Notes under the pieces: generated by a model
Databases searched by the model: none
What the model was told of the DNA's origin: nothing
The model's input: only the letters and a program-made list of their open reading frames with translations
Source: Marsupella aquatica
Taxonomy: Eukaryota; Plantae; Marchantiophyta
Assembly: GCA_973895155.1 (NCBI GenBank)
Contig: OZ316897.1
Location: 19,168,168 to 19,232,167, forward strand
Direction: 5' to 3'
Length of the DNA stretch: 64,000 nucleotides
Made by a program: the position numbers and the translations under genes
Shown: positions 1 to 64,000 of the stretch, in pieces
Position numbering within the stretch: the first letter of the stretch is position 1
Layout of the letters: each line of letters opens with the position of its first letter

Positions 1-2345
1 CATCAATGACCATTTTTTGTAAGTCGTACAACTTGGGAGTGTTTTGCCCAAAGTTGAGTGATGCCCTTCCATGATGCAGAATGTGCGTGTTAAAAAGTGT
101 TGTGGAAGCCAACTGGCATAACTAGTGGCCGAGGGTTGTCAAATACCCCATTCCGCACCATGTGGAGTGGGTAGCATCCCTAATGGCCGGCTACAATCAC
201 GGATATTGCAAATTAGCCCCCGAAACTCCCAACGGGTCATATTGTCCATGGCATGCTTGACTGCCGCATTGACATCATGAATGACTTGTTTTTGTGTCAT
301 ACGCAGGAATGACGTATCCTATGACTCTATAAATGACGAAAATATTCAGTCACTTGTATAAATGATGCAAAATCCCTTGCAAATGACAAAATATGAGTGG
401 TTTGCACCCCTTTGGGCAAATGACTTGAAAGTCGTACAACTTGGGAGTGTTTTGCCCAAAGTTGGGTGATGCCCTATCATTGTGCAAAAGTTTGGTCATA
501 AAACTATTGCTTTGCCAATTAGTGATAACTAGTGGCCCAGGATTGAGGGGCACCCTATCCCACACCATGTGGAGTGGGTAGCATGCTCAATGGCGGGCCC
601 CTATCACCAACAATGGCCGATCAGCGGCCTGAGTTCCAGAAGAGTCATATTGTCCATGGCATGCATGACTGCTACATTGACATGAACAATGACTCGTTTC
701 CGTGTCATTTGAATAAATGACATATCCTAGCACTCATAAAATGACCAACACAATGACTCACAGGCACAATTGACTGAAAATGGCTTGGGAATGACCATAT
801 GGGAGTGATTTGGACCCCTTTGGACAAATGACTCCAAAGTCATACAACTTGGGAGTGTTTTGCCCAAAGTTGGGCCATGCCCTTCCATGATGCAAAATGT
901 GTGTGTTAAAAAGTGTTGTGGAGGCCAAGTGGCATAACTAGTGGCCCAGGGTTGGTGAGTACCCTGTCGCACACCATGTGGAGTGGGTAGGATCCCTAAT
1001 GGTGGGCTACAATCATGGATATGGCCAGTCAACCCCCGGAGGCCCCAAAGAGTCATATTGTCCATGGTATGCAGGACTGCACTATTGACATCATGAATGA
1101 CCCCTATTTGTGTCATTTGCTCATATGACATCCCCTGGCACTGCATAAATGACAAAAACTTTTAGTCAATCGCACAAATGACTCTATATCCCTTGCAAAT
1201 GACAAAATGCGAGTGGTTTGCACCCCTTTGGGCAAATGACTCCAAAGTCATACAACTTGGGAGTGTTTTGCCCAAAGTTGGGCCATGCCCTTCCATGATG
1301 CAAAATGTGTGTGTTAAAAAGTGTTGTGGAGGCCAAGTAGCATAACTAGTGGCCCAAGGTTGGTGAGTACCCTGTGGCACACCATGTGGAGTAGGTAGCA
1401 TCCCTAATGGTGGGCTACAATCATGGATATGGCCAGTCGACCCCCGGAGGCCCCAAAGAGTCATATTGTCCATGGCATGCATGACTGCAACAATGACATC
1501 ATCAATGACTTATTTTTGTGTCATTTGCTTAAATGACACCCCTCGGCACTCCACAAATGACAAAAACCTTTACTCACGCACAAATGACTCAAGATCCCTT
1601 GCAAATGACCAAATTAGAATGATTTGCACCCCTTTGGGCAAATGACTCCAAAGTCATACAACTTGGGAGTGTTTTGCCCAAAGTTGGGTGATGCCCTTCC
1701 GCGATGTAAAATGTGTGTTTAAAAAAGTGTTGTGGAGGCCAAGTGGCATAACTAGTGGCTCAGGGTGTACAAGTACTCCATCCCGCACCATGTGGAGTGG
1801 GTAGCATCCCTAATGGCCGGCTACGATCGCGTATATTGCGAATAAGCCCCCAAAGGCCCCAAGGAGTCATATTGTCCATGGCATGCTTGACTGCCACATT
1901 GACATCATCAATGACTTATTTTTGTGTCATTTGCTTAAATGACACCCCTCGGCACTCCACAAATGACAAAAACCTTTACTCACACGCACAAATGACTCAA
2001 GATCCCTTGCAAATGACCAAATTAGAATGATTTGCACCCCTTTGGGCAAATGACTCCAAAGTCATACAACTTGGGAGTGTTTTGCCCAAAGTTGGGTGAT
2101 GCCCTTCCATGATGCAAAATGTGTATTTTAAAAAGTGTTGTGGAGGCCAAGTGGCATAACTAGTGGCCTAGGGTTGTCAAGTACCCTATCCCGCACCATG
2201 TGAAGTGGGTATCATCCTTAATGGTCGGCCCCTATCACCAATGGGGTCAATCAGCCACCAAAGGCTCTTAAGAGTCATATTCTGCATGGCATACATGACC
2301 ACAACATTGACATCCCAAATGACATTTGCATAAATGACATCTGGC
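1..2345. repeat. Tandem array of ~408-bp units (more than 5.5 copies) inside the CACTAG element
   Basis: ACAACTTGGGAGTGTTTTGCCCAAAGTTG recurs at 28, 436, 844, 1252, 1658 and 2066. Units are rich in ATGAC/GTCAT. Confidence 0.95.
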
Positions 2346-3261
2346 GGCACTTGTCAAATGACTAGAAAGTTGAGTGAGAGTAAAAATGATTGGGAATCCT
2401 TTGCAAATAACATGAATAATATATTGAAAAAAATGACATGAGCAAATATAGGCATGTAGTACCTAAATTCTAAACCTTAAACCCTAGACCTATGCTAGAG
2501 AGTGTTATTTGGCAACCTTGCATGCCCCCATATATACTCAAACATGTGAAATGTGAATACAGCTTAAGGAATGTAAACACTGTCTTCAGGAGTCCTTGGC
2601 ATATATAGGAAAGATGTAATGAATGGGTGCAAGTATATATTTAAATGTACATAGTTACTTATTAGAGATTATCAAGCCTTTAAGTTGTACATCAATTTAA
2701 TGATGAGACTCACAACAAAAGAAGGCTTGTTAGGTCTCTAAATGTATTTCAAATCTAATATGTGAGTGCCACTAGTCTTTATATATACTACCATACATTT
2801 TGGATGACTAATCATACCCTAAACCCTAAAACATATACTAAACCATAAACCTCAAAATAGTCATATGTTGTTTATCATGTCATTTATCACTTTTGGTTTA
2901 AATGACTACTAACATTTTTAAACACTGATATTTGCATATTTGATTTATTAGTCATTAGTCACCGTCGTCTGAAATGACTTCCCATATGTGAAACACTGAT
3001 ATGACAGAGTTTTTGTTAATTGTGTCATTCACAAAGACTGTCCAAAATGACTACAACTCATGATTGTTGTCATTATAGCAGTCAAAGTCATTTGGCTCAT
3101 TGGTTTAAATGACACTATTGCAAGTATTAGTCATTTTTTGCACCCCGTCATTTTGGACAGTCATTTCAATGTCATTTATGTTATGTCATTTACATATTTT
3201 GTCATTTGAGCACATAAGTCATATGTGTCATAGTCATAAAAGGCCCCATTTTCTACTAGTG
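1..3261. mobile_element. Right end of a CACTA (En/Spm) transposon of the CACTAG type; left end lies outside the window
   Basis: Ends in ...GGCCCCATTTTCTACTAGTG at 3261 (reverse complement CACTAGTAGAAAATGGGGCC). Dense subterminal ATGAC/GTCAT motifs at about 2860-3240. Followed by TTA, the expected 3-bp TSD copy. Confidence 0.85.
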
Positions 3262-3579
3262 TTAGCAATGCCTTGACGGATCTTGTGGCTCAAATTTCAT
3301 GAACCAAATCTGGAAGAAGGAGGGGAAAATCTGCCAATATACAATGAATTAAGCCATGCCTTATGTTGAACCAGAAAAAAAGGACGATAGATTGTAACCC
3401 TCCATATTTACAACAATGACTAGAAATGCATGAGAAAACGTTATACCTTTCAGATGCCCGGGCTCTCGCAAGGCATTATCATGCATTAGCCAAAACTTTA
3501 AAAAACATGGGGAAGTGCCCTACAACGCCAAAGAGTTTTCCACTCCATGTTAATGAGATAGAGAAAGAAATATAAGTAA

Positions 3580-4160
3580 CCCAAACCCTACCCTAAACCC
3601 AAACCATGAAATGAAACCTTCATTAAAACCTAACCCAAATCCCTCAGTCACCCTAAACCCTTACCCTCACCCTAACCAATACTCAAATCCCTCATTAAAA
3701 ATTCAAACCTTTACCCTAAACCCAAACCCCTACCCTAAACCCAAACCATGAAATGAAACCCTTCATTAAAACCTAACCCAAATCCCTCAATCACCCTAAA
3801 CCCTTACCCTTATCCTAACCAATACCCAAATCCCTCATTAAAAATTCAAACCTTTACCCTAAACCCAAACACCTACCCTAAACCCAAACCATGAAATGAA
3901 ACCCTTCATTAAAACCTAACCCAAATCCCTCAAGCACCCTAACCCCTTACCCTTATCCTAACCAATACCCAAATCCCTCATTAAAAATTCAAACCTTTAC
4001 CCTAAACCCAAACACCTACCCTAAACCCAAACCATGAAATGAAACCCTTCATTAAAACCTAACCCAAATCCCTCAAGCACCCTAACCCCTTACCCTTATC
4101 CTAACCAATACCCAAATCCCTCATTAAAAATTCAAACCTTTACCCTAAACCCAACCCAAA
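3580..4160. repeat. ~143-bp tandem repeat (4 copies) rich in telomere-like CCCTAAA / telo-box motifs; degenerate AC-rich continuation to about 4700
   Basis: CCCTAAACCCAAACCATGAAATGAAACC recurs at about 3591, 3733, 3876 and 4019. Confidence 0.9.
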
Positions 4161-7100
4161 TCCCCCAATTACATATAAAACCCTTACCCTATCTACACCT
4201 TACTTTACCTATATAGGCCAACCCCCACCCCTATAGTTATTCTAAACTTCACCCTAACCCCTAAATTGAGGCCCTTTTTAAAACTTAAGCAAAAATTGTA
4301 CCCCCTCAATTAGAACCAAATCCAACCCTATATCATGTTACACCCCAACCCAAACACTTACATTAGAAACCCAACCCCTTTAAAAAAACCACAATTAAAC
4401 CCCCCAACTAAAAACCAAACCCAATCCCTTTAAAAAACAACCACAATTCAACCCCTCAACTAAAACCAAACCCAACCCATGTAATTACTCACAACCTAAT
4501 GCAAACCTCTACCTTGAACCCTAAGCCAAACCCATTAATTTAAACCCAACCCTTTTATTCCAACCTAACCCAAGTTTAACCCCCTTAATTAAACCAAATA
4601 CTCCTAGATTAAAACCAAATATAAACCTAACCTTTAATTAAACCCAAACCTTTGTTAACTTATATTCTAGTTATTCCTTACAACCCAAACATCCATTGAC
4701 ACCCCTTCCATGTTAACTAATGGGCACTTAACATACCTTAAATATCGTTTGACAAACCTTAATAGCCGTTTGACACCCCAAAGTATTTTCCAACCCTAAA
4801 CCGATAAGACTTGCCTCGCAAATTATTTCACAAGTTAGAGAATCTTTTTGCGAACCTATAGCCTTCGCACTTACTTCGCAAAAACAGAGGCCGAGAACAA
4901 TTTTTTGGGTCTTCTGCGGGTTGCGATGGCCTTGCGAAGGGAATAGATTTGGAAGTGCCTTGCAAGTTGCGAGACTATTTGCGAGGGCGCGGGCTTCACA
5001 GTTTCCCATGCGTATGTCATCACAAACCCATTTTTGAACGGCGTAAACATCGGCGGGAGCTCGCATTCGGGCTCATTTCAGTTTTTGAGCAAGACGAGAA
5101 GGGCCGGGGCGCGCGCGACAGTACAAGGGAGACTGTGAGAGAGGGGAGCTATGGCTACCGGTGAGGGGAGTGGAGGGCAAGGTGGTAGTGGTAGTGGTAG
5201 TGGCAATGGGGGAAATCCAGAGAAAGAGAAGAATGCCTGGGCAGACTTAGTGGCCCAACATCTCAATGCTGCACAATTGGGAGAAGTGAATCTCAATTCT
5301 CCAGCAGGGCTTGCCTCTTTGAGTGCCATTCTTGGACAGGTTTTGCAAACTGGGATTGTAGCAGGACAAGCTACTAGAGAGGGGGAGGAGAGGGCCGCAG
5401 CTGAAGAGAAGGCTAGAGAGAAAAAAAGGAAGAGAGAGGAAAGAACTAAGTCGGGAGTTGCCTCTCCTCAAGCCCTAGAGAAGCAGAAGAGAAGAGAGGA
5501 GAGAGATTCAATTCAAAAACAGAGGGAGGAGCAACGTCAGAAAGAGGAAGCCAGAAAAAAACTTCCATTCATTGCCTTGGAGACGAGTGGGACTCCAACT
5601 GAGCTAGCGTATGTAGGGGCTAAGAGCACAATCAAGCAGATTATCACAAGCAATTTCTCACGAGGCATGCAGTGGGGGAAGATTGAGAAGGCAGAGCGAA
5701 AGAGGGTCATCAACCAAATCAGGATGCATTTCGCAATGGGCCTGACATAGATGAGCAATGGTTGGCAGATAAGATTTCAAATTCTATGTCTCAAATGCAA
5801 TACCATGACAGGATGAAGATTAGAGCCCACCTGAAAGACTTGAGATCATACAGGAACTTGCGCAGACCCCTCCACTTCACCGATGACATCTGGAATTTGT
5901 TTTACAAGATTGAGGTGCAAATTAAGGCAGCTCACGAGTTGGAAGAGTGGAAGGGAAATCTAGATCGAGCCTTGAAAGCAAAGGAGGCCGAGAAGCTCCC
6001 CCTGACCACGACCTGAAGCCACTTGAGTAGAAGGTAGCTGAGATGCAAAAGGTGGCCGACCAGGAGGGAAAGCCACCCAAGCGTTTCACAGATGCAGCCA
6101 AACGAGTGAAATCCACCCCCAATCCAGTCCACAAGTTGGGTCAAGGCGGGCTCCCCGGCCTCAAGTCACACTTTGTGAGTGCCTCTTGCTCCTCCCTAAC
6201 CTCTCTATTCCTTTCAGAGTTGTGCAACATTTGCAAGTGAATGACATCCCCGAATGTTCTTGCTGTTGTGCATGCTTGCTTGGTTACTAGTTTAGGGCAA
6301 CTCTGACACTTAGAATTTTTGGCAAATTTTTAAAAACTCTCGGGAACACAGTTTGCGAAGGTGTTGCGATGCGCATTTGTTTGCAAACCCCTCGCAAAGT
6401 CTATCATGGACTTTTTCCATTTCAATTTTCCAATGCCTTTGCGAACAAATGCGCATCGCAAACTCCATCGCAACGCCTTCGCAAAAAATGTGGTTTGCAA
6501 GTTGTCATGCTTATAGGTTCGCAAATTTGAATTTTAAATTTTGTTTGGGTCGTGTTTAGTAGTTGAGGATTTAGGCGTCACTTGTGGCTATAGGGTATGC
6601 TTAAGGGCAAATTTAACCAATTTTAATTGGTTCTATGCCTGGCAGTATCGGAGGTACAAAAGGAAGATATCAAAAAAGCATATTGAGGTGGCGATAGAGC
6701 ATGGACGAAAGTACCTCTTTGCGATGGTAGATGCCGAGTTGGCTACTGTAAGTGTCTAAGTGTGAACCATATGATTAGCATGCGAACATTGTGAGTGACC
6801 CTTTATATCTTGCGGAAACTAATGATATGTAATGGATGCAGGATTCGGATGAGCCTGAGGGGTCGAGTGCTGATGTGAGCAGTAGTGATGACGATGAGGG
6901 GGCTACTCCTGGTACTAGTGGTGCTCGGGGGGGGGAGTAGTCGTGAGGTAGGTTCTTCCCACCGTGGTAGTGGTGGTAGTCGTGTGTCATTCACTACAAC
7001 ATATTTGACACTTTTGCGAAGGTATTTTTGTCGACGCTCTTGTATTTCCGATGGGCGGCGCTTTGCATATTTTGCGAATCAACCCGCATCGCAATTTGCG

Positions 7101-7952
7101 ATTCTATCCCTATCGCAAATATAATAGCTGAAGCGCATCATATCGCTAATAAATTGCGAAGTAAGTGGTTTTGCAATTTTTACCGAAATGCGTCGAATGG
7201 AAAGGCACCTTCTGAAGACGGAAAAATCGCTCGCCGACTCCGAAACTAACTCATGTAAATATTTGTGAAGAATATTGGATTGAAAATGTTTTGCGATAGT
7301 AGTTGTTTGACAAGTTTAAGAATGTCGGAGGATGGAAGATTTGCGAAACGCTGAAAATATGAAATTTGTGATTGATTTTGCATCACAAGTTTGCGAAGAG
7401 TGTAGTATGGAAATATTGAGAAACGAGAAGCTTCATATAAATTGCGAGTCCGGTGAGAGTTTGTGAGCTTCGCAAATTGTTCGCAAACTAAAAATTAAGG
7501 TTATTGTGAGGTGAGACAATGAAGAGGGTGGATGGTCCAATATATGGATGGGGCAGGAGGGAAGAGGAAGGGAGGATGGAGGGAGGTACAATGAAGGATG
7601 GAAAAGGGAGGGAGTACAATGGAAGAGGAAGGAGGGAGGAGAAAGAGGAAGGGAGGAGGAGGGACAGACGTACCACGGAGGAGGGAAACACGAGGGTGAG
7701 AATGAAAATTATGGAATAAGTAGGAAATAAAGTTATATTGAGCAACAGAGGTTAGATAGAAAGTTGCATGTAAAATTCACAAGTGATCACAATAAAACAA
7801 TACAATACATATGTCATGAGTATGACTCATTCAAAAGTGAATGGCAAATATAAATATAGACAATCCTTTTTTTTATATCACCAAACATGAACAAATCAAA
7901 TATAACATGAACAAATGTCTAGGCTGGACCCAAGTGCATATAAATATGTCCC

Positions 7953-10900
7953 TCACACTTGGTCCTCATCGGCCTCAAGGTCATCTAGGTCTGATACAAT
8001 AACATCTGGCTTCTCAGAAACAATGGAACGAGAACGTGGCACATAGATGATGACCATTGACCACTCGGTGTCTAAGGGGTATGGAATGTAGAAACATTGC
8101 TCCAAGTGTGATGGGAAAGCAAATGGTTCTGACGTTTGCCAATGAGATGCTTGAACACTAGTGGCACTTGTCTTCAACCGTGTAAACCCACTCTCATCTT
8201 GAAGTACAGTGCAATTTTGACCAACAAGGTTCACTTTGAACCACTTGCACTTGAAGACATATTCCTCAAACTTTGAATGGTTGTCATATGATACCACCAA
8301 GATCTCCTCTATCTTCCCATAGTGTGGCACAACATCTCTAACAATGTTCCTGTCATGGCGGCTGCTTCTGGAGTCTTGAGAAAATTCCCCTTGAACTCCA
8401 CAATCAAAAGTACGACCCCTCTTCTCATCAAGGGAAGAAACCCTAAAATTAACAAAACCCACAAATTTTTATTACACTATAAAAGATACCATTAATGTAA
8501 TAATCATCAAAATATGACACCCATCCCTAAATAGCCAAAACCCACATGGCCTATGGCATAAATATAGAAGCCAACATTACAGTTATGGATGTCATTAATG
8601 ATAATAGAAAGTTTTTAAACAATAGAAATAACTAATCAAAATAAGGTCTACATGAATTAATAGAGGAAGAAAGGTTAGGTACTAGTGGACCTGAAGTGTC
8701 TCCCTTGTGTCCACATAGCCGTCTTGGATGTCACCACTCTCAAAGGGCCATGAACAATGGTCCGAACGTCATCTGTGATGGTAGGAAAGTGGGACACATC
8801 TCCTCCTTGTGTCACCATGTCATCCAACTCAAGCAACTTTTGCTTCATATACTCATGCATCTTAGGAAAAATTCTTGCTCTTTGACTTGTTCTCTTGGCA
8901 TTCTCATAAAACTCTCTCCATTTCTCCATGATATTACTATTACTCAACATAAATGTTGTCAACTGTGACCACTCTGTTGATGTCAACATGCGTGTTTTTG
9001 TGGCACCTGTTAAACGGTCCTCCTCCTCTTCTCTTTCCTCCATCCAAGTACGTGGACAAGTAGGATCAATGGTGGCCAAGATGTTACTACAATAAAACAT
9101 ACTCTCTGCTGCCAAGTATCCTGTAGCTATGCTTCCCTCCACCCGTGCACGGTTACGTACATAAGCCTTCAACACCGCCATGTAACGCTCAAGCCAATAC
9201 ATCCATCTACAATGCACTGGACCTGCAATGGCAACCTCCCGCACAAGATGCACAAGTAAATGAACCTGACAATCAAAGAAGGAAGGAGGAAGGGCTTTCT
9301 CCAACTTGCATACCACCTCAGCTGCCAATACCTCCATCCCAAGGATCTCTTCTACATATATCTCCTTTGAGCATATCCATCTCAACAAACGACCCAATGA
9401 CCAGATGGCATCTTGCACTTCTTCACTCCCTATACCTATAATTGCCACTGGCAATATATGCTGCAATAGGCGATGATAGTCATGTGTCTTCAGATATCGT
9501 GGCCACTTGTGATTGTCCTCCATCCCAAAAGCTTTTCGAAGGTTGGCACCATAGCCTGTAGGAAACCGCATCTCTCCTATACGGTTCCGAAATTCACGTC
9601 TTTGGCCAACACTCAACACCCAAGGAGCAGAAGGACGATTCTCCACACCTGTGATAGGATCAATTGTCACCCAAACATCTGGATGCATTTCCATCTCCTC
9701 GCATGCCTCCCTAAAATTAGTGTCCTTCTCCCCATAAAAATGCTTTATCAAAGCCTTCCCCACATTTCCCTCTATGTGCATGGGGTCTAAAAGATGGCGG
9801 ATCTTCAACTCAGACCAATAGGGCAAAGTGGCTAGTATACTCCACCTGGTCAAACCTGTCCTATCAAAGGTGAAGGAATCATTTGGGTCTGCCACCCTAT
9901 TAGCTAGTGACTTCCAATGTGCAAAACTTGTTGCATCAGGAATTTCACGCTCATCACCAAATGGCATGTCAAAGGAGGAGAATAGAAGTGGGTCAAACCT
10001 CATCTCATGCCCCATGGGAAGAAACTTTGTATGCCCAATATAAAAAATCTTTCTAATCCATGAACAATATGTGGCCATGTCCTCTAAGCTTGGGCCACAA
10101 GTAGAGCAAGCTTTGTACCCCTGAGTTTGCAATCCAGAGACAAAACCAAACCCTGCTTACATGGAAGAAATCAAACCATGCAAACTTTATGTTAGGGTTG
10201 TCACATGAGAAACATCAATAGGAACTACACATTATTGAAGGGTTGCAAATGGCATGGAAGTCATCTTACCAGGATAGTCATGCATTGTCCAACAAATGAT
10301 CCCTCTCAATTGAAAGACACGTGGAAAACCTCCTGTAATTTTCCTGCCATCATATGCCCACACTCCATTCCATAATTTTTGAAGTTCTCCAACCAATAGT
10401 GCCAAGTAAGTGTCAAAGTTCTTCACCTTTTTTGGACCTGGGATAATCAAAGACAATAAAAGGAACCCCTTCTTCATGGATAGCCATGGTGGGAGGTTAT
10501 AATTCATGACAACCACAGGCCAAACTGATGTAGGTTGCCCCTTTCCTCCAAGTGAATGAGGGCTAACTCCATCAGATGCCAATCCTAGCCTCACATGGCG
10601 AGGATCATGTGCAAAGTCTGGCCATGTTGCCTCAATATGTTTGTGAGCAGGGGAGTCAACTGGCAACCGCATGACACCAGACTCTGATCGATGAGTCTTA
10701 TGCCATACCATCAACTCTGCCAAGTCAGAACACCGATACATGTGCAACAACCGAGGAATGATGGGAAACCAACGAACAGCCTTCCTTGGCACCTTCTTTG
10801 TTAGCATGTTGGGGTCATAGCGAGGCTCATCACATGTTGTACATTGTGTCATGTTTGCATTGGCCCCATGAAATAACATGCAATCATTCACACATGCATG

Positions 10901-12772
10901 AACAATATGATATTCCATGCCAATAGATGAGAGAACACTCTTTGCCTCCTTCCAAGTTGCTGGCAACACATTCTCAGTGGGCAACATAAGGTCATGGCAA
11001 AGTGCAAACATATCAGATAACAAGGCATTGCTTGCCTTGTGTTTGGCCTGTAGGTTCATCAACCCCAAGATGGCTGAAAGACGACTCAAACGAGCACCCT
11101 CATAGATAGGTGTTCGGGCATGTTCCTCTGCTTCTTCCCATTGGCGTTGTCCCTCAGGGGTATGCCTTGGGCGTGGATCATTGGGGGGCACCTGCCCTTC
11201 ATTGGGAAGGTCATCACCAAGGTTGTCGGCACCAAACCAATCAACCATAAAGTCATCCATGGCTCTATCCTGGTCATCAGTTACTTGTTCATCCGTCCGA
11301 GGTACCTCTTCATCAGGGTTACTGCTTCCACTAGCACTTGATGAGGAGTGTGACTCTGATCCATGTCCTTCTTCTGGCATACCCATTTCTCGATATGTTG
11401 CTCTCAATCTCCGTGGTAACATATTTGGAGAGGGTCGCACATTCTAAAAACAAAGCAAACAATTGAAAGTTATATTGCAAAGAGAACACACACAAAAATG
11501 GGCTAGGGGTGTGCAAAAATGAAATAATATTGGTTGTGGTGCAAATACAAAATGTGGCCAAAGGCCATATGTAGTGCCCTTTGATATGCAACATACCACC
11601 TATGACCCTTAACTTAACCCTAATCCCACTCATAGTGAGTAAATAACTCATCCCCTGAGTTAATGGTCCTTGTTGCTACAACTAGGCAATGGTCATGATG
11701 ATATGTCTGGCCATAAGGTGCTGGCGGAGGACCCTCAATGAAAACCCACTCACAATTTTGCCTACGCTTAGGGCGAATCCCCACGGTACTGTTTATGAAA
11801 CCAGCAATATTCCCAGTCCGTATGGGGTCCCCATCTATGACACGCTGCTCACTATACCTTCTAGTGTTTCCATCAAAAGTATCCATGTCCAATGCATAAG
11901 TCTTCCACTCAGGGTGTTGTGCAAGGATCATGTTCCAATGTCTTCTCTTGTAGATGGGTCCACCATAAGGAAACAAAGTAGGCCCCTCTCGGCCGCGTCC
12001 ACCTCTACCACTCTCGGCGTCCACAATGATGTCCTCACAGGCAAAAACTCCATAGCCATGTCTATCCCCAAGTGTGGAAGGTTTGATAACCCAACGTCTA
12101 CCCCAAACCTCTATCTCCGCACCGTAGGAAAGCTGTTGTGGCAAACCAAGAGTCTCAGGATCCCAGTCCTTGATGATAGGGACACATCTGCCAGTGAACT
12201 CACAATCACCCCACCGACCCGTAACCACTGCCTTGTACAAATCAGTATCCCCTCGGGCCCGCCTCTTGGAACGCTTTCTCCCTCTTGGGACAATAACCTC
12301 AACCCCAACTTCCCTAGGACTGGTGGGCCTTGCCGCTAGACCCAAGGCTTTTGAGAATGCATTGCCTATAGCATCTAGAACACCTTGTGATGGGACATAG
12401 GGTGCTTGTGCCGCAGGTCTAGGCCTATTGGATACCTATTCCACCGAAACCAAAACAAACAAAAGTAGGTGTGAAATTGCAAACCTTCAACCATTGAGTA
12501 ATGGGAATAGGGTAGGAAAACTAAGGCATAACACTTACCATATGAGATGAAGAAGCCCCTGCCGTATGACGTCCACAACGCCCATATCTCTCAATATGTT
12601 GGGCACATATGTAAGATTTTTGGGAAACCTGACCCACACATCTGGAACATTCACAAAGTTGACGGGGTGGACCGCGAGGAGGAGGTGCGGTCGTGTGATG
12701 TTGAGGTGGAGGTGGTGTATCTTCATCAGAGGAGGACGAGTCTGTGGTGGAGATTTCAGAAGATGAAGACAT
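7953..12772 (-). CDS. CACTA TnpD-type DDE transposase; exons 12772-12539, 11443-10270, 10152-8691, 8442-7953; ~1119 aa
   Basis: N-terminal CECSRC...H motif (transposase-associated domain-like). IVHACVNDCMLF, RLGLASDG, WPVVVMNYNLPPW and HDYPG (Transposase_21). LDPMHIEGNV, FPTGY, KTHDYH, HLLVHL and WMYWLERYM (DUF4218 region). FKCKWF and EPFAFPSH (DUF4216). The GT-AG junctions keep the frame, giving 3360 nt in total. Confidence 0.92.
11620..12435 (-). CDS. SET-domain exon inside the transposase first coding intron; predicted 349-aa isoform when joined to exon 12772-12539
   Basis: SET motifs HGYGVFA, PYGG, IDG...GNIAGFINS and VVATRTINSGDELFTHY. Polypyrimidine tract plus AG at 12437-12436, phase 0. 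Own stop codon at 11620. Confidence 0.8.
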   Translation of the reverse strand, partial: VSNRPRPAAQAPYVPSQGVLDAIGNAFSKALGLAARPTSPREVGVEVIVPRGRKRSKRRARGDTDLYKAVVTGRWGDCEFTGRCVPIIKDWDPETLGLPQQLSYGAEIEVWGRRWVIKPSTLGDRHGYGVFACEDIIVDAESGRGGRGREGPTLFPYGGPIYKRRHWNMILAQHPEWKTYALDMDTFDGNTRRYSEQRVIDGDPIRTGNIAGFINSTVGIRPKRRQNCEWVFIEGPPPAPYGQTYHHDHCLVVATRTINSGDELFTHYEWD

Positions 12773-14071
12773 ATCCCCTGTAACAAGATATAATTAAAAT
12801 GGGCATGTTATGACCAAAACATACCACAAAATGATATAAATCAAAGTTCCCAAATAATGATGACAAGAAACCCAAACCAAAATGACCATAGCAATAAAAA
12901 AGGTACCTTTATGAGACCCGGGCTCAGCAGTGCCAATAGCTCTTGTGGCTCTAAGATAATTAATGAACCCAATCTGAAAGTATGAGGGAAAAGCTGCAAC
13001 CATTCCATGTATATGTAAGCACAATAATCTGGACCAGACAAGAACAAAAAACCCTATATACATGTCCCCTTTATACATAGTGGCAACCAAAAGTGTTAAG
13101 TACATGAAAGGAACACTTTAGCCGATCATGCAATGTTTACCTTTCAGATGCCCGGGCTCTCACAATGCATATGCATTAGTATCAAATCATCAAAAAGTGC
13201 CGCACCCTGCAAGCTATCATATATTCCCCTCCTTTGTTAGCAAAACCCATGCCAATCCCCTTTTGATTCATAAACCCAATGAACCTCTCTTAAACCCAAA
13301 AGGCTGCAATATAAATCTCATGAAACCTTGCTTTGTCTTATCCAAACCTTCAACCCCAAACCGCATCCTACCTATTAAACCTAAATCTGACTTACACACA
13401 AACCCAAACCTTTCTTCAACCCTAGAGACCTTTCTATTTAAAAACCCCAAACCCTAAAACCCTAAACCCAAACCTTACTTATTTCTTGTAAACCGAATCC
13501 CACACCTTTATTATTTCTTCTAAACTAATGTAAACCCAAACCTTAGCCTAAACCAACACCATACATAACCCATTAACCTGAAATCTGCCTAACCCTTCAA
13601 ACCCGCCTTCAACTATTATCTAACACCCAAAACATGGCCAAAAAGCATTCCAAATATGAGTATAGAGGGGTCCACTTCACCTTTGAAAAAAACCCTTTCA
13701 AATGAAACCAACATTCCCCCAGGACGAGTTGCCAATGTCTTGCGAAGCCGCTTCCTTCGCAAATACCATCACAAATTAGAATTGAAGTTTGCGAAGCTAC
13801 TGCTTTCGCAAGACCTTCAGAAAAGCAGAGCCCGAGAGCATTTCTGCGAGAGAGCGAAGGTGTTGCGAAGCCTTTCACGTCGCAATGGTTTTGCAAAATT
13901 GAGAAACTATATGCGAAACAAGAAGAATCGCAACTTGCGAAACGGGTTGCTTCGCAAGTCTTTCCCGCTTGTACTTTTGCACTCGGCCGCGGCGTACTCA
14001 GCGGCATTTGACAAATTTCAAGCGTAGGGAGGGAGAAGGGAGCTCGCGCGCGCTCGGGGGGTGGCTTGGCT

Positions 14072-16041
14072 ATGGATTCCAGTGGAGCAAATGGAGGTGA
14101 TAGGGCAGGGGTGAGTGAGAGTGGCAATGGGAATGAAGGCAATGGGGAGCAGGAGAGGAATCGATGGACCGATTTGATGGCTGAGCACCTCAATGCAGCA
14201 CAGTTGAGCCACTTAGATTTGACTACACCAGCAGGGATTGCTTCTTTGAGTGCAATCCTTGGGCAAGCCTTGCAAACGGGAGTAGATGCAGGGAACATTG
14301 CAAGGGAGGAGGAGCAAAGGAGTGCAGCTCAACAAAAGGCAAGAGAGAAGAAGCGTAAGAAGGAGGAGAGGGCCAAGGCAGGAGTAGTCTCACCTGTTGC
14401 CCTAGAAAAGAAGAGGAGGAGAGAGGAACGAGATGAGATAAGAGCACAGCGGGAGGAGCAGCGAAAGAAGGAGGAAGAGAGGAAGAAGCTGCCTATGATT
14501 GCCTTGATCGAAGGCATTCCTACTGAACTGGCATACACCGGTTCAAAGAGCACTATCAGGCTTATGGTGCGCTCCAATTTTGCACGAGGAGTTGAGTGGG
14601 GGAAACTCAGCAAGGCAGACCAGAAGAAAGTAATGAGTCAAATCAAAGATTCATTTCGAAATGGAGCAGAGATTGATGAACAGTGGCTTGCAGATAGAAT
14701 TTCCAATTCAATGTCTCAAGCACGGTACCATGATAGGAAGAAGGTAAGGGCCTACCTGGCAAACTTGGAGGAGTACAGAAACGTGAGGAGGCCACTGCAA
14801 TTCACTGAGGACGTGTGGAATGCCTTTTACAAAGTGGAGGTGCAGATGAGAGCTGCCAGGAACCTTCTCTTCTGGAAGGAGATGGAAGCCAAGGCACAGA
14901 AGGCCGGGAAGTCCGACCGAGAGCTCAAGGCAATGGCTGAGAAAGTGTCTCACATGCAACACATTGTGGATGAAGTGGGTGCACCACCCCAAAAATTCAT
15001 CCTTGCAGCTGAGCGAGTCAGCAAACGGCCCAAGACCACGCACAAGATGGGCCAAGGTGGACTTCCCGGCCTCAAAGCACACTTTGTGAGTGGGCCCTCT
15101 CCTCTCCTCCCCTGCTTCTGTTTCCTTGCTTTCAATTGCTATCCAAACCTGCAATGCCCCCCCTGCATACCTCTTGTTTCTTTCTTACGGCCTGCCTTGT
15201 ACTTTAGGTCACCTTGACACATTGCGTGCCTTAGAGATTTCTCGGAATTTTTTAAAAACAGAGTTTGCGAAGCTTTTGCGATGCGGGTTGCTTCGCAAAT
15301 GTTTCGCAAAGTCTATCATGGCATTATTTAAAGTTGTAAATGCGAAGCTATTGCGAAATAACTCGCTTCGCAAACTACTTTGCAAACAGCCAATTTATTT
15401 GAATTTGCGAAGTGGGGAGTTTCGCAAGTGTGTATTATGTTTTAAAAAAACCGCTAAGGGTTATTGAGCCCAGTTTTGTGTTAGGGGGCACCCTATTAGC
15501 ACCTCCATGCATTTTTCTTGGGTTTATAGCATATTAACCTCGATCTATTTTGGTTTTGGAATGTTTGGTTGTGGTAGTATAAGAGGTACCGCAGGAAGAT
15601 AACAGCAAAAGAGATGGAGATAGGAGCTGCGCATGGAGCCAAACATCTCTTTGACTTGGTTGACGCAGAGTTGGCGACTGTAAGTGCATGTATCCCCTTC
15701 AGTTTTTCCCACCCAATCCACTTATCTTTTCATTCCGTAAACCTAAACCAATTGGCGTTGTGCTGTGCAAACAGGATGATGAGGATGCCAGTGATACCAG
15801 TAGCACCGATGAGAACAATGAGGGGACCACGACAAAGGGGCCCAAGGTAGGAGGGAGTAGTGGATCTGGACCAGTAGGAGGAGTTTCCCAGCAGGAGGGG
15901 GAGGAAGAGGATGAGGACGAGGATGAGGAGGAACCAGATGTGGAGGAGCAGCCAGCACCACCTCCTGTGCCACGTCCGGATCGTCGCAAGAGGGACAAGG
16001 GGAAGAGGCCGGCGACAAGGAGTAGGAGGACCCCATTCTAG
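14072..16041 (+). CDS. TnpA-like accessory protein (Ptta/Transposase_24-like); exons 14072-15085, 15578-15679, 15775-16041; ~460 aa
   Basis: Charged coiled-coil, then W-K...F...W...RP..F.EDVW..F and H-MGQGG motifs resembling plant TnpA/Ptta proteins, then an acidic/basic tail. Splice sites are conserved with the paralog at 5151. Confidence 0.7.
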
Positions 16042-17701
16042 AGCTTGGTGGTGTAGTGCCTATGGGATACCCATTTACTTAGTGTAGTATATAGTTTTGA
16101 TATGGGTAGTCTTATAGGGACCTAGCTTGTCATATGACACCCATCTAGGGTTTAGGGTTTAGGAAACCCTAATTTTTGTGTACCTATCAATTTTCTATAA
16201 AGCAATTTTGATTCAGACCTCATTCTCCGTGTTGGACGACAAGACCCCAACCATAATTCAAAACTCTAAATCTAAACCCTAGCCTCAAGACATCTTGCGA
16301 AACCTATGCGAACACCCCAATTCGCATATTTACCATATTGAAGGTATCGCAAACATTATGCAAACCACATACGTTCACAAAAATGCGAAGCCATGTTCAT
16401 GGCATAACTACCATTAACTTAATATCGCAAACCGATTACCAAACTTCTGGGATTGCAAATATTTAACTGCTTGATTATTATCGCAAGCCTCTCGCGACGC
16501 CCACGGAGTCGCTTAAATGTGAGTCCTTTGCGATTCTATTAGTGTCGCAAGTTGCGAAGGTCTTGCGAAAGACCGGATGCGAACCTTTGGGCTTCGCAGT
16601 TTGCGATTCTATTGCGATGCGCGATACTTCGCAAAGGCGAGTTTTGTTTTTTGATTTCCTTTGTTGTTTGCGATGCTTTCAAGTTCGCAAAAGGTGTGGG
16701 TAGTGTTGTAGTGATTAGCACACATTGATGACCAGGGGGAGGAGGAGGACCCTAAGGATGAGGAGGAGGAGCAGGAGGGGCAGGAGGAGCTAGAGGAGCA
16801 GCAAGAGCAGGAGCGCCGACGGCCATCACGCACCCGTCACCAACAGGATCCCCGGAAGGATAAGGGCAAGAAGCCAGCCAAGAAGCCAACCAAGAGGAGC
16901 CGCAAGAGCCCATTCTAGTTATTTTGTAGAGATACATGCATGAGAGTGACTTGTCATGCCAGAGCTTAGGGTAGGAAGAGGCAGCATAGGTTTAGAAGGG
17001 CGGACCTAGCATAAGATATTTCCCCCCTCTTGTCCATGTATAGGGTTCTTTGAAGCCCTATCATTTTGTTCATGCTTTTCCATTTTATAAAACAACAATT
17101 TTGCCTTCCACATTGGGTCCCAAGGAAAACCCCTCGCAAATAATGTATTGAATCCTCTGTGATCATAATTTTGCGAACCCTTTAAGAACTCATTCCCATC
17201 GCACAATATAAACCCCAAGGCGTCGCACTTTTTGAGTCAATTAACTTCAGAACTTCAGATCCAAATATGTCAGGTTTTTGTGATACTTCTAGGATCGCAC
17301 TTTCCTAGTCGAAACCGTTCACAAACTTCTGAAATCACCGGTATCGCTCTTTGTCATACAATCCCCATCAAAACAATTGACCAGTATCTTTTGCAAATAT
17401 GATGTGATGGTAAATCCTTCTCAATATCGATGCCCGTGCGGGACGTGTGTGTGTATGTTTGCGAACCTTATGCGACGTATAATGGATCGCACAAGTATTG
17501 AATCTTGCGAACCTCTCAGCTTCGCAGTTTGCCATGGTGTTGCGATGCCGTTGCGATGGTCCGCGTGCGAAGTTATTAGGTTCGCAAAGTGCGAAGGTGG
17601 TGCGATGCGCGTATGTTCGCAATGGCCAGAATTATGAAAATCAGGGGCTTGTTAGTTGCGATGAGATTGTCTTCGCAAAACCGGCCGATAGTGTTGTAGT
17701 G

Positions 17702-18176
17702 ATGATCTCTGTCCAATTCCTAACAAAGATAATCTTTGTTTGATCAAAGGATACTGACAATCTTTATTAGGAATTGGACAGGGATGATCTCTATCCTCTA
17801 CTTGGATAGAGATGATCTTTGTCCAATTCCTAATAAAGATCATCTTTGTTTGATTAGAGGATACTGACGATCTTTATTAGGAATTGGACAGGGATCATCT
17901 CTATCCTCTACTTGGATAGGGATCATCTCTATCCAATTCCAAATAAAGATCCTCAGCATCCTCTGATAGAACAGTTTCGATCCTCTAGTTGGACATCCTC
18001 TATCGTCATTTTGGAAATAGATGATCCCTATCCAATTGGACAGGGATGATCTTTGTCCTCAGTTTGGACAAAGATCATCTCTATCCAATTCCTAATAAAG
18101 ATCACTATCTTCTACTTGGACTCTACTTGGACAGGGATCATCTCTGTCCAATTGGACAGAGATGATCTCTGTCCAC
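17702..18176. repeat. Array of palindromic TGGAYAGRGAT-S-ATCYCTRTCCA units with linker sequences
   Basis: Repeated GGACAGGGATCATCTCTATCC / GGATAGAGATGATCTTTGTCC units separated by AATTCCTAATAAA or TCTACTT linkers. Confidence 0.85.
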
Positions 18177-19184
18177 TGCACAAATATTCAACTTGTTATC
18201 GAGATACTCACTTGGATTGAGCAATTGGAAGGCTCTGGAATCCTCGAGGGCCGTGTCTACCACATCCTCCAATGGAGGAGAGGTCTATCTCCTCTGTTGG
18301 CTCAACGACCAAAGACACATGAATAGGTCTAGATGGATCCATCTTGTGACACGTGGTCGTATGGACACATGGAGGATCACAAAGCGTTAGATCTAGGGCA
18401 ATTAACGTGGCGGCTAGGGCATAAACTCTAGTGTGAAGGCGGAGGTGGAGTGGGGCCTAGGGAGACTGGAAGCAAATGAGGCGGAGGAGCGAAGAAGGGG
18501 AGGAGGGAAGAAGAATGAGGCCCAAGTGGGACCTCTTGCCTCCTTTACCCCCCCACCAAGGCAAGGCAAGACCGACTCAACACGTGGGAGGCCGAGCTGC
18601 AAACCCTAAATGCAAGGCTGCGTAAATTGTGCCGCCCGACTTAGTTGTGTGGTGTGGGTGACCTAATCCACTCGACCCTAAACTCCGCCGCTACTTAAGG
18701 CTGATCACGCATCGCCTTATCCGTAAGAGTGATCTTGAATAAATGGTATAAGATACTTGGGCGCTCCGGCTGGTCCTCATTTGGTATTTTCATTTCTAGA
18801 TTTTCATTCAGTCTCTCAACCAGGTCCGTTCATTACGGAGCCCCATTGAGCCATTCTTGTTTTCTAGACAAAACATCTAGTTTTAATTTCTTCCACACCC
18901 CTGAAGCATTTAGTTTACCAGCTTACTGAGAACTACCCCTTCAACAAAGTATTTTATTACTTGGTTTGACAACATAAACTAAGTGAGTTTTGTGTTCAAG
19001 AATCATTTCCATTACAGGTAACTTTCAACTTAATTATAGAATATTCCATTGGTATCAAATTTAGGAAAATTTGTATATCTAAGTTACTTAAGGTTGGGGT
19101 ATCCAGCCCAACTCACGATTGGGATCATCTCAATCAAACCTTTCTTTGGTCAAACATTAAATTAGTGTGTAGAGGTTAACTGTC

Positions 19185-19666
19185 CGTACAAGGGTCATCC
19201 CTGTTAGCTGTTTTGATAGGGATCATCCCTATGTGCTGTTTGGATAAGAATGATGTTTGTCCACCGTTTGGATAGAGATGATCCCTGTCCACCGTTTGGA
19301 TAAGAATGATGTCTGTCCACCGTTTGGATAGAGATGATCCCTGTCCACCGTTTGGATGGGGATGATCCCTGTCCACCATTTGGATGGGGATGATCCCTGT
19401 CCACCATTTGGATGGGGATGATCCCTGTCCGGATTTTGGATAGGGACGATCCTAGTCCACCGTTTGGATAGGGATGATTCCTGTCCACCGTTTGGATAGC
19501 GATGATCTCTGTCCACCGTTTGGATATATGGGGATGATCCCTGTCCGGCTTTTGGATAGATATGATCCCTGTCCACCATTTGGGTAGAGATGATCCCTGT
19601 TCACCATTTGGATGGGGATGATCCTTGTCCGCCATTTGGATAGGGATGATCCTTGTCCGCCATTTG
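19185..19666. repeat. 28-bp minisatellite (~16 copies): GATGATCCCTGTCCACCGTTTGGATAGG
   Basis: Direct tandem repeats with the same palindromic core as 17702-18176. Confidence 0.95.
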
Positions 19667-22414
19667 AGGTATTTGCTTTATGGGCCCCAATATGAAAGGT
19701 TTTACTTTCAGATAGGACCACTGAGTGATCCTAAGTGATCCAGACCTTGAATCATCCATCAGTTTATTTTCTTTTTATCCAGCATCCGAAAGTAAGTATA
19801 ATTAGGGTTTATTTTGTTTATTGGGTTCAACAAAAACTTTCAGATTTCTCATGAACAACATTAGTGTTTTTAAATCCAATTTTGAGAGTTCAATTTTGAA
19901 GAAAAGATAGGGTTGTATTGGGGGTTGTATAAACCCTGGGCCCTCACTCCGTGTAAAAGAAGTGGACCCCCTGCGATTGGGCCCTTTTCCTGTTTACCCC
20001 TTGTTATTTCTATTTTACTATTAAAAGTTCCTTTATTACCGGTAATAATTATAATTATTAGTTCAAAATTAATAAAAACTACCCTTTGAGCATTTGCACG
20101 TCCTAAACGTATTAGTTAAGACTGAGGGCCTAGGGTGTATAAATGAATTTTGGGAATATTGTTAGAATCCATGGCTGAAATTGCTTACAGCCAAATCAAA
20201 AATATACAAGGAGTTTGAAAGAAGTGAACAGGTAAGCCTTTATTATTATACTGACGAAGCCACTGACAAGTAAGAAAAAAATGGCTACTTTTGACTTATC
20301 CATGTAATTGTCAACTATGACAATGTATGTAATACTGGATCCTTCAAAACCTATGATGAGCACATGCGCTCTTACAAAAAGGGTGTCCGGTATCAAAAAT
20401 GTGTACATATATAAGGAATCACTACATTTGCAACACATTATTTCTTTCTATGCAATATTTGTGTGAGCCCCTTCATGGTTGGATCGCTTGCATTCTAGGT
20501 AATGTGACTACATGCTATCCTCAACATTACATTTAATTGGGCATTGTAGCATCCTCAAGCTGTGGAGTGATAGTGTCAAAGATTTGGGCTCACTACGAGA
20601 TCATCAAGGATGCGTCCCTCGTCCTTGCGTTCGCCATCAGACTAAAAAATTGGCTCATCATCTGGAGTGTCGGTCCATGCAGCCTCCGCTTCAATCTGCA
20701 GTGATTGTCAATACATGCATGTCCCCGTCAATAATTGATGACCATAAGAAAACTCATATATACAATACATTTCTATATCCTTCGTGCTTGGAAATAATAC
20801 ATGTTTCTTTGCAAAATTGTCAGTACATGAGTGTGCTTTCTTGTAGATGGCAACCATGTTGGGTATATATGTTTGAATGGTCTTTACCTTTCGTTCTGCC
20901 TTCCACTCTGGTACTCATTGTCCCCCATAGTCTGAAAGAGTGGCCAGCCGTGCTTTCCCTCCCACAAAAGACTATCACATTTACAACACACCCAACAACA
21001 CATCCACTTCAGAGCATCTTCAGAAAGCCATTGCACCGCCATGGCATGCATCATGGACTTCAATTGCAAAGTAGTTGCCCTCCAATGGTTCAAAGAAATT
21101 CCTTAGAGCTGTGGCAGTTCGGGATAATCTTCCAACTTGAAATTTATCCAAGTGGGGCATACCCATCGTCTTCAATGTCATTCAGAGCATTGGTGGTCCA
21201 GTTATATATGTAATTTGAATGCGGCCATTGCAAAATCAAGGCTTGCAAGCAAGCCCAGTATCGATCGTTAGTTAAACTGCCCCAAGCATGGAAACCCACA
21301 TTAACCATGATGAGTTCAAAGAACATAAATGAATATGTTCTTGGGTGGAACAATAGGTTGGGGATGTTCTACATAGTTTTCTTCAAATCGTTTGACAAAC
21401 TTGGTTTGAGTCGCTGCCCTGCACCATTCACATTTCAACAATAAGCAGGTGGGGCACACAATGAAAAATGAATCAATACTAGGTACCAATTGTTTAACAA
21501 ATTCTGGATCACTTCATCTGCCTTTTAGCCATGCTCCACCGCTGTCACAGTGACCCCATTGCGTTGGCGACATTGGTTAATAATGCTTTTAACCACCTGG
21601 CTGTTTTTGGCAAGTAGCATTCCTCATCTCATGCTGGTGTTGTGCAAGTGGATCTTTTGTATACAATGATCTTGGGGTTCCATCACTAAGGAGTCTATGC
21701 ATTTTGTATACATGGCAGCCATATGTCCACAGGTTTTTGAAGGCAAAATTTTTGCAAGGCAGCATCTTGCACCCCCTCTTTAGCTCGGCAAGTCACGTCT
21801 GACTCCTGCTCAAAACTCACATACATTAATTTGTTTGCAACTTGTAATGCAACAAGCTAGCCAAATCAGAAATCATATGCAATCTCACCAGTTTGTAGTG
21901 CACACAAAGTTCACCTAAGCCTTTGGGTCGTAATTCCCCTTTGGAGACGGTGGATGTATTTGAGGTCCTTCATCATTTGTGGAGGTGGTGTTGGAAACCT
22001 GATGCTCTGTATTGTCTGATAGGATCCCTCACGCTTCTTGCCATACATCTGGGTTGCTCCCTATATTGGACCTCAACCTTTGCTCTTTGGAGAGTAAACC
22101 GCGTTCGTTGAACAAGGGCATCAACCTCAGGGGTTTCACTTCCACAAAAATGGTACATCACGTGCGACAAACTATATAGGGTCATTTCATTGGCTGAAAG
22201 GGAAGACTTAAGAATTTTCTGAGAAGAACAATAGGGTCTTTTAAATCAAAATTTGAGAACATAAGAACATTAGGGTCCTTATAACCAAATTTTTGGAGAA
22301 TATTCCAACTTTATAGGGGTTGAAAAATAATATTGTTTCTTACATTTTAGTGGGTCCGAGGCCTAAAAAAGTTGTAGGTGATGGGGAGACATCCATATAG
22401 TAAGACCCACAAAA

Positions 22415-25289
22415 CATAGTGACAAACCAAACGGGAAGTGTGACCACCCAACGAGAAGTGTGTTTTGGATTTTACCAAAAATGACAAAAAATCTCATAAA
22501 TTTATCTAAAAAACATGAATTCTAGTAAGAATCCAAAATTGGATTCAACATTGGATTCAAACTCGAGATACTTTCTAACCAAAACTAGAAAATCTCTATA
22601 ATTGATAACTTCCTAGCTAACACTTCATCTCTAAAATGAGGGAAAACTCCGAAACGCCTAAAACAACAATTTCCAAGTCCTCTCTCTGAAAGCTCAATCA
22701 AGGCGTCTCAAAACACACCAAAAACAAAAAACGCCGATCGTCAATCCAGTAGTGCAAAACAAAATGGGATACCGCGTATCCCACTTTGCATTCATTCAAA
22801 GAAAATCAATCAACAACATGCTAAGTCAACTGTTTGGTGGACACATTTACCAGAAAGGGTAACCGATTTGAATATTTACTAAGCGTAAAAACACCTACCA
22901 CAAAACATTTCCTCCAAACCATGGTTGATCCTCACAGTCAGTTAAGTTAACCCAAGCACATTTTGGGGTCAAAATGCAATTTGAATACAAAGTTAGCTCC
23001 AAGTATCCAATCTGGTATTTAACCTCCAAATACTCGATCGCCACGCCGTGCGCTTGGAAATTGAGGGTTTGAATACCAATAGGGATCCACGTATCCCATT
23101 TTTTTGAACAAGTCCAAAAATAACCCTCTCAAAACCAAGGATGAATACCAAATGGGATCTAGCCAAAATTTGCCCTTGCCGCACCTTGCACCTCAATTAA
23201 TATTGAGGTTTGAATACCAATACGGATCCACGGATCCCATTTGATATTCACCCGCCAAAATTTGCCCTTACCACACCTTGCACCTCAATATTGAGGTTTG
23301 AATATCGACACGGATCCATACTGACACGGATCCATGAGTCCCATTTGTTGACTCAACTCCAAAACAATTTTGGATTTTTCCTTGCTCAGCACAACCCCAA
23401 TCACATCCATTTTTTACTCTTTCAAAATATGTAGGACCAATCAACAGACCTACCTAAAAATGGAGGCAAGTACCAAGTGGGTTTGTGGATCTCAACTCAG
23501 ATTCAAAGTCTCGGATTGGCACTCGGTCACAAGTCACTCATCCATTTTCACATTTGGTCTTTGTAAAATTCTAATCACTCTTTGTAAAGTTCTTAATTTG
23601 TAAAATAACATGTTCTTATACCAAATGGGATAAAACAATATGTTCTTATACCAAATGTGGGATCCATGGATCCCACTTGGTATTCATACAAGATTTTATG
23701 ACTTTTTCCTTTCTAGATTTGTGAAATAACATGTTTGAATACTACATGGGATACTTGGTATCCCACTTGGTATTCCTCTTGAAGTTTTGACCATTTGTGA
23801 TCTTTTAAGAAATGCAATCTAATTGTTTCGCAAGATTTTGTCTGATCTCAAATTTTTTCTTTTTCTATTTTTGTAGCACCGAGTAAATTGACTGAAGAGT
23901 CTCAAGCTCTCCTTTCTAACGATATCAATTATAAGGAATTTGGATAAATACTGATAAAGATATGGCTTCCAAAGCGTGAGAGGGTACAAATTAAACTTAA
24001 GTTTTTGAAATTTTGTAATTTCACCCCACAACTTAATGTGATCATATCTTAATCAATTTTTCATCATTTTCATATCAATTCTTGTCACAACTAGTGATGA
24101 AGATGTTAAGTATGAATTTGGATCATTTCAAGATTCTCAAGCAACTAAATAGGGTCTTTGGATTTGACTTTGAAAAAACAATTGAAAGCTTAGGGGCTCA
24201 AAGTTAAGAATGACCCGGTATTCACTAGTTTTGGATTGAATTTCTCAATTTATGGCTTGTGCATTCCAAAAAGCCTCATATCCTTGGATTGAATGCAAAG
24301 TAGGATACATGGTATCCCATTTCGTATTCAACTCCTGAACTTACGGCTTGTGCATTCTCACTCATCATTTGGTTCATCATTGTGTTTATTGTGAGATACC
24401 CAATGGGATACCATGTATCCCACTTCACATTCAACCTCTGCCTTTTAGACCTAACATGGGATATATTCAGAGGTTGAATACCAAATGGGATACGCGGTAT
24501 CCCACTTTGCATTCAACATTGAATTTCTATCTTTTGATTCTAAAATGCGTGTGATTCACCGGTTGAATCCGAAATGGGATACGCGGTATCCCATTTTGCA
24601 TTCAACCTTGAATTTCTTGCATTTCGCACCTAAATGCTTCATATTCAGAGGTTGAATGCAAAGTGGATATGGGGTATCCCACTTTGCGTCCAACCTCATT
24701 TTTTCACGTTTATGATACCCAAACTGGATTTTTGATGATTGAATCCCAAATGGGATACGCCGTATCCCATTTGTGATTTGTCCTCATCATTTCCAAAAAG
24801 ATATATCCTTCTCACTTGTTCAGATTCTAGTTTGATTTGGGGGGATACGAATTTGCATAGAGAGTGTGGATTCTTGGGGGAGCAAGAGGATGCGGGGGCG
24901 AGAAGAAATGAGTGGAAAATTTTGATCATGGCTCTTCTAGTTGTAGTTTGCCCCCATCGTGGTCAATTTCTAACTGCAATTTCATCGCAGCCAGTTAAAA
25001 GTTACTATTAAAAACAAATCTAGGAAAATTCTTGATGGGTAAAATGACCTTGCCCCTTTTAATGCGTTTGTTGTTTTTTCTTTTTGGAAAACCGCGGTGG
25101 GATCCAAAATGGAATACGCTGTATCCCAGCTTCGGATTCAAGTCATTTTTCCTCATTTTTAAAATCTAAAATCTGGGTTTTTAGAGGGAATACCAATTCT
25201 GTATCCAATACGTTTTTGCCTTAGAATTTTTTTCCGCCGCGGGCAAAATGAGAAGTACGGTCACACTTCTCGTTTGGTCCGTCACTATG
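22415..25289. mobile_element. Non-autonomous TIR DNA transposon (~2.9 kb)
   Basis: 31-bp TIRs: left CATAGTGACAAACCAAACGGGAAGTGTGACC, right reverse complement CATAGTGACGGACCAAACGAGAAGTGTGACC. Many internal palindromes of the type GAATACCAAATGGGATAC..GTATCCCATTT. No long ORF and no clear TSD. Confidence 0.8.
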
Positions 25290-26429
25290 ACATTACAAGG
25301 CATCAACCCCTAAACTTCTTCTTTTCTTTGCACTTGTTTGGCAGGGCGAATTGGACAACAATGCAAGTGTCACTGTGTTTGACAACCTGGGTTTCTTTGT
25401 CGTCATTGGCAAGGGCTTCACTAACCAATACTTTGTGTTGGTTAGACACTGAGGCCGTGGGCTGACATGACACATCCTTGGTGGCAGGTGGACGTGCTGA
25501 AGCTCAACACTGGAGTCATACCTTCTAGCAAACAGACAATGGAGGACTTGGACCATTTGTAGTGGCAGGTGGTGCTGGCAGAGCCAGCACTGGGACTAGA
25601 GTGGAATCTAACATGACTATAGCAAGCTGTTGGTGACCATCCCACATAGATTGCCTTTTTTTGCAGCCCGAGAACAAGTGAAATGAGTCACTTTAACTTG
25701 TATGAAAAAAACCAATTGTAATTATCATGTAAAGCATAAAGTAAAATAAATAACGTTTCAAAGAAAAATGAAGAAAAAATGGTAAGTACATGGGCAGGTT
25801 TTTTGTCCGCGGGCTCATTCAGTCCTGACACTTGTAGTTTGAATAGTGCAATCATATGCCAAACTTAGTGAAACCATTACTTGCACTGTACCTTGTTCTT
25901 CATACAATTTATATGATGGAAACATTTGAGAAGTCACCAGTGGCGAGGTAACTCTACATTTGGCAATGATGCAAAGTTATTGACCGCCTAGGATTTCATC
26001 CAACTTGGCATATATATAGTTGTAACATTGGCATACAAGCCCGCATGGAAGTGAAACTGGGATGCCAGCAAGCCGGCATACAAGCAGAATAAAATTCCAT
26101 TGAAACAAAGCAATAGTGAATGAGTTGACAAGTAGGCTGATTGGTGACTGCGTTTGCTTTGCAGGTGGTGTTTGCGGGGGTGTTTGCCGCATTCTGGGGT
26201 GCGGGTGAAGAGTCTACACTTGCAAACAAGGTTGGAACCACGTTGAATTGAGGTTGTGGGGGAGGAATTGTACTTATAGGGTGCGGTGAGTGTGCCCATT
26301 GCAATCCTTGCCGTGCAGGCCTCCCATGGGTTCAAGTTTGTGTCCATAAGCGAGACTGCGACAACATGTTGTTTGATGCAACGATGTCCAACTCACTGAC
26401 AGACAGAATTTTGCAATTGATTCAAAACA

Positions 26430-26940
26430 CCACATTGCAGAGCTTGGCATGCTTCACCGAATCATAGATGGTCTGGAACTGATCAACTGGCTCCATACAG
26501 GCTAATGCACTGGTAGAGATTGAGTCCCACTAACTCTCTGGCGGCATCCCAAATGGCAGCTTGCAGTGCAAGCTTGCCATAATTTGGATGCAAACTACCA
26601 TCCGTAAACAACACCTCAAACCAAAAGAATTCAGTGTACTGCCATTCTGTATGGCATCATGCTTGCAATGCTTGTCTCTGGGACCTTCGATTGAAATTTT
26701 ACACATACCTTGCTGAATGACCTCTGTACAGTCCCGATCGATAGACAAATTTCTTCCGGAAAGGATTGGAGGCGATGAAATTTACTGTCACTACACTACA
26801 AGGTCCCAAAAAATCCATTTCCTCTTTCATCACAACACCTTGTACATCGAAGAGGGTTGTGGTCGACATATGTCTTACCGTCTACAAATATTGTGGTGCT
26901 GCACTCCTATGAGATGGACAGGCAAGAAAGTAGACTGTCT
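26430..26940 (-). pseudogene. Decayed RPA1 C-terminal OB-fold/zinc-ribbon-like fragment, possibly Helitron-type cargo
   Basis: Manual minus-strand translation across frameshifts gives VYFLACPSH...PLRCTRC and FWFEVLFTDGSL...LQAAIWDAARELVGL, resembling the Y-AC..C and D-tG...F...AE-LLG pattern of RPA70 DBD-C. Confidence 0.4.
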
Positions 26941-27619
26941 GCAACAACAACAAAAGAACTGCGTAAGCTTGCATACAGAAGATGACACTGATTATATTAG
27001 CTTTAAGTGTAATGAACGCAATACCTAAACTTTACTTTTGACTACTAAGAATGAATAGAAAAGGGTCTAAAGGACACACTCTCTGGATATGCTTCACTGT
27101 GGAATGTCAGCGTTCAGCGTAAGGAATGTTGAGTTTGCAGAGTAGGTCGTGGAAACTCCATTAGGCAGGAATGGAATGTGTGAGGACATTGACATGGGTA
27201 TTGAGTAGCAAATGGGATCATGTGCACAGGCCCAGACGCAAACTTCCAAAACTGTAAGTATGATCCATCAAGTTTACTCATCCCTGATACGGGTACGAGC
27301 GGGGTATTGATGATGACCTGAGAGGCTGAATTGAGGAGGCTGCTTTGCCAGTCGGGCCGCAATGGGCCCGCGATGGATCGCGCGGAGTTAGGGGCTGGAC
27401 AATAGGGGCAGCCCGGCGTTACCCTCAGGGACAGGGCTTTTGGGGCAATGGTCCACAAGGGACGGTGAAACTGCCCGATACACTATTTACACATGAAGAC
27501 TAGGTGTTCCAATCTAACTGCCAATGCATTAATGTGCATGGATATTGCCAATCGCGCATTCTCACTTCATTGACTAAATGAATACAATGGAAATGTGGGG
27601 CAGTAATGCCGACAACAGG

Positions 27620-27945
27620 TGGGATGGTTGGATGATTTGTTTTACCAATTAGGGCTCATTTGATGTGCGTCCCTGAATTCACGCTGGTGTGCAAGGCTGG
27701 GTGTAAGGGCTACCTGTATGGGCACGGATGATGGTTGCAGGAGTTTGTTGACCAATGAATTAGGGCTCATTTGATGTGCGTCCCTGAATTCACTCTGGTG
27801 TGCAAGGCTTGGTGTAAGGGGCCACCTGTATGCACAGGGAAGGATGGTTGGATGACTGTTTTTTACCAGTCAGGGCTCATTTGCGTCCCTGAATTCCCGC
27901 TGGCGTATGAGGCTTGGTGTAAGGGCGACCTGTACGGGCACGGAT
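27620..27945. repeat. Three tandem ~110-bp repeats upstream of the H+-ATPase
   Basis: AGGGCTCATTTG(ATGTG)CGTCCCTGAATTC...GGTGTAAGGG occurs three times. Confidence 0.85.
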
Positions 27946-28259
27946 TGATCACATTTTGGCTCTGCTTAAGAATTTACATAAATAATTTAGTTGGCTACTC
28001 AATATGCTGCTCTCGCACCTTACACCATCTTCACATTGTGGACCATCTTCTGAACTGGTGTAAGAGCAGCTGACTAAGTAACAACCAACAATGGTCTGAC
28101 ACAGATCGATGGCAAGAACTAATGCCATTGTTTTCTATGGCATTACGTACGTTTCTAGTGAAAGTTGTCTTGGAACTGACGGAGGACACATGGTCAAGAG
28201 CGGCCTACGCTTTGAGAGGAACTGACCACGAACATTGCCTCTGAAAGCACCCAATGAAC

Positions 28260-28268
28260 TTATATAAG
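28260..28268 (+). promoter_or_regulatory. Candidate TATA box of the H+-ATPase gene
   Basis: TTATATAAG followed by a pyrimidine-rich CTCTCTCACTCA initiator-like tract, about 400 bp before the ATG. Confidence 0.45.
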
Positions 28269-28666
28269 CCCAGCTTCCGCTGCTCTCTCACTCATCGAGA
28301 GCAATTCATTTGCTGTTCTCAGAGCAGTCACAGGAGACGGTGCTGCAGTCTTGAGAGATGGGAGAGCTTGCTAATTTAGACTCGCGAGTTTTTCATTTCA
28401 TTTACTGTTGTCGGAGTTTTCACTGGAGAAGGTTCGTGCTCGGTGTTCATGCCTTGCTGCAGTCTTGAGAGGCCGGTGGGAGAGCTAGCTAATTAGACTT
28501 GCGAGTTATCATTTGCTGTTGTCGGAGACGTTTGTACGTCGGATCGGAGCAGTCACAGGGCCGGAGAAGGTTCCTGCTCGGGGTTCATGCCTTGCTGCAG
28601 TCTATCTTGAGAGGTGGGAGCACTACCGTAACTAATTTAGACTTGCGAGTTTCTGGCCTGACGCAG

Positions 28667-31373
28667 ATGGGGGAGATAAGTTTGGAAGACATGGGGACTG
28701 AGACGATGGACCTGGAGCAGGTCCCGATGGAGGAAGTGTTTGTGAAGCTGAGATGCACCAAGCAAGGTCTCTCCACCCACGAAGGAGAGGCTCGACTGCA
28801 GACGTTCGGCCCTAACAAGCTCAAGGAGATTAAGGAGAGTAAAATTCGGAAGTTCCTTGGGTTCATGTGGAATCCTTTGTCTTGGGTGATGGAGGCTGCT
28901 GCAATTATGGCCCTTGTCCTCGCGAATGGCGGGGGAAAGCCGCCCGATTGGGAGAATTTTATCGGTATTATCTCGCTGCTGGTCATCAACTCCACCATCA
29001 GCTTCTATGAGGAGAATAATGCAGGTAATGCTGCGGCAGCTTTAATGGCTCGATTGGCTCCAAAGGCTAAGGTGTTGAGAGATGGGAAGTGGGACGAGCA
29101 CGATGCTTCCATTCTGGTTCCAGGGGATATCATTAGCATCAAGTTAGGGGACATCGTCCCTGCTGATGCTCGACTTCTGGATGGAGACGCTCTTAAAATC
29201 GACCAGTCCTCCCTAACTGGAGAGTCCCTTCCTGTCACCAAGAAACCCGGGGATGAGGTGTTCTTAGGATCAATCTGCAAGCAAGGAGAGATAGAGGCTG
29301 TCGTCATTGCCACAGGCGTGCACACCTTCTTCGGCAAGGCTGCCTACCTTGTTGACAGCACTAAATCTGTGGGGCATTTCCAAACAGTTCTGAGAACAAT
29401 AGGCAATTTCTGCCTGTGCACAATTGGCATAGGTCTGGTTGTGGAAATTATTGTGATGTATGCCATCCAGCACAGAACTTACCGCGATGGGATTAACAAC
29501 CTTTTGGTTTTGCTTATTGGTGGGATCCCTATTGCCATGCCGACTGTGCTTTCTGTCACGATGGCTATTGGCTCCCACAAGTTGTCCAAACAAGGTGCAA
29601 TCACGAAGCGCATGACGGCTATTGAGGAGATGGCAGGTATGGACGTGCTTTGTAGTGATAAGACAGGGACTTTGACCCTCAACAAGCTGTCCGTAGACAA
29701 GAATCTCGTGGAAATTTTCGCTGCAGGTGTGGATAGGGATTTCGTCATCTTGTCTGCAGCCAGAGCAGCCAGGACTGAAAATCAGGATGCTATCGACACG
29801 GCTATAGTCGGGATGCTGGGAGATCCTGCAGAGGCTCGTGCGGGGATCCAGGAAGTTCACTTCCTGCCCTTCAACCCGGCCGGTGGACAAGAGGACAGCC
29901 ATCACTTTCATCGATTCGGACGGGGCCTGGCATAGGGCCAGCAAGGGAGCTCCGGAGGAAATTCTTGATTTGGTCCACAACAAGTCTGAAATCGCAGCCC
30001 GAGTGCACCAAGTCATCGATAATTTTGCTGAGCGTGGCCTCCGCTCTCTCGCAGTTGCGAGACAGTCTGTGCCGGAGAAACACAAAGAAAGCACGGGAGG
30101 GCCTTGGGAGTTTCTCGGGTTATTACCTCTTTTTGACCCCCCTCGCCATGACAGTGCTGATACCATTAGGGAGGCTCTCAAGCTAGGGGTCAGTGTGAAG
30201 ATGATCACAGGTGATCAGCTAGCTATTGCCAAGGAAACAGGGCGAAGACTTGGCATGGGTTCCAACATGGACCCGTCTGCTAGCTTATTCGGGAAGAGCA
30301 AGGAGGAATCCACGGCAGGAGTTGACATAGATGAACTCATCTTCAAAGCTGATGGATTTGCAGGAGTGTTCCCTGAGCACAAGTATGAAATCGTGAAAAG
30401 ATTGCAAGAGCAGAAGCACATTTGCGGTATGACTGGAGATGGTGTGAACGACGCCCCGGCATTGAAGAAGGCCGATGTCGGAATCGCTGTGTCTGATGCA
30501 ACCGATGCCGCCCGTAGCGCTTCCGACATTGTGCTGACTGAGCCTGGTCTTAGCGTAATAATTCATGCTGTTCTCACTAGTAGGGCGATATTCCAGAGGA
30601 TGAAGAACTACACCATCTACGCTGTCTCCATCACAGTTAGGATAGTGCTCACCTTTCTGCTTCTGGTTTTGATCTGGAAATTCGACTTCTCTCCATTTAT
30701 GGTTCTGATCATTGCCATCCTCAACGACGGTACCATCATGACTATCGCAAAGGACAGAGTCATTCCATCCCTCTTACCGGACAGTTGGAAGCTGAAGGAA
30801 ATTTTCTCCATCGGTCTGGTGATTGGCGCTTACTTGTGCTTGGTTCCGGTGATGTTCTTCTGGGCTATCACCAAAACCGACTTCTTCTCGAACACTTTCC
30901 ACGTGACGTCAATCAGCGGGAGCAAAGGTCAGCTCATGTCAGCAATGTATTTGCAAATGAGTATCAGTGGCCAAGCTCTGATCTTTGTGACTCGGTCACG
31001 AGGCTTCTCTTACTTCGATCGCCCAGGGGGGCTCCTAGTGACCGCCTTCTTTGTTGCACAAATAGTGGCCACCCTTGTGGCTGTCTATGCCAACTGGGCA
31101 TTTGCTGGCATCAGCGGAGTGGGCTGGGGGTGGGCTGGGGTCATCTGGTTGTTCAGCATCGTCACTTACATCCCTCTGGACTTCATCAAGATAGCCTTCT
31201 ACTACATTATGAGTGGACGCGCTTGGAATCTGATTCTCGATAGGAAGACTGCGTTCAAGGTTCCTACCGAGGGGAGGGACGCACAATGGGCACATGCTCA
31301 ACGAACGATGGCGGGAGAAGAGGACGGTGCGCAACACCAATTTACCTTTCCATTTTTGCAACGGATCCACTAG
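28667..31373 (+). pseudogene. P3A-type plasma-membrane H+-ATPase, no introns in the CDS, non-pT type, one +4 frameshift
   Basis: Motifs [51 protein letters not shown] and ILNDGT. FNP|VDKRTA is broken by CCGGCCGG at 29876-29883. Ends FLQRIH* with no YTV. Confidence 0.9.
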
Positions 31374-33314
31374 TTCAAAAAGATCACTCATGTACGTATC
31401 TCAAGCTATAGGTAGGTGAATGCTTATAAGCTATTGATTGCCGGGTACAGCTTCGTAATCTCCTTGGAACTGGGAGTATGACAAGGAGACCGTTTCATTT
31501 AACATACAAAATTGCTACAAATTAATTACCGTACGTAGCAAGATCGACACGGCCAGAAGATCAGCTACATGTGTTAGTGAAAGGAAAACTATATTTTTCG
31601 CATCACATACAATACCAAAGGATCCACGAATACAGCGAGCACAGCTTTATTACTTGAAGCTGAAAGAGGTCAATCTATAAAGATAGAGGTTTCTGTCATA
31701 CACCGGGTCATACCTTGGGTCTATGCTATCAAGATTAATTAATTTACTGTGGGATAGGTTTACTGCGTGTTAATCGATGTCCTGTGGTAGTTGATTAGTG
31801 CGAGGAAGTTACAGGTAGCTAGCACGTAGCTCCCAAAGAGTCCACGGATACACCCAGAGTGTATATTTATGAATTTCTGCTGTATTTTCAAAAGAGAATA
31901 TGATCAGGAGTATCAAACGAGGTAAAGTGCACACGGAAGTAAGTGAAGAGAATACACGTGAAGAACTCAATGCTGTGAGAATTGGAGACAGAATAGTAAA
32001 CATCGAATCCATGAGTTCCAGTGAATAAGCTTCGAGTCCTCTATTGAATATTGAACTCTGAGTTCCCCGAGAATCAAACCAGACATAAGTACATCAACCA
32101 AGAGCATTGCTTGCCCGAGGAGAAAGCTAGTTTGAATTCTTAACAGGATAAACATGAGGATCGAGCATCCACTAGACAGGAACGGGGAGAGCAGAGCACA
32201 ACAAGTGTTGAGTCCCCGCTGTCAAAACACCCCGCGTCCTTTTACATGTAAGGACAGTAAGCGGTGCAGGAAAAATCACGAAACCACAGAAAGAACGTCG
32301 AGACAAAGAACAGTAAAGGGAGAAAACCCCTTTCACATAGAATCACTCAACTCCAATTACCCCTAGCTAGGCTGTCCAAGGGATGCCTTGATCGAATCTC
32401 ATAACCTGAGTCAGGCCGGCAGGGGCTTAGGGCTGACAACCCTGAACAAAACCAAACCAAATAAATGAGGGTTTATGGAAAAGGACATCGTTGGCTAGGG
32501 TTATAACCGGTGTTTAACTCGATCAGTCCCAATTCTGTCAACAAATTAGCACTTGGATTTTGTATCCAGCTTTGGATTTCCTGTGTTATCTCCTTGCCGT
32601 TCTCTGTGGCAAGGCAATCATGTTATTCAATATCCATGCCAAACTAGCAATTAATGTATTTATTGGTTAATGCAATATCTTCCAAGCACCAATACATGTT
32701 TTCCAGTGTTTCTGCATTACCAATCAGGAAGAGAGGGTAATAAGGAAACACCTGAGCTTCTCGATCGTTCATGCCTTACCGACATTGTGACTCCTGTTTT
32801 TCCTTCAGCTCGATCCGACTGGTTTGGCTCCACCGTGAGGAAGTGTATAAAAATTAAGAGGCAATCTAGGTGAGAAATGTAGATGTTAAACAATTGCTTC
32901 ACGGCACCATTCTGAATTAAATAAAATTTAATGCATGATCTCAATTAGGATAGTCATCATTAATGGATCAAATGATGTATATTTTAATTAAGATCCATGG
33001 ACTTACTTCTGATGACTACTATATATATACCGTGGCCTGTACGTTTAAAATTAACATAATGCCCTATCTGTGGCGATATATATCTTCCATGTAAACTCTT
33101 GTTTTTTTTACCACATACACCTCGATCACCAGTCTTCTGAAACCACTGCAGACTACAGTTATTTAGAACAGTACGTGATGTGTCTTGTGCTTTGGAAGCT
33201 ATTAATTAGTCATCACTCTCTCTTCTAGCTTCCTTTGAATTACCAAATAAAAGACGTCAATACCACTGAATATCCCAAACATGTACATGGGGCATGCCAG
33301 CTGCTTTAAGGATA

Positions 33315-33400
33315 CTCTACTCTACTCTACTCTACTCTACTAGATAGTAAGCTAGCTGAATAATCAGATCTCATAATTAATTAATTAATTAATTAATTAA
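33315..33400. repeat. Microsatellites (CTACT)n and (TAAT)n
   Basis: About five CTACT units at 33315-33341 and about six TAAT units at 33374-33400. Confidence 0.9.
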
Positions 33401-33863
33401 GGCTAATCAAAAATTAAATTATAGTCTGTATGTGACCTAGCTAGATACACTTACTAAATTCCAAAATATAGCAGACTATTTATCAGATCAGGTAATATAT
33501 ATCAGATCAATCTGTGCAATCTTTAGTATTGAGTCAACAGTCAAATTAACACTTAAGATAGCTGAGTTAATATATTCATCATTCTCTTTACTTTTGTGCT
33601 TGTCCTCTCACAGTTCATTAGATCCCACTCGTTGTATTTTGCCGTGCATTCCCCTTTACGGACAGAATAAAACCTAGTGGTATATCTAAAAGGAGCGCTG
33701 CTTTATTCTAGGTTCTTGGTTGGATGAGATCGAAGGTACACATGCTCGAGCTTCTCTTCAAATGATATTCATCTGGGCTCCTGCTTGCTCGTAGCTTTCT
33801 GTGCATGGAAAGATACATGGGAGGGACCACCGGAGGAGAGTTGGATTCAGATTTTAATTTAAG

Positions 33864-33895
<32 letters not shown>

Positions 33896-33899
33896 CATA
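33864..33899. repeat. (TA)n microsatellite
   Basis: Interrupted TA run seen directly. Confidence 0.9.
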
Positions 33900-36800
33900 C
33901 TGGCGTGATCGACTTGGGGTGAAATATAATATATCCTCCTCTTCGATCCTCACAGTACGTACGTGGACTGTCTGTCGATCGAGAAGGTTTTGCACTCTCT
34001 TGATGTTTTAATCTTTCCATCTCTTTCCCGAGGGAATTTATATCCTTTGTGAGTGTCTCTCCGTGAAGCTTACTTTAAGCTAGAATATTTATATATTTAT
34101 ATATTTATGAAACTTCTCCACATTCAAATACTCACTGATACAAACCTAAAATCGCATGCCATGCCAGACAGAGGTCTATGGAGCTTTCGTTGTCAGTTCG
34201 ATCTCCCACATTCTGCAAACACTGGAAATAATATCTTCACATCTCACATTCTGAGGTTTGATTTAGAATCTCTCCAAATTAAGGAGTACGTACGTACGTT
34301 TACCGAACTCGCGCGGGAGATCTGGTCTTTTGTTCTGCGATCAATGTTATTAATTACATATATCTGTGTTTACCACGAACCGTCACTGGAAGCATTACCA
34401 TATTGAGGTTATTGACGTATACCACAAGTGCACACTACCATTACCTTTATATCGCATCGATGCATGCGTACCTTAATTACAGATAGAACTCTGATAGGTG
34501 TATACACAAAGTCCCTATGCACAAAAATCATTTTGAGCAAGGAGTACTCCTTTCCTTTATTTCAACTGGAGTCCTATTTACAGCTTGCCATTAATTTCAC
34601 TGAACACGGGCGACCTAAGGATGGCAATGACCTGAACTGAGACTTTCTTCAATATACGCGATTAGTTCTAACAAGCTTTCCAGATATAAGCTCAATATAT
34701 CAATTAACTGGGGATGGCTGAATGATCGTCCACTTGCATTGGAGGAGTCAGTGTGACTAGAAGGCACTAGCTAGCAGCTGATCAGAAACAGAGTTGCAGA
34801 CAGCAACTGACAAACGTTCGAGAACATCTGACTCACCTAGCTACGATCTAACTAACGGTCAATAGTCTGGTTTAGTTAGAGCGATAGTCACTCGTCAATT
34901 ACACAGCTAGATCTGATCACATGGCGCACATCACTTATCGATCAATCTCGTTGAGTGGCCGGTCAATCACCTATTTTTCTCACACTGTGCAAAGGTCAGT
35001 TTATTTTTCTCCCAATAAGCCGCAAGGAGAGGTTTCAACACAGATGGAACGTTATCCTAGAATAAATCAACCAAATTAATGGTTCTACTTCCCAATTGAA
35101 GCAATCAAGCAGCAGGACGAAAAATCTGCACTGAAAAATCGTTTTATCTAGTTTTGTAGGTGTATGAGAAAGGAAGTATCCAGACTATGAGTCGAATAGT
35201 AAGGACCGGGCTCTGGATGAAGGGATACAGGAGAGGGCTATTTAGAATTCCTTTTGGTGAATTTCATATTTGAATAACTTAGGTGTGTTGTAAATCGTCT
35301 GACGATATATGGTGTCCCACAGTGGCCAAACTTAGTATAGACTTATCCATCTGGCCTCCCAAGAGCTACGTACTCTAATATAAAGAAACCGCCATGCTTG
35401 CCAGAATTGATATGTGATGTGAAGGTCGAGCTACGTCTTCGTCGTTGTTCGGCGCCATGATTGTTCAATTCCTCCATGGTACTCTACGGTATCGAAGCTT
35501 TCAAGTAGATCACTCGGCTTAGTGAGATCTATACAATACTTGACCTTCTCTCAATTCTAAAGAAGACACTCACACAATCATCCCTCTTCCCTTTCGACTC
35601 ATGATCAAGTTGCAGCTTATTGTTTTTGAGTTTAGTCCATCCCAACGACAAGCCATTTCTCAGAATTCACTTGGGGTACGTACTGGGTTTGGCAGGTTTG
35701 TATGCTGAACGAGAGTCATACTTATGCAGAACAAGCATCTCTGCGGACAAATCTTTCGATCAGGACCTCTTCGGTCTGGCTGTCTACTAGCTACCTGCAC
35801 TGGCTGCATGCCATACTCTGTCAATCCCCGGCCGGCTATCAGCTCAGCCGGATGGATGATGTAAGCTGGGCAATGGCAGAGCGATGGGTACGTATACTAC
35901 CGGTCAGTGTTATAGACTTGTTTAGTACTAGCTGGGGTTTCTCAGTGCGAAATCCGAAAATTCATGAGGCAGTTGGTTGTTAATTTCGGTCCTTCTCATG
36001 GAAGGCCCTCTCTGGATTTTCTTCGGAAATTGAATTGGTGAAGACATTCAATCTGAATCCTTCGTAGCGACCATCTCCAGAATTACCTGAGTGAGGGATT
36101 GGGGTCACAACTCACTTGCATTGGAGGAGTCCCTCCCATGTACGATCTCCACGCTGCTATCACTGCACTGGAGAGCAGTTAATGAACTTAAGGGCGGTTT
36201 GTACCTGTTCTTTGGCAGATTCGAAATCTTTTCAACTTCAATCGGCTTTCCCACTACAAAGTATATATATTCGATGGGAGATTGGACTAGGACTCCTGCA
36301 CGTCACATGACCATCCAAATGTCAACTATCTATAAGTATAGGCGCGCATGACCACGCAGAACGTAAAAGCTTAGATTTTATACAGATTTTACGCAATCCT
36401 GATTCATAATTAGATGTTTTTTTTTGCCGATAAACATGACACATGAACCTTATAATAGAATATAGAATAGTACAGTAATATTAATAACTCTCCCGGAACA
36501 TTTGGGTACGATTCAAACTCTCTCTCTCTCTCGAAGCTCTCGGGCATTCAAAGTGATAAGATCGGAGAGTGGAAAATGTGTTCCATAATCATTCATATAT
36601 ATATTCTGCATCGATCCCGTCCGACTCAAAAACACACTTGGCCAAATCAAAACGAAAAGTGATGAGTAGATCTCCTGAGTTTCACGATAACATCATAAAA
36701 TCAGATCCGAGATGGAATTGTGACATTTATACACACCTATTCCCCAACAGAACATAGGAGTGAAGCCAATTGGTGCAGAACTACAGAAAACCAATTCCCT

Positions 36801-38670
36801 CTTGTCTAAATACGTAGTGGTAGACCTCACTCCGAGTGCACAAATTAAGTCAGAATCCATGGCTCCGGCAACGTAAATAGTAATACTAGAGGACAAACAT
36901 TCAAGGAAAAGCACGGTTTGTGGAGGTGGGAATCTGACAATAGAGGGGCAACATACGTGAGCAAAGCAAAAACAGGGTGCCACGTACTAGACTGGCGAAC
37001 CCGCTTCCATGGCAAGGCGTAGAAATCTGTCACTCTGAATATTTTCGTAGTTTAACAAAATCCAAGTCTTTTCTTCCAACTTCACTTCTATCACATGAAT
37101 CTCATACGGAAAAGGATCCTTCAATCACATCCACTTCAATCACATCCACCTCAGTGGCATCACCTCCTCTGAAGCGGAACTAGAGCTCATTGTCCTCCCG
37201 GACGGAAAAAGAGACTTCAATCACATCCAAACTCATTGGCATTTAAACTGGATTTGATTACGCGTGGCGCAACTGGAGCATCGAAGAAAACTGACGACGT
37301 GGCATTCGAAATTTCAAACTGAATGACACATTTCTCTGTGCTCTCTTTTTTATTTCTTCCGCCCTTTTTTAGTACTAAGGTTGGTTTGTTCAGGAGCTTT
37401 TTCCGTAAAAGGATTTAGTTCACTCTGTTGTACAATAAGTGATTGGTGGCCTGATGTTAAGTATATACTTATGATCACTTCAGACACATAGTTGAAACCT
37501 ATGTTTACTCGGTGATGTCATATTCTCCCCGAAAGTCCAAAAGTGAGTATTCTAGTGAGGACTCCAAGGATCACTTGCACTCACTGAGTAAGTAAACTCC
37601 TCTGATGGGCCTCCATTTAAAATAACAGATTCCATATTTTTTTTAATTTTCTTTTCAAATTTTGAGGGGAAATCTGTGGAGAATGGGATTTAGTATGGGA
37701 GTAGTCAGGGCACACCAAATGAACCCAAGACTTATCAGTCTAATTTTATTTTTCAAATTTTAAGGGCAAATCTGCGAAATACACAGAATGTGAAAAGTCG
37801 GTCATAACAGTTAGTGAGCTACCAAACACCCTTGCCATGTGCCAAGTTACGTTATTAACATTACCACTAAAGTAACCAGAATTCTTTATTACAATCTGGA
37901 TTACAATTACGACTTGAATAACCACATTACCTAGATCAACTAGAGTACAATTATACCTTGAATAACCACATTACCTAGACTAATCAGAGTTACTTTGCTT
38001 ACCAGGCGTGGTAATGTAGGTAGTCATTAAAGTAAACCTACCCTCCCTATACCTTTACATCTGGCAAGGAAGTTCTAAAACCTTGAGATAAGGCACTTTC
38101 ATGATTACGTCTTACCTTTCTTTGTTTCGCCCCCTTAAAAGGAGAGGGGAAAGGTTTACTGGAGTCTTTAATTAAATTCGTGAAAAAACAATAGAAGGGT
38201 ACGGTTAGGTTTTGAACAATGTTACCAGGTTTGTAGCTCAGAACTTCGAAGAGAATTAGATACACGTACCTCAAATATATTATAGCATTTCTATATATGA
38301 CACATCCATCAGACTACCTCCACAGCTTCACTTGCCAATGAATGAACTCTACAGTACGTCTCCGATGTGGGAGTCTCAACGAATCAATCAACACGCAGTT
38401 TCACCATCACCCAACTTGATTCTTGCGTATTATCGAAAAGTAAACATCTCAGTTGAGTTCAACTCCTTGTTTGTGCACATAGAAACACAGATAGGAGCAG
38501 ATCGATCATGCTAGAAAGTGAGCTGGATTTCAGCTCTAGATCCGAAGCGGGATCCGAAGCGAAGGGCGAAGGGGCACGGGGACAGATCCTTCGATCACTT
38601 TATTCGTAGTTCACAACTATAGCTGTCCGTTCCAAGGCAAAACTCGTTCGAGTTCCTGACGATCACGGCT

Positions 38671-40900
38671 CTAAGACTCGGTGATCAGTTGTTCGGCTAA
38701 GAATTCCTCAGCTTGAAAGCCGTAATATCTACCTAAGAACTGAATTCCATCCTCGGTAAAACTCTCTAGGACGCCTATATTAAAGGTCAAGTTGTCATGG
38801 AGATCAACTTCAGCAAGTTCCAAACCTGCTTCGAATAAGAGGTAGTGAAATTCCTGGCCAAGCAGATTTCCTGGATTAACCCTGTTCAAAACTTCTAAAA
38901 CAGTCTGTATAGACATAATTTCTCGCAGTAGTTGCTTTGCCTCCAAAGTTCGGCACGTAATGGTTACTGGATTAATTGGACTCAGAATTGGAGCGGCGTC
39001 AGAACTTAGCCTTGACGACTCGTCTCGCAGAGAACGTAGAATGCGATGAAAGGTTCAATAAACGATGCAGAAATCCAACTTTTAATCTTAGAATTTCGCG
39101 TCTCGTTTAAAGCAAAAGAGAACTCATCATCGTCCCACGAGGTCTGAGTAAGTATGTCGATTAGCTCATATATTCTAGGAGTCAGCTCTGACAGTTTTTT
39201 CAATAATGTGTCGGCCTTTCTACGGCTCACTTTTACGTCCTTGATGGTCCATGCGATCCCTATCTGACGTTTCAGATCCATAATACTTGCCTGAAACGTT
39301 TCATATAGTTCTCCAATTGAGTGCTCGAATCTGCATCGACCACACTCACACCTGAAAATTCAATTCAAGATGGGCCCTCGGTTGTCATGGATTATAAAAA
39401 CATCTGACCAGATCTAGCTACGGAATTGAATAACTTAACTCAAATGGTTAATTTGCCGTCATTCCACGGTTGTCATCGCCACATACCTGAAACCCCATAT
39501 TGAGGCGGCAGATTGACGCATATGTAGAGGCTCAAAGATGTCGAAGTAGGGCAGCGTGAGCTCCTCTCCACATGCAATGTTGATAGCTGCGCGAATAATC
39601 AACGCACCCCCAACTCGCATTCGATGGCAGTTGGGATCGCAAGAGTGATTTATGAAGGGAGCCACTCGCCACAGTCCCGGCCCAAAAGTCGCAAGCGTCC
39701 ACCTGGATTGGGTCTTCCCGACTTTTGCTCCTCACTTTGTCACACATAGCAGTATTGGCAACAATGTTCCACACCTTCTTCTTATCCACGTCCTTCATTC
39801 CGGGTGTTTTCCACGGACCCCGGTTTTCGTGAAGTAAGTTTGTGTACTCACTATTGGCTGTGCCAGGTGGACGGGCATCGAGACGTCTGACCTGGAACCA
39901 TAGAGGTGAACAACAATTATTTAGCAGCACGCTCAATGTCTGGTTGGAACTTTGTATGGTTGCGCCCCGTAGTATGTGACCGACAAAGGAATTTGCGCAA
40001 GACTGGCGTTCATGACCGCAACTCTGCCCGAATCTGACACAAGGTATAGACTCGCCTAACTACATATTTATGAAATGTGATCAACTACAGATTTCTAGTC
40101 CATAACATTGTGCACGTACAATAATGCGGGAACTCTGATGTTTCTTTCAGTTCACCATCCGCAGCAAGACAGCCTTTGTTTTTCTTGATGTGGAGATATA
40201 TATAGGCCGAAGATTTTGTACTACGGTAATATACGAGGGGAACTTTGCATGCTTACCTGCTGCCTTCATCCCTTCAGCCCATACAACCTAACTTCTTCGA
40301 AGTCTACGGTAGGTAGGAATCCTCGTACGTAAAAACTTCCTACAAATTAAGAGATTACGAATAAATCTTACCTCTCCTTCATAGTTTTGCATAGGAGATG
40401 TGTCAAGCTTGAGTTCCGTTTCTAATTTGGTTGCCAGGTGATTGTGAACTCCCGGAGAAATTCGAGGCTCAGGTGGAGTAAACCAATGCTTTGGAGCGTG
40501 GGTATATGAACCCTATATGAACCCTTTGTATATGGGGCGTACTCGCGGACGCATGCACAGGTAACCAGTGCGTTTTCTACGAATAAGAGGTCACCAGCCT
40601 TAACATCTCTGCTGAGGAATGTCCCAAGCCCTCCCTTGTTCGGACTCATGTCGATGACAGTATGACCCATGTAGTCTATTAGCGGATATTTAAGCGTCGT
40701 TTCAGGCTCACCGGAGAGATAGAAGTCCCTGATGCGGGCCTCGTTCGCTCACTGAGTCGAATTTGATTCCATCTGCAACGATCAACTTCACGATCATTAT
40801 CAAACCTTACATTTCAACCAAGACCCCAAATCCACAGCCAGCTTCAGAAACATTCTGGTCCTCACCCAAGAGCAGCAGAGTCCGATAATTCAATCGTGAG
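38671..40900 (-). pseudogene. SMYD/ATXR1-like split-SET lysine methyltransferase, probably disabled
   Basis: DYMG...KGGLGTFLSRDVKAGDLLFVENA (~40570-40680). GLWRVAPFINHSCDPNC, GEELTLPY and WGFR|CECGRC post-SET across an intron (~39485 to 39352). Frameshift near 39690 and stops near 39006 and 38975. Confidence 0.75.
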
Positions 40901-43099
40901 CACTGCAGAAAATACATAGAGAAAAGCAAAGATTTATAGCATAAAATCCCAGAGAGATAGTTGATGGACCCAGAATGCAAAGTGTTTCTTGACGGACCCA
41001 TGAGTGATCGAGACCAGACCGTTGATAGATCTCAAATCAATGTGCCCAAAGTCTCATGGGGTCTATCAAGTTTAAGACATTTCAATTTAGGGGTCCATCA
41101 AGTATATCTCTCGAAGTCCAGACTCCTGTCCTTTCAAATGCACTTACCTTGAGGTGGAGACAAATTCGCTTCAGGATGACGCTTCCTCTCTGCTCGGTCT
41201 GACATCTACGAAGAGTCTTCCATCGTCTAGACTTGCACTCTCCTTCGAAAGTGCACGGATCGATTCTAATTTCGTGCAACACATCAGGTGTTCGTCATTC
41301 CAGATCGAGCGATCATCTGGCCATCGATTCTTTTCTTGAAATTGCGGGTCCTAATGTCTAGAACCAAAGTCCTTTAGTTAATCAGAACCTTCATGATGGG
41401 GCCGAAGTCTAAACAATCGTCGGTATATATTCATGAATTGGGTGGAGGCCGCCGTGTACTGTGATTATTCGTCTGTTCCAAATGTCTACCTGGAATATCA
41501 AAATGGAAGTGAGATCTTGCGTTCTTCATTCCACCCTCTCGTTCGTCTCGGCTTCTGTCGATTCAGACAATGCATGCCATGAGGCTGTTCAAGCGACAGC
41601 ACGTTGACGATGCAAAGCAGTGATCCGATCGTCTATATATTTAAACGGTACGTTGGTACTACTACCAAAGTATCAAAGTCTAGCTCACTCCGGGAGCTCA
41701 CTGGCCTTCAATTCAATTCAGCTGTACGTTGTGGCCATCGGCAGTTGTTCTCGTTGCGCTGCGGGTCAATGTCAGCATAGTCAATAGCCTTCGATCCCAT
41801 GCAATCACGGAATGTACCGCATCCATTTTGAACTCCTCAGGTAGGGGCAAGAGTCAAAAATGTGCTAGCCACAAAACGATTGCGTTTCTGTGTATCCGTC
41901 AATTTCGTAAAACATACACTAAGGGTGTCGAAACACGTACACTAGAGGCTGTCAAAGCAAATATATACACTACGGTAGTGGGTGTCAAAACATGCCCCTG
42001 GCACCCTACCAAGGATGTCCATTCTAAGTTGGGCGCCCCCACAATAGCTGTAAAAGAGTTCCCTAACACCCTTAAGTCTTAGTGCATTATTTTAAGGGTT
42101 GGCTCAAAGTCGATCCCCCCTTTATCTCCTCAATTCAAATAAGTACCACTAGCCATGACAAAAACCAGGTTACACCATAAATAGTATCATTTTATGAATT
42201 TGAAACCATAAATAGTATCATTTCTTGAATTTGTGGAGCAATATGTAACATGAGAGGAGAAGCATGAAACCTGGACACCCTGTTATATGGCTAGTGGCGG
42301 TTTAAAACAGACCCTACTTAACAGTACTTAGATGCACTTTCAATTGGGATCACCCAGTGGAAGCCTTCACGGTTGATCATTATTTTACACCCCTGTTTAC
42401 ACCCCCTAGTAGAATCTGTTGTACGCAAACTCACAGAGTGAAACTTTATGTCCAGACCAATTTAGACCCCAAACAGAGTGGATGCTTAATTTTTAAGGTT
42501 TTTTCCTTTTTGGCTTGGGTGGCTAATGTCACCTTGTGTAAAAGGGAAAGATGCTAATGAATTCTGACCATAGATCTCTCTGTATTTTAAGTTAAGGGTC
42601 AGATTCTGGCTAAGAGGGTCTGTGGCTGGGTGTGAAACTGATTTATGGTAGCTAGACCAAAAAAACCTAGCAAATGTTTCCAGGCCAAAAGCTACTCTTG
42701 GCAGACTTTTCAGTGAGGCAGAATCTAGGAAATTTTCACCACTTGAAGAACAGTTGATAGAGGTTCAAGCCATACTTAGGCCACAATGTTTTGAACAAGT
42801 GAGTGACCATTTTGTTATCCTAAAGCTGCTTCAGGAACAGTGGCAGTATAAGCCTGGCTAGGCACCATGAATCATATGGTTAACTCCAGAAAATTCCCAG
42901 GCAATTACAAAGGGGAGTGTGCCATTGCATTGTAGGAGGATTTTTTCCAAAACTGTGGTTTTAGCCTTGTGGAAACTCCGTTTTAGGGGATGTAATCTCA
43001 TAATCTGAACAAAACATTTATTGGCTTTTGGCCCTTTCTAGCCCACTTGGAGGGGTACCCAACTTAATTTGATCAGGCGCAAGTTTCAGGTCAAAAATA

Positions 43100-43372
43100 G
43101 AGCATAATCACACTCGGAGTCATGCTCATTACTCCGTGGCTATTTGGGGCCCATGGCTCTAACCTCTTGGGCACAGTGCTCAGGAATCATCAACAGAGCA
43201 AAATTACACTTGGAGTTACGATTATTATTCCATGGCCACTAGGGGACCATGGCTCTAACCCCTTGGGCACCGTGCTCAGGGATCATCAACAGAGCAAAAT
43301 TAAACTTTAGTTGGAGTTACCATTATTAGTCCATGGTCACTCAAGGCCCATGGCTCTAACCCCCTTGGACCT
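43100..43372. repeat. Three ~103-108-bp tandem repeats
   Basis: CCATGGCTCTAACC..TTGG recurs at about 43151, 43247 and 43348; CATCAACAGAGCAAAATTA occurs twice. Confidence 0.8.
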
Positions 43373-44139
43373 ACAGGATTCTGGAATTACATCCCATAAT
43401 CCCCTTGGGATCACTCGGGAATTACATATATGATAATGATGGTGTGGGCAGAGGGTTACTAGGATGTAATCTGGGATGAAATCCTGAGGGTTACTATCTA
43501 GGATGTAATCCTGTGACCAGAAAGTGAAAAAAGTTAACCGGTGATGGGTGTCACCGGGAAGTTTTCTGAGCAGTAGGGGAATTAATAGGTTTCAGTCTAG
43601 AACCCCAGCCAGGGCTGTCCTTATGGTACCGAAATACATATAATATCTAAATACACTTAGGGAAAATGAAGGGGAAAATGTTAAAGAGGGGACACATCTT
43701 ACTAAATTGGTAAACAAAAGCTACCTAGACTTCTAGACACTGACTCTAGGGCCCACCACTCTAGAGCCCACCAAAACTTGCAATGAAAAGAACTACCAGT
43801 CCAGTGCATAAATCCATATCTACTACTATAATAAGGGATCCCATATTTTTCTGTTATTTGTCCCAATACAAAGAAGCTCCTAGGCAGGAAACACAACCAT
43901 TAGATCCATTTGGCTATTTTCACTGATCGATCATTGATGGAGTAAATGGGCAACCCTGGCTCATATGTGCTTCCCATGCCCCATAAATTAATGACCCAAT
44001 CTGACTCCCATTGGGCCTGCCTCCTTGCCGGCATAGGGCTGGTATACTCATATATACCTACACACTTGTAACGTTGGTTCCTTACGGAAATTTGGTCCCA
44101 TAAACCCAATAAACCCCATAAACCCCTTGGGGGCGTGGG

Positions 44140-45786
44140 TTACTCTGCTCTTGGAGGCGCGAAAATAGAGAGGCCCGCAGGGCTGATAGGGTCGAAACTA
44201 GTGAAGGTTCTATCGAGACCAACGTCAATACTGTCTTTCAACCAACATTCGTCCCTACCCTCGAAAGTCCAGCCACGGCCTTGGCCGATGAAATGAGTGC
44301 AGTAGTAGAGCTCAGCGCACGCAAGAATCTCAGGCCCATCAGGGTTCAATGGGTCTCGTTCCAGATTCTGCACTCCGAATCGGAGCATTAAATCACCTTC
44401 CCTTGTTCTCACGTCGGCAGTTTCGGATGAAGTGTACCAATCGAGCTTCGGGCAGTCGTGATCGTGTGCCCCATTGGCTTTTTTCCGGAGCAGGACGCAT
44501 GATTCCATGTTGGTGTACCGACTTTGGGGAGAGTCGAGTTTACCAAGCACGCTGTGATAATCCGTCGGAACTGGCCATGGCCACGGTGTCAGGAATTGGA
44601 TTTTTGTCAAAGGGGTCTTTCTCGAGGAAGTTTTCTCCCATTCTCTGTGATCTGTCTGTTCAAAGAGCTCCATGTACGCCGAGAATGAGAATTCTGGCCT
44701 TGCTAAAGGACCGTATTTCAGATGTCCTATGCGGAGGATCATGTCCCCGACTCGATCTTCATACGCTAAGCTGTCCGTTTTGAAGCGCACGTAGCTGTTC
44801 GGCTTGTAGACACCTCTGGCATCTTGAGCAAATAAGTTTCTGTCAGAAGTAATTAGCAAATCCATTGTTTTTGGCTCAAAATCTCGCTGCAATCCAGGAT
44901 ATCCGTTGATAAAATCTTCATCGTCAACGGACAACCTGAAGCCGCAATGTAATGGCCTTTCTCTCTGTCGATAAGACTGCTGGCTAAAGTAGCTGCGCTC
45001 TTGCGAAGGACTTGCCTCACGTCGAGAAAAGTGCTCATGCCACTGGTCATCATCCGGGGTTAGTGGCTCAGGAGACGTCGAGAAGTTTATCTCTCCGGCC
45101 CATGAATCCGGGAATTCAGTGTTGTCACTAAAGGCTTCCCGAGAACGTCTGTCAATGTCCATGCTGGACTCGCCTTCGTCCCCGCCAATTTCAGCAGGAC
45201 AGGAAGATTCGACATAATCCCTGGTCTCTAAATTTTCCCTTCCAAGATTGTCAGGGCTTGGGTTGTGTTCCAGAGCCCGGGTATGGAACGGTTGGAAGGC
45301 TGTAGGACCAGTACCTAGTGCCCGACCTGATGCGGTAAAGGCTGATTCGCGATATCCCGGATAAAAAACTTCTAAGTATCCATTTCTTGCAAGTGGTCGA
45401 ATGGGAGCCGAGACTGGAAGTTGATTTGTGTTCTGGCTTTCTGCAAAGGGAAGATCGATGCCCAAATCTGGTCTAGCCTGTTCATCTGGCACACTTGGGA
45501 TGGGAATGGGAGGAGCTCCGATGTATCTTCCAGAACTGCTTCGCGGTCGGGTAGGGACGCGAGCTCCGATATGTTGATTCATATAAGTCCTCGTATAATT
45601 ACGGTGGTCCTCGTGGGCATTGCGTAAACCGCTTCGCGGCCTGGTAGGGACGTGAGGTAAGATCTGTTGATTCACAATGGGAGCTGCAGTAGGCTCGTCC
45701 AAGTAGTCTTGAACGTATCGTCCCCAGTGTGGGTTACGTCGTCTAGCAGATCTCCGGGGCTGTTGAGGGCCGTCCTCGGAATCCAT
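44140..45786 (-). CDS. Uncharacterised 548-aa protein (disordered N-terminal half, globular C-terminal half with an internal duplication)
   Basis: 1647-bp uninterrupted ORF with a CCATGG start context. No family recognised. Confidence 0.65.
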   Translation of the reverse strand: MDSEDGPQQPRRSARRRNPHWGRYVQDYLDEPTAAPIVNQQILPHVPTRPRSGLRNAHEDHRNYTRTYMNQHIGARVPTRPRSSSGRYIGAPPIPIPSVPDEQARPDLGIDLPFAESQNTNQLPVSAPIRPLARNGYLEVFYPGYRESAFTASGRALGTGPTAFQPFHTRALEHNPSPDNLGRENLETRDYVESSCPAEIGGDEGESSMDIDRRSREAFSDNTEFPDSWAGEINFSTSPEPLTPDDDQWHEHFSRREASPSQERSYFSQQSYRQRERPLHCGFRLSVDDEDFINGYPGLQRDFEPKTMDLLITSDRNLFAQDARGVYKPNSYVRFKTDSLAYEDRVGDMILRIGHLKYGPLARPEFSFSAYMELFEQTDHREWEKTSSRKTPLTKIQFLTPWPWPVPTDYHSVLGKLDSPQSRYTNMESCVLLRKKANGAHDHDCPKLDWYTSSETADVRTREGDLMLRFGVQNLERDPLNPDGPEILACAELYYCTHFIGQGRGWTFEGRDECWLKDSIDVGLDRTFTSFDPISPAGLSIFAPPRAE

Positions 45787-48700
45787 GGGGTGGGAACTGA
45801 CTAAGTTGTATATAGCAGTTGGTCGATTCCCTGGGGGTTGGCTAGTATAGAACTACATCTAATAATAGGACCAGTTCCTGTCCATTGAACTCTGTCTTGA
45901 TACTTTTCAGATCATCAAATATTGATAAATATTGATGTGAATTTCTGCGTCTGTCTCATAGCTCTACGTTGTTCATAATTTACATTTCCATGGTGTATCC
46001 GGGGGTGTATCTTGGGGCTTTGCATTCTACCCGAGCTCTGAGCGGGTCGATCATTACCTAGGGATCAGGTAGCTCTTCAATCACGCATATTGACTATTAA
46101 TTCCTCTTGCTACCTGAAGCTTGATTACCTATAATTGTTTCACATATCTGACCATATTGAAGATCCTAAGCTACCCGGTGTCTGATGAGGCTTAAACGAG
46201 ATACTGTACTCCACCGTCATGAAAAGGCTGAGGCCTTGCCGAAATAAATGTCAACGGGCCCTAGAACTGGTTATGAAAACCCAACCTGAAAGCGGCTTAC
46301 ATCGAGCTAGAAGTACACATGAGGTATTGTCATTTCTTCGAAGAAAAAGCTACGCGGACTCCGAACAGACTGCAGTTAGCGTACTACATTGAGAGCAGAC
46401 CATAAAAACTAACAAGGCGTTTGCGGCCTCACTTCACTTGACTTGAGACAAAATCATATATACCTGCACCAACACCATTGGACGAAGAAGGAACGCGAGC
46501 CAGATTCCTCCGTTTCTAAAAGAATTTCTAAACCTGCCATATGGTATTTTGTAGCTTCTGAGAGTTACGGCACCAGGCCGGGAACAGACGGGAAATCGAG
46601 CCAATTGAGCAAGAGGTTTGACGAGGTTGTGATCTGCAATGTGGAGGACTTGGCTTGCCTACATAGCTAAAACGATGTCCGTCTATGTACTCCCGATCTG
46701 CAAAGTTGAAAGCTTGGGAAGGGATTCCAAGCTATTTTCCTACATAGCTAAGGATATCAGTCTACACAACTAGGCAGGGTAAGGAAAAGGCTCAAATAAG
46801 TGTGAAACTCAGGAAATATCCAACGAGTCTCGATCACCGAGTTATTGAATACGGTGAGGAATAAGGCAACTTTAAGGGCTAACTCGTCACCAATGATATA
46901 TCTATGATGAAAATGTTTGGGTTCAGTAGATTCGCTCAATTGCCTCTGCTAGATGCAAGTTCTCAGGATTTGGCACCCGGTTTTTCGTGAGCATTCACAA
47001 AATGGAAATTAGTTAGAAGCCCGAACTAAAGACCTACCTCCAATCCAGGGATAGAGAGAGTATTAAGATTTGAAGTTTTGTGGATTCATAAGCAATTATG
47101 ATACGGGCATTCAAACAAGCATTGGACTTGCATTGGAGAAAAGGGCACACAATTGTTGTGCCAATGTCCCGGACAGCCTGCAGCCGTTGGCGAGAAGTTG
47201 TGAAGGAGATATGATCTGGAGAGTCTAGCTAGCCTAGATCTGATTTTTCAACATTAGAACTTAACGTCCAACGTCTGATGGCCCAAAATCTAATGGACTT
47301 GAATTCAATCTACAATATCATATGCACACTTTATTGGTACCCACATACCGGCGCAAGGTGGGACCAGGCTTCAATCCAAGCTCACCTGATTTTGAACGGG
47401 CTTGTTTTACCATAAATTGACTAGACGTCATCCAACGGTGCATGCAGCAAGACCACAGCACTGCATGGAATATGTATTTCGTTTGAACTGGGAAATTCCT
47501 TTTACATTAATGTTTTAAATCGGTCGAGGCGAGTCAATGATTCATACATTGACAGTGATATTAGGTAAGTAAGACACTGGGCTCTAACTTTGCGGGACAA
47601 GCGCATCTTACCGATGATGCACAGGTCCTAGTTCAAGATAACGTACATCAAATAGGGAATTAGAAGGACTGGCTTGGGGAAACAGGATGGAGAGCATTCC
47701 CGAGATCGAGTAGACTTTTGCGAAAATCCAGTGACTCGGCTGTAACTGAGTATTGAATTGCCATAGAAATAAAGACAAGCCTTCGGGACTTTCTGCAGTT
47801 GTAATAAAGGCTCAATTGCTGACCGAGTTGAAGGGCCGGAAGGCCTTCTCACCATAAAACAGGAAATTAATTGAATCTGTTCAAAGGAATGACTGCTCAC
47901 CAGTTTGAAGCCATTTTTTATGTGAGCGAGTCAATGTTCAAGGGAATTTATTAATCCTCACGAAGACGAGACACCGGAGAATCTCGATCATTGAAGTCGA
48001 TCAACAGTCGGTAAAATTAATATTTGTCAGAAAACAGTTTCCTCAATACGTGATGGGTGGCGCTTGATGTTACTAGTCCCAGGATCCATCAAAATATGCA
48101 AGGATTAGAATTACCTGAGAGAGAACCAGCCGAGCATTCCAACTATGAAGTTGTATTGTTTACTAATGGAATAATCTACTCAGAATTACGAGAGAAATCG
48201 TCGAATGTCCAAACCAGTCACAAGAGAGCATCTTCCGTCTTAGTCGCCTTCCCATGTTGTCTCAATGCGAAGCCTCGGTCGAGATAGTCAATTCCATGGA
48301 CTCCTCTATCCGCTCTAGGTCAACATAGACCAAGCAGACAAACATATCTTTAATTGTATCCTACTTCCTAACTAGATGTTGTGTCTCGTACACATACTAC
48401 TGTAGTTCCTTACCTCGTCTGGGTCTAAGATTGCGGCACTAGGATCTTCAGAGCATGATATATAAAAGACTTGTTCTGGGAGATTCGTTAGAACGAAGGA
48501 AAGATGCATGATAGGTCAATCGTCGCACCGCTCCAACATGTTGACTCGCGGCTGATTGGTTAAAACTGCAGAATCTCGATGCTGTCACCCTGAATGCCAT
48601 CAAGCTCGACACCGTCTGACTGATTTAATACAGAGGAAACAAACTTGGTGCAGAAAGCAATTTCTGTTAGAGAGGCGTTGTGATACAAACAGTACTGTTG

Positions 48701-49756
48701 TTAATTTCTTCGAGGTGAAACCAATAGTCACGGATTGATGCACTCGCGATAGTCACAGGCAAGGTGAAACCAACAATAGAGGCATATATGTAGCCTAAAC
48801 TTCTCAATTGGGGAATTGCCCACGTTGTGAGGTGGATTCATGAAATCACAGAATGGCGATTGTCAGCTAGAGAGCGCTTGCAATTTCATGAATGATGCTT
48901 CTGCAGTTTTCACCAGAATTGAGACTGACATCATCTTCGACTCTGTATTGACAACAACTGGTGCAAGAACTCCCGACTCATGCGAGGTGGAGTGATATGG
49001 GCCTCAATTCGCCCAACAAGGTGAAATGAAATCGATGATGTGTAATTAACACTGGCAGCCAGGATTCCACTGATTAACCGCACGATATTTATTCAATAGA
49101 CAAAGAAAACTGATGAAAATGAGGACTCGGTCCTCGATCAAGTGAATCCTTTCAAGCAATCGTTTTACAATTAAGTGGGTTTGAGCTGCCACAATCTGGA
49201 TGTGTTCACCTCTTCCAATTCAGTCAAATCAGAAACTTCATCATTGCGCTCACGATAGATCATCCACGTGGGTACTCAGAGGTATAAGTAATGTTGCAAA
49301 TCACGAGACTGTGAAATCGGTGTAGATTCCATTCGTCTAGACTCCATCACAGGTGCAGCTGGAAACAATCTGTAGACCAGTACAGAAGTAAGCAGTAATC
49401 CCAACTAAACCTCACATGCGGGTCCTTCACTGGTCAATCTCTGCGGGTAGCGTCGTGAGCCAAATTCATTGATGCTCACAGTCAGGCAGCACTAATCTAG
49501 CTTCGTGAGATATGCCTCAACGAGCTGTGTTCCTTCTTCACATACCAGCTAAGTGCAGCTTTAGGGTCTCCTGTCACTGCAATTTGATTTCTATGTGCGA
49601 TGTCCAAAATGGTGCGGAATTCAAGTAAGACAGCGCCCTCGCACCAACAATGAGAGGGAGAGCAACCTCTGCTTTGTCACAAAGAGGGGAAAATGGCCTC
49701 TCTCGAATTTCAGCGGTGTTTCTCTTGGACCTGATGTGGTACACCTTCGAAGACGC

Positions 49757-52273
49757 CTACGCGTTTTTCTTTGGAGACTTGGGTGGTGGCCCGGGTGGTG
49801 GCCGTGGTTTTACAGCTTTCGAGGCGGCCTGACGTGATGGCCGCCGTGGTGCAGCTTTTGGGGGGGAGGTCTGAGGTGAAGGCCTGGGTGCCTTGGGCGG
49901 TTCCTGTGTTAGTAATTGCGATGGTCGTTGCCCTCTTGGCAGTGACGTCTGTGGTGCAGTAGGCGATGTTTTCGGCGGTGATAGTTTTGTAGCTGGCTGG
50001 GGTGTTGCTTGCTTTGCTCCTTGTGATTGTCCTTCTTTAAGAGGTGAGGTTGGCATTGCTCCTTTGGGTGTCGGAGGTGGTCTCTGCTGAGGTGGAGAGC
50101 TTGGCTTCGCTCCCTGCACTCCCTGTGATGGTCTCCTAGGTGCCGGAGAGGGTCTCTGCTGAGGTGGTGAGCCTGGCTGCACTCCCTGTGATGGTTTCCT
50201 AGGTGCCTGAGATAGTCTTTGCTGAGGTGGTGAGCTCTGCGATGGTTTCCTAGGTGCCTGAGATGGTCTCTGCTGAGGTGGTGAGCCCTGTGATGGTTTC
50301 CTGGGTGCTGGAGATGGTCTCTGCTGAGGTGGTGAGCCCTGTGATGGTTTCCTGGCTGCTGGAGATGGTCTCTGCTGAGGTGGTGAGCCCTGTGATGGTT
50401 TCCTAGGTGCCTGAGATGGTCTCTGCGGAGGTGGTGAGCCTTGTGATGGTTTCCTAGGTGCCTGAGATGGTCTCTGCTGAGGTGGTGAGCCTGGCTTCGC
50501 TCCCTGTGCAGGTGCCTGAGGTGGTTTTGGTAATTTCGTCTCTATTGGAGAGCCTGGTGCCTCAGCTACCGCTGGTGTCGACTTCCTTTTCGCTGCCGTA
50601 AACGACCTTTCAATGGAGACTGCATTGGCTGGTACGTTCCCTTCTGCAGGTGGCCGAACCGGCACAGATTTCGTTGATGCTTGAGTACTCGTAGACTCTC
50701 GGCGATTGCTCAGCCGCTTCGAACTCCGCTGCACTGCCTTTGCCATGGATTCAACGTCTATTATCGCTTCAGCCTCGTACTGGTCCGGCTCACCCTCTTC
50801 AATATCTGGCGTTGCTTCAGCCTCGTACTGGTCCTGCTCACCCTCTTCAATATCTGGCGTTGCTTCAGCCTCGTACTGGTCCTGCTCACCCTCTTCAATA
50901 TCTGGCGTTGCTTCAGCCTCGTCCTCGTCCTCGTCCTGTATCTGCTTCCCCTCGCCAATACCTGGCGGTGACATGAGAGGGGTGTCCTCATTCTCCGATA
51001 ATTCGGACTCTTCCGGAATGCCCGCTGTAGGGCTTTCCTGAGCTTCTTCATCAGGCTCCTCGGCAGGTTCTAGAGGAGCTTCCCAGAGATAGAGAGGATT
51101 TGCAACAGACAAAGAATCGCGAACTTTCTTCCGAGGAGGCTGCCTTTTGGGTCTGACTCCTGGAAGCGACTCTCTTCGACGAACTGGCCATCTTTGTTCT
51201 GCTTCAGTTTGTGGATTCTTGATACGTTTGAAGAAACAGAAGAACAAGCATTCCGAACAGAGGTAGGCGCCACCCACGGTGCCAACCACAGCCCCAGCAA
51301 TGAGCCCCACTTTAGCCGTCGTCGACAAAGGCGCCCACCATTGATACCACTGAGCAAGAAGAGATAATGGAGGAAAGCCGAATGTCTGGAAGCTCCAGTA
51401 GTACAGCAGATTTTCTTCAAACCCTCCCCCAAACACACTAGCCCCGAATCCAACGTAGGACCTTCGGTTCAGCTGCGACTCAACCCTGAGCCCTCCCATG
51501 GTCACGATAGGAGTGTCCGGTTTCATCCCGGCAGCACTCGCGTCAGTCCCGTTCACTGGAACACAGTAAACACTCATGGTGTACAAAGTGCTGTTGTAGT
51601 CGATCCACATTCCAACCGGTGTGTCGAGATAATCTGTGGCACTGATCTGTGTTGTATTGCTTGGAACCCCGGAGTTGCCTCCGAGGTCCGTGATATCGAT
51701 ACCGATATGCGGCACTGGAACAGTGTCAATGCCCGGCGTGAGTGAGGTGTCGAACTCTACGCCCATCACCATGGGCGCTGAGGAGATCGACCTCCCTGTC
51801 TTAGGATCCATCGGGAACATCCCAAACCCACCGCTGGCAGAGTTATCAGGAGTGTTGATTTCTGGTGCGACCATGAACGCGAAGCCACCTCCAAGGTGCG
51901 AGCGATTTCCAACATGAGAAATGGAGAAGATGAAGAAGGTGCTGAAACTAGCTTGAACAGTGCCAGTGGGATTCTCGAACACTATTGGTGTACTATACAT
52001 GAATCGAGCTGCTTGATCTGTATAAATGTTGTTGTACGCTGACGGCAGAACCTCCACAGCGTCTCCTGCAGAGTTCGTGTAGAAGCAAGTTGCGTAGCCA
52101 AGCACGTATGGAATGCCGGTGCATGTGAAGGTGCTATCATTGAAAACGGGGAATTGCAAGTTCACGTTCTGACCGTCAGCATACCACACTCGAAGAACAA
52201 ATGCCAAGCACGAGACAATCCAGCAGGAACGAAGATGCACCGCAAAATCCGAGTAGGGATGAAGACATGACAT
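49757..52273 (-). CDS. L-type (legume) lectin-domain single-pass membrane protein without a kinase, with acidic and Pro/Gln/Ser repeats; 838 aa
   Basis: Signal-like N-terminus. Lectin motifs SFSTFFIFSI, GFAFMVAP, GVEFDT, HIGIDI, WIDYNS, YVGFGAS and YYWSF. TM segment VGLIAGAVVGTVGGAYLC followed by FKRIK. Repetitive tail. Confidence 0.85.
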   Translation of the reverse strand: MSCLHPYSDFAVHLRSCWIVSCLAFVLRVWYADGQNVNLQFPVFNDSTFTCTGIPYVLGYATCFYTNSAGDAVEVLPSAYNNIYTDQAARFMYSTPIVFENPTGTVQASFSTFFIFSISHVGNRSHLGGGFAFMVAPEINTPDNSASGGFGMFPMDPKTGRSISSAPMVMGVEFDTSLTPGIDTVPVPHIGIDITDLGGNSGVPSNTTQISATDYLDTPVGMWIDYNSTLYTMSVYCVPVNGTDASAAGMKPDTPIVTMGGLRVESQLNRRSYVGFGASVFGGGFEENLLYYWSFQTFGFPPLSLLAQWYQWWAPLSTTAKVGLIAGAVVGTVGGAYLCSECLFFCFFKRIKNPQTEAEQRWPVRRRESLPGVRPKRQPPRKKVRDSLSVANPLYLWEAPLEPAEEPDEEAQESPTAGIPEESELSENEDTPLMSPPGIGEGKQIQDEDEDEAEATPDIEEGEQDQYEAEATPDIEEGEQDQYEAEATPDIEEGEPDQYEAEAIIDVESMAKAVQRSSKRLSNRRESTSTQASTKSVPVRPPAEGNVPANAVSIERSFTAAKRKSTPAVAEAPGSPIETKLPKPPQAPAQGAKPGSPPQQRPSQAPRKPSQGSPPPQRPSQAPRKPSQGSPPQQRPSPAARKPSQGSPPQQRPSPAPRKPSQGSPPQQRPSQAPRKPSQSSPPQQRLSQAPRKPSQGVQPGSPPQQRPSPAPRRPSQGVQGAKPSSPPQQRPPPTPKGAMPTSPLKEGQSQGAKQATPQPATKLSPPKTSPTAPQTSLPRGQRPSQLLTQEPPKAPRPSPQTSPPKAAPRRPSRQAASKAVKPRPPPGPPPKSPKKNA
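50080..50492 (-). repeat. Coding 51-bp repeat (QGSPPQQRPSQAPRKPS, about 8 copies)
   Basis: GATGGTCTCTGCTGAGGTGGTGAGCCCTGTGATGGTTTCC units on the + strand. Confidence 0.95.
50766..50922 (-). repeat. Coding 48-bp repeat (EAEATPDIEEGEQDQY, 3 copies plus a partial)
   Basis: Near-identical tandem units seen directly. Confidence 0.95.
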
Positions 52274-52685
52274 GGGAAGTAAGAGATTTCACGCCAACTG
52301 CTTATTATTCCGGATGCTCTGTCTGGCACTCTGCAGCAATCTGATCCAGAGGTAGAAGTGCTCGCACTGTTTCTTCTCTCTTCAGCGTTGTTCTCAACTC
52401 CCACCTGCACAATCATGAAGTCATGTAACGAAACGAAATGTTTAGAAGGTGTTCCAATGGGAACGAGCTCTTCAGTTAGGTCAAGTATACAGAGCACTAG
52501 GGTGTCCTCTCTCACTCATTCAATCCACTTTTGGATTCAAGCTTCGGTCACTTGATAAAGATGGGTCCATTCATTCAAAGCTCATCTCATGAATGTACAA
52601 TGTAAAACACGAACTGATCGAAATCTTTCTAATCTTTCATCCCTCGTCAGCCGGTGAATCTTAGAAGGATCCAGAACGGAGATAG

Positions 52686-52801
52686 AGCTCTTGTGGTCAG
52701 AATTGTGAAGAAAACGTTCAATTCAATATGGCTTTCCCAATTACAAGAGCTCCTGTGTCAGAATTGTGAAGAAAACATTCAATTCAATATGGCTTTCCCA
52801 A
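52686..52801. repeat. ~59-bp tandem duplication upstream of the lectin gene
   Basis: GTCAGAATTGTGAAGAAAACRTTCAATTCAATATGGCTTTCCCAA occurs twice. Confidence 0.9.
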
Positions 52802-54914
52802 ATACAAGTTTTCCCAAATTTGCTTCCTGCTATGAATATCGAGAAAAGTTCGAGCCGAGGTCATGTGAATCATTCCTAGTACAATCAAATTCGCTACTAA
52901 GGAGGATTTCAGCTGATTATTTCTTGCACCTACTGTGGTTTTGATTTTGCTCTCAGTTACCCGTTTTATACGCATACAATATAGTAACTGAATTTGGTTC
53001 GATGCATCTAGATTCAGTTGAATCCCATTTTTCTTGGTCCGTTTCGTTCAATTGAATTGAGCGAATTGACTCTTTGGCCTCCTTCTCAGCTGAGTAAGTA
53101 CATCATTGTCAATGTGGGTGAGGCTATCGATAGATTGGATGAAAGATTTTACCAATCAAGATCTCATTTACATAATCGATTGCCAATACGTTGCCTAGGT
53201 GCGATATCTATGACAATGTTTGATCATGATAAGCGCTTTCCCCATCTTGCAATGCCAACCATATTTGCTGCTCAAAATAATTTCGTTTCCATCTTTCTCG
53301 TTGGTTCCCTACATGTTTCCATGGCCACCTGGTTTTTCAAGATAGATTAGGGAACACGAGCTTAAGTCGATGCTCTCGGTCCAATGTGCCACAAAGAGGT
53401 GCCTTGTCATCTCCATGCTAAGTTCAAGAAAACAAGAATATGGACTGAAGGATATCACTCTTTCATCTTAGGATGGTCATTTTAGATGCCCCGTAACTGC
53501 AAATCGAAGATAGCTAAAATTGCACGGTCGATCAGAAGTGATGTCGTTCGATTCAACGTACGAAGTAGGAAAAGAGTGTGCGCTGAGGTGAGAGAGGTAT
53601 TCATTTTCCTACTTCATTAACTGAAACTTATCAGATATTCTGCTACATATGGAATGTGGATTAACCATCTATAGTCGGCCAGTCAACTCAACAGCATGCC
53701 AGATTGAATTCCAGCGTCTCATCTACCTTCCACTTAACTTACATAATCTGTGGACTGCCGATTGTGACTGGACCATCAACAAAGAATAATTGTTATTTGC
53801 ACATCAATTTCATCCACAGGGGTCGTCTACCTCCACACCTGGCCAATAAGAAGAATATAAGCCTTTTGATTTTGTGTTGATAACCTTCGATCCCTGCATT
53901 TGCCCTCTCTGGAATGATGATCTTGGCAGACGACCTAGAGCATCGTGTTTTCAGCCTCCATGCCATTTTCTGAGATGCTTCAAACCAACTTCTCAAGATC
54001 TTCTCTGACCACTACCACCAAATCCTTTCATGACAAGAATGGCCAAAAAATGAAATGTTTTCAATCGATCGAGAAAAGGCAGACTTCAGAGTGACTTCCA
54101 GTTTGGACTCTATTGGCAAGTTCAGGATGGAGGTTGCGGGCTGCGGATTGAAGGAGATGGTGCGATGATGGTCATGGCAATGATTTTGTTATCAATTATG
54201 GTGCAAAATTGTGCTCATATGAACTTTGCAAAGGGTTGAAAACGTGTAAGAATTTATGAACTTGGAAGACATGATACTTTACATGGATTCAATTCAGTTC
54301 ATCCAACTTGTCATCAAAAGCTACACTTCAGGGCCTAAAGTCTAGAGTGAAATCTCTAATAATGACTCGTGCTTATAACTGGAATTGTGATGAGGTGGAA
54401 AATGAGGATTGAGGGCAAGACGAGTCTGAGAAATGGTGCAGAGATGGTGGAGTGGGCTTGCATGTCCTCACTTTGATTTATATTCAATGAACTCAAATCC
54501 AATTAGGTCAGTACTGACAGTACAGCTTTCTCTTGATTGTCTTCAACCCCATTTCAGGGCTGGAAAGATTTTTTGAAAAGCCTACAAAGCTTAGAGCTAA
54601 GTAATACAGATTTACTTGTCACCTCTTGTTACTTACATATTACATACGTCCATAATAGTGTAACAACACTCGAACTTGTACAGTTTAGACATTGAGAAAT
54701 TTACTAGTTTAAACAAGACTTAAACTTTGTACAAGATAGAAAAAATCCTGTAGTTAGTACTGTTCATTAATCATTCATGGATTTTTGATCCACTTTACAT
54801 GTTTTTCAAGGCTGAATGAAATGCTGCAGAGTCCATCTAAATTAGAGACATCTTAAATTTGCCTTTGCTTAGATTTTATTTTATTTGAACTATCCAGTTT
54901 GCACAATGTTGGTC

Positions 54915-54964
54915 AAGCCTGTCATAAGTGGTCGGGTCACAAAACACCCCGGTTTCTACTAGTG
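54915..54964. mobile_element. Orphan right terminus of a CACTAG-type CACTA element
   Basis: GTCAT...GTCACAAAACACCCCGGTTTCTACTAGTG resembles the 3261 terminus GTCATAAAAGGCCCCATTTTCTACTAGTG. Confidence 0.55.
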
Positions 54965-56556
54965 ATTTCATGCTTCCTCTGCTCATTAGTACGTTGTGTT
55001 TCTGGTGGGCAATCTTGTGTAAGCTCCATCCATGGAACAGTTCCCCTTAGATATCTTTCTTAGCGACTAGGTCCAAAATCTTCATTGGCACACTTTGTAT
55101 CCATTATTTCCTCTACATATACAATTTCCTTTCATGGTTAGTTTTTGATACGTTGTTGTGTCAAAGCACAAAATCCAGTTCAACTGTTGCTTGAGCTACT
55201 GCCAGTATTGCTATAATTTTAGGATCAAGCAATCTTGGGATTGTTTCATGAGTACCTAGTGACACCCCACCACTGGCTGACTGGCTTAAATGCCTTTCAA
55301 GAATAGAATCACAACCCCATCACTTATCACTCAACGGTATCATGTATTATTCACTTTGTGGAGCATTCTTAGTCAGGGAGACAGTCAGAATGACTCAATC
55401 CAACAAGATCAGCCAAGTTCTCAGCAAGGTCAGTGGAGAGTTCAGCAAGGCAGAAGGGTGGAAATTTTCCACTTTGGCAGGGCAGCAGAGAGCAAAAGTG
55501 AAACACAAAATTGATGTTCACGCTTGGGCCTGGAGGTCACTGAGCTTCAATGATGTAGATGACTCATAACTGGTGCAGCTAACAACCTCCCTTCCAGACA
55601 AACCTGAAACATGGCTATGTATAGTGAGTGATTGCACTTGCCTGTCTACTAGCTTAGGCAGGCATAACATACTTGGTATTAAATCTATGCCTAATCCTGA
55701 CCTACCTACAGCCAGAACACAACCCAAGACAATCTACTTGCAAACCATGTGGAACAAAAGAATGTGTCTTGGGTTGTATAGATTTAATGCTGTAGCACAA
55801 ATTGCTGTGGGGGAGTAATTATAATCACTACTTGGAATCTCTGCCCTAACATCAAGTTTTAACACTCTCCTCCTTGAAGTAGAGTACACTACATGCCCCT
55901 CTTTCACCCAAATTTCTTTAAAAAGCCTGACACCTGAGGGCAGTGTGTGTTTGAGGATGGGCTCATTTGTTCATTTGAGGGTGTGCAGGAGTCTATGCAT
56001 GCTTAAGCCCAAGTAGTTAATAATGGGATTAGTTTGTCTTGAGCTTAGCATGCCCATCAGCCGCACTTCCATGTTACATTTAGTGCAAACAAGACATTTT
56101 GATGAATAGCAACTGAACACTAGTTACAGTGTGAAGCATACTTTGTCACATACATGTTAGATTCCTCATGGCAGTCAAAATCTTCATTTGAATGAATCTC
56201 CACTTCAATTTGGACTAATATGAATGATAACAACACTTATCAACACGTGAATGTTCATTTCTATCATAGATTAGGTCACAATACCCCTAATTTAGATTGG
56301 GATTTAGATCAATGCCCATAATCAATTTCAAAGTAATCAGAACGCCTCTTAAGTGAAACTGCTAACTACATAGGACAAAGCTTCCATTTTGAAATCCAAC
56401 AAATTATCTTCTATTTACACCAAATGTGGAATCAATTGCACTACTAAGTAAATGCTTGAGGTAGAATATTAGACTATCAAAGTTCATCCATCATAATTAT
56501 GCAGATATCAAATCAATATGAGAATTTTTTTTGCTCTCGATATATGTGAAACTGGT

Positions 56557-59500
56557 TTATCTTGGAGGCATAGATGCTGCAACTCGTGCTGCAGCTTCGG
56601 CTGGTTCAAGAAAGGCATACCTATAAGAAACAACCATTGTTTGTCCCAATTTTGAATAGTGTATGTTAGTGTTGTTTATCTCAACTGAGATAAATAGCAA
56701 GAATAGTTACAATCATTTATCACACTACCAAAGCACCAAAAGTGCCAATCAGGGAGTCAGGAGACTCATTAAAGGAAGGAAAACAAGCCATGGAAAATCT
56801 GAACAAAGAGCCAATAAAGCCCGAGAGTCCCCATTAACAGCAAAAGAACTAAAACCCTACTGACCAACAGCTGAAAAGTCCAATAAAGCTCCATAATAAA
56901 ACCACAGAGTTACAATTCAGATTAACAGGGGTTTTTATTCAATTGATTCACATTGGGTACCTCCGTATTAGTTATGAATAACTCTAGCAAGTTGTTTATG
57001 ATTGACAAGCTAGATGCCTACTTAAGGTATGCAATGGTGTACTAGGCTATAGATTCCATATGATTTACTTGGCTAAGGAAACTGTGTTCTTTAGTGATTG
57101 ACATTAATTGGTACGCACCTGTACAAGGCGGCAGCCATGGTTGCTCCAAAACATGGAGCTACCCAATATACCAAGTGAGCACTACCAAAGTAACCAGAAA
57201 CCAGAGCAGGCCCAAAACTTCGAGCTGGATTCATGGATGCTCCAGTGTAGGGCACCCCCACAATGTGGTCCACTGCGACAGCAAATCCAATAGGCAATGG
57301 TGCTATAACACCTGTTGATTTAATATTGCAAAACATGTTCATAGTTAGTATAAGCTTAAAGTTAATGTAGTTGCTGACATGGATTGTCTATATTATTTCC
57401 CATAGACTTACCCTCGCATAGGATTGTTCAATTTAGTTTGTTAGACCCAATGAGCAAGTGAATGAAGATAAATACTGACAAAATATAACTTTAAAATTTA
57501 GAGGTCTAAAAGATAGCATAAAAAATCTCACCAGGTCCACGGCGGTCAACAGCCACACCAAAAATCACAAATACAAGAGTAAAAGTGAGTATCGTCTCCA
57601 CCAGGAAGCCTTGACTAGTGAAGATAAACTGGTTTATATCATGTGAGCCCAAATTCCCTCTCAAATACTCTGGTGTTGAGAATTTCAGAAACAAGGCTCC
57701 AAAGATGGCTCCAAAGATCTGTCTTAGTTTCCACAATCACATCCAAAACAATGCAAGATCAATATTGATTTATAGTATTACTTAATATAAGATTTACAAT
57801 AGAGTAGAAGGCTTGTACCACAGTGTATATATACACAAAAATGGGTGCCTGGAGTCCTTGTCGGGTTTCTTGGTTGTTACTATATTAGACTCACTATGTT
57901 TTTCAATAATAACACACACACTATGTGAACACAATAAATAACTAGCAGTGTAAGAACATTAGGATTTTTACTCTGTACCTGAGCCCCAACGTAGAGTCCA
58001 GCCCGAACAAGATTCTCCTTTCCAGCAACCACAAATGCCAAGGTTACAGCAGGGTTAAGATGCCCCCCAGAAATTGCTCCAGTTGCACCTGCCAAACAAG
58101 AAATAGCCAGCCCATGTGCAAGAGCTATGGTGACTAGCCTTGATGGAGTCATTTCTGCATAGAGCATTCCTGTTTCATTGATCAAATCCCTCCATCAAGT
58201 TTTGCATCACGAATCATTGTATAATAATTCGAATTTGATGAGGCTACTAATTAATAGCTTGATATCATCTGCTGAACATTTGGTCCTATTAAGACGACCC
58301 CTAACAAACATACAAAAAGAAAAACCCAAGAAGATAGCATCATCAACAACAACAACACAAATAAATCATCTATCGATGCTTGTCCTACAACCTACATTCT
58401 CATGCTTTACCCTCAGATGTAAGACATAGAAACCCTACTGCATGAAAAAATTTGATTGTGTGGATGATTTTGCAAGAAAATTCCTCACACTTTTGTTTCA
58501 TATTAAGCAATCCTCAAGTTCTGATCATATATTATAGCATAACAATGAGATGCAACTTTCAGTACTTTGGAAACTACCAACAGCTCAATTTACTTGTTAT
58601 TGCCTTTGTGTTGCAGGATTTCCTTAATCTATCATCAAGCAGGAATGAGATGTGGTAGCGGAATCTACATAACTGCATGAGTCAACACTTCCTAGTACGT
58701 AATGAAGAATGGCATGCCTGTAGCAACGACAGAGCCGCATCCAATATAAACAAATAAGAATGTCCCTACAAACTCTGCTCCGGCAGCTCTCCATTGCTCT
58801 TTAGACCTCAATGTCTTTGTCTCCCCAAGTTCAACCTAACATATATCATTCTAACCAAAGATGGTTACTAAGAGTGCATAAGTTTCAAAGTGAATCTTGA
58901 ATGTTTTCAAAACTTTGAGCTATACCATATTTTCTGACATTTCAAGTAACAAATGCTATTCTCCAAGTTCTCATCAACTCAAACAGATTACCATTGACTG
59001 TACAGAACTTTACTCTATATTTGATCAAGATTTGTTGAAGAGATTCAATCTTGGTTAGTTTTAACTAGAATGTCACAATGTGCATTGGAAGATGATCAAT
59101 AGCACCATTCACCGTATTGTGGTTAGAGGGGTGAGCAAACTACCTCTTACAGCAGCTGTGTTTCTAAATATTCCACTGAGTCTCTAGACATTCTAGTTTA
59201 GCATTCAAGACAGAACAGCTCAAACTACATTTGTTGTTTTTGAATGCAGGCATGCAAATGACATGCTCTACTACTTTGATGCTAAAAGTGTTCTCAGAAT
59301 ATTTCTAAAAGTTCTTCAAACCCTACTCTTGGGAAGAAACGTGTATCAATGGAAAACTAGCCTATAATCCCTAGGTTTCAACTTCACTTTCTTATCAATG
59401 AGTGACATTGCCATCCTAGATACAACATTTTCAAAAAGGGTAGTAAGCTGATGGCAATGGCAACTCTGTAACATACATGTCAAACAATGGAACAAAGCTT

Positions 59501-60175
59501 CACAGGAGAAGAGCTTGGGTAGGGAGGAAAATCATTGCTCACCTTCATAAAGTTGAGCATTGTAACCATTTTCACCATTGTTTGGATGGCAGGGTTATGG
59601 GTCAGCTCATGACCTGCCCCTCCTTGGAGCTGAACATCACCACTAGGAACAGTACTCTGCTGCTGCCCATTCCAGGGCCTTGACTCCCTTTCGCTGTTGG
59701 AAAAACGATCACTGTACCCCCTATCTCGTCGTTCTTGCTCTGCTCCTCCTCCTTGAGAATCCCCTCCAAGAAATGGTCGTCTTGATCCATCTTCCACCCG
59801 CACAGATGTCTCTGGCTTTTGATTGTTGCAACCATCTCCAAAGATATCTTCCTGCTTTCCTCTTGGCGCAAAGAAATCCTCTTGCTTCCCTTTTTGTGCA
59901 AAAAGATCCTCTTGCTTTCCTCTTTGTTGTGCAAACAGATCCTCCTGCTTCCCTCTTTGTTGTGCAAACAAGTCCTCCTGCTTCCTCCACTGGCCATCAG
60001 CCTGCTTATCCTTTGGGCCCCCATACGACTCCTCTTGCTTTCCCCGCACGTTAAACGACATCTCTTGGTTTCCTCTCTGACTAGCATTCAAAGAATCCTC
60101 TTGTTGCCTACCTTTGGCTCCCTGTCCTTGCTCAAGACCTTGGCCCCTTGATCCAGCATATAGTCTAGGATCCAT
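56557..60175 (-). CDS. Aquaporin (MIP family), HIP (hybrid intrinsic protein) subfamily; exons 60175-59543, 58835-58718, 58169-57979, 57718-57532, 57311-57119, 56620-56557
   Basis: [23 protein letters not shown] and [13 protein letters not shown]. The ar/R filter reads H (LAHG), H (VDHI), A, R, the combination described for moss HIP1;1. Exon phases join correctly. Confidence 0.88.
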
Positions 60176-61161
60176 CTCCAGATTGTGAAGCAATTTTGAT
60201 CCGAGACTACCAGTACGTTGCAGAGGTGTAAATGAGATGATCAAGAAAGATATTTACAAATTGCAACCAGCAACATTGTCGTCATCAATTCTTGAAGAGC
60301 TCTTGCTCAATCACCTATCTTCAGTTTCCAGGTTCACAAATTTGATGATCAGACTAATTCACATTTCTTTGGCTCCACATTGGTAATGGAATCCTACAAT
60401 GTTGCAATCTTGGGAGTCTACCCTTGATGTAACAGAAGCAACCTTCTTCTAGAAATGCTACATCATTCCCTAGTCTTGATTTGGATGTTGAAAATTGTTG
60501 CCTTCGTGAAACCAATAACTCTGAATTGGAAGCACATCGAGGTTGGATTTGAATAGGAGGCCACACTGATTGGCATTTACAGAGTTGTGCTGAGGGATAT
60601 CAAAAGGGTATGATCATGGTTCTTAAAATCTCAATTGATGTGCAACATTCTCCCAATAGAGCAAACTAAGGTTGCTATTGTAGGATCATTATCACCGGCA
60701 TTGTGTATGCAAAAGCTCCACTGTACTTGACTGCTTGGTTTCTTAAAATTTCACAAAAATGATTATTATTTGCTCAGTCCATGTTCCTAGATTCAAAAGA
60801 GGACTACTTAATGCTCTTGGTGATTTTACTCTTTGAGATGTTTGGGTGTTTGATAGAGAGAAAGTTCCTTTATAGAAAAGAATGCACATTCCTGATTTGG
60901 AGGGGGCCATTATGAAACTATTCAACTAGTACCACAGGTACGCAACTCTTGTAAAATAGGTCGGGGTCTACATTTTATATGAACTAAAAGATTGGGTATT
61001 TTAGAAAATAAAAATTGGAAAAAACTTGGTTTTGCACTATAAAACTTTTCAGGGTCATATCTAAAGCTTTTCCATGTAGGAATAAAAAGAATTCTTAAAC
61101 TAGTTGTCATTTTTATTAAAAGATTTTAAAATTTTAATAAAAGTCTAAAAAGGCTGGCTAG

Positions 61162-61505
61162 TGTTAGAATTTACTCAGAGGTCTAGAGTTACGAATGTAC
61201 CGTAGTTAAGGCTAACCTTAGTCGCAGACTTGGTTAGGTTAGTCATGCTGTGCACACTCTATAACCAAGCGGTGTTTGCTTGGAGAGGGGAACTCAGGCT
61301 CATTGTTACGGAGCTAGTTGAGAGATAGAGAGAGCTTGCCCTGTGGATGCTTGGTATGGCCGGTCGGCCTAGAGTGCAGTAAAGCTCATGTGTGTTCCCG
61401 TGGACGTAGCCTCATGTGGAGGTGAACCATGTATCTCTCTGTGTCAACTCTTGTGCGTTGGATGGTTCATGGGCTTGCCGTTGCAATTGTCGTCTATGCT
61501 CAACA
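61162..61505 (+). repeat. 5' LTR of the Copia element (344 bp)
   Basis: TGTTAG...CAACA termini, internal CTATAA, immediately followed by a primer-binding site. Confidence 0.85.
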
Positions 61506-61507
61506 AT

Positions 61508-61519
61508 TGGTATCTAAGC
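61508..61519 (+). promoter_or_regulatory. Primer-binding site (initiator tRNA-Met type)
   Basis: TGGTATCTAAGC versus canonical TGGTATCAGAGC, 2 nt after the LTR. Confidence 0.8.
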
Positions 61520-64000
61520 ATGTTTAGGAGGTGACGAGGTTTTTCTGTGACGGTTTTCCAGCGTTCATTGTTGGTGTTGCATTCGGGGTTTCGTCACATG
61601 AAACTCGAATGTGTGTGGCTGAGCGAATAGGTTAGTGAGAGGGCTTTCTAACGGTGGTTAGAACTTGCTGATCGGTATCCGTGGTGCGGAGGAATTGAAG
61701 TTTGCATCGTTCAGGGTTTATTCGTGTTCGACGGGATTTCGGGGGAGCAGACAGAAGAATTTGTATGTGTTACAGGGCAATACTGTATGTGCAGAGGCCA
61801 ATGTAACCAAGTCTCATGAGAAGATGACTCAACTATGGCATTCACGGCTAGGCCACCTGAGTGAGAAGGGTTTGGCTATCTTACGGAAGAATGGACTCAT
61901 TTTTGATTTGCAATCTTGTAAATTAGAGTTCTGTGAGCATTGCATTCTTGGAAAGCAACATCGTCGTGCTTTCGGTGTTGGAACTCATCGTTCCAAAGCG
62001 GTTCTTAAGTACATACATAGTGACGTGTGGGATCCATCCCTGACTCCCTCACACTCTGGAAAGTTGTACTATGTATCATTTATTGACGATTACTCAAAAT
62101 TTATGTGGATTTATTTCATGACGCATAAGTCTGATGTCTTGTCCATTTTTAAGAAATGGAAGGCCCAGGTGGAGAATCAGACTGGAAACACGATCAAATG
62201 TTTGGATACAAGGATGAAGAGTGAGGTCAGACAACCGCGGGGAGTACACTTCAATGGAATTTGAAGAGTACTATTCAGAATAGGGGATAACTCGCCATCT
62301 CACCACAGTTTATACTCCGCAGCAGAAAAGTGTCGCTGAGAGGCTCAATCGAACACTGTTGGAGCGGTCACGGAGTATGTTGAGCCAATCAGGTTTACCA
62401 CAAGAATTTTGGGCAGAAGCTGTCAATACCGCAGCTTATTTGGTAAATCTTTCTCCTTCTAGTGCTATCAATTTCAAAACGCCGTTTGAGATGCGCTATA
62501 AGCGGCAAGCAGACTATCATGGCTTGATAGTTTTTGGAAGTGATGCATATGCTCTCACACCGAAGTAGAATAGGACCAAGTTGGATCCTACCTCCAAGAA
62601 ATATATTTTTCTTGGGTACCAGAGTGGTGTGAAAGCCTATAGGCTATGGGATCCTATTGCCTGTAAGCTCATTGTCAGGGATGTTTCCTTCAATGAATCC
62701 AGATTATTGAAGGAGGGGGAGAATACTCAGGTCTCCCGTATTGACAAAGGAAAATCTCCTATCCCGGATCTCATTGAGGGGGAGATTGGTCATGAGGTGC
62801 ATGACCGGAGAGAAGCAGTTGCTCCAATTATGGAGTTGGTTCCTATGCCAGAGGAACCAAAGGAGTTTGTTGATGCTGGTGAGCAGCAAGTGGATGTTGC
62901 TAAGCTTCAAATTGTACCAGCACACGCAGATCAACCGGAGTCATCGGCTAGAAGAGCATCTGGTCGCACTGTACGCGCTCCACCAAGGTATGGACAGTGG
63001 GTTGATTCATCTCAATTGCAAGAGGAGGACTTTGTTACTGATGATGAGCGTGACGCGTTGATTTTGGAAGAAGGGGAACCTTCTTCATTTCATGAAGCAA
63101 GTGCTTCAAAGGGAAAGCAGGAGTGGGCTGTAGCTGCAATGCAAACAGAAATGCAGTCACTAAAGGACAACAAAACTTGGGAGCTTGTCAAGCTACCTGA
63201 GGGACAGCAAGTGGTGGACAGCAAGTGGATATACAAGCTGAAGGATCAGTCCACAGGAGGTGGATCGAAGGTCTACAAGGCTAGGTTGGTAGCCAAGGGA
63301 TTCACACAGGAAAAAGGTGTGGATTACAATGAGGTCTTCTCACCAGTTGCTAAGTACTCAACAATACGGCTATTGTGTGTGCTTGTTGTTATGTTTGGTC
63401 TGCTGCTAGATCAGATGGATGTTGTCACAGCTTTCCTCTATGGCACCTTGAAAAAGGTGATCTTCATGAGACAGCCGCTAGGTTTTGTGAAGAAAGGGCA
63501 AGAAGATTTGGTTTGCAGATTGCTGAGATTCTTGTACAGGTTGAAGCAATCACCAAGACAGCGGAATAAAATTTGATGATTGGATCCGTGCACAAGGCTT
63601 TCACAGGAGTGTGTTTGACCCATGTGTGTATCTTAAACCGATGAAGAATGTTGTTTTTGGGTTCATTGTTTTAGTACTTTATGTGGATGACATGCTTATT
63701 GTGGCCAAGGATAGGTCTGAGATTGTTAAGCTAAAGGCACTGCTTAGTGCAGAGTTTAAGATGAAGGACTTAGGGCCAGCTAAGAGAATTTTGGGTATGG
63801 AGATCACTAGGGACTTGAAGGCTAGTAAGCTATGGTTGACGCAGAGTTGTTTTGCAAGGAAGGTAATTGCAAGGTTCGACGTGGGGGATAGCAAGCCAGT
63901 AAGTACCCTGTTGGCTCCACACTTCAAGTTGTCATCAGCTTTCTGTCCTACGGATGACACAGAGAAGGGGTTGATGTCAAAGGTTCCGTATGACAAGGCA

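Follow-up and report, generated by a model that had tools for sequence, protein, structure and literature searches.

The window, a 64,000-nucleotide stretch of the genome of the liverwort Marsupella aquatica, contains a complete cut-and-paste transposon of the CACTA (EnSpm) type that carries a SET exon inside its transposase gene (Table 1). The element has CACTA...TAGTG termini and is flanked by a 3-bp target duplication, ATT, at positions 6989-6991 and 16714-16716, the combination by which CACTA/EnSpm elements are recognized. The joint corresponding to the empty site (6990 to 16717) is present in contigs of all four of four runs; given that this site lies inside an older, possibly multicopy element, the joint confirms the ends of the SET element and gives no date for its insertion. 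On the minus strand, a TnpD-type transposase with the Transposase_21, DUF4218 and DUF4216 domains is open in frame. The divergent ORF of the second gene shows no Pfam or NCBIfam match and can be called TnpA-like by position only; it is conserved across related loci with a dN/dS of 0.26-0.33. The older, related CACTA copy that surrounds the SET element retains a homologue of the second gene and has no SET or transposase of its own. The TTGCGA motif occurs 71 times within 3262-17701 vs 11 times across the remaining window.

Several smaller observations concern the same region. The SET element is inserted in an exon of the second gene of the older copy, so that these are nested CACTA insertions, and a third CACTA end with a different terminus closes at position 3261, after 408-bp repeats at 1-2360. 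Near position 9555, Sphagnum-type copies contain an extra transposase intron of about 150 bp that is absent from the window copy.

Table 1. Positions of the nested CACTA elements, of the exons and SET motifs of the inner element, and of the second SET gene in the window
Feature	Position	Strand	Remarks
Older related CACTA copy, host of the SET-element insertion	3262..17701 (3262-6991 + 16714-17701)		Left limit approximate
Complete CACTA (EnSpm) element, 9722 bp	6992..16713		Termini CACTACAACA / TGTTGTAGTG
Last transposase exon, DUF4216	7953..8442	-	Pfam
Transposase exon, end of Transposase_21 and DUF4218	8691..10152	-	Pfam
Transposase (TnpD-like) exon, Transposase_21	10270..11443	-	Pfam; phase-0 acceptor
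SET exon, 271 codons + stop, terminal exon	11620..12435	-	ORF, Pfam, fold; phase-0 AG acceptor
ELFTHY-EWD-stop	11620..11649	-	Y207 catalytic-position, T205 small residue, W209 channel aromatic; no post-SET segment
GNIAGFINS, motif III	11788..11814	-	Asn kept (N154), Ser replaces His (S155)
LFPYGGPIY with Y96 and Y101	11950..11976	-	Y96 aligned to the lysine-channel Tyr of LegAS4
HGYGVFA, motif I, GxG	12040..12060	-	Motif read; G66 and G68 of the 210-aa core
Basic stretch RGRKRSKRRAR	12253..12285	-	Putative nuclear-localisation role
First coding exon, 78 codons: ATG, Ser/Pro linker, CxCxxC-x13-H putative zinc finger	12539..12772	-	Phase-0 GT donor
Two short, probably non-coding 5' exons	~13140-13180 + 12904-12980	-	Predicted; limits approximate
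First coding exon of the second gene, divergent ORF	14072..15085	+	TnpA-like by position only
SMYD-type SET gene, multi-exon	38671-40900	-	Canonical NHSC and post-SET Cys motif

Within the transposase gene, the SET exon falls in the first of the coding introns. There is no start codon of its own ahead of the domain; the exon is preceded by an AG, and the ATG comes from the zinc-finger exon at 12772-12539. The latter is in frame with both the SET acceptor (12435) and the transposase acceptor (11443), each in phase 0, and in-silico joining yields either a finger-SET protein of 349 aa or, with the transposase exons, a protein of 1119 aa, both reading through to one stop at the end. The finger exon itself matches no Pfam family; the finger of a Riccia homologue is weakly similar to Transpos_assoc (E 0.031; one of 136 family members). 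In diverged copies, both 5' exon blocks (12904..13180) persist, whereas the DNA separating them differs.

This layout recurs in 33 related metagenome loci, 20 of which have the transposase directly behind SET, while 10 end too early and three contain a truncated SET without the transposase. All 18 loci that include the end of the finger exon have its phase-0 GT, the SET acceptor retains its AG in 15 of 18, and for the transposase acceptor a phase-0 AG is found in 17 of 18; these loci mostly belong to one close family (pairwise dS 0.06) and represent about two independent lineages, so that the counts are not independent. NCBI gene models in Calypogeia and Sphagnum, which are themselves predictions, join the finger with SET into proteins of 343-351 aa; among the joints listed for runs of unrecorded kind there is no exact splice joint. 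It is likely, as predicted from the layout, that the finger exon is spliced alternatively to SET or to the transposase. Neither the zinc-finger exon that SET and transposase have in common nor the alternative-exon arrangement is mentioned in the initial annotation, and both are central to the nature of the SET element.

Vertebrate SETMAR is a fusion of a SET domain with a transposase, and a single SET-transposase protein of that kind could also be envisaged here, as several automatic gene models (P0028, P0073, P0088, P0104, P0110, P0122 and P0125) run SET parts into the transposase. Such a fusion appears very improbable: the stop after HY-EW-x is present in the window copy and in 20 of the 20 loci for which the end of SET is given, the fused models join at varying points with most losing part of SET, and a search for longer forms, although weak, found none.

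The SET domain and its predicted active site

The product of the SET exon consists of an Arg-rich linker, a folded N-terminal extension and the SET core, in this order, and its Pfam SET match has an E-value of 6.2e-6 (27 bits against a cut-off of 22.4). All the motifs that the initial annotation attributed to the exon (HGYGVFA, YGG, GNIAGFINS and ELFTHY followed by EWD and a stop) are indeed found in the minus frame 12435-11620, and the basic RGRKRSKRRAR lies at 12285-12253, upstream of the interval 11620..12110 to which the domain had been assigned. In homologues, the linker is likewise Arg-rich, the sequence itself not being conserved. The stated lack of pre-SET and post-SET cysteine clusters also holds, with only five scattered cysteines in the exon. 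The description of the domain as minimal applies to the C-terminus and not to the folded unit, which comprises about 200 aa with inserts and an N-terminal extension that is well predicted over residues 11-60 (pLDDT 91-97). In place of the canonical RFINHxCxPN, the exon has GFINS.

The AlphaFold model built on 136 sequences has the SET fold, as had been proposed, with a pLDDT of 89.1, a pTM of 0.85 and agreement of five models; an earlier model from 33 sequences was poor (pLDDT 50.5). Every PDB match listed by the structural search is a SET enzyme, among them SET8 (2.5e-7) and Legionella LegAS4 (3.8e-7), and the structural scores (Z 11.0-12.1) are tied across SET classes. Searches of solved sequences with the single sequence or with 33 sequences retrieved no SET, and a match appears only with the 136-sequence profile, for which LegAS4 is on top (E 3.5e-9) and the next match is at 7e-4; scores for the host-type classes are low and scattered (fungal EZH2 7e-4, MLL1 4e-3, ATXR5/6 0.04). 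A suspected likeness to PR/SET motifs was dropped, there being no PRDM among the best 60 profile matches or the structural matches listed.

The structural alignments end by pairing residue 209 with residues 3946 of MLL1, 337 of SET7/9 and 728 of EZH2. We accordingly place Y207 at the catalytic Tyr position and W209 at that of the aromatic residue of the channel, with roles as in SET enzymes generally and the register read from the ends of the aligned ranges. The alignments thus stop at the channel aromatic, and the stop codon follows three residues after Y207. On this pairing, the core of the SET protein is complete and nothing but the post-SET segment is missing. The hallmarks of the SET superfamily, namely the fold, the GxG, the motif III Asn and the C-terminal Tyr, are all present. 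According to the Phe/Tyr-switch rule, a residue near the catalytic Tyr bears on the number of methyl groups added, and the small residue two positions before Y207 suggests the addition of more than one. Flanking regions have been reported to be necessary for the activity of SET enzymes (PMC3980110). Inserts peculiar to the family, or else a partner, would need to stand in for the post-SET lid; if a SET domain of this kind is active without the lid, this would be new enzymology.

The closest solved relative, LegAS4/RomA, is described as an H3K14 methyltransferase that binds SAM at 424 nM (PMC10653858; bioRxiv 10.64898/2026.05.29.728679). LegAS4 (PDB 8sr6, 5czy) is not only the best solved-sequence match but also lacks a His behind the Asn of motif III (N-F in LegAS4), shares with the window protein the motifs YxGxxY, YA[LM] and N[AV]E[FW]V and a basic stretch upstream, and similarly contains a non-aromatic residue two positions before the catalytic Tyr. 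In a dead allele of LegAS4, as reported, six cleft residues are changed (bioRxiv 10.64898/2026.05.29.728679). When these are mapped onto the window protein by profile alignment, four are identical (Y96, Y119, N154 and Y207), one is a Ser/Thr pair, and the sixth falls within the post-SET segment that the window protein lacks. The two proteins differ in other respects: identity is 27% over 131 structurally aligned residues, with a Z of 11.4 that is tied with other classes, and LegAS4 is described as possessing a post-SET segment as well as ankyrin repeats on which histone binding depends, whereas the window protein has neither. In the Pfam analysis of 136 family members, no post-SET or ankyrin match was found, so that the family does not conform to the LegAS4/RomA type. 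LegAS4 itself is reported to have probably acquired its SET from a protozoan host (PMC10653858), so that the likeness may go back to a common source, eukaryotic or viral, or be convergent.

Relatives, origin and selection

A search with the single SET protein retrieves 43 proteins, the named ones coming from Riccia sorocarpa, Calypogeia fissa (72% identity) and Sphagnum species (about 56-83%, over alignments that range from partial to complete). The profile search of 1.84 billion proteins yields 128 clusters at E <=0.001, at least one of which, P0165, resembles noise; among 30 clusters that were looked up, eight carry an organism name (five Riccia, two Calypogeia and one Ginkgo). The SET tree, with 57 rows, was built without an outgroup from 77 full domains after dropping six faulty models and merging sequences more than 85% alike. 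It places the window sequence next to Calypogeia P0001 in a clade with Sphagnum (support 100/99), with the Riccia rows distant; taken alone, this placement of the transposon would make a leafy liverwort the likely host. Distant members retain the N-terminal finger and several gene models run into a CACTA transposase, which implies that the SET-transposase pairing is old.

Some outlying members merit separate mention. P0163 (Ginkgo Gb_21150) and P0255, the latter with the N-terminal finger retained, represent a distant clade that reaches gymnosperms; in part of its members the Tyr is followed by a longer, basic tail. P0105 and P0114, both from Calypogeia fissa, are very divergent and lack the transposase finger; in P0105, a weak DUF5763-type Cys/His motif takes its place.

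Across the 77 full domains, the motif I glycines are kept in 71 (G66) and 72 (G68), position 96 is Y or F in every one, and motif III has Asn in 69 and Gln in five, with Ser at the place of the His in 68; most of the domains end about 2-15 residues past the catalytic-position Tyr. The same pattern persists in the 47 domains that are less than 55% identical to the window SET: G66 in 43, G68 in 44, Y/F96 in all 47 (Phe in 14), Y119 in 44, N154 in 39 (Gln in five), N166 in 46, E202 in 45 and Y207 in 40 (with five gaps). The position aligned to Ser158 of LegAS4 is not conserved, being Thr in six of the 47. Judging from these comparisons, the odd motifs of the window SET are traits of the family and not signs of decay.

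The initial annotation had considered a catalytically altered decoy on account of the missing His. A non-catalytic protein of this type would hold no SAM and would bind a histone-tail lysine in its aromatic channel, shielding the chromatin of the element or competing with host enzymes. It would fit the lack of a post-SET segment in the window copy and the short tails across most of the family, the absence of the His from all 77 full domains together with the change of the Arg of RFINH to Gly/Ala, and the fact that the best-kept residues (Y/F96, Y119, Y207 and W/F209) line the lysine channel. However, the residues on the cofactor side are kept as well, with the GxG glycines in 43-44 and Asn154 in 39 of the 47 divergent members, and LegAS4, equally without the His, is reported to bind SAM with the affinity given above and to be active (bioRxiv 10.64898/2026.05.29.728679). 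Loss of the His is thus no sign of a dead enzyme, the decoy becomes the weaker reading, which we consider unlikely, and the real question concerns the loss of the lid.

Among the sequences searched, the family has no close kin in any plant SET class, nor in bacteria or viruses. The non-host ancestry offered as one reading in the initial annotation is no more than a possibility: LegAS4 is the best sequence match, but the structural scores do not favour any SET class, and the viral and bacterial scans described below yielded generic SETs or nothing. Pfam detects SET in 92 of the 136 members and CXC, AWS, pre-SET, post-SET, SRA or PHD in none, so that the flanking domains specific for the host SDG classes (E(z), ASH1, TRX, SUVH/SUVR and ATXR5/6) are missing from all 136. 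With a distinct family of 128 clusters and ATXR5/6, at E 0.04, as the best solved match from a plant class, the exon does not appear to be a truncated fragment of a host SDG gene, in agreement with the initial annotation. Nor does it resemble the SMYD-type SET of the window, as had also been noted: this gene, at 39.5-40.7 kb, has a split motif I, PFINHSC and a Pfam E-value of 8.7e-10, while the SET exon has no long (MYND-type) insert splitting SET, no NHSC and no post-SET Cys. The best BLASTP E-value between the two is 0.5, and the family profile misses the SMYD gene in a six-frame scan of the window.

Outside plants, a phage search gave no match to the family, none of nine candidates from viral contigs held up as relatives, and prokaryote contigs contributed two weak motif I matches, with both source genomes lacking a match to the family profile. 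In one bacterial phylum, weak matches occur in 5 of 401 genomes, and those that were aligned are ordinary SETs, three with NHSC. Several giant-virus SET models match at E-values of 1e-7 to 1e-4 with 16-22% identity, none of them standing out. Chlorovirus vSET, which is absent among the matches listed in the structural searches, and giant-virus SETs share with the window protein the short C-terminus without a Cys post-SET; vSET, however, has about 110-120 aa and keeps NHS, whereas the window SET comprises about 200 aa with inserts. Haptophyte-rich SET clusters in the ESM Atlas, at 0.95-0.96, are a lead only.

Over the coding parts, the SET element shows 73-79% DNA identity to Sphagnum-type copies, with unsaturated dS of 0.6-1.4, whereas the Riccia members of the family are only 35-40% identical to the window SET at the protein level. 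This combination of close Sphagnum-type copies and distant Riccia members suggests horizontal transfer of the element between liverwort and peat moss.

Selection was assessed by the Nei-Gojobori method for the window element against 24 loci. The SET core has a dN/dS of 0.14-0.30 at dS 0.64-0.86 and the transposase parts have 0.09-0.19 at dS 0.9-1.4. In recent, near-identical loci, dN/dS is 0.84 for SET, above the transposase (0.61) and the second gene (0.41), and 9 of the 24 SET copies contain stops; such values are expected of dead copies, yet those of SET exceed those of the element's other genes. CACTA elements are known to carry fragments of host genes (cf. the title of a work cited in PMC4158355), and a captured, decaying SET fragment would explain the near-neutral dN/dS of the recent copies. 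That SET is a passenger in this sense is hardly credible, considering that its position and splice phase are fixed across elements separated by dS of 0.6-1.4, that dN/dS between lineages is about 0.2, and that members occur in liverworts, peat mosses and Ginkgo while no host class comes near the family. As a separate observation, the SET exon (11620-12252) has a dS of about 0.7 vs about 1.3 for the first transposase exon in the same loci; possible causes are that element families have exchanged the SET module or that silent sites are constrained.

Possible function and comparison with known systems

For the finger-SET protein of 349 aa, SAM-dependent methylation of lysines is the predicted activity; it would likely mark histones on or near the element and so ease its silencing, a reading to which we assign about an even chance. 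It starts from the position and ends of the element, the open frames, the splice phases, the purifying selection, the active-site residues and the predicted fold; splicing, nuclear entry, catalysis, the histone substrate and the anti-silencing outcome are the steps that it would add. One promoter region would drive the second gene in one direction and the pre-mRNA in the other. Use of the near acceptor would give the finger-SET protein and use of the far acceptor the transposase, so that acceptor usage would, in addition, control how much transposase is made. The basic linker would carry the SET form into the nucleus, where methylation of histone lysines at the element would ease silencing. 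No DNA-binding domain by which the SET form could be targeted to the element was identified in this isoform.

The same catalytic evidence (the LegAS4 match, the fold and the conserved residues) would serve equally for an active methyltransferase with a non-histone target, such as the transposase, the second protein or a host silencing factor, with the finger bringing SET to the transposase complex. The N-terminal exon common to SET and transposase fits such co-assembly, and SET enzymes are described as methylating non-histone proteins as well (PMC10653858). The top sequence and fold matches, however, are histone enzymes, although the PDB is biased toward these, and we regard a non-histone target as rather improbable.

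A bolder combination of the above observations, which we put forward as a speculation with a low probability, is that an ancient CACTA lineage of land plants encodes a separate class of SET proteins, without the His and without the lid, that would be active only once an element-encoded partner completes the pocket, so that methylation would be licensed only on the element; this lineage would also have jumped between bog liverworts and peat mosses.

SET genes have been described in HarbingerS and in MuDR families of Phytophthora (PMC12730594), and SET is also reported in Helitron captures and in the accessory gene PAG2 of red-algal Plavaka elements (bioRxiv 10.1101/2025.02.11.637652). Like the window element, these are DNA transposons with a SET gene of their own and a proposed action on chromatin, and Plavaka likewise belongs to the EnSpm/CACTA superfamily. 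By description, however, SET in these systems is encoded by separate accessory genes, whereas the window SET lies within the transposase gene itself, of a land-plant CACTA element, as its predicted alternative last exon; the SET of PAG2 is, in addition, described as fused to an adenine methylase domain.

In maize and Arabidopsis En/Spm, TnpA and TnpD are described as alternative products of one transcription unit, TnpA being a regulator that binds DNA through a helix-turn-helix, is associated with DNA hypomethylation and is apparently restricted to flowering plants (bioRxiv 10.64898/2026.08.24.746577). The window element resembles En/Spm, as described there, in its CACTA ends, the 3-bp duplication and the TnpD-type transposase, and also in the alternative products, here predicted, and the element-encoded anti-silencing, here proposed. 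It differs in that its alternative product has a predicted enzyme fold and that a further gene is present on the other strand.

Our literature search found no SET exon in a land-plant CACTA element; Repbase Reports, subscription journals and supplements were outside this search and may record the family. The known anti-silencing factors of plant transposons, VANC and TnpA, are DNA-binding proteins. If the histone reading is correct, an element-encoded histone-marking enzyme would represent a different anti-silencing route in land plants. Bryophyte transposons are reported to carry H3K27me3 or H3K9me2 depending on the lineage (bioRxiv 10.1101/2022.10.24.513474). With an intact copy, a small protein and transformable bryophytes, the long-proposed idea that SET genes of transposons write chromatin marks becomes directly testable.

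Other features of the window

Tandem copies of a 28-bp unit, accompanied by related inverted repeats, and another family of repeats, palindromic and dispersed, are found at 17700-19700 and 22740-25140; they are probably the ends of other elements. An intronless gene at 28493-31373 (plus strand) is split over two frames that overlap, the shift lying near 29.8-29.9 kb; by its motifs it presumably encodes a plasma-membrane H+-ATPase, and it could be a pseudogene, a retrocopy or the result of a sequencing error. The minus strand contains an ORF of 570 aa at 44140-45852 and, at 49757-52288, an ORF for a membrane protein that by eye appears lectin-like, with a long Pro/Gln repeat tail. Fragments of an integrase and a reverse transcriptase, labelled Copia-like by eye, are located at 61662-63576 on the plus strand.
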